A model generated the notes under the pieces. That model was not told where the DNA came from. It searched no databases and saw nothing but the letters and a program-made list of their open reading frames with translations. From Narcine bancroftii (lineage: Eukaryota): DNA of 64,000 nucleotides. The stretch's first letter is position 1; each line of letters starts with the position of its first letter. The position numbers and the translations under genes are program-made. Below, piece after piece: positions 1 through 64,000 of the stretch. The DNA lies in contig NW_027211801.1 in the NCBI RefSeq assembly GCF_036971445.1, positions 434,001-498,000 on the forward strand, given 5' to 3'.

Positions 1-510
1 TTCACCTCCTATGTAAAAATCTATACAACCTTGCCTTCAATATATTTACTGAGGATGCCTGGAATGCTTCAATGGGCAGCGAATTCCACAGATTCCCCAC
101 CCTCTGGGAATAGCAGTTCCTCCTCATCTCCATCCTAATGCTACTCCCCTGGATCTTGAGGCAAAGTCCCCTCGTTCTGGTCTCCCCCACCAATGGGCAC
201 AACTCACCGAGCTCTTTCTTATCCACACCTTTCATGATTTTATACATTTCTATAAGATCCCATCCCATTCTTCTAAATTCCAGCAAGTGCTAACACAGAC
301 AACTCATTCTCTCTTCATAGGCCAACCCCTTCATCTCTGGAATCAACTTGGTGAACGTCCTCTGCACCGATTTAAAGCCAGGACATCCTTCCTCAGGTAA
401 GGAGACCAGAACTGCTACAGTTCTCCAGATGCAGCCTGAACAGGACTTTGTACAGTTATAGCACAATCTGCCTGCTACTAAATTCAATCCCTCCAGCCCT
501 GAAGGCCAAG
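1..510 (-). mobile_element. CR1 LINE 3' fragment
   Basis: ORFs 2..286 and 290..487 translate to the CR1 ORF2 C-terminus (LEFRRM.DLIE.YKIMKG..., QRV.NLWNSLP). Confidence 0.85.
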
Positions 511-559
511 ATTCCTGTCCCTGAACTCCTGCAATGTATCCATGGCTGAAACGCCAGTG

Positions 560-1425
560 CTGATTTCCTTTCCTTAATTATGTCCACGTTGTTAAAAGCC
601 ATCTTATGAAAAGCAAAATAAATAAAAGTGAAGGGTTACTGGAAGGACTCAGCCAGCCAAGTAGCATCTGTGGAGATAAATCCACCAGAATCAGGATTTA
701 TTGGCACAAACATGCCAATCCGTGTCAAAGAAGAACCTGTGAGGGTGGAAAACCAGAATAAAACAGTAAGGGACGTCGCCCAAATCTCAGAATGACCAAA
801 ATCAACTGTTTGGAACATCATTGAGAAGAAAGAGGATCCAGGTGATCTCAGTCAATGCAATGGGACTGGTCGACCAAGGAAAATCTCCACTGTTGATGAC
901 AGAAGAAATCTCAGCAGAATGAAGAAGATTCCCCAAATTCCTGTCGGACCGATCAGAAACACTCTTCAGGAGGCAGGTGTGGATACATCATGGCGACTGT
1001 CCACAGGAGACTAAGGTTTGACGATGTCTCTCACTGCTTTATTCTGGTTTTCCAGCCTCATAATGGATTCTTTCACTTTCATTGGCTCAACTCTGGTCCT
1101 CGTGTAGAAAGATGGCAACCACAGACTCCAAACACTTTGAGCAAGTCTCGCTCACTTATACCTGCACCAATGAAGCAATTAAACACACCTGAGTTCTCAC
1201 AAACAGCGGTGAAGCCAAATGTCCCAAACGTTATGGTTCGCTGAAATGACGGGACTATGGATAAAAAGGGCTGTAATTTCTCCATGGTCAAGCCAAACTG
1301 TGTACAAATAACCTTGATTATAAAGTGGAATGTGGACTTTATTTGTTGCTGTTCTCCTCAGTTTTCAACTTGAAATCAGACAATTCACATGTATTTAAAG
1401 GGAAAAAGCATCTTAGTTCCAAACA
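560..1425. mobile_element. Tc1/mariner-derived non-autonomous remnant with an internal inverted duplication
   Basis: Transposase N-terminus-like sequence (aaccagaataaaacagtaag...ccaaaatcaactgtttggaacatcatt...gatgacagaaga); from ~1010 the reverse complement of its own left part follows; second copy at ~10790-11620. Confidence 0.6.
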
Positions 1426-1429
1426 TCCT

Positions 1430-2130
1430 AAACTGAGGAGTGGGGGAGAACAGAGGGACCTGGGAATACAGATACATCATTGTCTGAACATGGCATCACG
1501 GGGGGATAGGGGTGGAAAGAGAGCTTTTGGAATCTTGACCTTCATAAATGGAAGTATTGAGAACAGGAGTTGGGATATTTTGGTCAAGTTCTATTAGATA
1601 TTGGTGAGGCCAAATCTGGAGCATCGTGTGCAGTTTTCATCACCAAACTACAGGAAAGTTATCACAAAGATTGAAAGAGAGCAGAGAAGATTTACAAAGA
1701 AGTTGCCCCGACTTCAGGAACTGAGGTACAAGTAAAGGTTAAACAGGTGAAGACTTTATTCCCTGGAATGTAGAAGAATGAACGGAGATTTGATAGAGGT
1801 ATTTAAAATTATGAGGGAGATAGAGAGAGTAAATATAGGCAGGATTTTCCCGTGAGGGGAGGTGAGATAGAGACCAGAGGACATGGGTTAAAGGAGAAAG
1901 GGAAAAAGATTTGGGTGAACTTCACACAGAAAGCGGTGGGATTGTGGAATGAGGTGCCAGCTAAAGTGGTGAATGCAGGCTCAATGTTCACATTTTAGAA
2001 GTATTTGGACAGGTACCTAGATGGGAGGAGTATGGACGGCTATGGGTGGGGTGCATGTCAGTGGGACTAGGCAATAACATGGTTCGACACAGACTAGATG
2101 GGCTGAAAGGCCTGTTTTGTCTGTAATGTT
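1430..2130 (+). mobile_element. CR1 LINE 3' fragment
   Basis: EQRDLGIQIH...AFGIL.FIN.SIE.RSW..LV motif and CR1-type 3' UTR. Confidence 0.85.
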
Positions 2131-2527
2131 CTTTGATGAAGGGCACTGTGTCTCTGGCTAATTAGTGGTAATTATGCCTCTCCCGCAGGAGAAAGTTTGT
2201 GTTATGTCATGTATGTGACCTGAGAACAAATCTGATTATTTCAGGGATCACAACCAGATTAGGTGATTCTCCACCCCACGGTGTTCTCCTGACACCTCTC
2301 CCTCATGGGCATCCCTTCTTAAACAGAGCCTCCGGAGCTGCTTTGCACACGCTAGAGCCGGATTGGCTCCGGGAGTTCAAGGAACCCAATCGCGCAGCTT
2401 TGTCTTCGCCTGTCTGGACCGATGATCTCTGCGCCGCGTCTCCTGTGATCTATGATGGTCTGGATTCCAGGTGAGAAGTCAGGGGGCCATTCCCCATTTA
2501 TTATAACCTGCCCCCTCCAGCAAAGGT

Positions 2528-2555
2528 CACATTGAGAACGCACTGTACAAAAACC
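2528..2555 (+). promoter_or_regulatory. V-side recombination signal sequence (12-RSS)
   Basis: Heptamer CACATTG (2528-2534, 6/7 match to CACAGTG), 12-bp spacer agaacgcactgt, perfect nonamer ACAAAAACC (2547-2555); abuts the V 3' end. Confidence 0.93.
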
Positions 2556-2649
2556 CTCTGGGGTGGCCTGAGATTCAGATTTCTTGTCAGAGCCCGCACA
2601 TCCATCACCGGGATTCTTTCTCCTGCCTGCCCGGCCGATTGACCACCCA

Positions 2650-2975
2650 TTACTAGCGACTCCCCATTCTCCCTCTCTTCCCCATCTCCCTCTCCCCTTC
2701 CCTTCAGCTCTCCACCTCCTTTCCCTCTCCATTCACAGACCCATCCCCCCTCCCCTTGTTGGCTGATGTGCCCTCCCTCCCTTATCCACCTCTGACCTCC
2801 TGCCTATTTGGATTCCTGCTCCACCCCCGCCCCCTCACCATTTTGTCCGCGCGCCCCCTCAACCCTTGTTGAAGGGCTCAGGCTATTTCTGCTACCTAAA
2901 GTTTGATGCTTGACCTGCTGAGTTTCCCCACCGTTGTTCCAACTTCAATCATTGCGTCTGCAGACTTTCCTTTTT
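2650..2975 (+). mobile_element. Penelope-like element terminal fragment in the V-J spacer
   Basis: Pyrimidine-rich stretch, then tgaagggctca...ttgacctgctgagtttc...gtctgcagacttt, homologous to 20234-20370. Confidence 0.5.
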
Positions 2976-3287
2976 CATTCCTCACCTATTTAAACTTTCC
3001 CTGTAACTGAGATCCTCAAGACATGGTAACATTCGTGCAAATCCTCCGCCCACCTCCTTCCAATGTTATTGTTGTCTTTCCTGCAGTTTGGTGACCAAAT
3101 GCATGTAATTCTCCAAATTTAGCCTTCCCAATGTCTGAGTGTTAACTCTTTCTCCCGCACACACCTGAATGTTTCCCCTTACTTGTGATATGACTGGTTC
3201 GATTTTTGCTTTCAGGTCTCTTCTGTGATGTGGATTCGCCTGAACAATGCAGGGATTGGTGCTGAAGACGGCCTGTCGGAGCATGGG

Positions 3288-3327
3288 AGTTTTTAGGAGG
3301 TCCTCTCTATTGGAACATTGCACAGGT
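3288..3327 (+). promoter_or_regulatory. Decayed J-side 23-RSS-like signal
   Basis: Nonamer-like AGTTTTTAG (3288-3296, 6/9 match to GGTTTTTGT) about 23-24 nt upstream of CACAGGT at the J start; heptamer assignment is ambiguous (CATTGCA at 3316 is an alternative). Confidence 0.55.
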
Positions 3328-3533
3328 CTACGACCCTGGAACGATATTGGTCATTACCAGTGAGTGAACTCAAGTAAATTTTGGGACATTTATTTCTCGA
3401 TTTGCGAATTAAAAAAAAAATCATTTTGTCCATGAGCACAGAAGATGTCAGTAAACTGTCAAGACACAGCACTGTAGACAGATTCTGCAGATCCCCCTAA
3501 GCCAGATGAGGTTTAAAAAGTCACCTCAACACA

Positions 3534-6123
3534 TGTGGCATTGATTAAAGTTCACACTCGACTGGAGGGAGAACAAATGGTTTTATTAGCTGACAACACA
3601 GGTGGGGTTCACGAATAGGCTTCAGTGGGGTTCTGGGTTTAGGCAGAAAACCAGGGTTTATATACAGGCTCCAGGGGGAGGAGCTGGGAGGCAGGACCAG
3701 TCATCAGTACAGCACACTTCTAGTGAATCCCAGTTCACTACATTCACCCCTTCCTTCAGAATTAAGGGTCTGTGGATGACGAGAACAAGGATCAATAGCC
3801 AGGAAGAGACACAGAAGAGAAATATTTATGATAGTTTTTCCAGATTGAGGAGGTCCAGGGGTCTGGAGATCCTGGTGAAGTGCCTTAGCGCCGAGGTGTA
3901 ATGGGGTCTTTGAGTCTCGTGGTCCGTCTGTGGTGGAAGGTTAGTGGGCTAGGGCTCCAGCTCGACAATGGAGGTGGATTCACTCTCCTCCAAAACCTGG
4001 TCCTGTGAGGCCCCGAGCAGGGGTGGGGAGAAAATGCTCAGTAGTTTGTGGGGCCTCTGAGGCAATGGATCCTCTGTTCCAGCAGGTGTCTGGTCCCTGA
4101 CGGAGATGGTGTCTTCCCTACCATCCAGGCATGGCATGTATGCGTACGTGGGGTTGGCATGGAGCAATTTCACCCTTTCCACCTTGCTTCTCCTCGCTTC
4201 TCCTTACGTGCTTCTTGAAAAGGACCGGAGCAGGACTACTGAGCCGAGCTGGGAGCTTAGTCCCTGATGTTGACCTTCTGTTGAATGTAAACGTGAGCTC
4301 ATGAGCAGTAGGTTTGTTTGCAGAGCAGAGTAGCGACCAAATGGAGTGGTGCGTGATGGGGAGGACATCCTGCCAGCATGAGTCTGGAAGGCCTTCTTGC
4401 TTCAGGGCAAGTTTGACAGCCTTTCAGATCGGGGCATTCTCTTTTTCAACCAGCCCATTCCCCTGGGGGTTGTAACTGGTTGTCCTGTTGGACGTGATGC
4501 ACCCACCAGCAGGAACTGAGGCAGCTCCTCGCTGATGAAGGCTGAGCCCCTGTCACTATCAATATAGCTGGGATACTTGAACAGTTGAAAATAGAATCTA
4601 GGCCCTTCATAACAGACGTAGCAGGTGTGCCTGAGCACGGGATGGCGACTGGGATGTGGGAGTATTCATCGATGAATGAAATCATATATTCCAGTTCGTG
4701 GAGAGGCAAGGTCTTGTAGAATTGATACTGAGCCGTTCAAAAGGCCTGAATGACTTAATCAGGTGTGCTTTTGCTGGGTGATAAAAGTGCGACTTATACT
4801 CAGTGCAGACCTGGCATGACCTGACGTTTTCTATTGCATAGGGAAAGTTGCGGGACTTGATCAAATGAGCCATGCGGGTGACCCCTGGGTGGCAGAGCAT
4901 ATTCTGTAAGGTCCACAGTTGACCAGTGTATGCGGATGCACATCATCCCCTGGACAAGGCATCTGGAGTGTGGATAAGGGCTTCCTGGCCGGTAGATGAT
5001 GCCCAAAATTCTCGGTGGATAGTTCAATCATCCACAAAGAAATTTTGTCATTCTCGATGTCGTTCTTGATTTTTGCGCTATTTCCGTAGGCAGCAGGATG
5101 CGCAGCAGGCAATCTTGGGTGAGCCCGGGGCAGATGGCTTGGTACTGGAAGCCGGACCTCCCTTTGCATGGCACTCCCTCACCCAATGTCCCTTCTTCTC
5201 ACAGCTGGAGCACGCAAGTCTTTGGCTGGGCAGCAGGCAACGGGATGCTGTCCCTTGTTGCAGAAAAAGCACTCCTGGGTTCAGAAGGCAGCTGCCTTTA
5301 GAGGGAGGATCCGGTCCTTGGAGGTGCTCACCCGAGAGTGCCATCTCGTAGGCCACGAGGACATTGTTCTCGAGACTGACCTGTTCCAGAGATTTGGCCA
5401 GCGTGACATGGCTAATGATGTTTTTCCTTCTTGACTCAAGCAGTTGCTGCCTCACATGCTTGGCGTGGACCCCCACGGCCAGAGTGTTCTGGATCTGTTT
5501 ATCTTTCCAGATGTGGCCTGAGGTGGCCACATACCTGCTCTTCTTAGCCAGTGTCCGCATAACCAGGACATTGTCCTCAATCGACTCTCCAGGCCGTTTG
5601 CGTCGTAGGGCAAGCCAGTGCCTCACTAGGTCCACGTTCGGGGCTTTTATGTAGTGGGCATTCAGATGCTCGATGGTGGGCTCGTACATCAGGAAATCTC
5701 GGACGACTACGTACCCGTTCGTCCCTACCCTTGTCATGACCGCTGAACTCCAGAGTTTGTCTGTATGGAAGATGTCCCTGGCCGAGTTCAGGTAGGCCTG
5801 GAAGCAGTCTAGCCAATATGAAAACTCCAGAGCCGCATTCAGGAGACTGGGGGTCTGTTAGCAGCAAACTTGGCTTGAGTAACATCTCCATCCTTGTTTG
5901 TCAGCTAATAAAATTGTGGTGGGGAATAAAAGATCACAATCGACTGGAGGGAGAACATACACTTTTATTAGATTACAACACAGGTAGGGGTCATGAATAG
6001 GCTTCAGTTTGGTTCTGGGTTTAGGTGTGAAACTAGGGTTAGATACAGGTAACAGGGGGAGGAGCAGGGAGGTGGGACCAGTCGTCAGTACGGCACATTA
6101 ATAGTGAATCGCAGTTCACAACA
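3534..6123 (-). mobile_element. Ty3/Gypsy LTR retrotransposon, internally deleted (gag and integrase remnants, no RT)
   Basis: TG..CA LTRs at 3534-3742 and 5915-6123, clearly diverged from each other; PPT next to 3742; gag from 5891 with CCHC knuckle CSSCEKKGHWVREC; integrase zinc finger (CHPGVTRM..CQVC) and core (SDRGSAFIS); no TSD found. Confidence 0.9.
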
Positions 6124-6194
6124 GAGATTAAAGGAATATGGTGAAATAACAGGTTATAAAATTAATTGAGATAAAAGTGAAATGATGCTTTTGG

Positions 6195-7790
6195 TTGAGG
6201 GGCATTATACTCAATGCAAAAAAAAGGTTCAATTTAAATGGTATTAATGTTGAGATAGTCAGATGGGTTCAACAGTGGCTTGAAGATAGACACCAAAGAG
6301 TATTGGTGGATAACTGTCTGTCAGGATGGAGGCTGGTGATGAGTGGTGTGCCTCAGGGCTCGCTGTTGGGTCCCTTGTTGTTTGTCATTTATATTAATGA
6401 TTTGGATGATGGAGTGGAAAATTGGGGTTAATAAAGATGAAGATGATACAAAAATAGGGTTTTTGGGAACTGCAGAAGGATTTGGACTGTTTAGAAGAGT
6501 GGGCTGAAAGATGGCAGATGGAGTTTACTATCGATAAGTGTGAAGTACTTCATTCTGGGAAGAATAATCAAAACAGGAAATATGCAGTGAAGGGGAGGGC
6601 ATTGAGGAATGCAGAGGAACAAAGAGATCTTGGAATAAGGTCTCATTGTTCTTTGAAAATGGATTCTCATGAAAATAGGGTGGTAAAGAAGGTTTTGGGC
6701 ATGCTGGCCTTTATAAATCAAAGCAGAGAATATAGGATCTGGGAGGTGGTATTAAGACTGTTCAAGGCATTGGTGAGGCCAAATTTAGAATAGTGTGTGC
6801 AGTTGTGGGCCCCAAATTATAGGAAGGATATCAATAAGATAGAGAGGGTTCAGAGAAGATTTACTAAAATGTTGCCTGGATTGCAGTATCTAGAATACAA
6901 AGAATGATTGAGTTGACTGGGTCTTTATTCATCCGAGCATAGAAGGCTGAGGGAGGAATGGATAGAGGTTTTTAAAATTATGAGGGGGACAGACAGAGTA
7001 GATGTGCATAGGCTCTTCCCCTTGAGGTTCGGTGAGATTGGAACGAGGGGTTATAATTTAAGGGTTGGGGGCAAAAGTTTAGAAGTAATATGAGAGGGAG
7101 CTTCTTCACTCAGAGAGTGGGGGCTGAGTGGTTGCAGCAGGGCCAATGTTGTCATTTAAGAGACGGTTGAACGTCGAAGTACTCGAGATGGCAGAGGTCG
7201 ACAGCATCGAGTCCACGCTGCTGAAGATCCAGCTGCGCTGGATGGGTCACGTCTCCAAGATCGTGTTATATGGCGAGCTCTCCACTGGCCACCGTGACAG
7301 AGGTGCACCAAAGAAAAGGTACAAGGACTGCCTAAAGAAATCTCTTGATGCCTGCCACATTGACCACCGCCAGTGGGCTGATAACGCCTCAAACCGTGCA
7401 TCTTGGCGCCTCACAGTTTGGCGGGCAGCAACCTCCTTTGAAGAAGACCGCAGAGCCCTCCTCACTGACAAAAGGCAAAGGAGGAAAAACCCAACACCCA
7501 ACCCCAACCAACCAATTTTCCCCTGCAACCGCTGCAACCGTGTCTGCCTGTCCCGCATCGGACTTGTCAGCCACAAACGAGCCTGCAGCTGACGTGGACT
7601 TTTTACCCCCTCCATAAATCTTCGTCCGCAAAGCCAAGCCAAAGAAAGAGAATGAGTACTTGGATGTGAGGGGATTGGAGGGTTCTGGACAGGGAGTGAG
7701 TGGGTGGGAGAAGAGGAGATCACTTAAATCGGTGTGGACGAGAGGGGCTGATATCGCCTGTTTCCGTACTGTAATTGGAGTATATGGTGA
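6195..7790 (+). mobile_element. CR1 LINE, 5'-truncated, interrupted by an RTE
   Basis: [24 protein letters not shown] motif and downstream CR1 ORF2. Confidence 0.9.
7170..7650 (+). mobile_element. RTE-clade LINE 3' fragment
   Basis: QLRWMGHV...LYGELSTG.R.RGAPKKRYKD...[21 protein letters not shown]; purine-rich GAA-type tail. Confidence 0.9.
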
Positions 7791-9640
7791 TATGGTAGAG
7801 GGATTAAATATTTGGGAATTAAAATGTATAAAATTTGGATAATTTATATTAGTTGAATTATTTACCATTATTTAATAAAATTAAAGATGATTTGAATAGA
7901 TGGAATTATTTACCTATAACTTTAATAGGAAGAGTGAATTATTTCAAGATGAATATTTTCCAAATGATTCAATATCTTTGTCAATACATCAAAAAATTTT
8001 AAGGATCTGTTTAATTATGAGGAAATTTTTGTAGAAAGGTAAAATGGTTAGAATTTCCTTAGAGAAATTAACTTGGAAATTTCAATCACAGTGTCCTGTA
8101 GTGAGCCAGGTCAAACACACACATGACTGGCCAAATCACTGCAGCAAACAACCAATACGGGAGAGCACGGATACTTTATTCCCACCGCACTGAAGTTCCA
8201 GGCTGCAGGAGCACGTTGCCAGGGGAATGACCAGGCCTTACAGCTGCATTATGACATCACCCCCATGAGCATGTCACCCTTCCCACCCCCACTAAAAAGG
8301 AATGCGCGTGGTTTGAATAAATGGCAGATACTGGTTTACGTGCTTGGTGTGGACAGCATTTAATTCAGCAGCTCTGCCTTTAGCAGTGCGACATTTTACA
8401 GCTTCCACATTTCCAAATTATTATAACACCGCTCAGTTCAGATTTATTAATGGAATTTTAATTGAAGTAAGGACCCACTAATACTGAAATTTTTAATTAA
8501 ATTATGGAATAAAATAGATTATGAGATAGGTGGGAAAGGTTAGATTTCATGTAAAACAACTTTATACCAACATAATTTTTTTCTTTTGACTGTTAATAAT
8601 CAATTTATAAAGATAGGAATCAAATAGGGATTCAAATGATAGAAAATTGATTTGAAGTTGGTTATTATGTTTCTTTTCAAATAAAAATAATACCTTTTTG
8701 TTATTATCACATTAAAACTTTATAAATTGATAAATTAGGTCAAAGTTTAAGATTACCTTGCCAGTCTGAGGTAGAAATTTTACTTACTAAAGAGAGTATT
8801 AAGACATTTGTTTCAGAAATGTATAAATTACTTCAAAGCAAATTGTCCAAATCAGATATTCATAAATCAAGATTAAAGTGGGAAACTGATTTAGGTAAAA
8901 CAATAGATCAAGATGATTGGAGTATGTTATGTGAAGATAATATGACTAAAATTATCAATGCAAGATGCAGATTAGAACAATATAACTTTTTACATTAATT
9001 ATATTTAACACCTGAAAAATTAAAAAGATTTAATTGAATTTCGTATGAGTTATGTTTTAGACATCATAGGTTCTTTTGTTCACTCAACTTGGCCGTGTAT
9101 TAAAGCATGTTGAGAGAAAGTGTTAAAGGTTAAACTTCCGTTAGACCCAAAGTTATTTCTATTAGGATATATTAAAATGTTTAGTTTAAAATTAAGGTAA
9201 ATCATTTATCAAATTGAATTTTTACAACTGGCGATTACTTGGAAGTCTGATATGGATATGTGGATGCAGAAATAACATACTGAAATGAGATCTTGTTTTC
9301 CTCTTCAAAGGTTAACTTAGAATTTAAATGGTAAATAATTTTTTTAACAATATGGAACCCATATTTACAACAAGTGTTTTTGAAAATTTCAGCTCTCAAC
9401 AGCTCGTCCTCCTGGTGGGACTCGGTTTCACGGGGGTTAATTTGAACTTATATATTCATTCATAATCTTTGACATCTTTCTTTCTGAAGGGTATTGGAAG
9501 GGAGGTGGGTTGTGGGGAGGGAGTAGGGTTTAGTATATATACCACATGTATTGTCTTATATATATGTAAATATATATATATATAATTCATTATTGACTTA
9601 ATGTTGTGGTTTTAAAATTTTTAATCAAATAGTCAAAGAA
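7790..9640 (+). mobile_element. Old L1-clade LINE 3' part (also 6124-6194)
   Basis: AT-rich decayed ORF2 similar to the L1 at 39602-45462 (IKYLGI, LPITLIGRVN..KMNIF); G-rich 3' UTR near 9500. Confidence 0.75.
8097..8393 (+). mobile_element. Probable solo LTR inserted in L1
   Basis: TGTAG...GCGACA ends, AATAAA near 8316, GC-richer than the L1 it interrupts; TSD not clear. Confidence 0.5.
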
Positions 9641-10249
9641 AAACCAACAGCAATGGCTCCAGCCTTGATCCCTCAGACACACCACTAGTCACAGACCTCC
9701 AGTCTGAGAAGCAATAATCTGCTACCACTTTAATGGTCTTTCGGCCCATTACAACCACGCATTCACTGCTCCTGTCCTGTCCCTAACACCGACTTCCTGC
9801 TGTTTTTGCTTCCCTCTCGGCCTTTGCTCCCGGACTGAAGTTCAGTACTTGAATGGCCTCAGAACTGTAATGTTTATCTTTAATATCTTCACCCAGAGCC
9901 TCGCAGAAAATGGTGGAGCTTTAATGATTCCAGAATTATAAACACACATCTCCACATCAGCACTCACTCCCTTTCTGTCTCCTCCCCCGTCCTCTCAACA
10001 ACTGCTAGAGCCCAGTGACCACAACACCTGTCTGCATGATTAAAAACAGTGTAGATTTGTGTAGCAGCAGCTAAATAAAGGCTCGGACAACACCGCCAGC
10101 GTCCCAGAGGGAGCTCATGAGAACCACAGAAGGCAGCTGTCTTTTCAAACCTGGAAACCATTGCCTGACGAGGCCTGAGGGTGAGGGAGGAGGGAACAAG
10201 TCCCAGATACATCAAACCTTTTGACTGAACTGATGATGGGCTCATCTCC

Positions 10250-12560
10250 ACGAACCTGCCTTGTCCTCATATCCCTTAATTCCCCTACTATGTCAAATTG
10301 TACACAACATTGCCTTCAATAAATTTACTGAGGTCACGTCGAATGGTTCAATGGGCAGTGAATTCCACAGATTCCCCACCCTCTGGGAAAGGGAGTACCT
10401 CCACATCAATGTCCCAACTCTACTCCCCTGAATCTTGAGTTATGTGCCGATGTTCTGATCACCCCCACCAATGGAAACAATTTACCTACCTCTATCTTAT
10501 CTATGCCTTTCATAATTTTAGACATTTCTATTAGATCCACTGTCATTCACCTAAATTCCAGTGAGTGCATTTCCAGATGACTTCAAAGGCCAACCTACTG
10601 AATCTCCTCTTCACTGTCTCCAGAACCAATTAATCCTTACTCAAGTTAGGAGATGAGAACTGGGGCAATTCTCCAGATGCACCCTCACTAGAACAACACA
10701 ACGTGACTGCTCCAAAATTCAATCCCTCCAACACTGCAGGCCAATATTCGAGTCCCTGAACTCCTGAACAGTTTACATGGCTGGAAATGAGAGTGTTGAT
10801 ACCTTTTTGTTAATTATGTCCACATTGTTAAAAGCCACCTGATGAATTTCAAAATAAAAAAATGGATAAATAGAGGGTTGCTGGCAGCAAAGTAGCACCT
10901 GTCGAGAGAAATCAGCCAGAATCATGATATATTGTCGCAAACATGTGCCAATGAGAGTCAAAGAAGTACCTGTGAGGGTGAAAAACCAGAATAAAACAGT
11001 AAGGGACATCGCCCAAACCTTAGGATGACGAATATCATTAAGAAGAAAGAGGGTCCTGGTGATCTCAGTCAATGCAATGGGACTGGATGACCAAGGAAAA
11101 CCTCCACTCTTGATGACAGAAGAATTCTCAGCAGAATGAAGCAAAGTCCACAAACTCCTGTTGGACAGATCAGAAACATTCTTCAGGAGGCAAGTCTGGA
11201 TACGTCAATGACGACTGTCCACAGGGGACTAAGGTTTGACGATGTCTTTCACTGTTTTATTCTGGTTTTCCGGCTTCTTTAACTTTCATTGGCTTAACTT
11301 TGGTCCTCATGTAGAAAGATGGCAACCACAGACTCCAAATGCTGAGAGCAAGCCTCACTCATTTATACCTGCACCATTGAAGCAATTAAACACATCTGAG
11401 TTCTAACACACAGCTGTGAAGCCAAATGTCCCAAATGTTATGGTTCCCTGAAATGACGAAACTAAAGGCTGTAATTTCTCCCTGGTCAAACCAAAATGTG
11501 TAAAAATAACCTTGAATTAAATTTGGAATCTTCACTTTAATTGCATGGGAATTATCGGATTATGTTGAAAACTGTGGAAAACAGGGGCAAATAATGGAAA
11601 AAGCATCTTAATACCAAACATCCTCATCTGAGGAGTGCAGTAGAACAGAGGGTCCTGGGAATACAGATACATCATCCCTTGAAAGTGGCATCACATCGGG
11701 ATAGGGGCGTAAAGCGAGCTTTCGGCACTTTGACCTTCATGAATCAAAATATTGAGTACAGGAGTTGGGATGTTTTGGTCAAGTTTTGTTAGACATTGGT
11801 GAGGCCAAACCTGGAGAATTGTGTGCAGTTTTGGTGACCGAACTAATGGAAAGATATCAATAAGTTAGAAACAGTGCAGAGAAGATGAACTCGGACATTG
11901 CCCAGACTTCAGGAACTGAGTTACAACTAAAGGTTAAACAGGCTAGGATTTATTACCTTGTCTGTAGAAGAATGAGGGGAGATTTGATCGCGGTATTTAA
12001 AATTATGAGGTGGATTTTGCAGAATAAATGTAGGGAGGATATTTCCACTGAGGGTAGGACCGCAGAGCCCACCTCACTGACAAAAGGCAAAGGAGGAAAA
12101 ACCCAACACCCAACCCCAACCAACCAATTTTCCCTTGCAACCGCTGCAATTGTGTCTGCCTGTCCCGCATCGGACTTGTCAGCCACAAACGAGCCTGCAG
12201 CTGACGTGGACTTTTTACCCCCTCCATAAATCTTCGTCCGCGAAGCCAAGGCAAAGAAAAAGAAGAAGAGGTGAGATAGAGACCAGAAGACATGGGTTAA
12301 GGGAGAAAGTGGAAAGGTTCTGTGGGAAATTCTTCACATAGAGAGTGGTGGGAGTGTGGAACAAGTTGAAGTGGTGAATGTGGGAAGGGACACGGATGGG
12401 AAGGGTTCAACGTTCACATTTAAGAAGAATTTGGATAGATACTTGGATGTGAGGGGTATGGAGGACTGTGGGCTGAGTGAAGGTCAGTGGGACCATACCA
12501 ATAAAATGGTTTAGATAGACTGGAAGGGCCGAAGGGCCTGTTTCCGTGCTGTCATGTTCT
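10250..12560. repeat. CR1(-), Tc1 remnant and CR1(+) block; duplicate of 1-2130
   Basis: Colinear with 1-2130; carries an extra RTE insertion that the first copy lacks. Confidence 0.85.
12058..12270 (+). mobile_element. RTE 3' fragment, inserted after the duplication
   Basis: Near-identical to 7447-7650; absent at the paralogous position near 1858. Confidence 0.9.
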
Positions 12561-12840
12561 CTGATGGAGGGCACTGTCTGTGTCTGTGTCATTAGTGCTA
12601 ATTCTGCCCCTCCCGCGGGAAAAAGTCTGTCTTGTGTCATGTATGTGACCCGAGAACATTTCAGGGACCACAACCAGATGGGGTGATTCTCCGCCCCACG
12701 CGTCCTCCTGACTCCTCCCCCTCATGGACACCCCTTCTTAAACAGAGCCTCCGGAGCCGCTTTGCAGACGGGAGAATCGGAGCGACTCCGGGAGTTCGAG
12801 GAACCCAATCGCGCTGCTTTGTCTTCACCTGTCCGGAGCG
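12560..12840 (+). promoter_or_regulatory. IgL V promoter region
   Basis: Conserved in all three copies; octamer variant CTTTGCAG 12760-12767 (consensus ATTTGCAT), CCAAT near 12806, CpG-rich. Confidence 0.55.
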
Positions 12841-12889
12841 ATGGTCTCTGCGCTGGGTCTCCTGTGGTCTCTGATGGTCTGGGTTCCAG
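12841..12889 (+). CDS. IgL leader exon
   Basis: [16 protein letters not shown](G); donor CAG|GTGATG; 101-nt intron ending ttgcag at 12990. Confidence 0.92.
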
Positions 12890-15800
12890 GTGATGCTATC
12901 CCCTCCCCTCTAACTGAGCCGGGTTGGACCTTTTCCCCGCGCCTTGTTTTCCCGCGTTCACCCGCTGCGGTGTTTTTTGTGTCATTGCAGGTGTCCTGGC
13001 GTTGGTTAAACTCCATCAGACCCCAATGTCCGACCCACTCTCTGCGGGACAGACCGTCCACTTGGAGTGTCGGCTGGAGGGGGGGAGCGTTGCAAGTTAC
13101 AACATGCTCTGGTACCGACAGCGACCCGGAGAAGCTCCAGAGTGGGTATTGGTACAATATACATCTAATAGTATCTACCGAGGCAGCGGGTTCACCAGCC
13201 GATTCGCCCCGTCCAGAGACACCTCGGCCAACACTCACACCTTGACCATCCGCAGCCTGGAAGCTGGAGACTCCGCCGTCTACTACTGTGCTCCATGGGA
13301 CAGTTCAGCAAAGGTGCTCGTGTTCGGCCCTGGATCCACGTTGATCGTAACAAGTGAGTGAACTCGAGGAACTTTTCGGACTTTTATTTCCAGATCTGAG
13401 AATCTATTTTTCATTCATTTTGTCCGTGAGCACAGAAGATGTCAGTAAACTGTCGAGACCCCGCGCTGGAGACAGATTCTGCAGATCCCCCTCAGCCAGA
13501 TGAGGTTTGACCTGGGAAAGTCACCTCATCCCGACCCCCAGATTGGTGTGTGTGGGCCCCCAACGCAATTTGATACCCAGTTAATCTCAATTCCAAGGTC
13601 AACATTTTAACATCACTTCACAAAAATCATGTTGGGTCCAATTTATTCTTAAGAACTTTCCCTACAAACTTTTGAAGTTGTGTCCAATAATGTTTCACCA
13701 TCATCACATAACCAAGTAGAATGTAGGAAAGAAGCTACTTCCTTATGACACCTGAAACATAAATCTGAAGAAATTAAATTATATCTCTTTAATTTTTCAG
13801 GGGTTAAATATCACTGATGTATAAAGTTATAATGAAGCAACATCTCACATTAACAATCTTAGTCACACTATCTTTACATAAATTACCGCAAAATTCCTGA
13901 TCAACTATGATCCCTTAATCTTTTTCCCTCTTTAATCTAGACTTATATAAATCTAATTTAGGCATTTTATTCTGTAATAACAAATACATTTCAGAAACAA
14001 ATGTTTCCTTCCCAACTTCCTTAAGCCAAATTTCAACTTTTACTTGCCTTGGCAACATTAAAGAATGTCCAAAATTATCCAATAGTAAAGCTTTAATTTG
14101 GTAATAACAAAAAAAAGTAGTTTGTGGAATTTCCTTCATTCTTTGAAAAAACATTAAATAACCAGCTTCATAACAATCTTGTACAATCTTAATTCCTTTC
14201 TGATCTCGGATTTTGATTATTAAGCGTAAAAGGAAAAGGTTTATTCTGGTATAAAATTATCTTTTCTGAAATTTTCCCCTGTTTACCTATTTCCTCATGT
14301 ATCATTTTCTACCATTCAATTAAATGTTTCAAAACAGGTGAATTATATGTCAATACTAACTTGGAATTCCATTTATCAATAAATTGCTTCTTTTTCTTCT
14401 CAGCAATTGTGGATAACACAGTGTTAACCCAAACCAATGGATAATCCAAGTCCAACATTCTATGAATACATTTCAATTGTGCTGCTCTTTAATAATTGTG
14501 AAAATTTGCAAGTTGTAAATCTCCCAGTTCATACCTTCACGTTAATGTTTGTAAAGATACTCTCAACATTTTATCTTTCCATAAAAATAAACTTTCTAGC
14601 TATAGAATTCAAATCCCTAAGAAACTTTTGAGGAATTTACAATGTATAGATTAAAAAAAGATATTGTATTCTAGGAAAAATATCCATCTTCATAAAAAAT
14701 AACTCTATCTATTGATGCGAGAGGTAAATCTTTCATCTATTGAAATCACTCTTGATTTTATGAAATAAAGGCAACTAATTTAACTCATAAAAATGATCCA
14801 ATTTCCTATCCAATCTAATACCTAAATATTTAATTTGATCTGACCATTTAAATTGAAGAATCATTTTACAATGAGGATAATCACCATCAATCAATGGCAG
14901 AATCTTACTTCTTCCCTCATCAATTTTATAGCCAGATATTTCTCCATATTGTTTCAATCTTTCACATAGTGATTTCAAAGTATTCTGAGTTTCTGTTAAG
15001 TAAACCAAAACATCATCTGCAAATAAATTAGTCTTATACTCCTCAGATTTCATTTTAACACCTTTAATATTATTTTCTTCTCTTATGAATTGAGCCGAGC
15101 TTTCAATACCTAATGCAAACAACGCGAGAATCAAAGGGCAACTTTGTCCACTCGATCTTTCTAATAAAATCATGATGATATTTGACCATTCGTCCCCAAT
15201 CTGGCAGAAGCTTTTTTATAGAAAGATTCAATCCAATGATTGAATGATTGGTCCAAACCCAAACCTTTTTAATACCTTCAATAAAAAAACTCCACTCTCA
15301 CCGATCAAATGCCTTTTTGGCATCTAATGATAAAACCACTGGTCAGTTGGATTCCTCCCAAGAAACAGGAATCATACTAATTGATATTGCAATAGTATCT
15401 GAAGAATAATGATTTTTTAATAACACCAGCTTGATCTAAATGTATTAAGCCTGGGAAGTATTTCCTCAATCAATTTGCTAGAACCTTAGTTACAATTTTG
15501 TAATCAACATTTCACAAAGAAATTGGTCCATAAGATCCAGTATTTAAGATTTATTAATGCTATTGTTAATAGATGTATTGAAACAAGGACTGGAAGTTCA
15601 CTCTTTACCAGATTCATTTTCTCAAGCTATTATCTCTCTCTCTCTTCTCTTTGGCTTGGCTTCGCGGATGAAGATTTATGGAGGGGGTAAAAAGTCCACG
15701 TCAGCTGCAGGCTCGTTTGTGGCTGACAAGTCCGATGCGGGACAGGCAGACTATTATAACAGTTAACCATATAACCATTTATTCAAGAAAAGTTTGGGAT

Positions 15801-18800
15801 CCATTGAAAGATGGGACTTATAGACCAATTTCATTGTTGAATGCTGATTATAAGGTTATAACAAAGGTTCTAGCTAATAGATTGGCAAAATTTTTACCAG
15901 ATTTAATTCATTTGGATCAGGCTAGATTTATTAAAAATTGTTATTGAGCAGAATATCATTCTTTATAAATTCAGCAGAATTGTTTTCTTTGATTAAAATT
16001 TCTTGGGAGGAATCCAAACTACCATTGGTTATTTAATTGGATGCAGAGAAGGCCTTTGATGGAGTTGAGTGGATTTTTTTTTTAAAGTTTTGTAGAAATT
16101 TATATTTGGTCCAAGATTTACTTGTTGGATTAAGGTATTATATTAAAAAATCCTATTGCTAGAGTCTTGACAAATGCACATTTCTCTTTACCTTTTATGT
16201 TGAATTGATCAACTAGACAAGGTTGTCCTTTGTGACCAGCTCTTTTTGCATTAGTTATTGAATCTTTGGCTCAGATGATGATGCAAGATGGTAATATTGT
16301 AGATATTAAAGTGAAGTTTGATGAATTTAAAATTAATTTGTTTGTGGATGATGTTTTGATATTCTTAACAAACTTCAGAATTCTTTGAAGTGGTTACATG
16401 ACAGACTGGAACAGTATGGAGAAATATCAGGCTGTCAAATCAATTGGGAAAAAAGCGAGATTAGTCCATTAGAGGCAATAGATTATTCTCTTTCTAAACA
16501 TATTGTTAAATTTAAATGGTTGGATCAAATGAATTATTTAGGTGTTAAGGAAGATAGTAATTATAGTCATTTATATGAAATAAATGATTTACTATTATTT
16601 TTTAAATTAAAAATGACTTGAATCGATGGAAATATTTACCAATTCCTTTAATAAGAAGAGTTAAATGTGTTGAAATGAATATTTTTCCTAGTTTTCAGTA
16701 TCTATTTCAATCTATTCCTTGTAAGATTCCCACTAAATTTTTTAAGGATTTGAACTCCATGGTGAGCAGATTGTTATGGAAGGATGGGATGGCAAAGGTA
16801 TCTTTACAAAAATTAAGCTGGAAATATGAATGAGGAGGTTTGCAACTTCTGAATTTTCTAAATTACTATGATGTTGCACTGTTGAAATTTATCAAAAGGA
16901 TGTTTGATTTGGAAAAGTCATTGATATGGGCAAATAGTGAATGATCTCAAATTGGTGAGAAGAGGATGGATCAGCTTCTTTTTGATGAAATTCTAAGTTA
17001 TTGACTAATAATCATTTACCTATTTTGAAAGATTTTTTGCAACTATGGTATAAAATAAATGAAGTTCTAGGTATTCAAGGGAAGATTTCAGGTAAAACTC
17101 CTTTGTATCAATATAAGCTTTTTTCCGATTACACAATAATCATTTTTTGAAGTTATGGGATCAAAAGTGTATTAAATTTGTACAAGATTCTTATGAAGCA
17201 GGTTATTTTATTTCTTTCCAAAGAATGAAAGAGAAAAATAATATTCCTTCAAATACTCTTTTTTCTTATTATCAATTTAATGTTTTATTGTTGGATAATT
17301 TGGGACATACTTTACGGTTACCTCGATCAAAGTTTGAAATTTTACTTACAGAGGGAGGTAAGAAGGGATTTAGATCTGCAATGTATTCTTTATTACAGAA
17401 TAAAATGTCTATGTTGGATTTGCATAAATATAGGTTGAAATGGGTAAAAGATGAAGGAATATTTATTCATCAAAATGATTGGATGGATTTAGTATGACTA
17501 AAATTATAAATGTCATGTATCGGCGAGTTCATTTTAATTTTATTCATCAATTATATTTAATTCTAGAAAAATTAAGGGGATAAAATTTAATTTCTTCAGA
17601 TTTGTGTTTTTTCGATGTCAGAAGGAAGAAAATTCTTTTTTTACATTCTAGTTGGTGATGTGAAATGGTAAAACCTCTTTGGAATAGACTTAAGTAATTT
17701 TGAAAGTGAAAGTTTCATTCGATCCTTTAGTATTTTTGTTGGGTAACATTAACAGGTTGTGTTTAGAATTAAGATTAAATAGATTTCAAATTGCATTTTT
17801 GTGATTGACATTAGCTGTAGTCAGAAAAGTTTTAGCAATTAATTTAAAAAAATGAGACTGATTTGAGTACACAGAGATGGCAGATGGAATTGAGATCTTG
17901 TATTCCGCTAGAGAAAGTAACATAGAATAAATGTGATAGTTATTTTTTCTATTGAGCCCGTTTTCGGATGATATAGGTTTGAGTTTTTGAACCCCCAGCT
18001 GCACAGTGGTGGTATTTCTCTAATTCGGGGTAATTAACTGAGGAATTTTGTTATTATGGTTAATCTCCGCTTTTCTCTTTCTTTTTTGTTGGGGGATGTG
18101 GAATGGGGTGGTGGGTCGTAGAGGGTTAGTTTGTATTAAATGTACTATGTAAGCATTTTTTCTTGTTTTATCTATTAATTGTATATATTTTGAATAAATG
18201 TATCATTGTTCTCATAAATAAAATGTTCGAAAAAAAATAGAATTTAGTTAGGTACATGGATGGGAGGGTTATGGAGGGCTATGGGCTGGATGCAGGATAG
18301 TGGATCTAGGGAGAATACTAGTTTGGCACAGATGAGGCCAAAGGGCCAGTTTATGTACAGTTAAGTTCTATTTATGTTCTATGGCTCTACAGTGTAATTT
18401 TGTTCTATGAAAAAACATTAAGGTAAATCTCTGCCCCGTCTTCAGCTCGACAACATCTTTCCCCTCATACAGTGACCAGAACTGAGCACAATACTTCAAG
18501 TTGGGCCTCATCATTGTCTTACACACAGTAACATAACCTCCAAACTCTGGGACAACAGTCTGACCGCTGAAGGCTCATGTATCAATGGCCTTTTCCAACA
18601 CCTACATCTATCCGTGATGCCACTTTCAAGGTTCAATCTATTCGCACTCAGAGATCCTTCTGCTGTACATTGCTCTGGTGTTCAAGAGCCTGTCTAAATG
18701 CCCCTTGAGTGTTGTCCCTGATCATCTCATCTGGCAGTTTAGTCCAGATACCATCCATACTGTGTGCAAAATATTCACCCCTCCCAACATAATTAAACCG

Positions 18801-20172
18801 TGCCTCTCATCTTGACCCTTGGCTCTCTATTTTGAGGCCCCCACCCACACCCAATATAGGAAGGAGTCTAGTTCTCTCCCTTATACAACACGACAGCACA
18901 GAATAGGCCCTTGACCCTCATTGTTGTGCTGACTTACCATTAAAAAACACTCAATTTTGCTTTCATCCATGTGCCTGTGTAACAGTGTCTTAAGTGCCCC
19001 TAATGTTCCAGACCCCACCCCCACCCCTGGAAATGCATTCCAGGAACCCACAACTCTCAGTGTTAAAAAAACTTGCCTGCGATGTCTCCCCTGAACCATC
19101 CTCCCTTCACTTTGTACAGATGTTCCCTGGTGTTTGCTATTCCTGCCCTGGGAAAAAGGCACTGGCTATCCTCCTTATCTATCCCTCTCAGAACATTAGA
19201 CCACAGAACATTAAAAGGTATCAAAAGGCTTTTCGGCCCTTCTCGTCTGTGCCGAGTTATTACCCTGCCTAGATCCATTGATTTTATCTCAGTCCATAGC
19301 CCTCTGTACCCCTCCCATCCATGTGCCTGTCCAAATTCTTCAATGTTAAAATTGAGCCCGCATTCACCACTTCAGCTGGTAGCTCGTTCCACATGCTCAC
19401 TACTCAATTTGTAAAGGAGTTTCCCCTCATATTCCCCAAAACATCGCCTTTCATCCTTAACCCATGTCCTCTGGTTTGTATGTTACTTATCGTCAGTTGA
19501 AAAAGCATTTTCTCTGTCTGTGCCTCTCATAACGTTAAATATGTCTACCAAATCTCCCTCATTCTCCTTTCCCCAGGGAATAAAGTTCTAGCCTGTTTAA
19601 CCTTTCTCTGTAACTCTGTTCCTGAGGTCCTGTTAACATCCGAGTAAATGTTCTCTACACTCTTTCAATCCTAGTTCGTGACCAATGTTTTACTCTAATT
19701 TACCATAAAACATCCCAACTCCTGTACTCAATACTTTGATTTATAAAGGCCATTGTGTTCATGTCCATGGAATCTTTTATTCAGAGTTGGTGTTGGTGTT
19801 TGGACTTCATCACCTCATGATGTTTCCCTTCTGCTCTCCCACACAGGTAGCGACTCTCGGAAACCCTCGGTTCAACTGCTCCCTCCCTCCCAGAATGAGA
19901 TCGACTCAGGCTCGGCCACCCTGTCTTGCCTGGTGAGCGGGTTTAAGCCAGGCTTCGCGTCACTCCAGTGGAGCGTGGATGGGGTCGAGACAGAGAGCGG
20001 GGTGACGACGGGTGTCGCATCCCCTGATGCTGACCAGGCCTACAAGCAGAGCAGTTACCTGCATGTGTCCGCCACTGCCTGGAACACAGGCTCCAGCTAT
20101 ACCTGCATCGTGAGCCACAGCTCACTGAGCTCGCCTCTGCGCGAGTCCATCTCGTCGTTATCCTGTGTGTAG
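12841..20172 (+). CDS. Immunoglobulin light chain, sigma-cart (type I/NS5-like) isotype, germline-joined VJ; join(12841..12889,12991..13353,19847..20172), 245 aa
   Basis: Three exons with GT-AG phase-1 introns give one 738-nt open frame: signal peptide, V-set domain, C1 domain. Isotype call rests on recalled resemblance to shark type I chains (LxQTPxSDPxSAG, [10 protein letters not shown], RKPSVxLLPPSxxEIDSG). Confidence 0.93.
12991..13353 (+). CDS. IgL pre-joined VJ exon
   Basis: Conserved Cys (LEC), Trp (WYRQ), DSAVYYC, CDR3 [16 protein letters not shown] motif in one frame with no RSS; donor A|GTGAGT at 13354. Confidence 0.96.
13560..15556 (-). mobile_element. Old L1 fragment in the J-C intron
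   Basis: ORF 14775..15173 ([22 protein letters not shown]). Confidence 0.8.
15557..18240 (+). mobile_element. Old L1 fragment in the J-C intron, 5'-truncated, with poly(A) tail
   Basis: [22 protein letters not shown] motif; AATAAA and A-tail near 18217-18238. Confidence 0.85.
15634..15750 (-). mobile_element. Short RTE 3' insertion with 7-bp TSD
   Basis: RTE 3' end; CTATTAT repeated at 15627-15633 and 15751-15757. Confidence 0.88.
18240..19760. mobile_element. Cluster of CR1 3' fragments, mostly on the - strand
   Basis: CR1 ORF2 C-terminal and 3' UTR motifs (ORFs 18881..19162 and 19063..19278). Confidence 0.7.
19847..20172 (+). CDS. IgL constant exon
   Basis: Polypyrimidine tract plus acacag acceptor; [43 protein letters not shown]; penultimate Cys fits the H-L disulfide. 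Confidence 0.96.
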
Positions 20173-20233
20173 TGAGGCCACACCGGTCAGCAGAACACGC
20201 AGATTCTTGGCTCGTGCCTTGGATTTCACAGCT

Positions 20234-20370
20234 CAATGAAGGGCTCAAGCCTGAAATGTTGATTATGTATTTTTACCTTTGCTATATAAAGGACACTGTT
20301 TGACTTGCTGAGTTACTCCAGTGTTGTGTATTTACTTCAACCACGGGTGTCTGCAGACTTTCATGTTTTG
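20234..20370 (+). mobile_element. Penelope-like terminal fragment in the IgL 3' UTR
   Basis: aatgaagggctcaagcctgaaatgtt...gctgagttactccag...gtctgcagacttt; same family as 2650-2975. Confidence 0.55.
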
Positions 20371-20595
20371 TTCCTGATTCTCTGCCCATGTTTAATGCCC
20401 TGTCTGGGGTCTGTGTCTGCCTTGTGTGGTATAATCGTGCAAAAATGTTCACTGCTGGAGACCAACCCAATTCTTAATCATCTCCAAAATCAGATTTTCC
20501 TGTATTCTGTAGAATTGTCCTTCCAGCCCCACATTTCAACTCCTGTTGTGTGTAGAATGTGGGGTAGTGATCAGATCCTGTGCAAAGCAGAACTC

Positions 20596-20601
20596 AATAA
20601 A
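20596..20601 (+). terminator. Probable IgL polyadenylation signal
   Basis: First AATAAA after the C-exon stop, followed by GT-rich sequence. Confidence 0.7.
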
Positions 20602-20729
20602 GTGGAGAAGAGGCAAGTTTGCTGTGGTCTGTCATTATTCAACTCCTCGCTGTAAATTCAGCAGGTAAGGTGGTGCTTGGGACCCAACCTCTGGAGAATT
20701 CTAGGGGTTCCTCGCAGAGAGCCAGCGAT

Positions 20730-20995
20730 TGCAACCTCCCTCTCGGCCCAGCATGGCTCTGACCTCTGCACTTTACCTCCTCTACATTGGAAGGACTCGG
20801 CACCGACTAGGAGATCTGTTCACTGAGAACCTTCTCCCCATCTGCACCAGTGGCAGGGATCTCCCAGTGACCACCCACTTCAAATCTACTCCCCTCTCCC
20901 GCACCTAAATGGTCTGTTCGTGGTCTCATGCCCTTTCCAACCAAGACCACCTGTAAATGGGAGGAACAACACCTAATATTCTGGCGGGACCCTCT
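20730..20995 (+). mobile_element. Penelope-like GIY-YIG endonuclease remnant
   Basis: Translates to LLYIGRTRHRLGDLFTENL...DLPVTTHF...EEQHLIF. Confidence 0.75.
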
Positions 20996-20999
20996 CTGT

Positions 21000-23900
21000 T
21001 TTTTAAAGTATTTTATTTATTCAACATATATAATGTCAAAAAATAAGTGTTTTTGCATGAGTACATAATAAAATATTACAAATATGTACTGACACTTTAT
21101 TTATAAAAGCTAAAATATTAAAATATAAAATCTAAAATAACTACAAATTACAAAATAAAACCATTTATCCACCCTCCCCCAAACTAATCTAATCCCAAAT
21201 CTAAAATATAAGATATTTCATTATCAAACAATTATGTTATTAATTTGGATTCCATCAGTTGAGACACAAAGACCTTAAAAGCATCATGAAGTTGTTTTTT
21301 TAAGGGAAAACTTGACTGGTCAAGATAGAAATTAATAAAATAATTATTTTTATTTCATTATTTCAAATTTGCAAGCATAAATAATATTTATCCTTTAATT
21401 TATCCATATTGTTTCTAATGGAATACAGGTTTGAATCTCTGCGAACCATCTCTCTAATGTTAACGGAACATCAGATTTCCGTGTTGCAGTGACACTTTTC
21501 TTGCTGTTACTAAAACCCACTTAACAAGCTCTCATTGGGAATCTAACAACAATAATTTAGGAGAAACACTTTCAAAATTTCCCAACAAAAGTCATTGAGG
21601 ATTTAAAGGAAAATTTACTCCTGTTTTCAGTTGTAAAAGTTGACTGATAGAAACCCAAAACGGGTTGACCATTGAACAAGACCACATTGAGTGCAGAACA
21701 ATTCCCATTTCTCTTCAACATCTAAAACATGGATCTGATAAATCCAATCTCCATCTAGTCAATTTCTGAGGACTCATATACAATTGATCTAAAAAATTAT
21801 ATGCATTAATCTACATCATACATTAATAGTATTTGTCATAACCTCTTCACACAAATTCCGCCAGATTTGTTGATATATTATCATATCCAAATCTTGTTCC
21901 CTTGTTTTTTTGAATTAAACACACCTACTTTAGGTTTCTGGTCTTTTAATAATATTTATGCAAATAAAATAAACTTTTTAATCATTCCATCAACTATAAT
22001 TTGTTTCAAATGTGAAAGATCTTTTAAAATCATTTCCAGTCCTAATGTCTCTCTCAATTAAGCCCTCGATTGAAAATAACAATGTAATGTATTGTAAGTT
22101 AGACCATATTTAATCATTAATTGGTCAAAAGACATCAATCTATATAAGACTTCCAGGTAATCGCTAAACCATTTCCTTGAAACAGCTGAAGCTGGTCGTA
22201 AAAAAATAATTTGACAATTAACATTTTAATATTTCCTAATAAAATTAATTTTGGGTCTAACAGATGTTTAACCTTTAACACTTGCTGAAAATGCTTCAAT
22301 TTGTATCCAAAATGACTTAACCTTAAATTCAATTAAGTCTTTTTAATAATTGATGTGTTAAATATAATTAATGTTAAAAGTTATGTTGTACTAATCTGTA
22401 TCTTACATTGACAATTTTAGTCATATTATCTTTACATAACATTCTCCAATCATTTTGATCTGTTGTGCTACCTAAATATGTTCCCCACTTTAATCTCGAT
22501 TTATGAATATCGAATTTGGACCATTTTCCTTTGAAGTAATTTATACATTTCTGAAATAAATTTATTAATACCCACTTTAATAAGTAAAATTTCTAACACA
22601 GACTGTCAAGTTATTCTTAAACTTTGACCTAATTTATCAATTAAAAGAGCTTAATCTTGATAATAACAAAAAAAGGTATTTATTTGGAACATTATATTTT
22701 TCTTTCTTTAGTTGAAAAGAAACAAAATAACCAGCTTCAAAACAATCTTTTATTATTTAAATCCTCATTTGTTTCCATATCTTTCAAAATTAATTATTAC
22801 CAATCAAAGGAAAAAGTTTATTTTGATATCAAGGTGTTTTACCTGAAATCTTAGCTTTCCCACCAATCTCACAATCTATTTTATTGTATAATTTAATTAA
22901 ATGTGTCAGTATAGAAGGGTCCGTATTACCAATTAATCATCTGGTGTTCAATTTATAAAGAAATTCTAGGATAGATTTTTAAAATCTATTTTAGTGACTT
23001 GTATAATGTCCCATGTTAAATATTTACCTCAATCAAATTTTCCATTAATAAATTTCAACTAAGCAACTTTATAATCATATTGAAAATGTGGAATCTGTAA
23101 ACCTCTTAGTTAAAATTTTGAAGTTAATTTCTCTCAGGATTCATTTACCATTTTACCTTTCCCCAAAAATGTCCTCATTATTAAATTTAGATCCTTAAGT
23201 TTTTTTGAGGTATATTGAAAGGAATGAATTGCAAAAGATATTGAATCCTTGGGAAATTATCCATCTTGATACAATTCACTCAACCTATTAAAGTTTTAGG
23301 AAAATCATTCCATCTATTCAGATCCTCTTTAATTTTATTAAATAATGGTAAATACTGATTGATGAAGGCCAATATGCCAAAACCTATCTTTACAACCCTA
23401 TCGACCTGTGACGACACTTTCAGGGAATTATCCATCTGTATTCCAAATGAGCAGACAATGTTTTTTAAATTGGGAGATAATTGAAAAGACTCAGATACAA
23501 ATGGTCCTGGGAATCCTCGTGCAGGATCGTCTGAAGGTAAACTTGCAGGTTGAGACGGTGTTGAAGAACACAAATTGAATGCTGGCAGTCACTTCAAGAG
23601 GAATGGAATACAAATGGAGTCCAAAGCAGCAGAACAAAGGGGAACATGGCCCTTTATAGTTTTGCAGGCAGTATTGGGGGGGGGGGGGGTGGGGCAATTA
23701 CTCAGGGCTGGCTGGGTCCTGTTGGCTGCTGCGTCAATGGCTCCAAGTACAGTGCAGTGGCTCAGCAGGGGTCATTTTCCTGGGCCAATTGGGTGAAGGT
23801 AAGGGCTGAGTCTGGGCAGGTTCTCTGGACTGTAGCCCCTGCTGATTGAGGTGGGCCAATCGCAAGGGTCACACAATTTTTGTATATATTATTCATTAAA

Positions 23901-24910
23901 AATAGAATATACAGACATGTTGGAATAACAGATATACAAAACATTTTCACCCTTTCCCCCCCTCAACCCCTCACTCATACCTGGCCTCCTACAAACTACC
24001 CCAAATAAAATATAATGGAGTTAACATGCATATGTTTGTTTATTTTTTCACTGCTGTGGTGGGTGCCTGCTCTTTCCAATAAAAACCTTGTAACACTACT
24101 AAACCCATATATTTCATATATGGATTGCAAACTTTAATAAATAAAGAACAATTATCGGGTAAATTATAACTTATCTTTTCCAATGGAATACACGATCATA
24201 ACTCAGATGCCATCTCAGGAAATTCAGCCTAATCTCATTTTTTCAAGTAATTACTATACATTTTCTCGGCACCGCTAAGGCCAGTCGGATAAATGCAATC
24301 TGGAATTCTCCAATTTTATACCCAATATCCATGTTGTGCTTTATCCAAGTTAAAATAACATCGGATCAAGTTCCAACTTAAACTTCATCAGACCTTACAC
24401 AAATTCCAAAATTCTACACCAAAAATATTTCACCCAATCACAAGGATCACCTTGATGGCTTGGGTTGGGTCTTGATCAGGATTGACATGTAATCTATCTT
24501 CCGAATAGGAGTGCCGAAGTGCCACCCTGTGGTAGCACCAGCATCTCATTTACAAGCATTTAAACTGACCTATTTTTTAAATACTGAGTTTAATCTCCCT
24601 CAACCAAAGGCATAATTCCACTTTTATCCCAATTAATTTAATAACCTGATATTTCGCCATATTCCTTTAATCACATATACAACAAACACAAAGAATTTTC
24701 AGGGTCTGTTCAATAAATCTAATCATCATCTACTAATAAATTAATCTTCAATTCATCAGAATTAACTTTAAACCCTTTAATATTCATAACTTGTCTTATC
24801 CAATAAAAACCTTGTAACACTAGGTTCAACAGCTAAATCAAATAAAGCTGGGCAGAAAGGACATCCTTATCTCTGATCTAGTAAATAAAAAAGCTGACTA
24901 TATTTGTCCC
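21000..24910 (-). mobile_element. Several decayed L1 fragments with small CR1 pieces
   Basis: AT-rich; minus-strand L1 ORF2 motifs (LPLFNKIKEDLNRW..P.TLIG, LDPKLILLGNI). Confidence 0.7.
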
Positions 24911-24959
24911 TTTGTCAGGGTTAATGACAGGGCGGGGGGGGGGGGGGGGGGGTTGGTAG

Positions 24960-25995
24960 TGAGGGTTGTGATGGGATGAAAGGCTATTAAAGTGGCAGCA
25001 GATGATTGCATCTCAGACTGTAGTCCTGTGACTAGTGGTTTGTTTCAGGGGTCAGGCTAGGGGCATTGCTGTTTGTCCTAACAATGCTCTGGGTGATCAT
25101 GTGGTAAATTGGATCAGTAAGTTTGGAGATGACACTAAGATTGGAGGCATTGTGGACAGCGAGGAAGGTTTGCAAAGCTTGCAGAGGAATCTGGACTAGC
25201 TGGAAAAGTGGGCTGTAAAAGAGCAGATGGAATTTAGTGCAGACAAGTGTGAGGTGCTGTACTTTGGAAGGACAAACCAAGAAAAGACATACACGGTGAA
25301 TGGTCGGGCCCTGAGGAGTGGGGTCGAACAGAGGCACCTAGGAATACAGATACATCTTTCCCTGAAGTGCGGTCAAAGGTGGAGAGGGTCGTAAAGAGAG
25401 CTTTTAGCATTTTGGCCTTCATAAATCAAAGTATTGAGTGCAGGAGTGGGGATATTGTTGTCAAGTTTTATACGACATTGGTGCAGTCAAAAGTGGAGAA
25501 ATGTGTGGAGTTTTAGTCATTGAAATACAGGAAAGATTGAAGAGAGCAGATAAGAATTAGAAGGAAGTGGCTGGAATTCTGGAACTGAATCACAGGGAAG
25601 GGTTAGACAGGTGAGGACTTCATTCCCTGGAGCATATTAATGAGGGAGATTTGATCAAGGTTTTTTTAAATTACGAGGGGTATAGAGAGAGTAAATGTAG
25701 ATAAGCATTTTCCTGAAAATGGAGGACATGGGCTAAGAATGAAAGGAGAAAAGTTTGGGGAACATGAGGGGGAACCTCTTCATACACAGAGTAGAGGGAG
25801 TGTGGAATGAGCTGACAGCTGAAGTGGTGAATGTGGGACCAGTTTTAACATTGAAGAAGTATTTGGAGACGTACATGGATTTGAAGCTATAGAGGGTAAC
25901 GGAATGGGTGCAGGTCAGTGGGACAAGGCAGAATCTCATTTGGCACAGATGAGATGGGCTGAAGTGTTTGTTTCTGTGCTCTAATTTTCTCTGGT
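24960..25995 (+). mobile_element. CR1 LINE 3' part
   Basis: Decayed RT/C-terminal region (agtaagtttggagatgacactaagattggagg...). Confidence 0.8.
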
Positions 25996-27498
25996 ACTAG
26001 AATGGCCAAAAACCCCATCTGCAGTTAGTTCCATCTGCACCACACTGGTCCGAGATGATTGATGGATATTTTCTAAATTCTTAGGACTTCAGGCTTGTTG
26101 TGGGAAGGGTTGTGGCTGTCATGTGACAGCACTGCCCCCCTACATTGTCGGAGGACACACCAGCTGCCAATCAAGCTCTGGTTCTGCCCCACCCAAGAGT
26201 GCGCACCTTGCTGTTGGCCACATGGAAATGACTTGGACTGGACACTGCAGCCTGTCTGTACTTGGCCTTGGACCATTGGCTATTTTAATTAGATTAATCC
26301 TCCTGCCACTGAGCTATTGGCGTCAGTAAATGATGTGGGTTTGTCTCTCCAGCATTATAAAGGTAGCATGTCTCCTTGAGTACTATTTGGGGGGACAGTC
26401 CGGCTAAGAAGGCAGCGGTGACTGTAACTCTGGCTCAGAGTCAGCTTATGCAGCCCAGAAGGGAAGGGAAAGGAGGAGGAGGGCTATAGTTATTGGGGAT
26501 TCAATGGTCAGGAGGACTGATGGGGGTTTTAGTGGATACGATAGAGGAAACCGGATGGTTGTTTGCTGCCCTGGTGCTAGTATCTGGGATGTAACTATGC
26601 ATATCCAAGGCATCCTAAAAGGGGAGGGTAATGAACCAGAGGTCGTGTTACATGTTGGTCCCAATGATATTGGGAGGAAGGAGGAAGTGTTCCTAAGGAA
26701 TGAATATAGGGAGTTAGGTTTGGAGCTCCGAAGAAGAATCGCAAAGTGAGTAATATTTGGATTACTTCCTGTACCACGTGATAGTGAGGGTAGAAATAGA
26801 ATCAGGTGTGTGAGAGATGGGAAAATTGACCTAAAATTATGAACATGGAAGAAACTAAAGTTCATCAGTAAAATGGCTGAAACCAGTTCAAACAGGATAA
26901 GTTTGGGGCTTAGGATGCAGGAAAGCAGAGTCAGCACGATTAACATAAGAATCTTCTATCCTTTGTGACAAGACCATAGGACTAAGATAAGGAATGGTAA
27001 GGTACAATAGAATGTAGGAAGTTGAGGTAGTCTGGATCAGATAAGGGTCTCCTAGCCCTGGACAGAAGTACCAAGTCATACATTTCTAATTAGCTAACCA
27101 TACACAGATTTATACATATGAAATTAGCCAACCCTAGATAGAATGAGTCAACTCTGCATATTAAGAGACTGTAGCCCAGAGAATCAGGAAGGTGTGAATA
27201 AGGACAATGACATGATGGGGCACCCACAGGATACCCCCTGGTCTTCCAAGTGTACTGAAACTGCACGTAGGCAGGAAGAATTACCTATGCCAAACCCATC
27301 CAGGGGCAGAAGAATGTAAGGGGGAGGGCATTCTGATACTGAAATTGACTGTATAAAAGTTGGGTGAGCCCCAGTATGTGTGTGTATTCCCAGGGTAAGG
27401 GGAAGCACCCAACTTTGCATTGTTGTAGTAATAAATGTTCTTTGTTCTCAATTTTTGTCTCGAGCAATTTCTTTAAAGGTACTTTAATTCCTAACAAA

Positions 27499-27516
27499 TG
27501 GGGGCTCGTCCGGGAT
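27499..27516 (+). promoter_or_regulatory. tRNA-Pro primer binding site
   Basis: 18-nt TGGGGGCTCGTCCGGGAT two bases after the 5' LTR. Confidence 0.95.
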
Positions 27517-27720
27517 CACACTCCCTCCACTGACAGAGTACCCCGACGACGAGAGTAGGTGCACCCCGGCTGATTCAGCTGGACTCACGGGCGACGGGTG
27601 GCTGGTCAGTGGAAGAAGCGAGTGATATCCGAGAAGAGGCATTGAGAACAAACGGCGGAAGGACGCGCGCTAGAGCAGTACTGCCAGAACTCGGTAAGAG
27701 TATTTTACTTGTTCCTAAGT

Positions 27721-28821
27721 ATGGGAATAGCGGGCAGTAGAGATGAGAGTCCTGACACAGGACGTGACCACCAGATAGCTACGTACAGCCCGCTTGGGAT
27801 GATGTTATCTGAGTGGGGCACAGGAAAGACCCGCGGTAAAGACAAACTGACGACGGTCAGGTATTGTTGTAATGAATGGGTGGGATACCCGGTTAAAGGG
27901 AGCTCCGTGTACTGGCCAAAATTCGGATCCGAGGATGAATGGATGTGTGAAGTTTGAACTTATGGCTCTATCAAAACCAGCCAGACAATGTTGAGAGCAG
28001 GGAATATGCAGCCTGCTGGCTCAAGGGATCCATTGAACAGCTGGTTTTGAATGAGAAAGAATCCAGGGATAAGAGAGAGGAGGAATCTCGTGTCCCTGAA
28101 TCACAGGGTTGGGATGTGTTACATTCCCTCCCTCCACCCTATGTTCCTCCTATGCCGGCTCCTATCTTTCCTTCCCCTCCTATGACCTACCCTTCTGCAC
28201 CTTCCCCACCTCCCCCACCACTAGAGAAGAGAGAAGAGAGCAGGAGTGGTATGATAACTTGCTCACAAAGCACTCGATTACCACCTCTGTTGGCAGGAGA
28301 GAGAGGTAACTTTAATTCAGAACAGCGTGAGACTCTTCAGGAAGAAAGGGCAGAACCCTTTGATTCATTTCCCAGGGAGCAGGAACCCAGACCTAATAAG
28401 CTAGAAACCAATTGGATGAGACCACTGTGGGAAGTTCCCATGGGAGAGGGTCTCGGTTTCGTAAATGTGCCCCTGACCAGTACTGAAGTGTGTAACTTTA
28501 AGAAAGAACTGACCTCCCTGATAGAAGATCCCCAGGGATGTGCTGAACAGTTAGACCAATTTTTGGGACCAAATATATATACAATATGGGGGTCTCGACA
28601 TAGAATCCCCAGCAGGGGAACAATTGGTACTAACAGGTTTTGTTACCAACTCAGCCCCAGACATTAAGAGAAAATTACAAAAGACAGAAAATTGGCATGA
28701 GCAGGGAATAACCCAGCTTCTACAGATCACACAAAAAGCATTTGTCCAGACATCTGAGGATAAGCAGAAAGCAAAGGCTAACATTTTGATGCAAGCAGTT
28801 AAAGTAATAGTAGATGAGTAA
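27721..28821 (+). pseudogene. gag: Retroviral gag, frameshifted and truncated
   Basis: Starts MG; matrix SPLGMML..YCC..WPKFGS; late domains PPPY and PSAP; capsid GFVNVPLTSTEV..LDQFLGP. Confidence 0.88.
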
Positions 28822-30469
28822 CATGGAAAAGGCAGGGACTGTGTGCCAGCTCCTGAATGTTGGGAGAAGTGCAGGGAGTGGGAGAGTAGAGACCAGAGAT
28901 AATTTCATAAATCACGACTTCCCACTTCAGTCACTGACCAATATTGATTAAAATTAATGCTAAAATTTAAATGTCATAAAGGATCATTTTTCAATACTGA
29001 AGAATTAGCGAATTTAACTACCAGTTAATTCCAATTTATGAAATAAATTGTATTCAAATGTGATTTTGCACAGGGACTACCTGAGAATAGTGATGTTATA
29101 ACATTTGCAGGGAGAAATGTTTGCGCAAATAGGGTGAGTTCTATACATCTTAACTTTAAGTGTATGTGAGATAAAGAAAGGATCTGATGTGTAAAGTGGC
29201 TGGATCAGCCAGTTGAAGGGGGAGTGTGCATGTCCCTTTAAGTGCACTGTGGCACTTGAAATTGAGGCTTCAGGCTCTTGTCTTGCAGTTAGAGGTATGG
29301 AGCCCTATCAACACATTTAATACATTTCTTCTACACATTCAGCAGTCAAGGTCCGTGAGTTTAAAGATCACCCACCTCTGGAGAATAAAGATACCTCTGG
29401 GGATTCCTATGGGGATTCCTATAAGTTTAATCATTCATTTCTCTGGTGCATTTTCCTCTGGAGTGAAATTAATGCCTCAGCACAATTTCTCTGTATTGCC
29501 GCTGTTATTTAATTCATGATAACTTTCCCCCATTCATCAGGTTTATATTTAAATCCGGTAGTGCGGAAGTTACATTGTAAATAATCACGGAGGTAAATCC
29601 TGCGCAACTGGATTCAGCTTAATGGAGAAATAAACCTGCGAACTGGTCTATGGTGGTGTGTGAGTACTGCAATAGGTGGAATATGATTTAAATTGGTGGC
29701 ATAGTTCAGAACAATTGGGTGCATAAGAATAATAATATCATTAAGAACTCACAGATCTTGTACCAGATGCTATTCAGTACATCTTGACTTAAGGACTGGA
29801 GAAATTGGCATGTTAGAATGAGATTGGCATGGTACCAATATTTCTTGATTCAATAATGACTCCACAAGCTCCAGGATTCATGCAGCAGAACTTTTAAGTG
29901 GAATATAATAGAAACTAGCCTGTACTTAAATTATTGTGTGTGCAATCTTCATAAGAACATCTTTTAACTTTTTTTTGGTGCCTGTTTTACAGACTGTTTT
30001 AAATAAGGCCAGCTCCTGTGAGCTGTGGCACAAGGCATTTTACTTAAAGCAGAACTAAAGGTTGAATATGTTTCAAGTTCTCTTGCAGGGGCTCTTGTGC
30101 TGCAATGTCTGTTATGTACTCACTCTAACAAGTTGGAGGGTTGTGCCCCATACAGACAAGCAGCTCCAACTGCATTTTAATAAGGTCTAACATATTCAAA
30201 ACCCATGCAAATATGGTTTGTGTTTCATTTTACAATTTTTACACTAACACAAAGGAAAGTCAGATTGTTATTCATTTTATTAAAATCTAGTGATTGGTTA
30301 TATGTAAAAGCATGGCAAGAGGATCAACTAAAACCTGCCTGGGATGGTCCCTTCTGTGTACTTTTAATTACAGACACCGCAGTAAGAACAAGAGAGAAAG
30401 GCTGGACCCACATTCAAAGAATTAATGACAAAGTGCCATAATGTTACAATTTTATTCGTTTTTTTTAAT

Positions 30470-30760
30470 GGTTTATTCAGTTTTGTGTATTTTATTGCTG
30501 TTTTCAATGAGCTTTACATTTATCGTGGTTTATTCAGTTTTTGTGTATTTTATTGCTGTTTTCAATGAGCTTTACATTTATCGTGGTTTATTCAGTTTTT
30601 GTGTATTTTATTGCTGTTTTCAATGAGCTTTACATTTATCGTGGTTTATTCAGTTTTTGTGTATTTTATTGCTGTTTTCAATGAGCTTTACATTTATTGT
30701 TGTTTATTCAGTTATTGTTATATTTTATTGCTGCTTTCAATGGGTTTTACTTTCATTGTT
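30470..30760 (+). repeat. 58-bp tandem repeat, about 5 copies, inside the ERV
   Basis: Unit gtttattcagtttttgtgtattttattgctgttttcaatgagctttacatttatcgtg. Confidence 0.92.
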
Positions 30761-33700
30761 GTTTTACTCATTTTTTGGAATATTGTTCGTTAATGTTTTA
30801 AGTCCCCCTGGAATAGGGGCAGCAGAGGTTACAATTGTGCTCCTTTAGAATGTAGACAGGGCATAGATTTAATGTATAGTCATAATGGGATATAAGGGAT
30901 CCCAATACGGACCAGGGGAATTAAACAGCTTTAGTGGAGTACATCTAATTTGTATCATAGCCTACACAGGTATTAAAGACAGGAGTTTTGAAGCGATAGC
31001 ACAAAGGACATGGTGGGACAAAGACAGACAGAATGGTAGTCAGCATTGTACATGTAACAGAGAGAGAGAGAGTTAATACATATGCTAATGTACACAGACA
31101 GGCTGCAACTCACAAGTTCAATGATATATATGCTAATGTTAGCAGACAAGCTGCAACACACAGTTAAATCACAAGAAACAATCCCCCCCCTGCTTGGTCA
31201 CTTTTCATCACCCCATGAAAGGGAGCACCAGTTTCCAACAACGTGAGCTGCTTGACACTTTAATATCAGGCTCCAAACAGCCTTCGGAGATCGGTGGCCC
31301 TAGGGTTCGGGGCTGAAGAGGACATCAGATACGAGCCACAATCAAACGGAACCGCCTGACTACTGCTACTCGTTCGCTGCTGAAGGCAGCGCTTCTCATA
31401 GACTGCTACTTGTTCGCTGCTGAAGGCAGCGCCTCTCACAGACTTCGTCGGGACAACACTTACAAAGGTCGTGTGCTTCAAAGACACTGCTTCAATATTT
31501 CAACGTATGGGATGGACTAGACTCTTTACTGAGAACTGGAGCCTGATACTCCAAACCCTAATAAGCAGCTGGACTCACTCCCCTGACCTTCATGGTGCTC
31601 CCCTACCTAAAGACTTTACACAGACATTACAATTCGGTTATTGACCAGCTGGGTAAAACTACACCTTACACTTGAAAGATCAGTGTTACTGATCTAAAAG
31701 AAAAGTGAGGAGAGGGGGGGGGGATCAGTCACACTGACACTAGTAACCAAAGATCAGTAACACTGATCATGGTGAAAGATCAGTATTACTGATCTAAAAG
31801 AAAAGTGAGGATTGTGAGAGATGGGAAAATTGACCTAAAATTATGAACATGGAAGAAACTAAAGTTCATCAGTAAAATGGCTGAAACCAGTTCAAACAGG
31901 ATAAGTTTGGGGCTTAGGATGCAGGAAAGCAGAGTCAGCACGATTAACATAAGAATCTTCTATCCTTTGTGACAAGACCATAGGACTAAGATAAGGAATG
32001 GTAAGGTACAATAGAATGTAGGAAGTTGAGGTAGTCTGGATCAGATAAGGGTCTCCTAGCCCTGGACAGAAGTACCAAGTCATACATTTCTAATTAGCTA
32101 ACCATACACAGATTTATACATATGAAATTAGCCAACCCTAGATAGAATGAGTCAACTCTGCATATTAAGAGACTGTAGCCCAGAGAATCAGGAAGGTGTG
32201 AATAAGGACAATGACATGATGGGGCACCCACAGGATATCCCCTGGTCCTCCAAGTGTACTGAAACTGCACGTAGGCAGGAAGAATTACCTATGCCAAACC
32301 CATCCAGGGGGCAGAAGAATGTAAGGGGGAGGGCATTCTGATACTGAAATTGACTGTATAAAAGTTGGGTGAGCCCCAGTATGTGTGTGTATTCGCAGGG
32401 TAAGGGGAAGCACCCAACTTTGCATTGTTGTAGTAATAAATGTTCTTTGTTCTCAATTTTTGTCTCGAGCAATTTCTTTAAAGGTACTTTAATTCCTAAC
32501 AGGTGGATGCTGAATGCGTGGCTAAAGTGCTGGAGTAATGGGCAGGGATTCGAGTTCTTGGATCACTGGGACCTATTTTAGGGGAAAGGCCCATTTAAGG
32601 GAGGAGAGCAGAGAGAGTTATTGTAGGTGAAGGGAAAAGGCTTATTCATAAAATTTGGGGGTGGAATCACAGTTGATTGAGGAGGAGAGGGATAGATTCT
32701 ATGATGGAAAACAGAGGAAGGTGACAAATAATAGTGTGGATGACCGAGAGGGGGATAGGCAGAAGGTAAGATGTGGGAAGGCTCTGAAATGAATTTACTT
32801 CAATATAAGGAAGGTAGACAAGCTGAAGGGGTGGCTATACAATTGGCAGTATGATGTGGCAGCAATTAGTGGGACGTGGTTGAAGGAGGGTTGCAACTGG
32901 TAGTTAAATATTCCGGGATCTCTCTGCTTTAGGTGTGATAGAATTGGAGGGATGGGGATGGTTGCATTACTCGTCAAGGAGGATATTACAGCGCTACTGA
33001 GGCATGATACATAAGAGGGCAAGTCAAGGGAGGCACTGTGGGTGGAATAAAAAAAATAATAGAGGTGAGGTTATGCTTATAGGGGTGTATTATAGACGAC
33101 CAAATGGGGAGAGGGAACGAGAAGAGGAAATGCGCAGTGAAATAGTTGAGATGTGCAGTAAGCACAGGGTTCTGTTAGTTGGGGATTTTAATTTTCCTAA
33201 CATAGATTGGGTAACGTAGACAGTGAGTGGGCTGGATGGATTAGAGTTTGTAAAATGTGTGCAGGAGTGCTTTTTGCATCAATATGTTGAGGTGCCCACT
33301 AGAGAAGGGGCAGTGTTAGATCGACTGTTGGGGAATGGAATAGGGCAGGTGAAGGAGGTGTGCATTGGGGAGCACTTCAGATCCAGTGATGATGGTACCA
33401 TTAATTTCAGCAAAAGGGATTGATCTGGTCCGACGATGAAGGTCTTTGTGTGGGGGAAAGCCAGATTCAAAGAAATGAGAAGGGACATGTAGGGAGTAGT
33501 TTGGACTGATCTTTTTTTCTGGAGAGGACGCTGAGGAGAATTGGAGAGCATTTAAAGGTGAGATTTTGAGAGCACAGACTATTATGTTCCTGTCAGGACA
33601 AAAGCCAAGGCCAAATGTTCATGGGAGCCATGGTTTTGTAGAGAGATTAGGAAGATGGTTCAGGATAAGAGGGAGGACTACGTTGAATACAAGAAACAAA

Positions 33701-35599
33701 GGATGGATGAGATGTTTGAACGATACATAGATCGTAGAAAGAACCTTAAGAAGGAAATTAGAAAGGCAAAAAGAAGGTATGAGAGGGCTTTAGAAAATAA
33801 GGTGAAAGAAAATCCAAAAGGTTTATACAAATATGTGTACAGCAAAAGGAAAATTAAGGATAGAATAGGTCCTCTAGAAAATCAGGGTAGAGGAATGTAT
33901 GAGGAGCCATATGAGATAGGGGAGATATTGAATTAATTATTCTCATCAATGTTTAAGAGGAAATAAATATTGAATTGTGTAGTTGTGAGGCAAAATGGTT
34001 AGTTATGGAAAAGATAAGGATTATTAAAGAGGGATATTAGAACTTCTGTGGTATAAAAAGGTAGATAAGTCTCCTGGTCCTCATGGGATTTTCCCCAGGA
34101 CCTTAAGGGAGGTCAGGAAGGAAATAACAGAGGCTCTGAAGGTGATTTTTCAATGGTCACTGGAGGAGGGTATGGTTCTGTGGGATTGGCGGGTTGCAAA
34201 TGTGATTCAGTTGTTTAAAAAGGGTGCAAGTTCGAGGCTAAGCAATTATCGGGCAGTAAGTTTGACATCGGTGGTGGGGAAACTAATGGAAGGAATTCTT
34301 AGGGATAATATAAAATATCTGGAAAGGCAGGGATTGATCAGGGACACCCAACATGGGGTTGTGAGGGGAAAGTTGTGTTTGATGAATCTTGTTTAAATTT
34401 TTGAAGAGGTGAACTGAAGTTAGAGCAGATGATGTGGTCTATTTGGATTTTAGTAAGGCTTTCGATAAGGTTTCAAATGAAAGGTTAGTGAGGAAGTCTC
34501 TCGGGATTAATATAGAGACAGTCAGATGGGGTCAGTGGTGGCTGGAAAGTAGGCATCAGAGAGTCATGGTGGACATCTCTCTGTCAGGATGGAGGCCAGT
34601 GACAAGAAGTGTGCCTCAGTGATCGGTGTTGGGTCCTTTAAAGTTTATCATTTATATGAATGATTTGAATGATGGGGTGGTGAACTGGGTGAGTAAATGT
34701 GCAGCCAATACAAAAATAGTTGGAGTTGTGCATAGTGAGGAGGGTTTTCATGGACTACAAAAAGACTGTTTGGAAAGGTGGGCTGAAAGGTGGCAGATGG
34801 AGTTTAATGTAGATAAGTGTGAGGAGCTTCATTGTGGGAGGAATAACCAAAATTGTACATTTGCCATGAAGGGGAAGGCATTGAGGAATGCAGAGGAACA
34901 GAGGGATCTTGGAATAACGGTTCAACAATCCTTGAAGGTGGATTCCCATGTCGATAGGGTGGTGAAGAAGGCTTTTGGTTTTCTGGCCTTTATAAATCAT
35001 TGCATAGAATATAGGATCTGGGGGGTTATGTTGAGACTGTTTAAGGCATTAGTGAGGCCAAGTTTGGAATATTGTGTGCAATTCAGTTCTCGAACTTGTA
35101 GGAAGTATATAAATAAGGTAGAGAGGGTGCAAAGAGGATTTATGAAAATCTTGCCTGGATTGCAGTATCTTAAATATGGAGTAGACTGGAACTTTATTCA
35201 CTGGAGCATAGAAGGTTGAGAGGGGATTTGATAGAGGTATTTAACATTATGAAGGGAATAGATAAAGTAGATGTGAATAGGCTCTTTCCCCTGAGGGTAG
35301 GGGAGATTGGATCAAGGGGTCTTAACTTAAGGGTTAGGGGGCAACACTTTATATAAGAGGATGCTTCTTCACTCAGAGAGTGGTGGCTGAGTGGAATGAT
35401 TGTCCGGAAGTGGTAGTTGTGGCACGGTCATTTCTTTAATTTAAGAGGTTAGATACGTACAGGGATGTGAGGGGGTTGGAGAATTATGGGCAAGGGAATG
35501 GGTAGGTGGAAGCAATGGAGTCACACAAAAATCGATGCGGACGAGAAGGACCAATATGGCCTGTTTCTGTACTGTAATTTGTTACATGGTAATATGGTA

Positions 35600-37360
35600 T
35601 AACAAAGATTGTTATTGTGAGATATAGGTTGTTCCATTATTACTTCATACATCATCAATATATAACCCCTGAAAAATTCAAGAGATATAATTTAATTTCT
35701 TCAGATTTAGATTTCAGGTGCCAGAAGGAAGTAGGTTCATTCCTACATTCTACTTTGTTATGTGATTATGGTGAAACAATTTTGCACATGACTTAAAAAG
35801 TTTTTAGAGAAAGTTCTGAAGAATAAATTGCTGATGGAATCGACATTATTTTTATTAAATAATATTAAAATGTTTACCTTGAAATTGAGAATAACCAGGT
35901 ATCAAATTGTACTTGGGTCCCACACACATCATTCTGGGGGTCAGGATGAGGTGACTTTCCTAGGGTCAAACCTCATCTGGCTGAGGGGCATCTGCAGAAT
36001 CTGTCTCCAGCGCGGGGTCTCGACAGTTTACTGACATCTTCTGTGCTCACGGACAAAATGAATGAAAAATAGATTCTGAAGTTTGGAAATAAAATTCCTT
36101 AAATTTCCTTGAGTTCACTAATTTGTTCTGATCAACGTGGTTCCAGGACCGAACACCCAAACCTTTGCTGAACTGTCCCATGTAGCACAGTAGGACATGG
36201 TTGAATCTCCAGCTTCCAGGCTGAGGATGGTCAAGGAGTGAGTGTTGGCCAAGGTGTCTCTGGATGGGTCGTATCACCTGGTGAACCGGTGGCCTTGGGA
36301 GTATTTATTATTCTGTGTTGTGGCCACCTGAAAGTGGCTACTATTAGACATATAGTGTATCAATACCCACTCTTGAGCTTCTCCGGGTCGCTGTCGGAAC
36401 CAGTTCATGTGGGAACTTCCAACGCTCCCACCCTCCAGCCGACAGTCCAAGTGACCTCTCTGTCCCGCGGAGAGTGGGTCAAACATTGGGGTCTGATCGA
36501 GTTTAACCAATGCCAGGACACCTTCAATGACACAAATAAACATGATACCGTGTTTTCACGGGGAAACAAAGTGCGATGAAAAGCTTAGTTGGAGGGGAGG
36601 TGGGGGGTTATAATACATGGGGAATGGCCTCTTGACTTCTCAACTGGAACCCAGACCATCAGAGATCAAAGGAGACTCGGCACAGAGACAATCGTTCTGG
36701 ACAGGCAAAGACAGAGCAGTGCAATTGGGTTCCACGAACACACGGAGTCGCTTTAGTTCCCCATCTGCAAAGCAACTCTGGAGGCTCTGTTTAAGAAGGG
36801 GTGCCCATGAGGGGGAGGTGTCAGGAGAACGCCAAGCGGCGGAGAATCACCCCATCTGGTTGTGTTCCCTGAAATAAGCAGGTTTGTTCTCAGGTCACAT
36901 ACATGACACAACACAGACATTTTCCTGCGGCCCTTCTAGTCTGTGTTGAACCATTATTTCTGCCTGGTCCCACCGACCTGCACTCCACCCATAACCCTCA
37001 ATACCCCTCCCTTCCACGTACCTGTCCAAGTTCTTCTTAAATGTGATCATGGAGCCCCATTCACCATTTCACCTCGTTCCACACACCAACCATTCCCTGT
37101 GTGAATAATTTTCCCCAAAATCTTTTTCCATTCACTCTTAACGCATGTCCTCTGGATTCTATTTCACCTCCCTTCAGTGGAAATATCCTACCTACATTTA
37201 ATCTGTCTATTCCCCTCATCATTTTAAATACCTCGATCAAATCTCCCCTCATTTTCTGCTGTCCAGGGAATAAAGGCCAAACTTGTTTAACCTTTACCTG
37301 TATCTCAGTTCCTGATGTCTGGGCAATGTCCGAGTAAATCTTCTCTGTACTCTTTCTATC
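35600..37360 (-). repeat. Inverted segmental duplication of ~11860-13870
   Basis: Reverse complement matches the CR1 end, promoter, leader, VJ, J-intron and adjacent L1 remnant of copy B. Confidence 0.9.
36123..36692 (-). pseudogene. Ig light chain (sigma-cart) germline-joined VJ pseudogene, copy C
   Basis: Leader 36692-36644 with ATG>ATT, TGA at 36668-36666 and donor GT>TT; VJ exon 36521-36123 with a 36-nt insert, internal TGA, ..YCATWDSSAKVWVFGPGTTL..; J donor GT>AT; no C exon found. Confidence 0.93.
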
Positions 37361-37369
37361 TTATTCCAG

Positions 37370-38010
37370 CAGCGATGTCACACCTTGTCCCATGGAGCCC
37401 TGGAAATGCAGTATTAAAGAGAAGACTGTAAATCAGTCTTGAGTTGACTAATCTGGTGTTTGTCTTTTTATTAATTTAGTAGCTCTACCGCAGTAGCCGC
37501 TACAATTGGTGACCTGACTGCAAGATTCAGCTGAAGCTTGAGACTACAGTTATAATGGATGCAGCTACAGCAGAAGCGGCACCCACCACCACGGCGGGTG
37601 TTAACGCAGTGGGATTTCACTTGCCTCCTTTCTGGATCTATCTACCTCGGGTATGGCTTATTCAGTTTGAAACCCAGTTTCGTCTTCGAGGCACAACAGC
37701 AGAGGACATGAAATTCTGGCAAGTCGTATGTGCGTTGGACACTGCTACCGCATCTCGAGTAAGCGAATTTATTGCCAATCCCCCGATGGAAAACCAGTAC
37801 ACCAGGATCCGCCAGTTTCTACTTGATACACTGGAAATGACAAGACAGGAGCGTGGCATGCAGCCTTTGAATATGGAAGGCCTGGGTGAGAGGAATCCAT
37901 CGTACCTAAGGATGAAATGCTCACATTTGTGGATGGTCATTCTCATTGCCTGCTCTTTGAAACACTATTCCTATCCAAGTTCCCAGCTCATGTCACCATA
38001 CCCATCTGAA
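37370..38010 (+). mobile_element. Gypsy element 5' part (LTR end, tRNA-Trp-like PBS, gag)
   Basis: ccgctaca-at-tggtgacc near 37500; gag NAVGFHLPPFW...WLIQFETQFRLRG. Confidence 0.8.
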
Positions 38011-38471
38011 GTGCCTAACTGCCTCTACCTTTTTGGGCCAAAGTGTCGCCCCCGTGACCGTTGATCCTGTGGCTTAGAAAGTCTATTGTTTCTATCCCAA
38101 ACTGGCATTTGGTCAGGTTGATTGTTAGGCCAAAGTCACTCAGGGGAGTGCACAGTTGTCCTAGGTGGGCTGTATGCTCTTTGCGATTGCAGCTGGGTAT
38201 CAGGTAAATGAATGCAAACCTGGGTCCCACCCAACTGCGTCCATGACTCTCTGGAAGGTCTGAACTGCATGTTTGAGTCCGAAAGACATCCTTAGGATGT
38301 CATTGGGGTAGACTTAGGGATGTCATTGGGGTAGACTGGGATCTAAATGACAGCCTTGGATAAGGTCGACCTTGGAGAATATCCGCGCCCCGAAAGGTTC
38401 GCGGTGAAATCATGTGCATGTGGCATTGGATAGCTGTCTGGTGTGGTGGCCTCCTCATAGCCTCCACCCTC

Positions 38472-39023
38472 CTCTTCTTTGGCTTGGCTTCGCGGACGAA
38501 GATTTATGGAGGGGGTAAAAAGTCCACGTCAGCTGCAGGCTCGTTTGTGGCTGACAAGTCCGATACGGGACAGGCAGACACGATTGCAGCGGTTGCAAGG
38601 GAAAATTGGTTGGTTGGGGTTGGGTGTTGGGTTTTTCCTCCTTTGCCTTTTGTCAGTGAGGTGGGCTCTGCGGTCTGCTTCAAAGGAGGTTGCTGCCCGC
38701 CAAACTGTGAGGCGCCAAGATGCACGGTTTGAGGCGTTATCAGCCCACTGGCGGTGGTCAATGTGGCAGGCACCAAGAGATTTCTTTAGGCAGTCCTTGT
38801 ACCTTTTCTTTGGTGCACCTCTGTCACGGTGGCCAGTGGAGAGCTCGCCATATAACACGATCTTGGGAAGGCGATGGTCCTCCATTCTGGAGACGTGACC
38901 CATCCAGCGCAGCTGGATCTTCAGCAGCGTGGGCTCGATGCTGTCGACCTCTGCCATCTCGAGTACTTCGACGTTAGGGGTGTAAGCGCTCCAATGGATG
39001 TTGAGGATGGAGCGGAGACAACG
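38472..39023 (-). mobile_element. RTE 3' fragment
   Basis: ORF 38529..39089 is the RTE C-terminus, near-identical to the other short copies. Confidence 0.92.
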
Positions 39024-39601
39024 CACCAAATGCCATCCTTTGTGGTCCACTAGCAGACAGTATGCTCCCAGGACTGACTGTGCGACCACTGCCAGTGTGA
39101 AGGTCCACGGGAAACGGCTATTGGCAAAGCAGAAGTAGATGGTACATGCTGAAGGTCCTTGTACTGCTACTGTTCACTGCCCCCAGGGTTGGGCCTGGCT
39201 TCCCATTCCCAGTGTCGTAGGCTGAGGGGGGAGAAGGACACTAACCTCGTCACCCGTGTTGACCAGGAACTGCCATCCCGAGAGGAAGTCCCAGACATGG
39301 AGGAGGCTGTCTCCTTGGCCAACCTCCATAGTCACTAGTGACAGCTGGCCACAGCGTCACCCTGAAATGTGCAGAGGGGGTGGCAAGCTCACCATGTAGT
39401 AGTACTTCGTGGGGTCGACGGAGACCAGTCGGAGCTAGAACTAGACTTTGGCCTGTTCGGACCACACCAGTGGCTGTGTTGTCCAGAACATTGGCATTCA
39501 TCTTTGGGTCCAAATGCTGTTTGGACCGGTCAGGGTCACCAGTGTAATGAGCACTGCAGCAGAGTGGTAGAGCAACACACACACTCAATGTGACTGAAGC
39601 T

Positions 39602-42600
39602 GAGGAAGTCACGTGATGGAGTAGTGGCCGGACGGTGAACTCCAGCCCTCTCCAGAAAAGTTGAAAAAAATAAAGGAAAGCACAAAGGGACAAAAATAAA
39701 AATTAAAGTAAAGTGAATATAAAGGTGGAAAGAAGATGGCGACGAAAAAAGAAAAGTCGAAACCAATGGTAAGAAGAGAGGAAGAGAAGACAATGGAGGA
39801 AGAAGGAGAAGGCCTTACCTGTTCGAAGAGGCCCGCGGTGGAGAGAGAAGCCCGCTCCCTCAGGTCGGTAGAAAGTGGACTACAAAAATGGCTCGCTGAG
39901 CCGAGTAAAAGTGCGCAACCGCGCATGCGCGACTCCTTGCGCATGCGCGATGCGCATGCAAAAAACACACTGACGGGAGGGGCGACCAGCTGGGGAGTCG
40001 ATCTCCACAGCCAGCAACGACAGCTGCAGAACACCTGCAGCAAGAAGAGAACACAGAAGACAACGAAAACAAGAAAGAAGAGAAGAAAAAGAAAACAAAG
40101 AAACAACAGATGGCCAACCCAGAGGAAGAAGAAGAGGAAGAGGAAGAGTACAGTGAAATGGAAGAAGAAGGGAAAGGCAAGATAAAGGAGGTACTTTCTC
40201 TTATTAAAGGATACATGGATTCATTTAAAGAATGGCAAGCTAGTGATTTAAGAAGAAGAATAAACAGTACAGAAGAGAAAGTGAATAAAATAGATATGAC
40301 CATATCAGAAATAGGAAAAAGAATGGACAAGGTGGAAGAACGAGAAGCAGCAGTAGAAATGGAGGTAGAGGACTTAAAAAAGAAATTAGATGAATCTAAT
40401 AAAAAAGTTAAAGAGACATAAGAGCTGTTAGCTCAGAAAATAGATATAATGGAAAATTATAACAGAAGAAATAATATAAAGATAGTGGGCCTTAAGGAAG
40501 ATGAAGAAGGCAAGAATATGAGAGAGTTTATAAAAGATTGGATCTCCAGGATCTTAGGATGTCCAGAACTACAGCAAGAAATGGAAATAGAAAGGGCACA
40601 TAGAGCATTAGCCTTTAAACCACAACCACAACAAAAGCCAAGATCCATTTTAGTAAAATTCCTAAGATATACTACAAGAGAAAAGGTACTGGAGAAAACA
40701 ATGGAGAAAGTAAGAGAGGACAACAAGCCACTGGAATACAAAGGGCAAAAAATTTTTATTTATCCAGATATAAGTTTTGAACTCCTGAGAAGAGAAAGGA
40801 GTTCAATACAGCAAAGGCGATTTTATGGAAGAAAGGGTATAAATTTATACTAAAGCATCCAGCGGTATTGAAAATATTTATTCCAGGACAGCAAAACAGA
40901 CTATTCTCGGATCCAGGGGAAGCACGAAAATTTGCAGATCAATTACAAAATAGACTGAGAGATGAAGACGTGTAACGAGAGTACAAAAGACTGCGAACTA
41001 AAAAGACGTGTGTATTGGACTATATACATATATAATACATATATTACATAAGTGTATGTGCATTTAAAAGAAAATATATAGTGTATAGAGAAGAATTAAT
41101 GAGGGAAAAAAAGGGGAAGAGATGAGTAAAGAGGGAATTTAGAGAGTGACCTTTGTTGTATATAAAAATTGAAATCTTTTCTTGGGGGGGCTGGGTAGGG
41201 AGAAATTACGGCCACTGCAAAATCAGTTGACGCTTGCGAGTGAATTCGCAAATCCAAATGGAGAGGGGAGATGTGGTTGCCCAACAAGGGATAATGGGCA
41301 ACTCAGGAAGGGGAGGGGACAATGGGGTTAAAGAAATATTAGGTAGGAGAATAAGGGGAATGTTTGATGTGTTAAAAATGTTGTCTTATAAACTGTTCAA
41401 AGAAAGAAAGCAGAAATGGATGAGAAGGAAAGGTGATGATGAGGAAACGGAAGGGAAAGATAAACAAAGTATAAAAAACTATATGACTTTAAATATTAAT
41501 GGAATACATAAACAAATCAAAAGGAATAAACTGCTAAATTTACTGAAAAAAGAAAAAATTGATATTGCATTTGTGCAAGAAACACACTTAACTGAAGTGG
41601 AGCACAAGAAATTAAAGAGAGATTGGATAGGACATGTAACGGCAGCGTCATATAACTCAAAAGCTAGAGGAGTGGCTATATTAATCAGTAAAATGTACCA
41701 ATTAAAATAGAAGAGGAAATAATAGATCCAGCAGGAAGATATGTAATGATAAAATGTCAGATATATTCGGAGTTTTGGAATTTACTTAATATATATTCAC
41801 CTAATGAAGAAGATCAAAAATTTATGCAGGATATTTTTCTGAAGATAGCAGATACGCAAGGGAATATATTAATAGGAGGGGATATCAATCTCAATTTTGA
41901 TTCAAACATAGATAAAACCAGGAAAAAAATTAACAGAAAGAATAAAGTAACCAAATTTATAATTAAATCAATGCAAGAAATGCAACTTTTGGATATATGG
42001 AGGAAACAACACCCAAAGGAAAAGGAATATTCATATTATTCGGATAGACATAAAACATATTCAAGAATAGATTTATTCCTGTTTTCAGCTTGTATACAAG
42101 ATAGAGTTAGGAAAACAGAATATAAAGCTAGAATATTATCGGACCATTCACCCTTGATATTGACAATAGAGTTAGAGGATATCCCTCCAAAAATGTATAG
42201 ATGGAGATTAAACCCCATGCTACTTAAAAGACAGGATTTTAGAGAATTCATAGAAAGACAAATTAAAATGTATTTTGAAATAAATACGGAATCAGTGAAG
42301 GATAAGTTTATATTATGGGACGCAATGAAAGCGTTCATCAGAGGGCAAATAATAAGTTACGTAACTAAGATGAAGAAGGATTACAATCAGGAAACAGAAC
42401 AGTTGGAAAAGGAAATAGCAGATATAGAGAAAGAATTGGCAAGGAAGGAAGACACTACTAAAAGAAGGGAATTGGTAGATAAAAAAAAAATATGAAACAT
42501 TTCAAACATATAAGGTGGTGAAAAATATAATGAAGACAAAGCAGAAATATTACGAACTAGGAGAAAAAACACACAAAATTCTAGCGTGGCAGCTTAAGAC

Positions 42601-45462
42601 AGAACAAACTAAAAGAATGGTATTGGCATCAAGGAAAAAAGACAAACAGATCACATATAATCCAACGGAAATTAATGAAAATTTCAGAGAATTCTACCAA
42701 ACTGAAAACGAAGGGAAAGAAGGCAAAATAGATGAATTCTTAACTAAAATTGAACTACTGAAATTACAAACAGAGGAACAAAATAAATTAATAGAACCAT
42801 TTGAAATAGTAGAAATAGAAGAGACAATAAAAAATCTGCCGAATAATAAAACACCAGGAGAGGATGGTCTCCCAATAGAATTCTATAAAACATTTAAAGA
42901 TTTATTAATTCCTCCCCTCCTGGAAGTAATCAACCAGATTGATAAAACACAAAGCTTACCAGATTCGTGCAAAACAGCAATAATTACAATAATACCAAAG
43001 GCAGGGAAAGATCCACTTGCACCAGCATCATATCGACCAATATCTCTACTTAACACAGATTACAAGATAATAGCTAAATTATTAGCAAACAGATTAGCTG
43101 ATTATGTACCAAAAATAGTAAGTCTAGACCAAACTGGATTCATAAAAAAAAGACGAACAATAGATAATATTTGTAAGTTTATTAACTTAATTCATGCAGT
43201 AGAAGGAAATAAAACTCCAACAGTAGCGGTTGCTTTAGACGCAGAGAAGGCCTTCGACAGAGTAGAATGGAATTATTTATTCAAGGTATTGCAAAAATTC
43301 AGTTTACCAGAGAAATATATTAATTGGATTAAAGCATTATATAAGGGGCCATTGGCAAAAATGACAGTAAATGGATATGTATCAAAACATTTTAACTTAA
43401 GCAGATCAACAAGACAGGGATGCCCTTATTGTTCGCGTTAGCCATAGAACCACTTGCAGAACTGATAAGAACAGAAAATAAAATAAAAGGGATAAAAATA
43501 AAAGGCAAGGAATACAAAATCAGTTTATTTGCAGATGATGTTATAGTATACCTAACGGAACCAGAAACATCAATAAAAGAATGACATAAGAAATTGAAGG
43601 AGTATGGAGAAGTGTCGGGAGACAAAATTAATGCAAATAAAAGTGAAGCAATGCCAATGAATAATGTGGATTTCTCAAAATTCAAGAAAGAATCACTGTT
43701 TAGATGGCAAATGCAAACAATACGATACCTAGGTATACAAATAAATAAAAACCTCAGCCATCTATATAAACTTAATTATTATCCACTAATGAAAAAAATA
43801 CAGGAAGATTTAGAGCATTGGAAAGACTTACCATTAACACTAATAGGAAGGATAAACTGTATTAAAATGAAAATTTTTCCAAGGATACAATACCTATTTC
43901 AGGCACTGCCAATACACTTGACAGAAAAATTTTTTAAGGAGTTAAAGAAAATAATAAGGACATTTTTATGGAAAGGGGGGTATCCGAGGATAGCACTAGA
44001 TAAATTAACAGAATGGTATAGACAAGGAGGCTTACAACTGCCAAATTTTAAAAATTATTATAGAGCCGCACAATTAAGATAGCTATCAGATTTTTACCAA
44101 ACAAAAGAAAAGCCAGATTGGACTAGATTAGAGCTAGACAAAATAGGGGAGAAGATACCTGAACATATATTATATAAATGGGATGAAAAATTGGTAAAAC
44201 ATAGGAATTCTCCAGTATTGCACCATTTGCTTAATATTTGGAAGAAGATTCATGTAGAAAGAAATAAAACAAACTACCAATTATCAAAACTAATACTGAC
44301 GCAAAATCAGCTAATCCCTTTTACGGTAGATAACCTGTCTTTTAGAGAATGGGAGAAAAAAGGGATTAAAAGAATAGAAAATTGTTTTTCGGGGAATAAA
44401 TTATTATCCTTTGAACAAATGAAGGATAAATATAATATAACTCAAGATACAGTGCTGGCATATTACCAGTTGAAATCCTATTTAAAGGATAAATTGGGAA
44501 GGAAGCAATTTTGAATATCTGATTACAGACACAATGATAATTAAAAAAATTATAACAAACATGTATATCAAATTACAAGAAAAGGAGAATGAGGAAATAA
44601 ATGATAAAACTAAACAAAAGTGGGAACAAGATCTAAACATAAAGATAAAAAAGGAAACATGGGAGAGGTTATGTTTAGGAACTATGAGAAATACAATAAA
44701 TATGAGATTACGTATGATACAATATAATTGGATACATAGGTTATATATCACTCCTTAAAAGTTAAATAAATGGGATCCAACAGTATCTGACAGATGTTTT
44801 CGTTGTAAAAAAGAAATAGGAACAACAATTCATGCAATCTGGACTTGAGAAAAGGTGAAACAATTTTGGGAAGATCTAAACCAGATATTAAACAAAATTA
44901 CAGAAAGCAATATACCAAAAAACCCAGAGATCTTCCTGCTAAGTAACATAAAAAATAAAGAATTTGGACTTGATTTGGAGGGTGTACAAAAAGATTTGTT
45001 AAGATAGCCCTACCTGTAGCAAAAAAATGTATTATGTCAAACTGGAAATTAGAAGATAATTTGAAAATACAGCAATGGTATATAGAAATGAATAAATGTA
45101 TTCCATTAGAAAAAATAACATATAGTTTAAGAAATAATATAACATTATTTGAACAAATATGGGAGCCGTACATGGAATATAATAGAGAAAACCTACCGGG
45201 ACATCTATCACCTAAAATGACAAAAGGAAAAGAGAATGGAAAGAATTGACTCAGTGGAAGTTTTTGTTCGTTAATGTTGAGTGACAACATTGTTTGATGG
45301 GTTTGATGTATCTTGGACTCAGAGTTTTGAATGGATGGAGGGGGAGGTGGGGGGGAGGGGAGGAGGGAGGGGGAGAAAACAACACTGTATATATTTGAAA
45401 GGAGAAATGTGTATATCTTGAATAATGTGATCTATAGTGTGAAAAATAAAAAATTTTAAAAA
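39602..45462 (+). mobile_element. Full-length L1-clade LINE (ORF1 and ORF2 with a few stops and frameshifts)
   Basis: 15-bp TSD AATGTGACTGAAGCT at 39587-39601 and 45463-45477; ORF1 (NRRNNIKIVGL, IERAHR, IFIYPD); ORF2 APE (LNING, VQETH, SRID, SDHSP) and RT ([16 protein letters not shown]); G-rich 3' UTR, A tail. Confidence 0.96.
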
Positions 45463-45709
45463 AATGTGACTGAAGCTTAGACTGCTTTTATTGCTCTCCC
45501 TGACCTTGCTTATATGTGCCCAGTTTCCCACCACTGGACCTGGTCTTCCTGCCATTGTTGATAGAAATGATGTCACCAACGTGCCAGCCGCTGATTTGTC
45601 AGCATTCCTGCCAATGTTCGCTGTTGCCCACTGTGCAGGTTATCGGCTGGGAAGAAAGGCAATTAGCCCACGCAGACTTTGTGAGATCATGTCACGAGTA
45701 GGGGGCCAT

Positions 45710-46230
45710 TGCAAGATCTCATTTGGAGTAACTGTGTGCAGTTTGGACCCCTTGTCTTAAAAAGGATGTAATAATGTTGGAGAGAGTAAAGAGAAGATTT
45801 ACTAGGATGATTCCTCAAGGGCATGAGGAACGTTATTGGTTCTTGGACTGTATTCATTGGAGTCTACAAGAAGGAGAGGGGGTTTCAGAAAAATTGAATC
45901 CTGAAACGAATGGACAGAGTTGATGTGAATAAGATGGTTCCCTTGGTGGGTGAATCCAGGACATGAGGGCACAGTCTTAGAATGAGCAGGTACAACAGAG
46001 ATGAGGAGAAATTTCTTTAGCCAGAGGGTCGTGGATTTGTGGACTTCATGGCCACATCCAGCTGTGGAGGCCGGATCATTAGGGAAGTTTAATGGGGAGA
46101 TTGATAGGTATCTAATTAGTCAGTATCAAGGGATATGGAATAAAATGTGAGTACAGTTTAGCTTCAGGTGGATTTGTGGAGCAGACTCGATGGTCCGAAT
46201 GGCCTCCTTCCTTTATGTTGTGCCCTATGA
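45710..46230 (+). mobile_element. CR1 3' fragment
   Basis: CR1 ORF2 C-terminal and 3' UTR similarity. Confidence 0.7.
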
Positions 46231-46419
46231 TGCCCCATTGATCACTGGATCATTCGCCTCTGGTTTTCCCTTCCTGAAGTCAACAATCAGCTCCTTGGTT
46301 TTTGTGACATTGAGGGCAATGTTTTTGTTTGAATATTTGATTTAAATTTTTTATCCGTACATGTAATAATAGCAAATTGCGGAAACATTCATCAAATATT
46401 AATGTCGTTTCCATTATAC

Positions 46420-49400
46420 ATGATGGTATGAAGTTCCAGCTTCACCGCATCACCGCCAATGAAATCATAAGCACTTTCGATCAGGACAGTATATTTCCTA
46501 CGGCAGTCTCCGGAGCAAGGCAAATAGGCGACCCTCAATGAGCTACTAACCCACATTTTCGAGCTCTCTGGCAGAGCGCGCTGCCCAATTGCTGTGTATG
46601 GATATATTAGGGCCCCACCAGCCCTAATGAGTTCTAATCGAGGACCACAAACCTTGCCTGCTCTTTGAGGATGTCTTCCTGGAGCAGCTGCCCGAGGTTA
46701 TCCAACTCTTGCTCACGGACGAGGACTTCAGAAATCCTCGTCGTGTCACTGCCCAGGCAGACATGTTCTGGACACTGAAGAAAGACACCGGTGCCGTCAT
46801 GGACCACAAACAACCCCCAGTGAGATCAAGGCCAGCAGAGAGGTAAGTGAACACCCTGCGACACCACCAGCAATGGGGTGTGGAGGCCCATTGATGCTGC
46901 CCACCCTGTGAGTTACCAAAAAATGCCCTGGCCAACCATTGCTGATGGGTGCAGCGGTTGGCCCATGTGATAGCCTCCTCCACATCTGAGACTCACTGTC
47001 GGGCAGGCGTTTCCTGGTCAACACTGGCGCCAAGGTAAGCGCTCTACCCCCTGCAAACCTCGACACCCGCAACAGCAAGGCCAAGCACTGAGGGCAGACA
47101 ACAGCTCCTCCATTCGGACTTTTGGGACTCTCACCATCCTCCTTCATTTCGGCAACAGCCACTTTATATGGACCTTCACCCTTGCGGCAGTGGCGGAACC
47201 GCTTCTGGGGGCCCAATTTCCTCCGGCCCACTGTTTGTTTGTTGACCTCGAGTGATGGCACTTGATGCACGCCAGAACCTTTCAGACTTTGTCTCTGGGG
47301 GAAGCCAAGCTACCTGACCCCCCCCCACCCCCCCGCCTCCTGGACTCTATAACACTGTTGGACATGAATTTGCCTGCATCCTGGCAGAGTTCCCCTCAAT
47401 AGTGGCACAACAGTTCTTCATGGCTGAGCCAAAGCACAGAGTAAGGCAACACATTCTGAGCGAGGGCCCCCTGCTCCATGCCAGGGCATGTTGACTCGCT
47501 CCCAAAAGCTCAGCTTGGCGAAGGAGGAGTTTAAAAAAGTGGACGACCTGGAGATTGTGTGGCACTTCAACATTCCCGGGCCTCTCCCTTCCACGTGGTG
47601 CCCAAATCAGCAGAGGTTTGGAGACTGTGCGGTGACTATACTGCCTCAACAAGGCCACCGCGCCTGACAGATATCCTGTACCCCACATCCAAGAATTTAC
47701 CACCAACCTGTATGAGGGCATGGGTGCTCTCCAAGATGGTCCTCATCCAGGTGTACCTCCAAATCCCAGTTCACCCCCAGGACATCCCCAAGACTGCAAT
47801 CATAACCCCCCTTTGACCTTTTGGAATTTCTCTGAGTGTTTCAGTCTAAAGAACATGGCACAAACTTCACAGCTGATGGACGCAGTGGGTCGGGTCCTCC
47901 CATTTGTGTTCATCTATTTGGACGATATCCTCATCGCCAGCCGCAGCTGCAAAGACCACTCCGCCCACCTCAGATAACTGTGCACCCGCCTGAGTGAGTT
48001 CCAGGCGATGATCACCTCTGTGAAATGCCAGTTTGGTCTAGACACCATTTCCTGGGGCACAGGATTAACAGACACAGGGCTACACCTCTCCCCAAGAAGT
48101 TTTCAGATGGTCTGGCATTTTGCTAAGCCACGTACAGTAAAAGGGCTACAGGAATTCACCGATAAAATAAACTTTTACTGCAGGTACATACTGGCAGTGG
48201 CACACATCACGCTGGAAGACAAGGCAAAAGACATTACTGGGGATGAGGAATATTCCAGGGTGTTCCAGAACGCCAAAGACATGCTGACCTTGATCACCCC
48301 TGACCAGAGGCACCTAACTGTCGATACCTGCAGCACAGAAGTAGGGGTTAGGTTGTGTTATGGAGTCCAGAGGACCCCAAAAATAAGCAGCAATAGAAAT
48401 GCACCACAACACAGGGTCACTTCAACCAAAGTAGTTTTTAATTATATTTGAACAAGAAAACAGAATTAGACTTTAACTTATTACTTAATCTACCTAACAA
48501 TCCTCTCTTTAAAATATTTAAAATTACAGAAGTTCTTTGGATCACAGTCCAATTTCATTGGTTCCAGGCAATTCTTGTACTGTGCACAGAAGTTAGCATT
48601 AACAAAGTTCACCAGGCTTTGATGTTTACCACTCAGGAGGGTTCTTGCTGGTTTTCAGGGAGAGATTCCTTTTCCAGAACATCTGCAACTGATTCCTTCT
48701 CAATCAGTCTTGCTGATGAAACATGCCCCCTTCAGGGTTCTCCAGATGATCTTCTTTCTTTCAGGTCACCTTTCAGTCCGCCAGTCTTCTCCTTTAACCA
48801 GGCAGCCTTCCAAAGTTTGCCAGCTTGTCCTTCTGGAACTGATTTCTGTGACTCTTTCTCTCTCTATCACTCCCTCCCTCTCTGAGAGCAAAGCTGTCTG
48901 TCTGCCTGGAAAAATCACATGCACTCCCAGCAAACTGCTGTATCTTGCTGCTTTGTTGCCTCCTGCAAAAAGCATTCTGCAAAAGTCCTACAAATATTCT
49001 GTGTTTTTAAAATATGGGTGTGCAAGCTGCTCTGACAAATTCTCTCAATTCATCTCTAAATACTCTGTGACAGTTGGAACAATTCATCGAGGGCCTTTTT
49101 TACCAGTAAACTCTTCCCCCCCAGAACTCAAATACTGTGCTTTTGACCAAGAGCTATTAGCCTGAACCTGCTAATAAGACATTTCCGTAACTTTTTGGAA
49201 AGCCGGCAATTCAGGGTGTTCACCGATCGAAAGTTGCTGACCTTTGCCTTCCCTAAGGTTTCGGGCCCGTGTCGGCCCGACGACAGAGACACTTGTCCTA
49301 CGTGTCTAAATTTACCAGGGGCATCCAACATATTGCGGGGAAAAACAGCGTGGTCGCCGTAGCTCAATCATGCCCTGCGATCGAATCGATACATGCCCTG

Positions 49401-50752
49401 TCCCAAGGGGTTGTCTACGTGGCCCTCATCAAGGCAAAGCAGCAGGACTCTGAGATCGGCTGCAGGAGATGCCAAGTTTTCTAGGCCATCCATAACCTGG
49501 CACACCCTGCCATCCACAACACGATCAAAATGGTGGCTGACAGTTATGTCTGGCATACCCTCAGGTCAGCCAGTGGGCCAAGAACTGCATGAACTCCAAA
49601 GTGCAGGTTGATATGACAGCACCCACACAGACTTTTGAGCTGGCACTGCGCAGGATCAGCCACGTCCACATTGACAGTGGAGTGTTACCAGTTTCCCATG
49701 GGGTGAGATACCTCTTGACCATGGTTGACTGCTCCACAAGGTGGGCAGAGACGGTCCCACTGACTGATATCACCACAGAAACCTGCACCAGGACACTAAT
49801 TGACACATGGGTCCCAGAGCACCTAACCGCGGACAGCGGGCATAATTCACCCCCAGGCTCTGGGCAGTACTGGCTAACTTTCTGGGGACACAGCTCCACC
49901 ACACCACATATCATCCTCAGGTCAACAGGTTGGAGGAGCGCTTACACGGGCACCTCAAGGCAGCCTTGATGGCCTGCCTCAAGGGTCCCAACTGGGTGGA
50001 CGAATCACCTTGGTTCCTATTGGGAATTCGTACCCTGCCAAAGGAGGACTACAATACCTTGGTGGCAGAGATGATCTACGCCGTGCCTTTAATCATACTT
50101 GCCAGCACTGCAGTGACCCTTGAGACCCTGTGGCAGATGCTGGGGTCCCTGGTCCTGCAGCAACCCCCACCGCATGGCCAGCCCAAACATAGCATCCTGA
50201 AGGACCTCAAGACATCATTATATGTTCGTGAGGAGGGGTGCACACAGACCACCCTTACAACGACCCTCCGAGGTGCCCTATAAGGTCATTAGGGTCAATG
50301 GCTCCACCCTCATCTTCGACGTCGACATTAAGGAGGAGACCTTTACTGTCAACCGCCTGAAACCGGCATATCTGGACTGTAACAAGTCTCCACTCCGCCC
50401 CATGATGCTGGGCAGACCACAGAAGGCTACGGACAATGGCACGGTCACCGATTCTGGGGCAGGAGTCAGGTAGTGTCCCCTGTGTGGAGATGCAAACCAA
50501 CCTGTAAAATGGCTGGTGGACACGGCAACTGGGTGGACGTGATGGGGTGACACCAGTCGTTTTCCCAGGTGATGGGAAACTCTGGCAAGAATGCCTGCCA
50601 ATGGGAGGTTGACTCTCCGATGACACGTAGCCCTGATGTCAGCACCAGGGGCCCATATAGGCAGATCTGCCAGTGCAATAATGTAGTCTTTGACTTTGAC
50701 TCTTTCAACAGTTTGTCTTCCTTCCACACTCGTCATAGCGCGCAACGCTACA
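46420..50752 (+). mobile_element. Decayed Gypsy retrotransposon (gag, PR, RT, RNase H, IN, 3' LTR)
   Basis: ASPFHVVPK..WRLCGDY, FIYLDDILIAS, YLLTMVDCSTRWAE, ERLHGHLKAAL; PPT near 50453 and LTR ending gctaca near 50752. Confidence 0.88.
48356..49072. mobile_element. Solo LTR inserted in the Gypsy RNase H region
   Basis: TGTTA...TGACA ends; 4-bp TSD GTTG at 48352-48355 and 49073-49076. Confidence 0.85.
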
Positions 50753-50819
50753 CTATCTCCTAACCAATCTAAAACATTGATCTGATAAATCTGACTTCAA
50801 TCGAATGAATTTCTGTGTT

Positions 50820-53800
50820 ACATAGAAACATAGAAGATAGGAGCAGGAGTAGGTCATTCGAACTTTCGAGCCTGCTCCGCCATTCAACGAGATCATGGCT
50901 GATCTTAAAGTTCAGTACCCCATCCTCGCCTTCTCTCCATAACCTTTAATACCCTTATACTGAAGAAATATATCTAATTCCCTCTTAAATATATTTAATG
51001 AACCTGCCTCTACTGCCCTCTGTGGCAATGAATTCCACAGATTCACCACCCTCTGGGTAAAGAAATTCCTCCTCATCTCGGTCCTAAATGATTTGCCTAT
51101 AATCCTCAAACCATGGCCCCGGGTTCTGGATTTTCCCATCATTGGAAACATCCCATCTGCATCCATTCTGTCCAGTCCTGCCAGAATTTTATATGTCTCT
51201 ATGAGATCCCCTCTCAATCTTCTAAACTCCAGCGAGTACAATCCCAATTTGCGCAATCTTTCCTCATAAGTCATTCCTGCCATTCCAGGTATCAGCTTGG
51301 TGAATCGCCTCTGCACTCCCTCCATTGCAAGAACATCCTTCCTTAGATAAGGTGACCAAAACTGCACACAATACTCCAGGTGGGGTCTCACCAAGGCCCT
51401 GTACAGCTGCAGTAAGGTATCCTTGTTTCTATACTCAAACCCTCTTGATATGAAGGCCAACATACCATTTGCCTTTTTAACCACCTGCTGTACCCCTAGG
51501 TATCTCTGCACTTCCCCATCTCTTAATCTATTGCCATTCAAATAGTAATCTGCCCTCTGGTTTGTATTACCAAAGTGGATAACCTCACATTTATCCACAT
51601 TGTAGTGCATTTGCCATGTATCTGCCCAGTCCCTCAATTTATCCAAATCACACTGGAGCTTCCTGACCCCCTCTTTCGTGTACACAAACCCTCCTAGCTT
51701 AGTGTCATCTGCAAATCTGGAGATATTACATCCAATCCCCTCATCCAGATCATTAATGTAAATTGTGAACAGCTGGGGTCCCAGTACAGATCCCTGTGGT
51801 ACCCCACTGGTCACCGCCTGCCACTCAGAAAATGAGCCATTTATCCCAACTCTCTGTCTTCTACCTGCCAGGCAGTTCTCAATCCACATCAATACTTTGC
51901 CACCAATCCCATGAGCCTTGATTTTGTAAGCCAGTCATTTATGCGGGACCTTATCAAAGGCCTTTTGGAAGTCCAGGTACACCACATCCACTGGCTCTCC
52001 CCCATCTATTTTACCTGTCACCATCTCAAAGAATTCCAATAGATCTGTCAAGCACAACTTACCTTTTGTAAATCCATGTTGACTCTGTCCGATCCCTTTT
52101 CTGCTAGTCATATGCTCCGCTATTACATCCTTAATAATGGATTCCATCATTTTGCTCACTACTGATGTTAGGCTCACCGGCCTATAATTCCCCGCTTTTT
52201 CTCTACCCCCCTTTTTAAATAGTGGGTTAACATTAGCTACCCTCCAATCCATGGGTACTGATCCTGAGTCTATCAAGTTCTGGAAAATAATTCTTAAAGC
52301 ATCTGCTATCTGAATGGCCACTTCCTTAAGTACCCTAGGATGTAGATTATCAGGCCCTTGGGATTTATCTGCCTTCAATCCCATCAATTTCCCCAAGACC
52401 ATGTCCTTAGAGATACTGATTTCTTTCAGTTCCTCCCTTGCATTAGTCTCTAGGTTTCCCAACATCCTTGGGAGGTTATTTGTATCCTCTCTTGTAAAAA
52501 CAGAACTAATGTAAGAATTTAATTGGTCTGCCATTTCCTTATTCCCCATTATATATTCCCCTGATTCCGACTGCAAGGGACCTACTCTGGATTTCACCAA
52601 TCATTTCCTCTTGACATATTTATAAAAGCTTTTGCAGTCGGTTTTTATATTTGCCGCAAGCTTACTTTCATAATTTATTTTTGCTCTCTTGATTAATCCC
52701 TTTGTCCTCCTTTGGTGCATCTTGAACTGCTCCCAGTCTTCGGTTGTGGTACTTTTTTTGGCCAATTGATATGCTCTCTCTTTGGACCTAATGCTGTCTC
52801 TAATTTCCCTTGTTATCCACGGTTGAGTCACCTTTTTTGGTTTATTTTTATGCCAAAACGATTTTTGCAATTTCTCCATTAGATCTGTGAATGCTTTCCA
52901 TTGTCTATCCACAGTCAACTTCCCCATAAACACCATCCAATCAATCTTACTCAACTCTCGTCTCATACCATCATAATTCCCTTTATTTAAATTCAGGACC
53001 TTAGTCTCGGTTTTAATTTCATCACTCTCCATGTCGAGTTAGAATTCGATCATATTGTGATCGCTCCTACCCAAAGGGCTCGTACAACAAGATTGTTGAT
53101 TAGCCCCTTATCATTGCATAATACCCAATCTAAAATGGCCTGCTCCCGAGTTGGTTCCTCGACATATTGGTCTAGATAACCGTCCCGTAAATATTCAAGG
53201 AATTCCTCCTCCTCAGTATTTTTACCAATTTGACTAGTCCAATCTATATGCAAATTAAAGTCTCCCATGATGACAGCTGTTCCCTTATTGCATGCTTTTC
53301 AAATTTCTCTTTTAATGCCTTCCCTCACATCTACACTACTATTTGGAGGCCTATATACCACCCCCATTAACGTTTTCCGCCCCTTGCTATTCCTCAGTTC
53401 TACCCATATAGATTCCGCATCTTCTGAGTTGATATCCTTTCTGTCAATCGTGTTGGTCCCTTCTCTCACTATCAATACTACCCCACCCCCTTTTCTTTCT
53501 TGCCGATCCCTCCTAAATATCGTATACCCCAGGATGTTAAGTTCCCAGGCTTGCCCACCCTGCAGCCATGTTTCTGTAATCCCAATCAAATCATATTTGT
53601 TTATCTCAATTTCCACAGCTAATTCATCTACCTTGTTCCAAATGCTTCTTGCATTAAGATATAAAGCCTTCAAATTTGCTTTTTTCACCCTCCTTGCTCT
53701 TTCTGATTTTTTACTTTCGCTGCCTAACCTAACTTTTCCTGTTTTATCTTTTCTGTCCTTTGCCCTATCATACAGGTTCCCACCCCCCTGCCAAATTAGT

Positions 53801-54980
53801 TTAAACCGCACCCAACGGCTGTACCAAACCTAGCTGCCAATATATTGACCCCTTTTGGGTTTTGGTGTAACCCATTCTTCTTGTAGAGGTCATGCCTTTC
53901 CAAAAAGAGATCCCAATGATCCAAGAAGCCAAAACCCTGTCCTTTACACCAGCCCCTCAGCCACACATTCATTTTTCTTAACCTTCCATTTTTGTCCTCA
54001 GTTGCACTTGGCACAGGTAGCAAACCAGATATCACCTATTTCTTAGTTTCTGTCCTAGCTCTCTGTAATCCTTTTTCAGTACTTCCTCTTTCTTTTTATC
54101 TATGTCATTGGTACCCACATGTACCAAGACATCAGGCTGTTCGCCTTCCCCTTTTAGAATACCCTGGACCCGATTTGAGATATGCCACACCCTTGCAACA
54201 GGGAGGCAGCACACCATGCGGGTATACCTATCTGGCTCACAGAATCTCCTATCTGTATTTCTGACAATGGAGTCCCCAATGACCACTGCATTCCTCTTTA
54301 CCTTTTGGTCCACCATGCCAGGCTCAGTGCCAGCGACCTGGGTACTGCTGCCAGCTTCTGTCAGGTCAACTCCCTCAACAGCATCCAACAAAATATACCT
54401 GTTACTGAGAGGGATATTCGCAGGTGTGCTCTCCATTTTCCTGGTATTTTTCTTCCCTCCCCTGACAGTTACCCACTTACCTGACACATCTTGTCTTGGG
54501 GTAACTATGTCCCTGAAAGTTGAATCTATCAACTCCTCTCTCTCCCTTACCAGCTGTAGGTCCTCAAGTTGCAGCTCCAGTTCCCCAACTCGGTCCTTAA
54601 GGAACTGCATCTCGGTGCACCTGACGCAGATGTGGCTATTTGGGAGGGTGGGACTCACCCATGGTTCCCACATCTGACATCCAGAACAAAGCACTAACCA
54701 CATAGGCATGACTGAGCTAAAATAATGCCGCTTACCCTTCTCCTCGCCTGCTTTTGGCCGCTCCTTGCTGGCCGCTCCCTCCCCTTTTACTCCTTTTACT
54801 GGCCCCTTGACCAATTAACCTTTGACCAATTAACCCAGTCACTCTCTCCAAGCTCCTGCTCCTCTGACTCACAGCCCGATTTGAGTAGGCCCAAGCCCCA
54901 GTAAGCCCTTGTATTTAACTGCTTACCTCCACGTCACTCTCTCCGAGCTTCTCCTCCTTCGACTCCCAGCTCGAATTTAC
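50820..54980 (-). mobile_element. Near full-length CR1 LINE
   Basis: ORF1 54814-54032 (CSGC..HICVRC zinc finger, GDSIVR esterase); ORF2 fragments APE and RT (SGVPQGSVLGP, FADD); TTCTATG-type tail at ~50820. Confidence 0.95.
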
Positions 54981-55399
54981 ATGTAGATTGGACCAGCCAA
55001 ATTAGTAAGTCCAGCTATTTATTCTACTCACCCTCTGATGCTGTCTCCTGACATTCCCATAATTCTCCTTCCATCTTTCGTTCCTATCTTTTTTCCTTCA
55101 GACCTCGTAATTCAATGAGTCTCTCACCTGGTAGAATTTCGCCACCCTTCAACCTACTGTGAATCTTAACACTTTCTCGTAACCACAAAAGAAAAACTTA
55201 ACACAATACTAAAACAAATAACTCTTATACAATATGTTAACTAAATGGCCAAGACCTTTAACTTTTATATCTATGACTCTACTAGGGGACTCTAACCCCT
55301 ATTCCTCTAGGGGGCCTCTAACCCCCATTTTTTCCAGGGGACTCTAACCCATGGATTTTTAAGCTTTATTCCTTGGCTTCTATCATTACTGGAGATCTA

Positions 55400-58300
55400 A
55401 GACCGCTGTCCACAGTTATGGAGTGGTGCACCCTGGAACCGGCCTGCGTGCATTTACTCCTGCCGTGGCCTAAAAGGGGAGGCAGGCCTCTTCAACCCGG
55501 TTAAGCAACCTGCAAAGGAGAAGGTCACTCCGATATAAAACCGACGACCCAAGGACCTCGCTGCCACGTCCCAGCTTGCTTGGCCACGGCACACGAACCA
55601 TGGGTATAAAGGGTAGGGCCAGTACTGCGCACACTGCACTCCACCTAGAAGCTACTTTGCGCAGGCCCGAGGACATGTCTACGTCCTCCCCCTCAAAAGA
55701 TGCACACAAACTCAAGCTGGCATGCTAGACAAGGCTGACAGCCACCGACCTGAACGTCGGTCTGCCCTCATCGCACATGAACTCCTCAGACTCGACATCA
55801 ACATAGCCGCTCTCAGCGAAGTCCACCTTGCAGATGTAGGCAGCCTCCAAGAACATGGCGCGGGCTACAAACTCTACTGGTCTGGCAAGCCTCAGGCTGA
55901 ACAACACCTATCTGGTGTTGGTTTCATGGTCAAGAACTCCATTGCCTCCAAACTCAAAAACCTCCCAACAGGCCACTCTGACCAGATCATGTCCTTGTGA
56001 CTCCCCCTTCAAAACAAGTGATGCATCACTCTCATCAGCGTCTATGCTCCAACCTTTCAGGCGGAACCGGCATAAAAGGACAAGTTCTACACTGATCTGC
56101 GCAACCTCATCCAACGCACCCCTACAGCCGACAAGGTTGTCATCCTTGGCGACTTCAATGCTCGTGTCAGCAAAGACTCAGAAACCTGGCCAGGAATCCT
56201 TGGGAAGCATGGTGCCGGCAAGAGCAATGACAACGGGCGCCTCCTGTTGGAACTCTGCGCAGAACAGCGGCTTGTCATTACTAACACCCTTTTCCAGCAG
56301 AGAGACAGCCTGAAGACTACCTGGATGCGTCCCCTATCCAAACACTGGCACCTCCTGGACTACGTTCTTGTGCGAGGAAGAGACAAATGAGATGTGCTCC
56401 ACACCAGGGTCATGCTCAGCGCGGAATGCCACACTGACCATCAGCTTGTTCATTGCAAGCTGAACCTTCACTTTAAGCCAAAGTTCAAGAACAGTGGAGC
56501 CCCCAGAAAGAGGTTCAATATTGGAAACTTGCAGTCAGACCTAGTGAGAGGAAACTTCCAGGCAAACCTCCAAGCAAAGCTCGAGGATGCAAAGTGGCTC
56601 ACGGACACGGAGGAGGTAATGAAAAGGGATTATAGTTAACTGGGACGAAATCTGAAAGACAGGAACGCGAGGGTGGTGATCTTGGGATGACTACCTGTTC
56701 CAAATGCAAGTGATGAAAAGAATGTAAGGATAAGGAAAATGAACGTGTGGCTGAGGTGCTGGTGTACAAGGCAAGAATTTGGCTTCTTGGATCATTGGGA
56801 TCTCTTTTGAAGAAGGCATGATCATTACAAGAGGGACGGGTTGCACTTAAATCCAAAAGGCGTCAACATTTTGGCAAGTATGTTTGGTACAGCAGTGGGG
56901 CAAGGTTTAAACTAATTTGGCAGAGGTATGGGAACCAGAGTGATAGGGAAAAGGGTAGGGAAGATAAAGTAATGGCCAGGAAAAGTAAAATAGGAAAAGT
57001 AATGTTGGGAGGAGAAAGTAAAATATCAGATGGTGCAGTGAGTTTTCGGGTCAATGATAGTCTTAAGAAAATTACAAAGAAAAATAGTGGACAGAAAAAT
57101 CAAAAGATAAGGTTACAGAAGTCACTAGATATTAAAAGGACAAAGAGCATAAGGGCACTTTATCTGAATGCCCGCAGTATTAGAAATAAGGTTAGTGAAC
57201 TTGAGGCGCAAATCAGTACCCATGCCTATGATTTGGTAGCCATCATGGAAACATGGCTACAAGATGACCCTAAATGGGAATTAAACTTTCAAGGGTATCA
57301 GGTGGTGCAAAGAAATAGACAGGATGGTAAGGGAGGCGGAGTTGCACTCTTAATCAAAGATGAGCTCCAGGCAGTAGTGAAGAATGATATAAGATCTAAA
57401 GAGCATAATGTTGAGTCCATTTGGGTAGAGATAAAGAATAACAAAGGGAAAAAAATTATTGGTGGGTGTTATCTATCGCCCACCAAATAACAATAGTTTA
57501 GTGGCACAGGAAATAAATAGAGAAATAAGTGAGGCATGTAATAATGATACGGCAGTAGTCATGGGGAACTTTAACTTCCACATAGATTGGGAAAATCAAG
57601 TTGGTCGTGGGAGTCTGGAAGAGGACTTCATAGAATGCATCCACGATAGCTTTCTTGAGCAGCATGTTAAGGAACCAACAAGAGAAAATGCTCTCCTGGA
57701 TCTAGTGTTGTGCAATGAGAAAGGTAGAGTAAAGATGTAATAGTCAGAGACATCTGGGAAATAGCGATCATAGTATGATTGAATTTCTCATTCAGATGGA
57801 TGGAGAAATAGTTAGGTCGAAAACTAAGTTATTATGCTTAAACAGGGGTGACTACCATAGGATGAGGGAGGAATTGGGCAGAGTGGGCTGGGAGCACAGG
57901 CTAATTGATGATACAGATGAGGAACAGTGGAAGATATTCAAAGAAATATTTTGTAATGCTCAACAAAAATATATTCCGGTCAGGAAAAAGGGCAGCAAGA
58001 AAGGAAAAAATCATCCGTGGTTAACAAAGGAAATAAAGGAGAGTATAAAATTGAAGGCACAGGTGTACAAAGCTGCAAAGAGCAGTGGGAAACTGGAACA
58101 TTGGGAAACATTTAAGAGACAACAAGGGGTTACAAAGCAGGTAATAAGAAATGGGAAAAAGGATTATGAAAGTAAATTGGCACAAAATATAAAAACAGAA
58201 AGTAAAAAAATTATAAATATATAAATCGGAAGAGGGTGGCCAGAGTTAACATAGGACCCTTGGAGGATGTGAAAGGAAAACTGGTAGCAAAAAATGAGGA

Positions 58301-61300
58301 AATGGCTGAGGCATTAAACAAATATTTTGTGTCCGTCTTCATGGTGGAAGACACCTCCAGCATGCCCAAGTGCGGAGTTAAGGATGCGAATGTTGGGGAG
58401 GGCATTGATAAAATAGTTGTTGCAAAGGAAGTAGTGATGGAGAAACTAATGGGACTAAAGCCAGACAAATCACCTGGCCCTGATGATATGCATACAAGGG
58501 TTCTGAAGGAAATGGCAAAATTTATAGTTGATGCATTGGTGGTCATATACCAAAATTCCTTGGATTCTGGGCAGGTCCCGGCAGACTGGAAGACAGCAAA
58601 TGTCACGCCACTTTTTAAGAAGGGATGTAGGCAGAAGACTGGAAAGGATAGGCCAATTAGCTGCTCGTCTGTAGTTGGAAAAATGCTTGAAGCTGTCATT
58701 AAAGATGAAATAGTGAAACTTTTGGAACATAAGGGTTCAATCAGGCAGACGCAGCATGGTTTTAGAAAGGGAAGAACTTGTTTGACAACTTGTTAGGATT
58801 CTTTGAGGATATAATGGGTGCAGTGGATAGAGGGGAACAGGTTGATGTATATTTGGATTTCCAGAAAGCGTTTGATAAGTTGCCGCACAAGAGACTTATC
58901 AGTAAGTTACAGGAAAGTGGAGTCCGGGGAAGTATATTGGCCTGGATTGAAAATTGGTTGTCTGACAGGAGGCAGAGAGTCGGGATAAATGGGAGTTTTT
59001 CAAGTTGGCAGAGAGTGGTAAGTGGGGTGCCGCAGGGGTCAGTGTTAGGCCCACAACTGTTCATCATTTACATTGATGACTTAGAGGAGGGGACAAAATG
59101 TGGTGTAGCCAAGTTTGCGGATGACACCAAATTGAGTGGAAGAGCAAATTGTAATGAGGATGTGGAGAGTCTGCAGAGGGATATAGTTAAGCTGGATGAG
59201 TGGGCAAAGATCTGGCAGATGGAGTACAATGTTAGTAAGTCAGAGGTTATCCACTTTGGCAAGAAAAATAAAAGAGCTGAATATTATTTAAAGGGTGAAA
59301 AATTACAGCATGCTGTTGTGCAGAGGGACTTGGGAGTGCTTGTGCATGAATCGCAAAAAGTTAGGTTGCAGGTGCAGCAGGTTATTAAGAAGGCAAATGG
59401 AATGTTGGCCTTCATCGCTAGAGGAATTGAATTCAGGAGTAGGGAGGTAATGTTGCAACTGTATAAGGTACTGGTGAGACCGCACCTGGAGTACTGTGTC
59501 CAGTTCTGGTCTCCATATTTGAGGAAGGATATACTGGCTTTGGAGACGGTCCAGAGGAGGTTTACTAGGTTGATCCCTGGGATGAAGGGGTTGACTTATG
59601 ATGAAAGATTAAATCGTCTAGGATTGTATTCGTTTGAGTTCAGAAGAATGAGAGGAGATCTTATAGAAACATATAGGATTATGAAGGGTATGGATAGGAT
59701 AGATGTAGGAAGGTTTTTTGAGCTGGCCGTGGAAACTAAAACGAGAGGAAACAGTCTCAAGATTTGGGGGAGTAGATTTAGGACAGATATGAGGAAAAAT
59801 ATTTTTTCCCAGAGAATAGTGAATGTTTGGAATTCTCTGACCAGGGAAGTGGTTGAGGCTGCCTCATTAAACATATTTAATATTTGGTTATATAACTTTT
59901 TACATGGTAGAGGAATTAGGGGATATGGGGAGAAGGCAGGTAGGTGGATTTAGGTCATAAATTAGATCAGCCATAATCGTATTGAATGGCGGAGCAGGCT
60001 CGATAGGCCATTTTTGGCCTACTCCTGTTCCTACTTCCTATGTTCCTATGTTCCTATGTCTCCTGAAACCCTCTGAGATCAGCTGAAAATGGCCATACTG
60101 CAATCCACTGAAGGGGTACTGGGCTTATCCTCCAGGAAAAACAAGGACTGGTTTGACGAAAACAACCTGGAAATCCAGGAGCTGCTGGCAAAGAAGCGAT
60201 CTGCCCACCAGGCTCACCTTGCAAAGCCTTCCTGGCCAGAGAGAAAATGAGCCTTCCGTCTCGCATGCAGCCACCTTCAGCGCAAACTCCGGAAGATCCA
60301 AAATGAGTGGTGGACTAGCCTCACCAAACGAACCCAGCTTAGCGCCGACATTGGCGACTTCAGGGGTTTTTATGAGACACAAAAGGCTGTGTATGGCCCC
60401 TCACCCCAAGTCCAAAGCCCTCTGCACAGTTCAGATGGCGAAGTCCTCCTCAGTGACAAGATCTCCATCCTCAATCGATGGTCAGAACACTTCCAATCTC
60501 TTTTCAGTGCCAACCGCTCAGTCCAAGAATCTGCCCTGCTACAGTTCCCTCAACAACCCTTGAATCGAGAGCTGGATAAGGACCTTACCCGGGAAGAGAC
60601 ATATAAGGCAATTGAACAACTGAAAAGTGGCAAAGCAGCAGGTATGGATGGAATCCCCCCAGGGGTCTGGAAGGCTGGCAGCAAAGCTCTGCATACCAAA
60701 CTGCATGAGTTTTTCATGCTCTGCTGGGACCAAGGAAAGCTGCCTCAGGACCTTCGTGATGCCATCATCATCACCCTGTACAAAAACAAAGGCGAGAAAT
60801 CAGACTGCTCAAACTACAGGGGAATCACGCTGCTCTCCATTGCAGGCAAAATCTTCGCTAGGATTCTCCTTAATAGACTAATACCTAGTGTCGCTGAAAA
60901 TATCCTCCCAGAATCACAGTGTGGCTTTCGCACAAACAGAGGAACTATTGACATGGTCTTTGCCCTCAGACAGCTCCAAGAAAAGTGCAGAGAACAAAAC
61001 AAAGGACTCTACATCACCTTTGTTGACCTCAACAAAGCCTTTGACATCGTGAGCAGGAAAGGGCTTTGGCAAATTCTAGAGCGCCTCGGATGCCCGCCCA
61101 AGTTCCTCAACATGGTTATCCAACTGCATGAAAACCAACAAGGTCGGGTCAGATACAGCAATAAGCTCTCCGAACCCTTCTCCATTGACAACGGCGTGAA
61201 GCAAGGCTGCGTCCTTGCACCAACCCTCTTTCCTATTTTCTTCAGCATGATGCTGAAACAAGCCATGAAAGACCTCAACAATGAAGACGCTGTTTACATC

Positions 61301-62385
61301 CGGTACCGCAAGGATGGCAGTCTCTTCAATCTGAGGCGCCTGCAAGCTCACACCAAGACATAAGAGCAACTTGTCCGTGAACTACTCTTTACAGACGATG
61401 CCGCTTTAGTTGCCCATTCAGAGCCAGCTCTCCAGTGCATGACATCCTGTTTTGCGGAAACTGCCAAAATGTTTGGCCTGGAACTCAGCCTGAAGAAAAC
61501 TGAGGTCCTCCATCAGCCAGCTCCCCACCATGACTACCAACCCCCCCACATCTCAATCAGGCACACAGAACTCAAAACGGTCAGCCAGTTTACCTACCTC
61601 GGCTGCACCATTTCATCTGATGCAAGGATCGACAAAGAGATAGACAACAGACTTGCCAAGGCAAATAGCGCCTTTGGAAGACTACACAAAAGAGTCTGGA
61701 AAAATAACCACCTGAGGAAACACACAAAGATCAGCGTGTACAGAGCCATTGTCATACCCACACTCCTGTTCCGCTCTAAATCATGGGTTCTCTACCGGAA
61801 TCACCTACGGCTCCTAGAACGCTTCCATCAGTGCTGTCTCCGCTCCATCCTCAACATTGATTAGAATGACTTCATCACCAACATCGAAGTACTCGAGATG
61901 GCAGAGGCCAACAGCATCGAATCCATGCTGCTGAAGACCCAACTGCGCTGGGTGGGTCACGTCTCCAGAATGGAGGACCATCGCCTTCCCAATATCGTGT
62001 TATATGGCGAGCTCTCCACTGGCCACCGAGACAGAGGTGCACCAAAGAAGAGGTACAAGGACTGCTTAAATAAATCTCTTGGTGCCTGCCACATTGACTA
62101 CCTCCAGTGGGCTGATATCGCTTCAAACTGTGCATCTTGGCGCCTCATAGTTCGGCGGGCAGCAACCTCTTTTGAAGAAAACCGCAGAGCCCACCTTACT
62201 GACAAAAGACAAAGGAGGAAAAACCCAACACCCAACCCCAACCAACCAATTTTCCCTTTCAACCGTTGCAACCGTGCCTGCCTGTTCCGCATCAGACTTG
62301 TCAGTCACCAATGAGCCTGCAGCAGATGTGGACATACCCCTCCATAAATCTTTGTCTGCGAAGCCAAGCCAAAGAAAGAAGAAGA
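55400..62385 (+). mobile_element. Near full-length RTE-clade LINE split by a CR1 insertion
   Basis: APE (DIAALSE-like, GVGF, LGDFNA) 55720-56609; RT (NYRGITLLS, ESQCGFR, GVKQGCVLAPTLF) 60059-62310; GAA-rich tail. Confidence 0.92.
56610..60058 (+). mobile_element. CR1 LINE (5'-truncated in ORF1) nested in the RTE
   Basis: ORF2 fragments including the 391-aa RT ORF 58778..59953; (TTCCTATG)n tail; RTE sequence resumes exactly at 60059. Confidence 0.95.
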
Positions 62386-62829
62386 GATAGTTATATTGAA
62401 CTAATCTGTATCTAACATTTCTAGTTATTTGACATATTATCTCAGCATAACTCTGACCAATTTGTTTAATCAATTTTCATATTTCAATTTTCAATTTCAC
62501 TGTCTGGATCGATGAACCCTCTGCTTAGGAGTTCCCTTTTGCAATAAAATGTGCATAGCTGAAGTAAATTTCTTTATATGCCTGTTATGAATCAATGTCC
62601 CCACATCATTTCATTGTGGTCATAACATTGTTGAACTCAGTTTATCTCTTGTATAAGCCCTTAGCTGATCATTTAAAAAAAAGTGCATACCATATTAAAA
62701 AATATGTATCCCATATTTATTTTTAAATTGTTCAAATGACATTAAATTTCCTCCTTTGTAACAATCATCTATATATCTAATTCCTTTTCGAGTCCAAATG
62801 TTTTAAAATTGATTATTCATTGCCAATGG

Positions 62830-63545
62830 AACAAGTCGCTTTTGAGCCAGAGGGCATTGTAGATAACATACCCCCCACCTCTTCCAATTTCAGTGTTTAT
62901 CTGTTCCAGGCATTAATCAAATGTTTCAACAAAGGGGTTTCCCTCTCACCTGATATCTCGATTTCCATCGATATACAACGTTTAAATGCGAGGTTGTTGT
63001 TGGTGCACCATTTATCCCTCCTGGATGCTGGCTCATCACCCCTTTTAGACAACCCACTACCGTGGTATCATCAGGGAATTTGTAGATGGTGTTATTTCTG
63101 TGCCGAGCCACACAGTGGTGGGTGTAAAGTGAGAAGAGCAGAGAACCTGTGGTGTATCGGTACTGCTGGAGATTGTGGGGGAGATGTTCTTACCAATACT
63201 CACTGATTGTGGTCTGGAGGTGAGGAAATCCAGGATTCAATTACACATTTGGGTATTAACTCCCAGGTCTTGGAGTTTGCTGATCAGTTTCGAGGGGTTG
63301 ATGGTGTTAAATGCTGAACTGTAGTCGATAAAGAGCATGCTAATGTATGCATCTTTGCTGCCCAGGTAATCCACAGCCAGTGAGTTGGCATCTGATATGA
63401 TAGGCGACTGGAACGAATCCATATCACCACTCAGACAAAAGCTGATCTGCTTCAACACCAACCTTTCAAAACACTTCATCACTGTCGATGTGAATGTCAC
63501 TGGTCATAGTCATCTAGGGCAGGTCACCACACTCTTCTTGGCACT
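62830..63545 (-). mobile_element. Rex1/Babar-like LINE RT fragment
   Basis: TSTVMKCFERLVL...MLFIDYSSAFNTI.PSKL..KL; KFPDDTTVVG. Confidence 0.8.
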
Positions 63546-64000
63546 AGTAGGATCGGTTCCGGCACTGCCACTAGGCAAACTAGGCAGTTTTGGGTGCCTT
63601 GGGCGCAGGCCTCAGAGTGGCGCAGTCTGGACATCCCGTGTGTAGGGGGCATATGTGAAAAGTTAGTGTGTGTGGCCATCTTTATCCTGTGCATGTGCAA
63701 TGGATTTGAGTACTGGGGCCAGCCGGTGCATGCGCAGTGGACCCGCAGGTGGGGGAATGTTTAGCGCATCTCTGAACGGGCGCGTAGCACTGTGACTGCA
63801 GAGCTTCAGCCGGCGTCCAGTGGAAAGTGGTGGGAAGGGCAGAATGGGGCTGGGGGAGGGGAGGGGTTCAAAAGAGGGAGGAAGCAGGTGGGCCTTTGAA
63901 GTTTGTGGAGGCTGATTCCCCGGTGGAGCAAAGGGTGACCTTGGTAAAGAATATTGATATTGTTAAGAGAGTCAAGGGGGATATTTTGACACAAAATATT

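What the first reader, a model, noticed from the sequence alone, without database searches (positions are those of the whole stretch)
2422..3359. Fossil of an unjoined sigma-cart V-J gene, RSSs still visible, about 10 kb from its germline-joined paralog
Seen: after the leader and about 47 nt of intron, the sequence jumps to CAGCAAAGGT, identical to the V part of CDR3 in both joined copies. It is followed at once by CACATTG-12bp-ACAAAAACC. About 730 bp further, part of it TE insertions, lie a nonamer-like AGTTTTTAG and a J remnant with an intact donor. The ORF track misses this completely. Established: sigma-cart genes use V-12/23-J signals, nurse shark has both split and joined NS5 genes, and skate type I genes were described as joined. 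Inference: this is a relic of the ancestral rearranging substrate. It fixes the exact germline V end (..GCA AAG GT) and shows the joined genes arose by precise loss of the RSS-bounded spacer.
Basis: partly seen in the sequence, partly recalled or inferred. Interest (0 to 1): 0.8.

Follow-up and report, generated by a model that had tools for sequence, protein, structure and literature searches.

The report
Dead unjoined light-chain gene relic
A broken copy of a ray antibody light-chain gene still has the cut-and-join signals between its V and J parts, while its neighbours have V and J already fused; this is direct but confirmatory evidence that the fused genes came from split ones.

Summary
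Copy A (2134-3530) is a paralogue of two germline-joined L-VJ genes, B (12841-13353, intact, C exon 19847-20171) and C (36692-36123, minus strand, dead). After the leader and 47 nt of intron, A jumps to CAGCAAAGGT. This 10-mer occurs only three times in the window, each time as a V end. It abuts CACATTG-12-ACAAAAACC, the only site in 64 kb within one mismatch of the RSS12 consensus (0 of 100 shuffles). Short-read contigs bridge the junction, and their depth shows the signal lies in low-copy DNA, not in a repeat.

The J side is weaker. It has a 6/9 nonamer-like run and a heptamer cut down to CAC. One RNA-run contig variant restores CACAGTG 23-24 nt from the nonamer.

A is a diverged sister of B and C, not their parent. 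The sigma-cart label fits (IMGT CDR1/CDR2 of 8/7, signals in 12/23 order), but lambda is not excluded because no reference sequences could be reached.

RNA contigs splice the leader to an acceptor at 3216, so the relic or a close copy is transcribed. The product does not look coding.

This scan already reported similar relics on other DNA of this genome (+132, +640 and +839 kb). Verdict: a new member of a known kind, of moderate interest.

The parts
2134..2421 (+). Copy A 5' flank and promoter region, homologous to copies B and C
   Evidence: blastn: 2134-2474 against 12562-12893, 83% identity, E = 2e-101; three-way alignment
2422..2470 (+). Copy A leader exon (ATG 2422; in-frame TGA at 2446-2448; donor GT at 2471)
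   Evidence: Sequence; aligned to the leaders of B and C
2471..2517 (+). 47-nt stub of the leader intron; the deletion breakpoint lies at 2517/2518
   Evidence: About 85% identical to the start of copy C's intron. Homology then ends, and CA microhomology sits at the junction
2518..2527 (+). Last 10 nt of the V coding segment (CAGCAAAGGT)
   Evidence: This 10-mer occurs only at 2518, 13306 and 36170(-), which are the V ends of the three copies. No other part of the V exon is left in 2471-3326
2528..2555 (+). V-side recombination signal: CACATTG, 12-nt spacer, ACAAAAACC
   Evidence: 15 of 16 consensus positions match. It is the only such site in the window, with 0 of 100 shuffles and an expectation of 0.002. 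Read depth shows low-copy DNA
2556..3287 (+). V-J intervening DNA. About 245 nt are low-copy (2556-2631, 2815-2875, 3181-3287). Repeat insertions occupy 2632-2814 and 2876-3180
   Evidence: Read-depth profile of DNA runs X1 and X4; window copies of 2907-3136; C/T-rich microsatellite at 2661-2731
3216..3359 (+). Stretch used as a second exon in RNA contigs. The acceptor is tttcag at 3210-3215. The exon contains the decayed J signal and the J remnant
   Evidence: X5 contig joint 2472->3220 with CTC between, depth 1469. X5 depth is high over 3181-3424 and about 0 over 2510-2631
3288..3326 (+). Decayed J-side signal: nonamer-like AGTTTTTAG (or GTTTTTAGG, 3289-3297), a 23-24 nt spacer, and a heptamer cut down to CAC (3321-3323)
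   Evidence: Sequence. X5 contigs with AGTGAT inserted after 3323 read CACAGTG. Not found by the consensus scan at 3 mismatches or fewer
3324..3359 (+). J remnant (..VYDPGTILVIT, against [11 protein letters not shown] in copy B), followed by the donor GTGAGT at 3360-3365
   Evidence: Gap-free, in-frame alignment with B's J, 21 of 32 nt identical
3360..3528 (+). Start of the J-C intron, homologous to B and C; no C exon follows
   Evidence: blastn: 3331-3528 against 13325-13528, 80% identity, E = 1e-48. The only C exon in the window is at 19847-20171
12841..13353 (+). Copy B: intact germline-joined gene (leader 12841-12886, VJ exon 12991-13353)
   Evidence: Open 120-codon V-J reading frame; Pfam V-set, E = 6.6e-15
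19847..20171 (+). Constant-region exon of copy B
   Evidence: Pfam C1-set, E = 4.9e-21; acceptor and reading phase fit the J donor
36123..36692 (-). Copy C: joined VJ pseudogene (leader 36692-36644, VJ exon 36521-36123)
   Evidence: ATT replaces ATG, TGA in the leader, both donors mutated, a 36-nt insertion and a stop in CDR2/FR3

Best explanation
Copy A is a dead, unjoined member of the same light-chain cluster family as the joined genes B and C.

Its ancestor had the usual split layout: leader, intron, V, RSS12, a few hundred bp of spacer, RSS23, J. An ordinary deletion of about 410 bp, with CA microhomology at its ends, then removed most of the leader intron and all of V except the last 10 nt. 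Two repeat elements later landed in the V-J spacer. In this allele a 6-nt loss also clipped the J heptamer.

B and C descend from split relatives in which a RAG-type reaction in germ cells removed exactly the RSS-bounded piece. Their V ends run to the base that abuts the heptamer in A. A is a diverged sister of those ancestors, not the parent.

The family is most likely sigma-2 (sigma-cart, type I).

The promoter, the leader donor and a cryptic acceptor at 3215/3216 are still used. The relic, or a near-identical copy, therefore yields a spliced RNA that does not look coding.

Shown: the anatomy, the non-chance status of the RSS12, the low-copy context, and the sister relationship. Inferred: the order of the lesions, the RAG mechanism, and the isotype.
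For: - Three paralogous units with collinear flanks.
- The V-end 10-mer is unique to the three V ends.
- The RSS12 matches 15 of 16 positions, and 0 of 100 shuffles give such a site.
- Identity to copy C's intron is about 85% up to 2517 and then collapses.
- No other V remnant is present.
- DNA unitigs bridge the junction, and depth over 2510-2631 is low (36-49, against thousands in the repeats).
- J and its downstream intron are 80% identical to B.
- An RNA-run variant restores CACAGTG 23-24 nt from the T-rich nonamer.
- The non-repeat spacer of about 245 nt is near the 300-400 bp spacing reported for elasmobranch clusters (Anderson 1995 abstract).
- Branch lengths make A the outlier.
- IMGT CDR1 = 8 and CDR2 = 7 on copy B. 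These are the invariant sigma-2 values in Table S5 of PMC5985310.
Against: - The J-side signal in the assembly is weak by itself.
- The variant with the intact heptamer was seen only in a run guessed to be RNA, from another sample, and laid at 85% identity or more. It could be an allele or a paralogue.
- A and C share a leader TGA that B lacks. This does not fit a simple (A,(B,C)) tree unless there was parallel change or gene conversion.
- Isotype: the best human per-domain match is Vlambda6 (70 bits, against 61 for VH3 and 47 for Vkappa). An earlier agent of this scan typed a neighbouring array member as lambda.
- No comparison with split horn-shark or nurse-shark genes was possible.
Confidence: 0.85

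Rival explanations
1. It is the same relic, but the family is lambda (type II/NS3) and not sigma-cart. It would then be a trace of a split ancestor for an isotype so far reported only as joined in cartilaginous fish, and it would carry kappa-type 12/23 signals.
For: - The best per-domain human match is Vlambda6; the CDR3 and J read as lambda-like ([14 protein letters not shown]).
- Lambda CDR ranges (3-9 and 3-7) include 8/7.
- An earlier agent typed a neighbouring array member as lambda (unchecked).
Against: - 8/7 is the fixed sigma-2 pattern.
- All lambda and lambda-2 loci described in PMC5985310 have 23/12 signals, whereas here the order is 12/23.
- FR2 (WYRQ..PEWV) and the feature-based atlas search point to VH-like rather than lambda-like V domains.
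- A large multi-copy array fits skate type I, with at least 89 clusters.
- Humans lack sigma-2, so a lambda best hit among human sequences is expected in any case.
Confidence: 0.2
2. The RSS-like motif is a chance feature of the leader intron or of a transposable element. There never was a split gene here.
For: - Copy C's intron reads CAACTAAGCT where A has CAGCAAAGGT (7 of 10 identical), so the 10-mer alone could be diverged intron.
- Much of the following 730 bp is repeat DNA.
Against: - A 10/10 match to the V end, directly abutting a 15/16 RSS12, has an expectation of about 0.002 per window for the RSS alone.
- Identity to the intron drops from about 85% to roughly half (my estimate by eye) at exactly 2518.
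- 2510-2631 is low-copy DNA.
- A J with its own intron follows in the right orientation.
Confidence: 0.02
3. This is not a fossil but a working V-less gene: either a lambda5-like protein (leader, mini-exon with J, then C) or a regulatory germline transcript kept by selection.
For: - RNA contigs splice the leader to 3216, and the exon is abundant in run X5.
- A 92% identical paralogue contig keeps the same V-less junction (X1 record 3).
- The frame runs from the leader phase into the J phase (144 nt).
- Another reader proposed the same architecture 640 kb away.
Against: - The leader has a TGA at codon 9 and the mini-exon has a TGA at 3263.
- The spliced X5 contig carries one extra C, which gives a stop after four codons (table 7).
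- No C exon follows copy A.
- RNA depth runs on past the J donor to about 3480.
- The proposed 'FR2 remnant' is not significant here: score 23, reached by 484 of 2000 shuffles.
Confidence: 0.05
4. A is a joined gene that was split again by insertion of an RSS-flanked element (a RAG-type transposition), rather than an original split gene.
For: AGGT occurs on both sides of the RSS-bounded piece in this allele (..AAAGGT|CACATTG and CAC|AGGTC).
Against: In the variant with the intact heptamer the right flank is CACAGTG|ATAGG. No 3-5 bp target duplication then abuts both heptamers, which is the test used by Lee et al. 2000. Split genes are the ancestral state of this family in sharks.
Confidence: 0.02

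Closest known systems
Nurse shark NS5 (sigma-2/type I) locus set: two split genes, one germline-joined gene and one pseudogene (review PMC5192425)
   Same: One isotype has split and joined members side by side in one genome. The layout is a cluster (L-V-J-C). By my own recollection, not checked here, the signals are V-12/23-J.
   Different: Here the split member is dead: its V body is deleted and it has no C exon. It sits inside a large tandem array of a batoid. I found no intact split member.
Nurse shark NS4 (kappa) split/joined gene pairs, Lee et al. 2000 (PMC2193156)
   Same: The logic is the same. Joined genes lack any RSS residue, and their coding ends match those of split relatives, which points to RAG-type joining in germ cells.
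   Different: The isotype and lineage differ. In NS4 the split partners are functional and nearly identical to the joined ones, so P nucleotides could be read. Here the partner differs from the joined copies at 13-22% of aligned sites and the J flank is not reconstructible.
Skate (Raja erinacea) type I clusters, Anderson et al. 1995 (PMC2192082)
   Same: Batoid multi-copy joined VJ-C clusters, probably the same isotype.
   Different: That study found no unjoined type I gene among at least 89 clusters. This window shows an unjoined relic in another batoid order (electric ray, according to earlier notes of this scan).
Relics already reported by this scan in the same genome (s1-876407, s1-878717, s1-878935)
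   Same: They are RSS-bearing or V-less dead copies about 10 kb from joined sisters in the same chromosomal region.
   Different: They are separate loci, 132-839 kb away. I could not compare the sequences. One was typed lambda by its agent.

Membership tests
Split (unjoined) Ig light-chain V-J cluster gene | V coding end directly followed by heptamer, 12-nt spacer, nonamer | tested here: met
   CAGCAAAGGT | CACATTG-12-ACAAAAACC at 2518-2555; 15 of 16 positions; 0 of 100 shuffles
Split (unjoined) Ig light-chain V-J cluster gene | J preceded by nonamer, 23-nt spacer, heptamer | tested here: inconclusive
   The window has a 6/9 nonamer-like run and only CAC of the heptamer. X5 contigs with +AGTGAT give CACAGTG at 23-24 nt
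Split (unjoined) Ig light-chain V-J cluster gene | Both signals in deletional orientation, a few hundred bp apart, within one cluster | tested here: met
   732 bp apart, or about 245 bp without the repeat insertions. 300-400 bp is typical
Split (unjoined) Ig light-chain V-J cluster gene | Complete V exon, open frame, own C exon (a functional gene) | tested here: not met
   The V body is absent, the leader has a TGA, and there is no C exon between A and B. It is a pseudogene
Sigma-2 / sigma-cart / type I light chain | IMGT CDR1 = 8 and CDR2 = 7 residues | tested here: met
   Copy B: GGSVASYN and QYTSNSI, counted on the translation. Reference values from Table S5 of PMC5985310. The same values also lie within the lambda range
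Sigma-2 / sigma-cart / type I light chain | Kappa-type signal order (V-12 / 23-J) | tested here: met
   RSS12 on the V side. The reference state for horn shark type I is my own recollection and was not checked in a paper here
Sigma-2 / sigma-cart / type I light chain | V and C cluster with reference sigma-2 sequences in a tree | not testable with these tools
   The protein word search returned no hit for copy B's V-J domain. The reference papers are not held
Lambda / type II / NS3 light chain | V-23 / 12-J signal order (as in all lambda and lambda-2 loci described) | tested here: not met
   The V side carries a 12-nt spacer; lambda loci have 23/12. The state in cartilaginous-fish lambda is unknown, because all known genes there are joined
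Lambda / type II / NS3 light chain | Closest similarity to lambda V domains | tested here: inconclusive
   Vlambda6 is the best human domain (70 bits), but VH3 scores 61 bits and nanobody/VH clusters top the atlas search. No sigma-2 reference was in the comparison
Germline-joined gene made by RAG-type joining (Lee et al. 2000) | The joint contains no RSS residue, and the coding ends match those of a split relative | tested here: met
   B and C keep the V end up to the base that abuts A's heptamer. 4 nt and then the J follow
Germline-joined gene made by RAG-type joining (Lee et al. 2000) | P nucleotides or trimming that show a hairpin intermediate | tested here: inconclusive
   No palindromic bases at either end. 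The 4 junction bases differ in all copies (GCTC, TTGG, ATAG), so their origin cannot be assigned
V-less surrogate light chain (lambda5-like) | Open reading frame from the leader through a unique region and J into C | tested here: not met
   Stops at 2446 and 3263. The spliced RNA contig has a frameshift to a stop. No C exon follows

The most novel reading that the evidence does not exclude
The family could be the cartilaginous-fish lambda (type II) isotype rather than sigma-2. In that case this relic, together with its sisters elsewhere in the array, would be the first evidence that elasmobranch lambda genes were once split. It would also show that they used kappa-type V-12/23-J signals, the opposite of every lambda locus described in bony vertebrates.

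A second reading is also not excluded. Alleles that keep the intact J heptamer may leave this transcribed relic as a live RAG substrate in lymphocytes.
Probability: 0.2. Interest if true: 0.7.

Novelty: new member of a known kind. Interest (0 to 1): 0.45.

Why it matters
Skate type I light-chain genes were reported as joined without exception. The long-standing question was whether such fused genes are primordial or secondarily fused. The secondary origin was shown for nurse shark NS4. Here a batoid array keeps an RSS-bearing sister copy, so the same origin can be read directly for this family. It also gives the germline V end and the 12/23 order of the signals. The value is confirmatory: it adds a lineage and probably an isotype to an accepted model. 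It also offers a natural RSS pair and several relics in one genome for dating repeated germline joining.

Tried and rejected
- Protein word search with copy B's V-J domain gave no hit, so there were no reference light chains for a tree.
- PDB searches are dominated by multi-domain chains. Only per-domain scores for V were usable.
- The atlas search gave VH/nanobody and mixed IGL clusters, which is not discriminating.
- These papers are not held: Criscitiello & Flajnik 2007, Flajnik 2024, Shamblott & Litman 1989 (two papers) and Hohman 1993.
- A peptide-motif search of the paper library found nothing.
- The supplement of PMC5985310 holds no skate or shark sequences.
- I tested the 'FR2 remnant' idea for the mini-exon. 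It is not significant at the DNA level or the protein level, so I rejected it for this copy.
- Rfam found nothing in 1-14000.
- A search of this scan's findings by sequence was blank.
- I did not type in reference sequences, so no alignment with horn-shark or nurse-shark genes was made.
- No RSS information-content model was available. I used only consensus matches and shuffles.

Full report
**What is in the window**

Self-comparison finds three paralogous light-chain units.

- Copy B (+) is an apparently working germline-joined gene.
  - The leader is at 12841-12886.
  - A single V-J exon lies at 12991-13353. It has 120 open codons and matches Pfam V-set at E = 6.6e-15.
  - A C1-set exon lies 6.5 kb downstream at 19847-20171. 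Its acceptor and reading phase fit the J donor.
- Copy C (-) is joined but dead. ATT replaces ATG, the leader carries a TGA, both donors are mutated, and there is a 36-nt insertion and a stop.
- Copy A (+, 2134-3530) is the finding.
- Only one C exon exists in the 64 kb.
- The rest of the window is largely repeats, including several reverse-transcriptase ORFs.

**Check of the observation**

- The leader starts with ATG at 2422 and runs to 2470.
- A 47-nt intron stub follows (2471-2517). It is about 85% identical to the start of copy C's leader intron.
- At 2518 the sequence switches to CAGCAAAGGT. This 10-mer occurs only three times in the window, always as the last bases of V (2518, 13306, 36170 minus).
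- It abuts CACATTG, 12 nt, ACAAAAACC (2528-2555). This is the only site in the window within one mismatch of the RSS12 consensus.
  - None of 100 dinucleotide shuffles produced one.
  - The analytic expectation is 0.002 per window.
- No other piece of the V exon is left between 2471 and 3326.

Copy C's intron reads CAACTAAGCT where A has the 10-mer. The deletion probably used this short similarity. Beyond 2518, identity to the intron collapses, by eye to roughly half. The 10-mer and the signal are therefore not diverged intron.

**Artefact and transposon controls**

- Short-read unitigs of two DNA runs bridge the leader, the stub, the V end, the RSS and the spacer: X1 record 4 (2380-2584, no difference) and X4 record 13 (2369-2727, one difference). 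These runs may be from the assembled sample. They test the assembly, not the individual.
- Depth over 2510-2631 is 36-49, which means low-copy DNA. Depth is in the thousands over 2632-2814 and 2876-3180. The signal is therefore not part of a repeat, while about 490 bp of the V-J interval are later repeat insertions. Part of this repeat DNA also recurs in the window.
- About 245 bp of low-copy spacer remain. That is near the 300-400 bp spacing reported for elasmobranch clusters.
- A second DNA contig (X1 record 3, 2361-2584, 17 differences and one gap) shows that at least one 92% identical paralogue has the same V-less junction.

**The J side**

- The J remnant (VYDPGTILVIT, against [11 protein letters not shown] in B) aligns in frame without gaps.
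- It is followed by an intact GTGAGT and by 170 bp of intron that is 80% identical to B.
- The signal in front of it is poor. The nonamer-like run AGTTTTTAG or GTTTTTAGG matches 6/9, a 23-24 nt spacer follows, and only CAC of the heptamer is left. A consensus scan allowing three mismatches does not find it.
- In run X5, which is guessed to be RNA and comes from another sample of the same species, about a quarter of the depth carries AGTGAT inserted after 3323. The sequence then reads CACAGTG followed by ATAGGTC....
- So an allele or a close paralogue keeps a canonical heptamer at the right distance, and this assembly has a 6-nt loss. I treat the J-side signal as plausible but not independently significant.

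**Relationship of the copies**

Three-way site counts and distances make A the longest branch.

| Region | B-C | A-B | A-C |
|---|---|---|---|
| J plus intron | 9.7% | 19.9% | 22.3% |
| Upstream plus leader | 12.9% | 12.9% | 17.0% |

A is therefore a diverged sister of the joined genes, not their parent. An earlier agent reached the same conclusion for another relic of this genome.

On the V side, the homology of A with B and C ends exactly at the heptamer border, and the joints contain no RSS residue. Lee et al. 2000 read this pattern as RAG-type joining in germ cells.

On the J side, the four bases before GTGTTCGG differ in every copy (GCTC, TTGG, ATAG) and no P nucleotides are evident. 'Precise' excision is therefore shown only for V. 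No target-site duplication abuts both heptamers, so re-splitting by insertion is not supported.

**Isotype**

- On copy B, IMGT CDR1 is 8 residues (GGSVASYN) and CDR2 is 7 (QYTSNSI).
- Guselnikov et al. 2018 report 8/7 as invariant for sigma-2. The other reported values are:
  - kappa: CDR2 of 3;
  - sigma: CDR2 of 9-10;
  - lambda-2: CDR2 of 2-3;
  - lambda: CDR1 of 3-9 and CDR2 of 3-7.
  Kappa, sigma and lambda-2 are therefore excluded, sigma-2 fits exactly, and lambda remains possible.
- The signal order here is 12/23, whereas all lambda and lambda-2 loci described there are 23/12.
- The best human per-domain hit is Vlambda6 (70 bits), but VH3 scores 61 bits. The atlas search is topped by VH-like clusters.
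- No reference sigma-2 or shark lambda sequence could be reached.
- My estimate is about 0.75 for sigma-2 and 0.2 for lambda.
- Reviews state that lambda genes are joined in all cartilaginous fish studied. [quoted passage not shown]
- The statement that type I genes use V-12/23-J is my own recollection.

**Transcription**

In X5, depth is very high over the leader region and over 3181-3424. It is about zero over 2510-2631 and falls off by about 3480. A contig joins 2470/2472 to 3216/3220 at GT...AG. The relic or a near-identical copy is therefore transcribed and spliced from the leader donor to an acceptor 72 nt before the nonamer.

The product does not look coding. There are stops at 2446 and 3263, and the spliced contig carries an extra C that gives a stop after four codons.

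Another reader proposed an 'FR2 remnant' in a similar mini-exon. In this copy it is not significant.

Contig depths cannot rank expression, and the run type is a guess.

No typed reference sequences were used. No information-content RSS model was available.

**Verdict**

This is a real relic of an unjoined gene. It is a sister rather than an ancestor of the joined genes, probably belongs to sigma-2, and is one of several such relics this scan has already seen in this genome. It is confirmatory for an accepted model.

Noticed in passing
window 2470/2471 to 3215/3216 (and 3181-3485): RNA-run contigs (X5) splice the leader donor to a cryptic acceptor (tttcag) 72 nt upstream of the J nonamer. They cover 3181 to about 3480 and skip 2510-2631. 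The dead relic, or a near-identical copy, is therefore transcribed. Coverage runs past the J donor, which fits the absence of a C exon.
   Followed up: partly
window 3323/3324: A 6-nt AGTGAT indel was seen in about 27% of X5 depth and in none of the DNA contigs of sample S1. With it the J heptamer reads CACAGTG. It is either a polymorphism or a paralogue.
   Followed up: partly
window 2361-2584: A DNA contig that is 92% identical (17 differences, one gap) spans the same leader, stub, V-end and RSS12 junction. The V-less architecture therefore exists in at least one more genomic copy and predates a duplication.
   Followed up: no
window 2446-2448 and copy C leader (about 36668-36666): Copies A and C share a TGG-to-TGA stop in the leader, as well as an intron-start block that B lacks. 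Yet B and C are closer overall. This suggests gene conversion or parallel change within the array.
   Followed up: partly
window 13316-13319 and 36160-36157 (minus): The four bases between the V end and GTGTTCGG differ at all positions between the two joined copies (GCTC against TTGG), while their flanks differ by only about 10%. This is compatible with two separate germline joining events.
   Followed up: no
window 2244/2245: Three X5 contigs carry foreign sequence ending in ..CAGCATCCATG up to an acceptor-like tttcag at 2239-2244. A minority of transcripts may start in an upstream exon and splice into the region 5' of the leader.
   Followed up: no
window 3530-10280 and 20172-35590: Copies A and C have no C exon of their own. 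The only C exon in the window (19847-20171) belongs to B, with a 6.5-kb J-C intron full of repeats.
   Followed up: partly
window 3247; 3411-3413; 3420: DNA contigs of sample S1 read G at 3247 where the assembly has A. One allele has TTT plus one extra T in place of part of the A-run at 3411-3421, so the site is heterozygous.
   Followed up: no
window 41746-43441, 50912-52600, 58778-61363; also 7128-7589 and 38532-39173: There are several LINE-type reverse-transcriptase ORFs (Pfam RVT_1, E = 1e-9 to 1e-26) and repeated ORFs (7128-7589, 38532-39173) whose Cys/His-rich tails look like LINE ORF2 ends. The light-chain array is heavily invaded by retroelements.
   Followed up: partly
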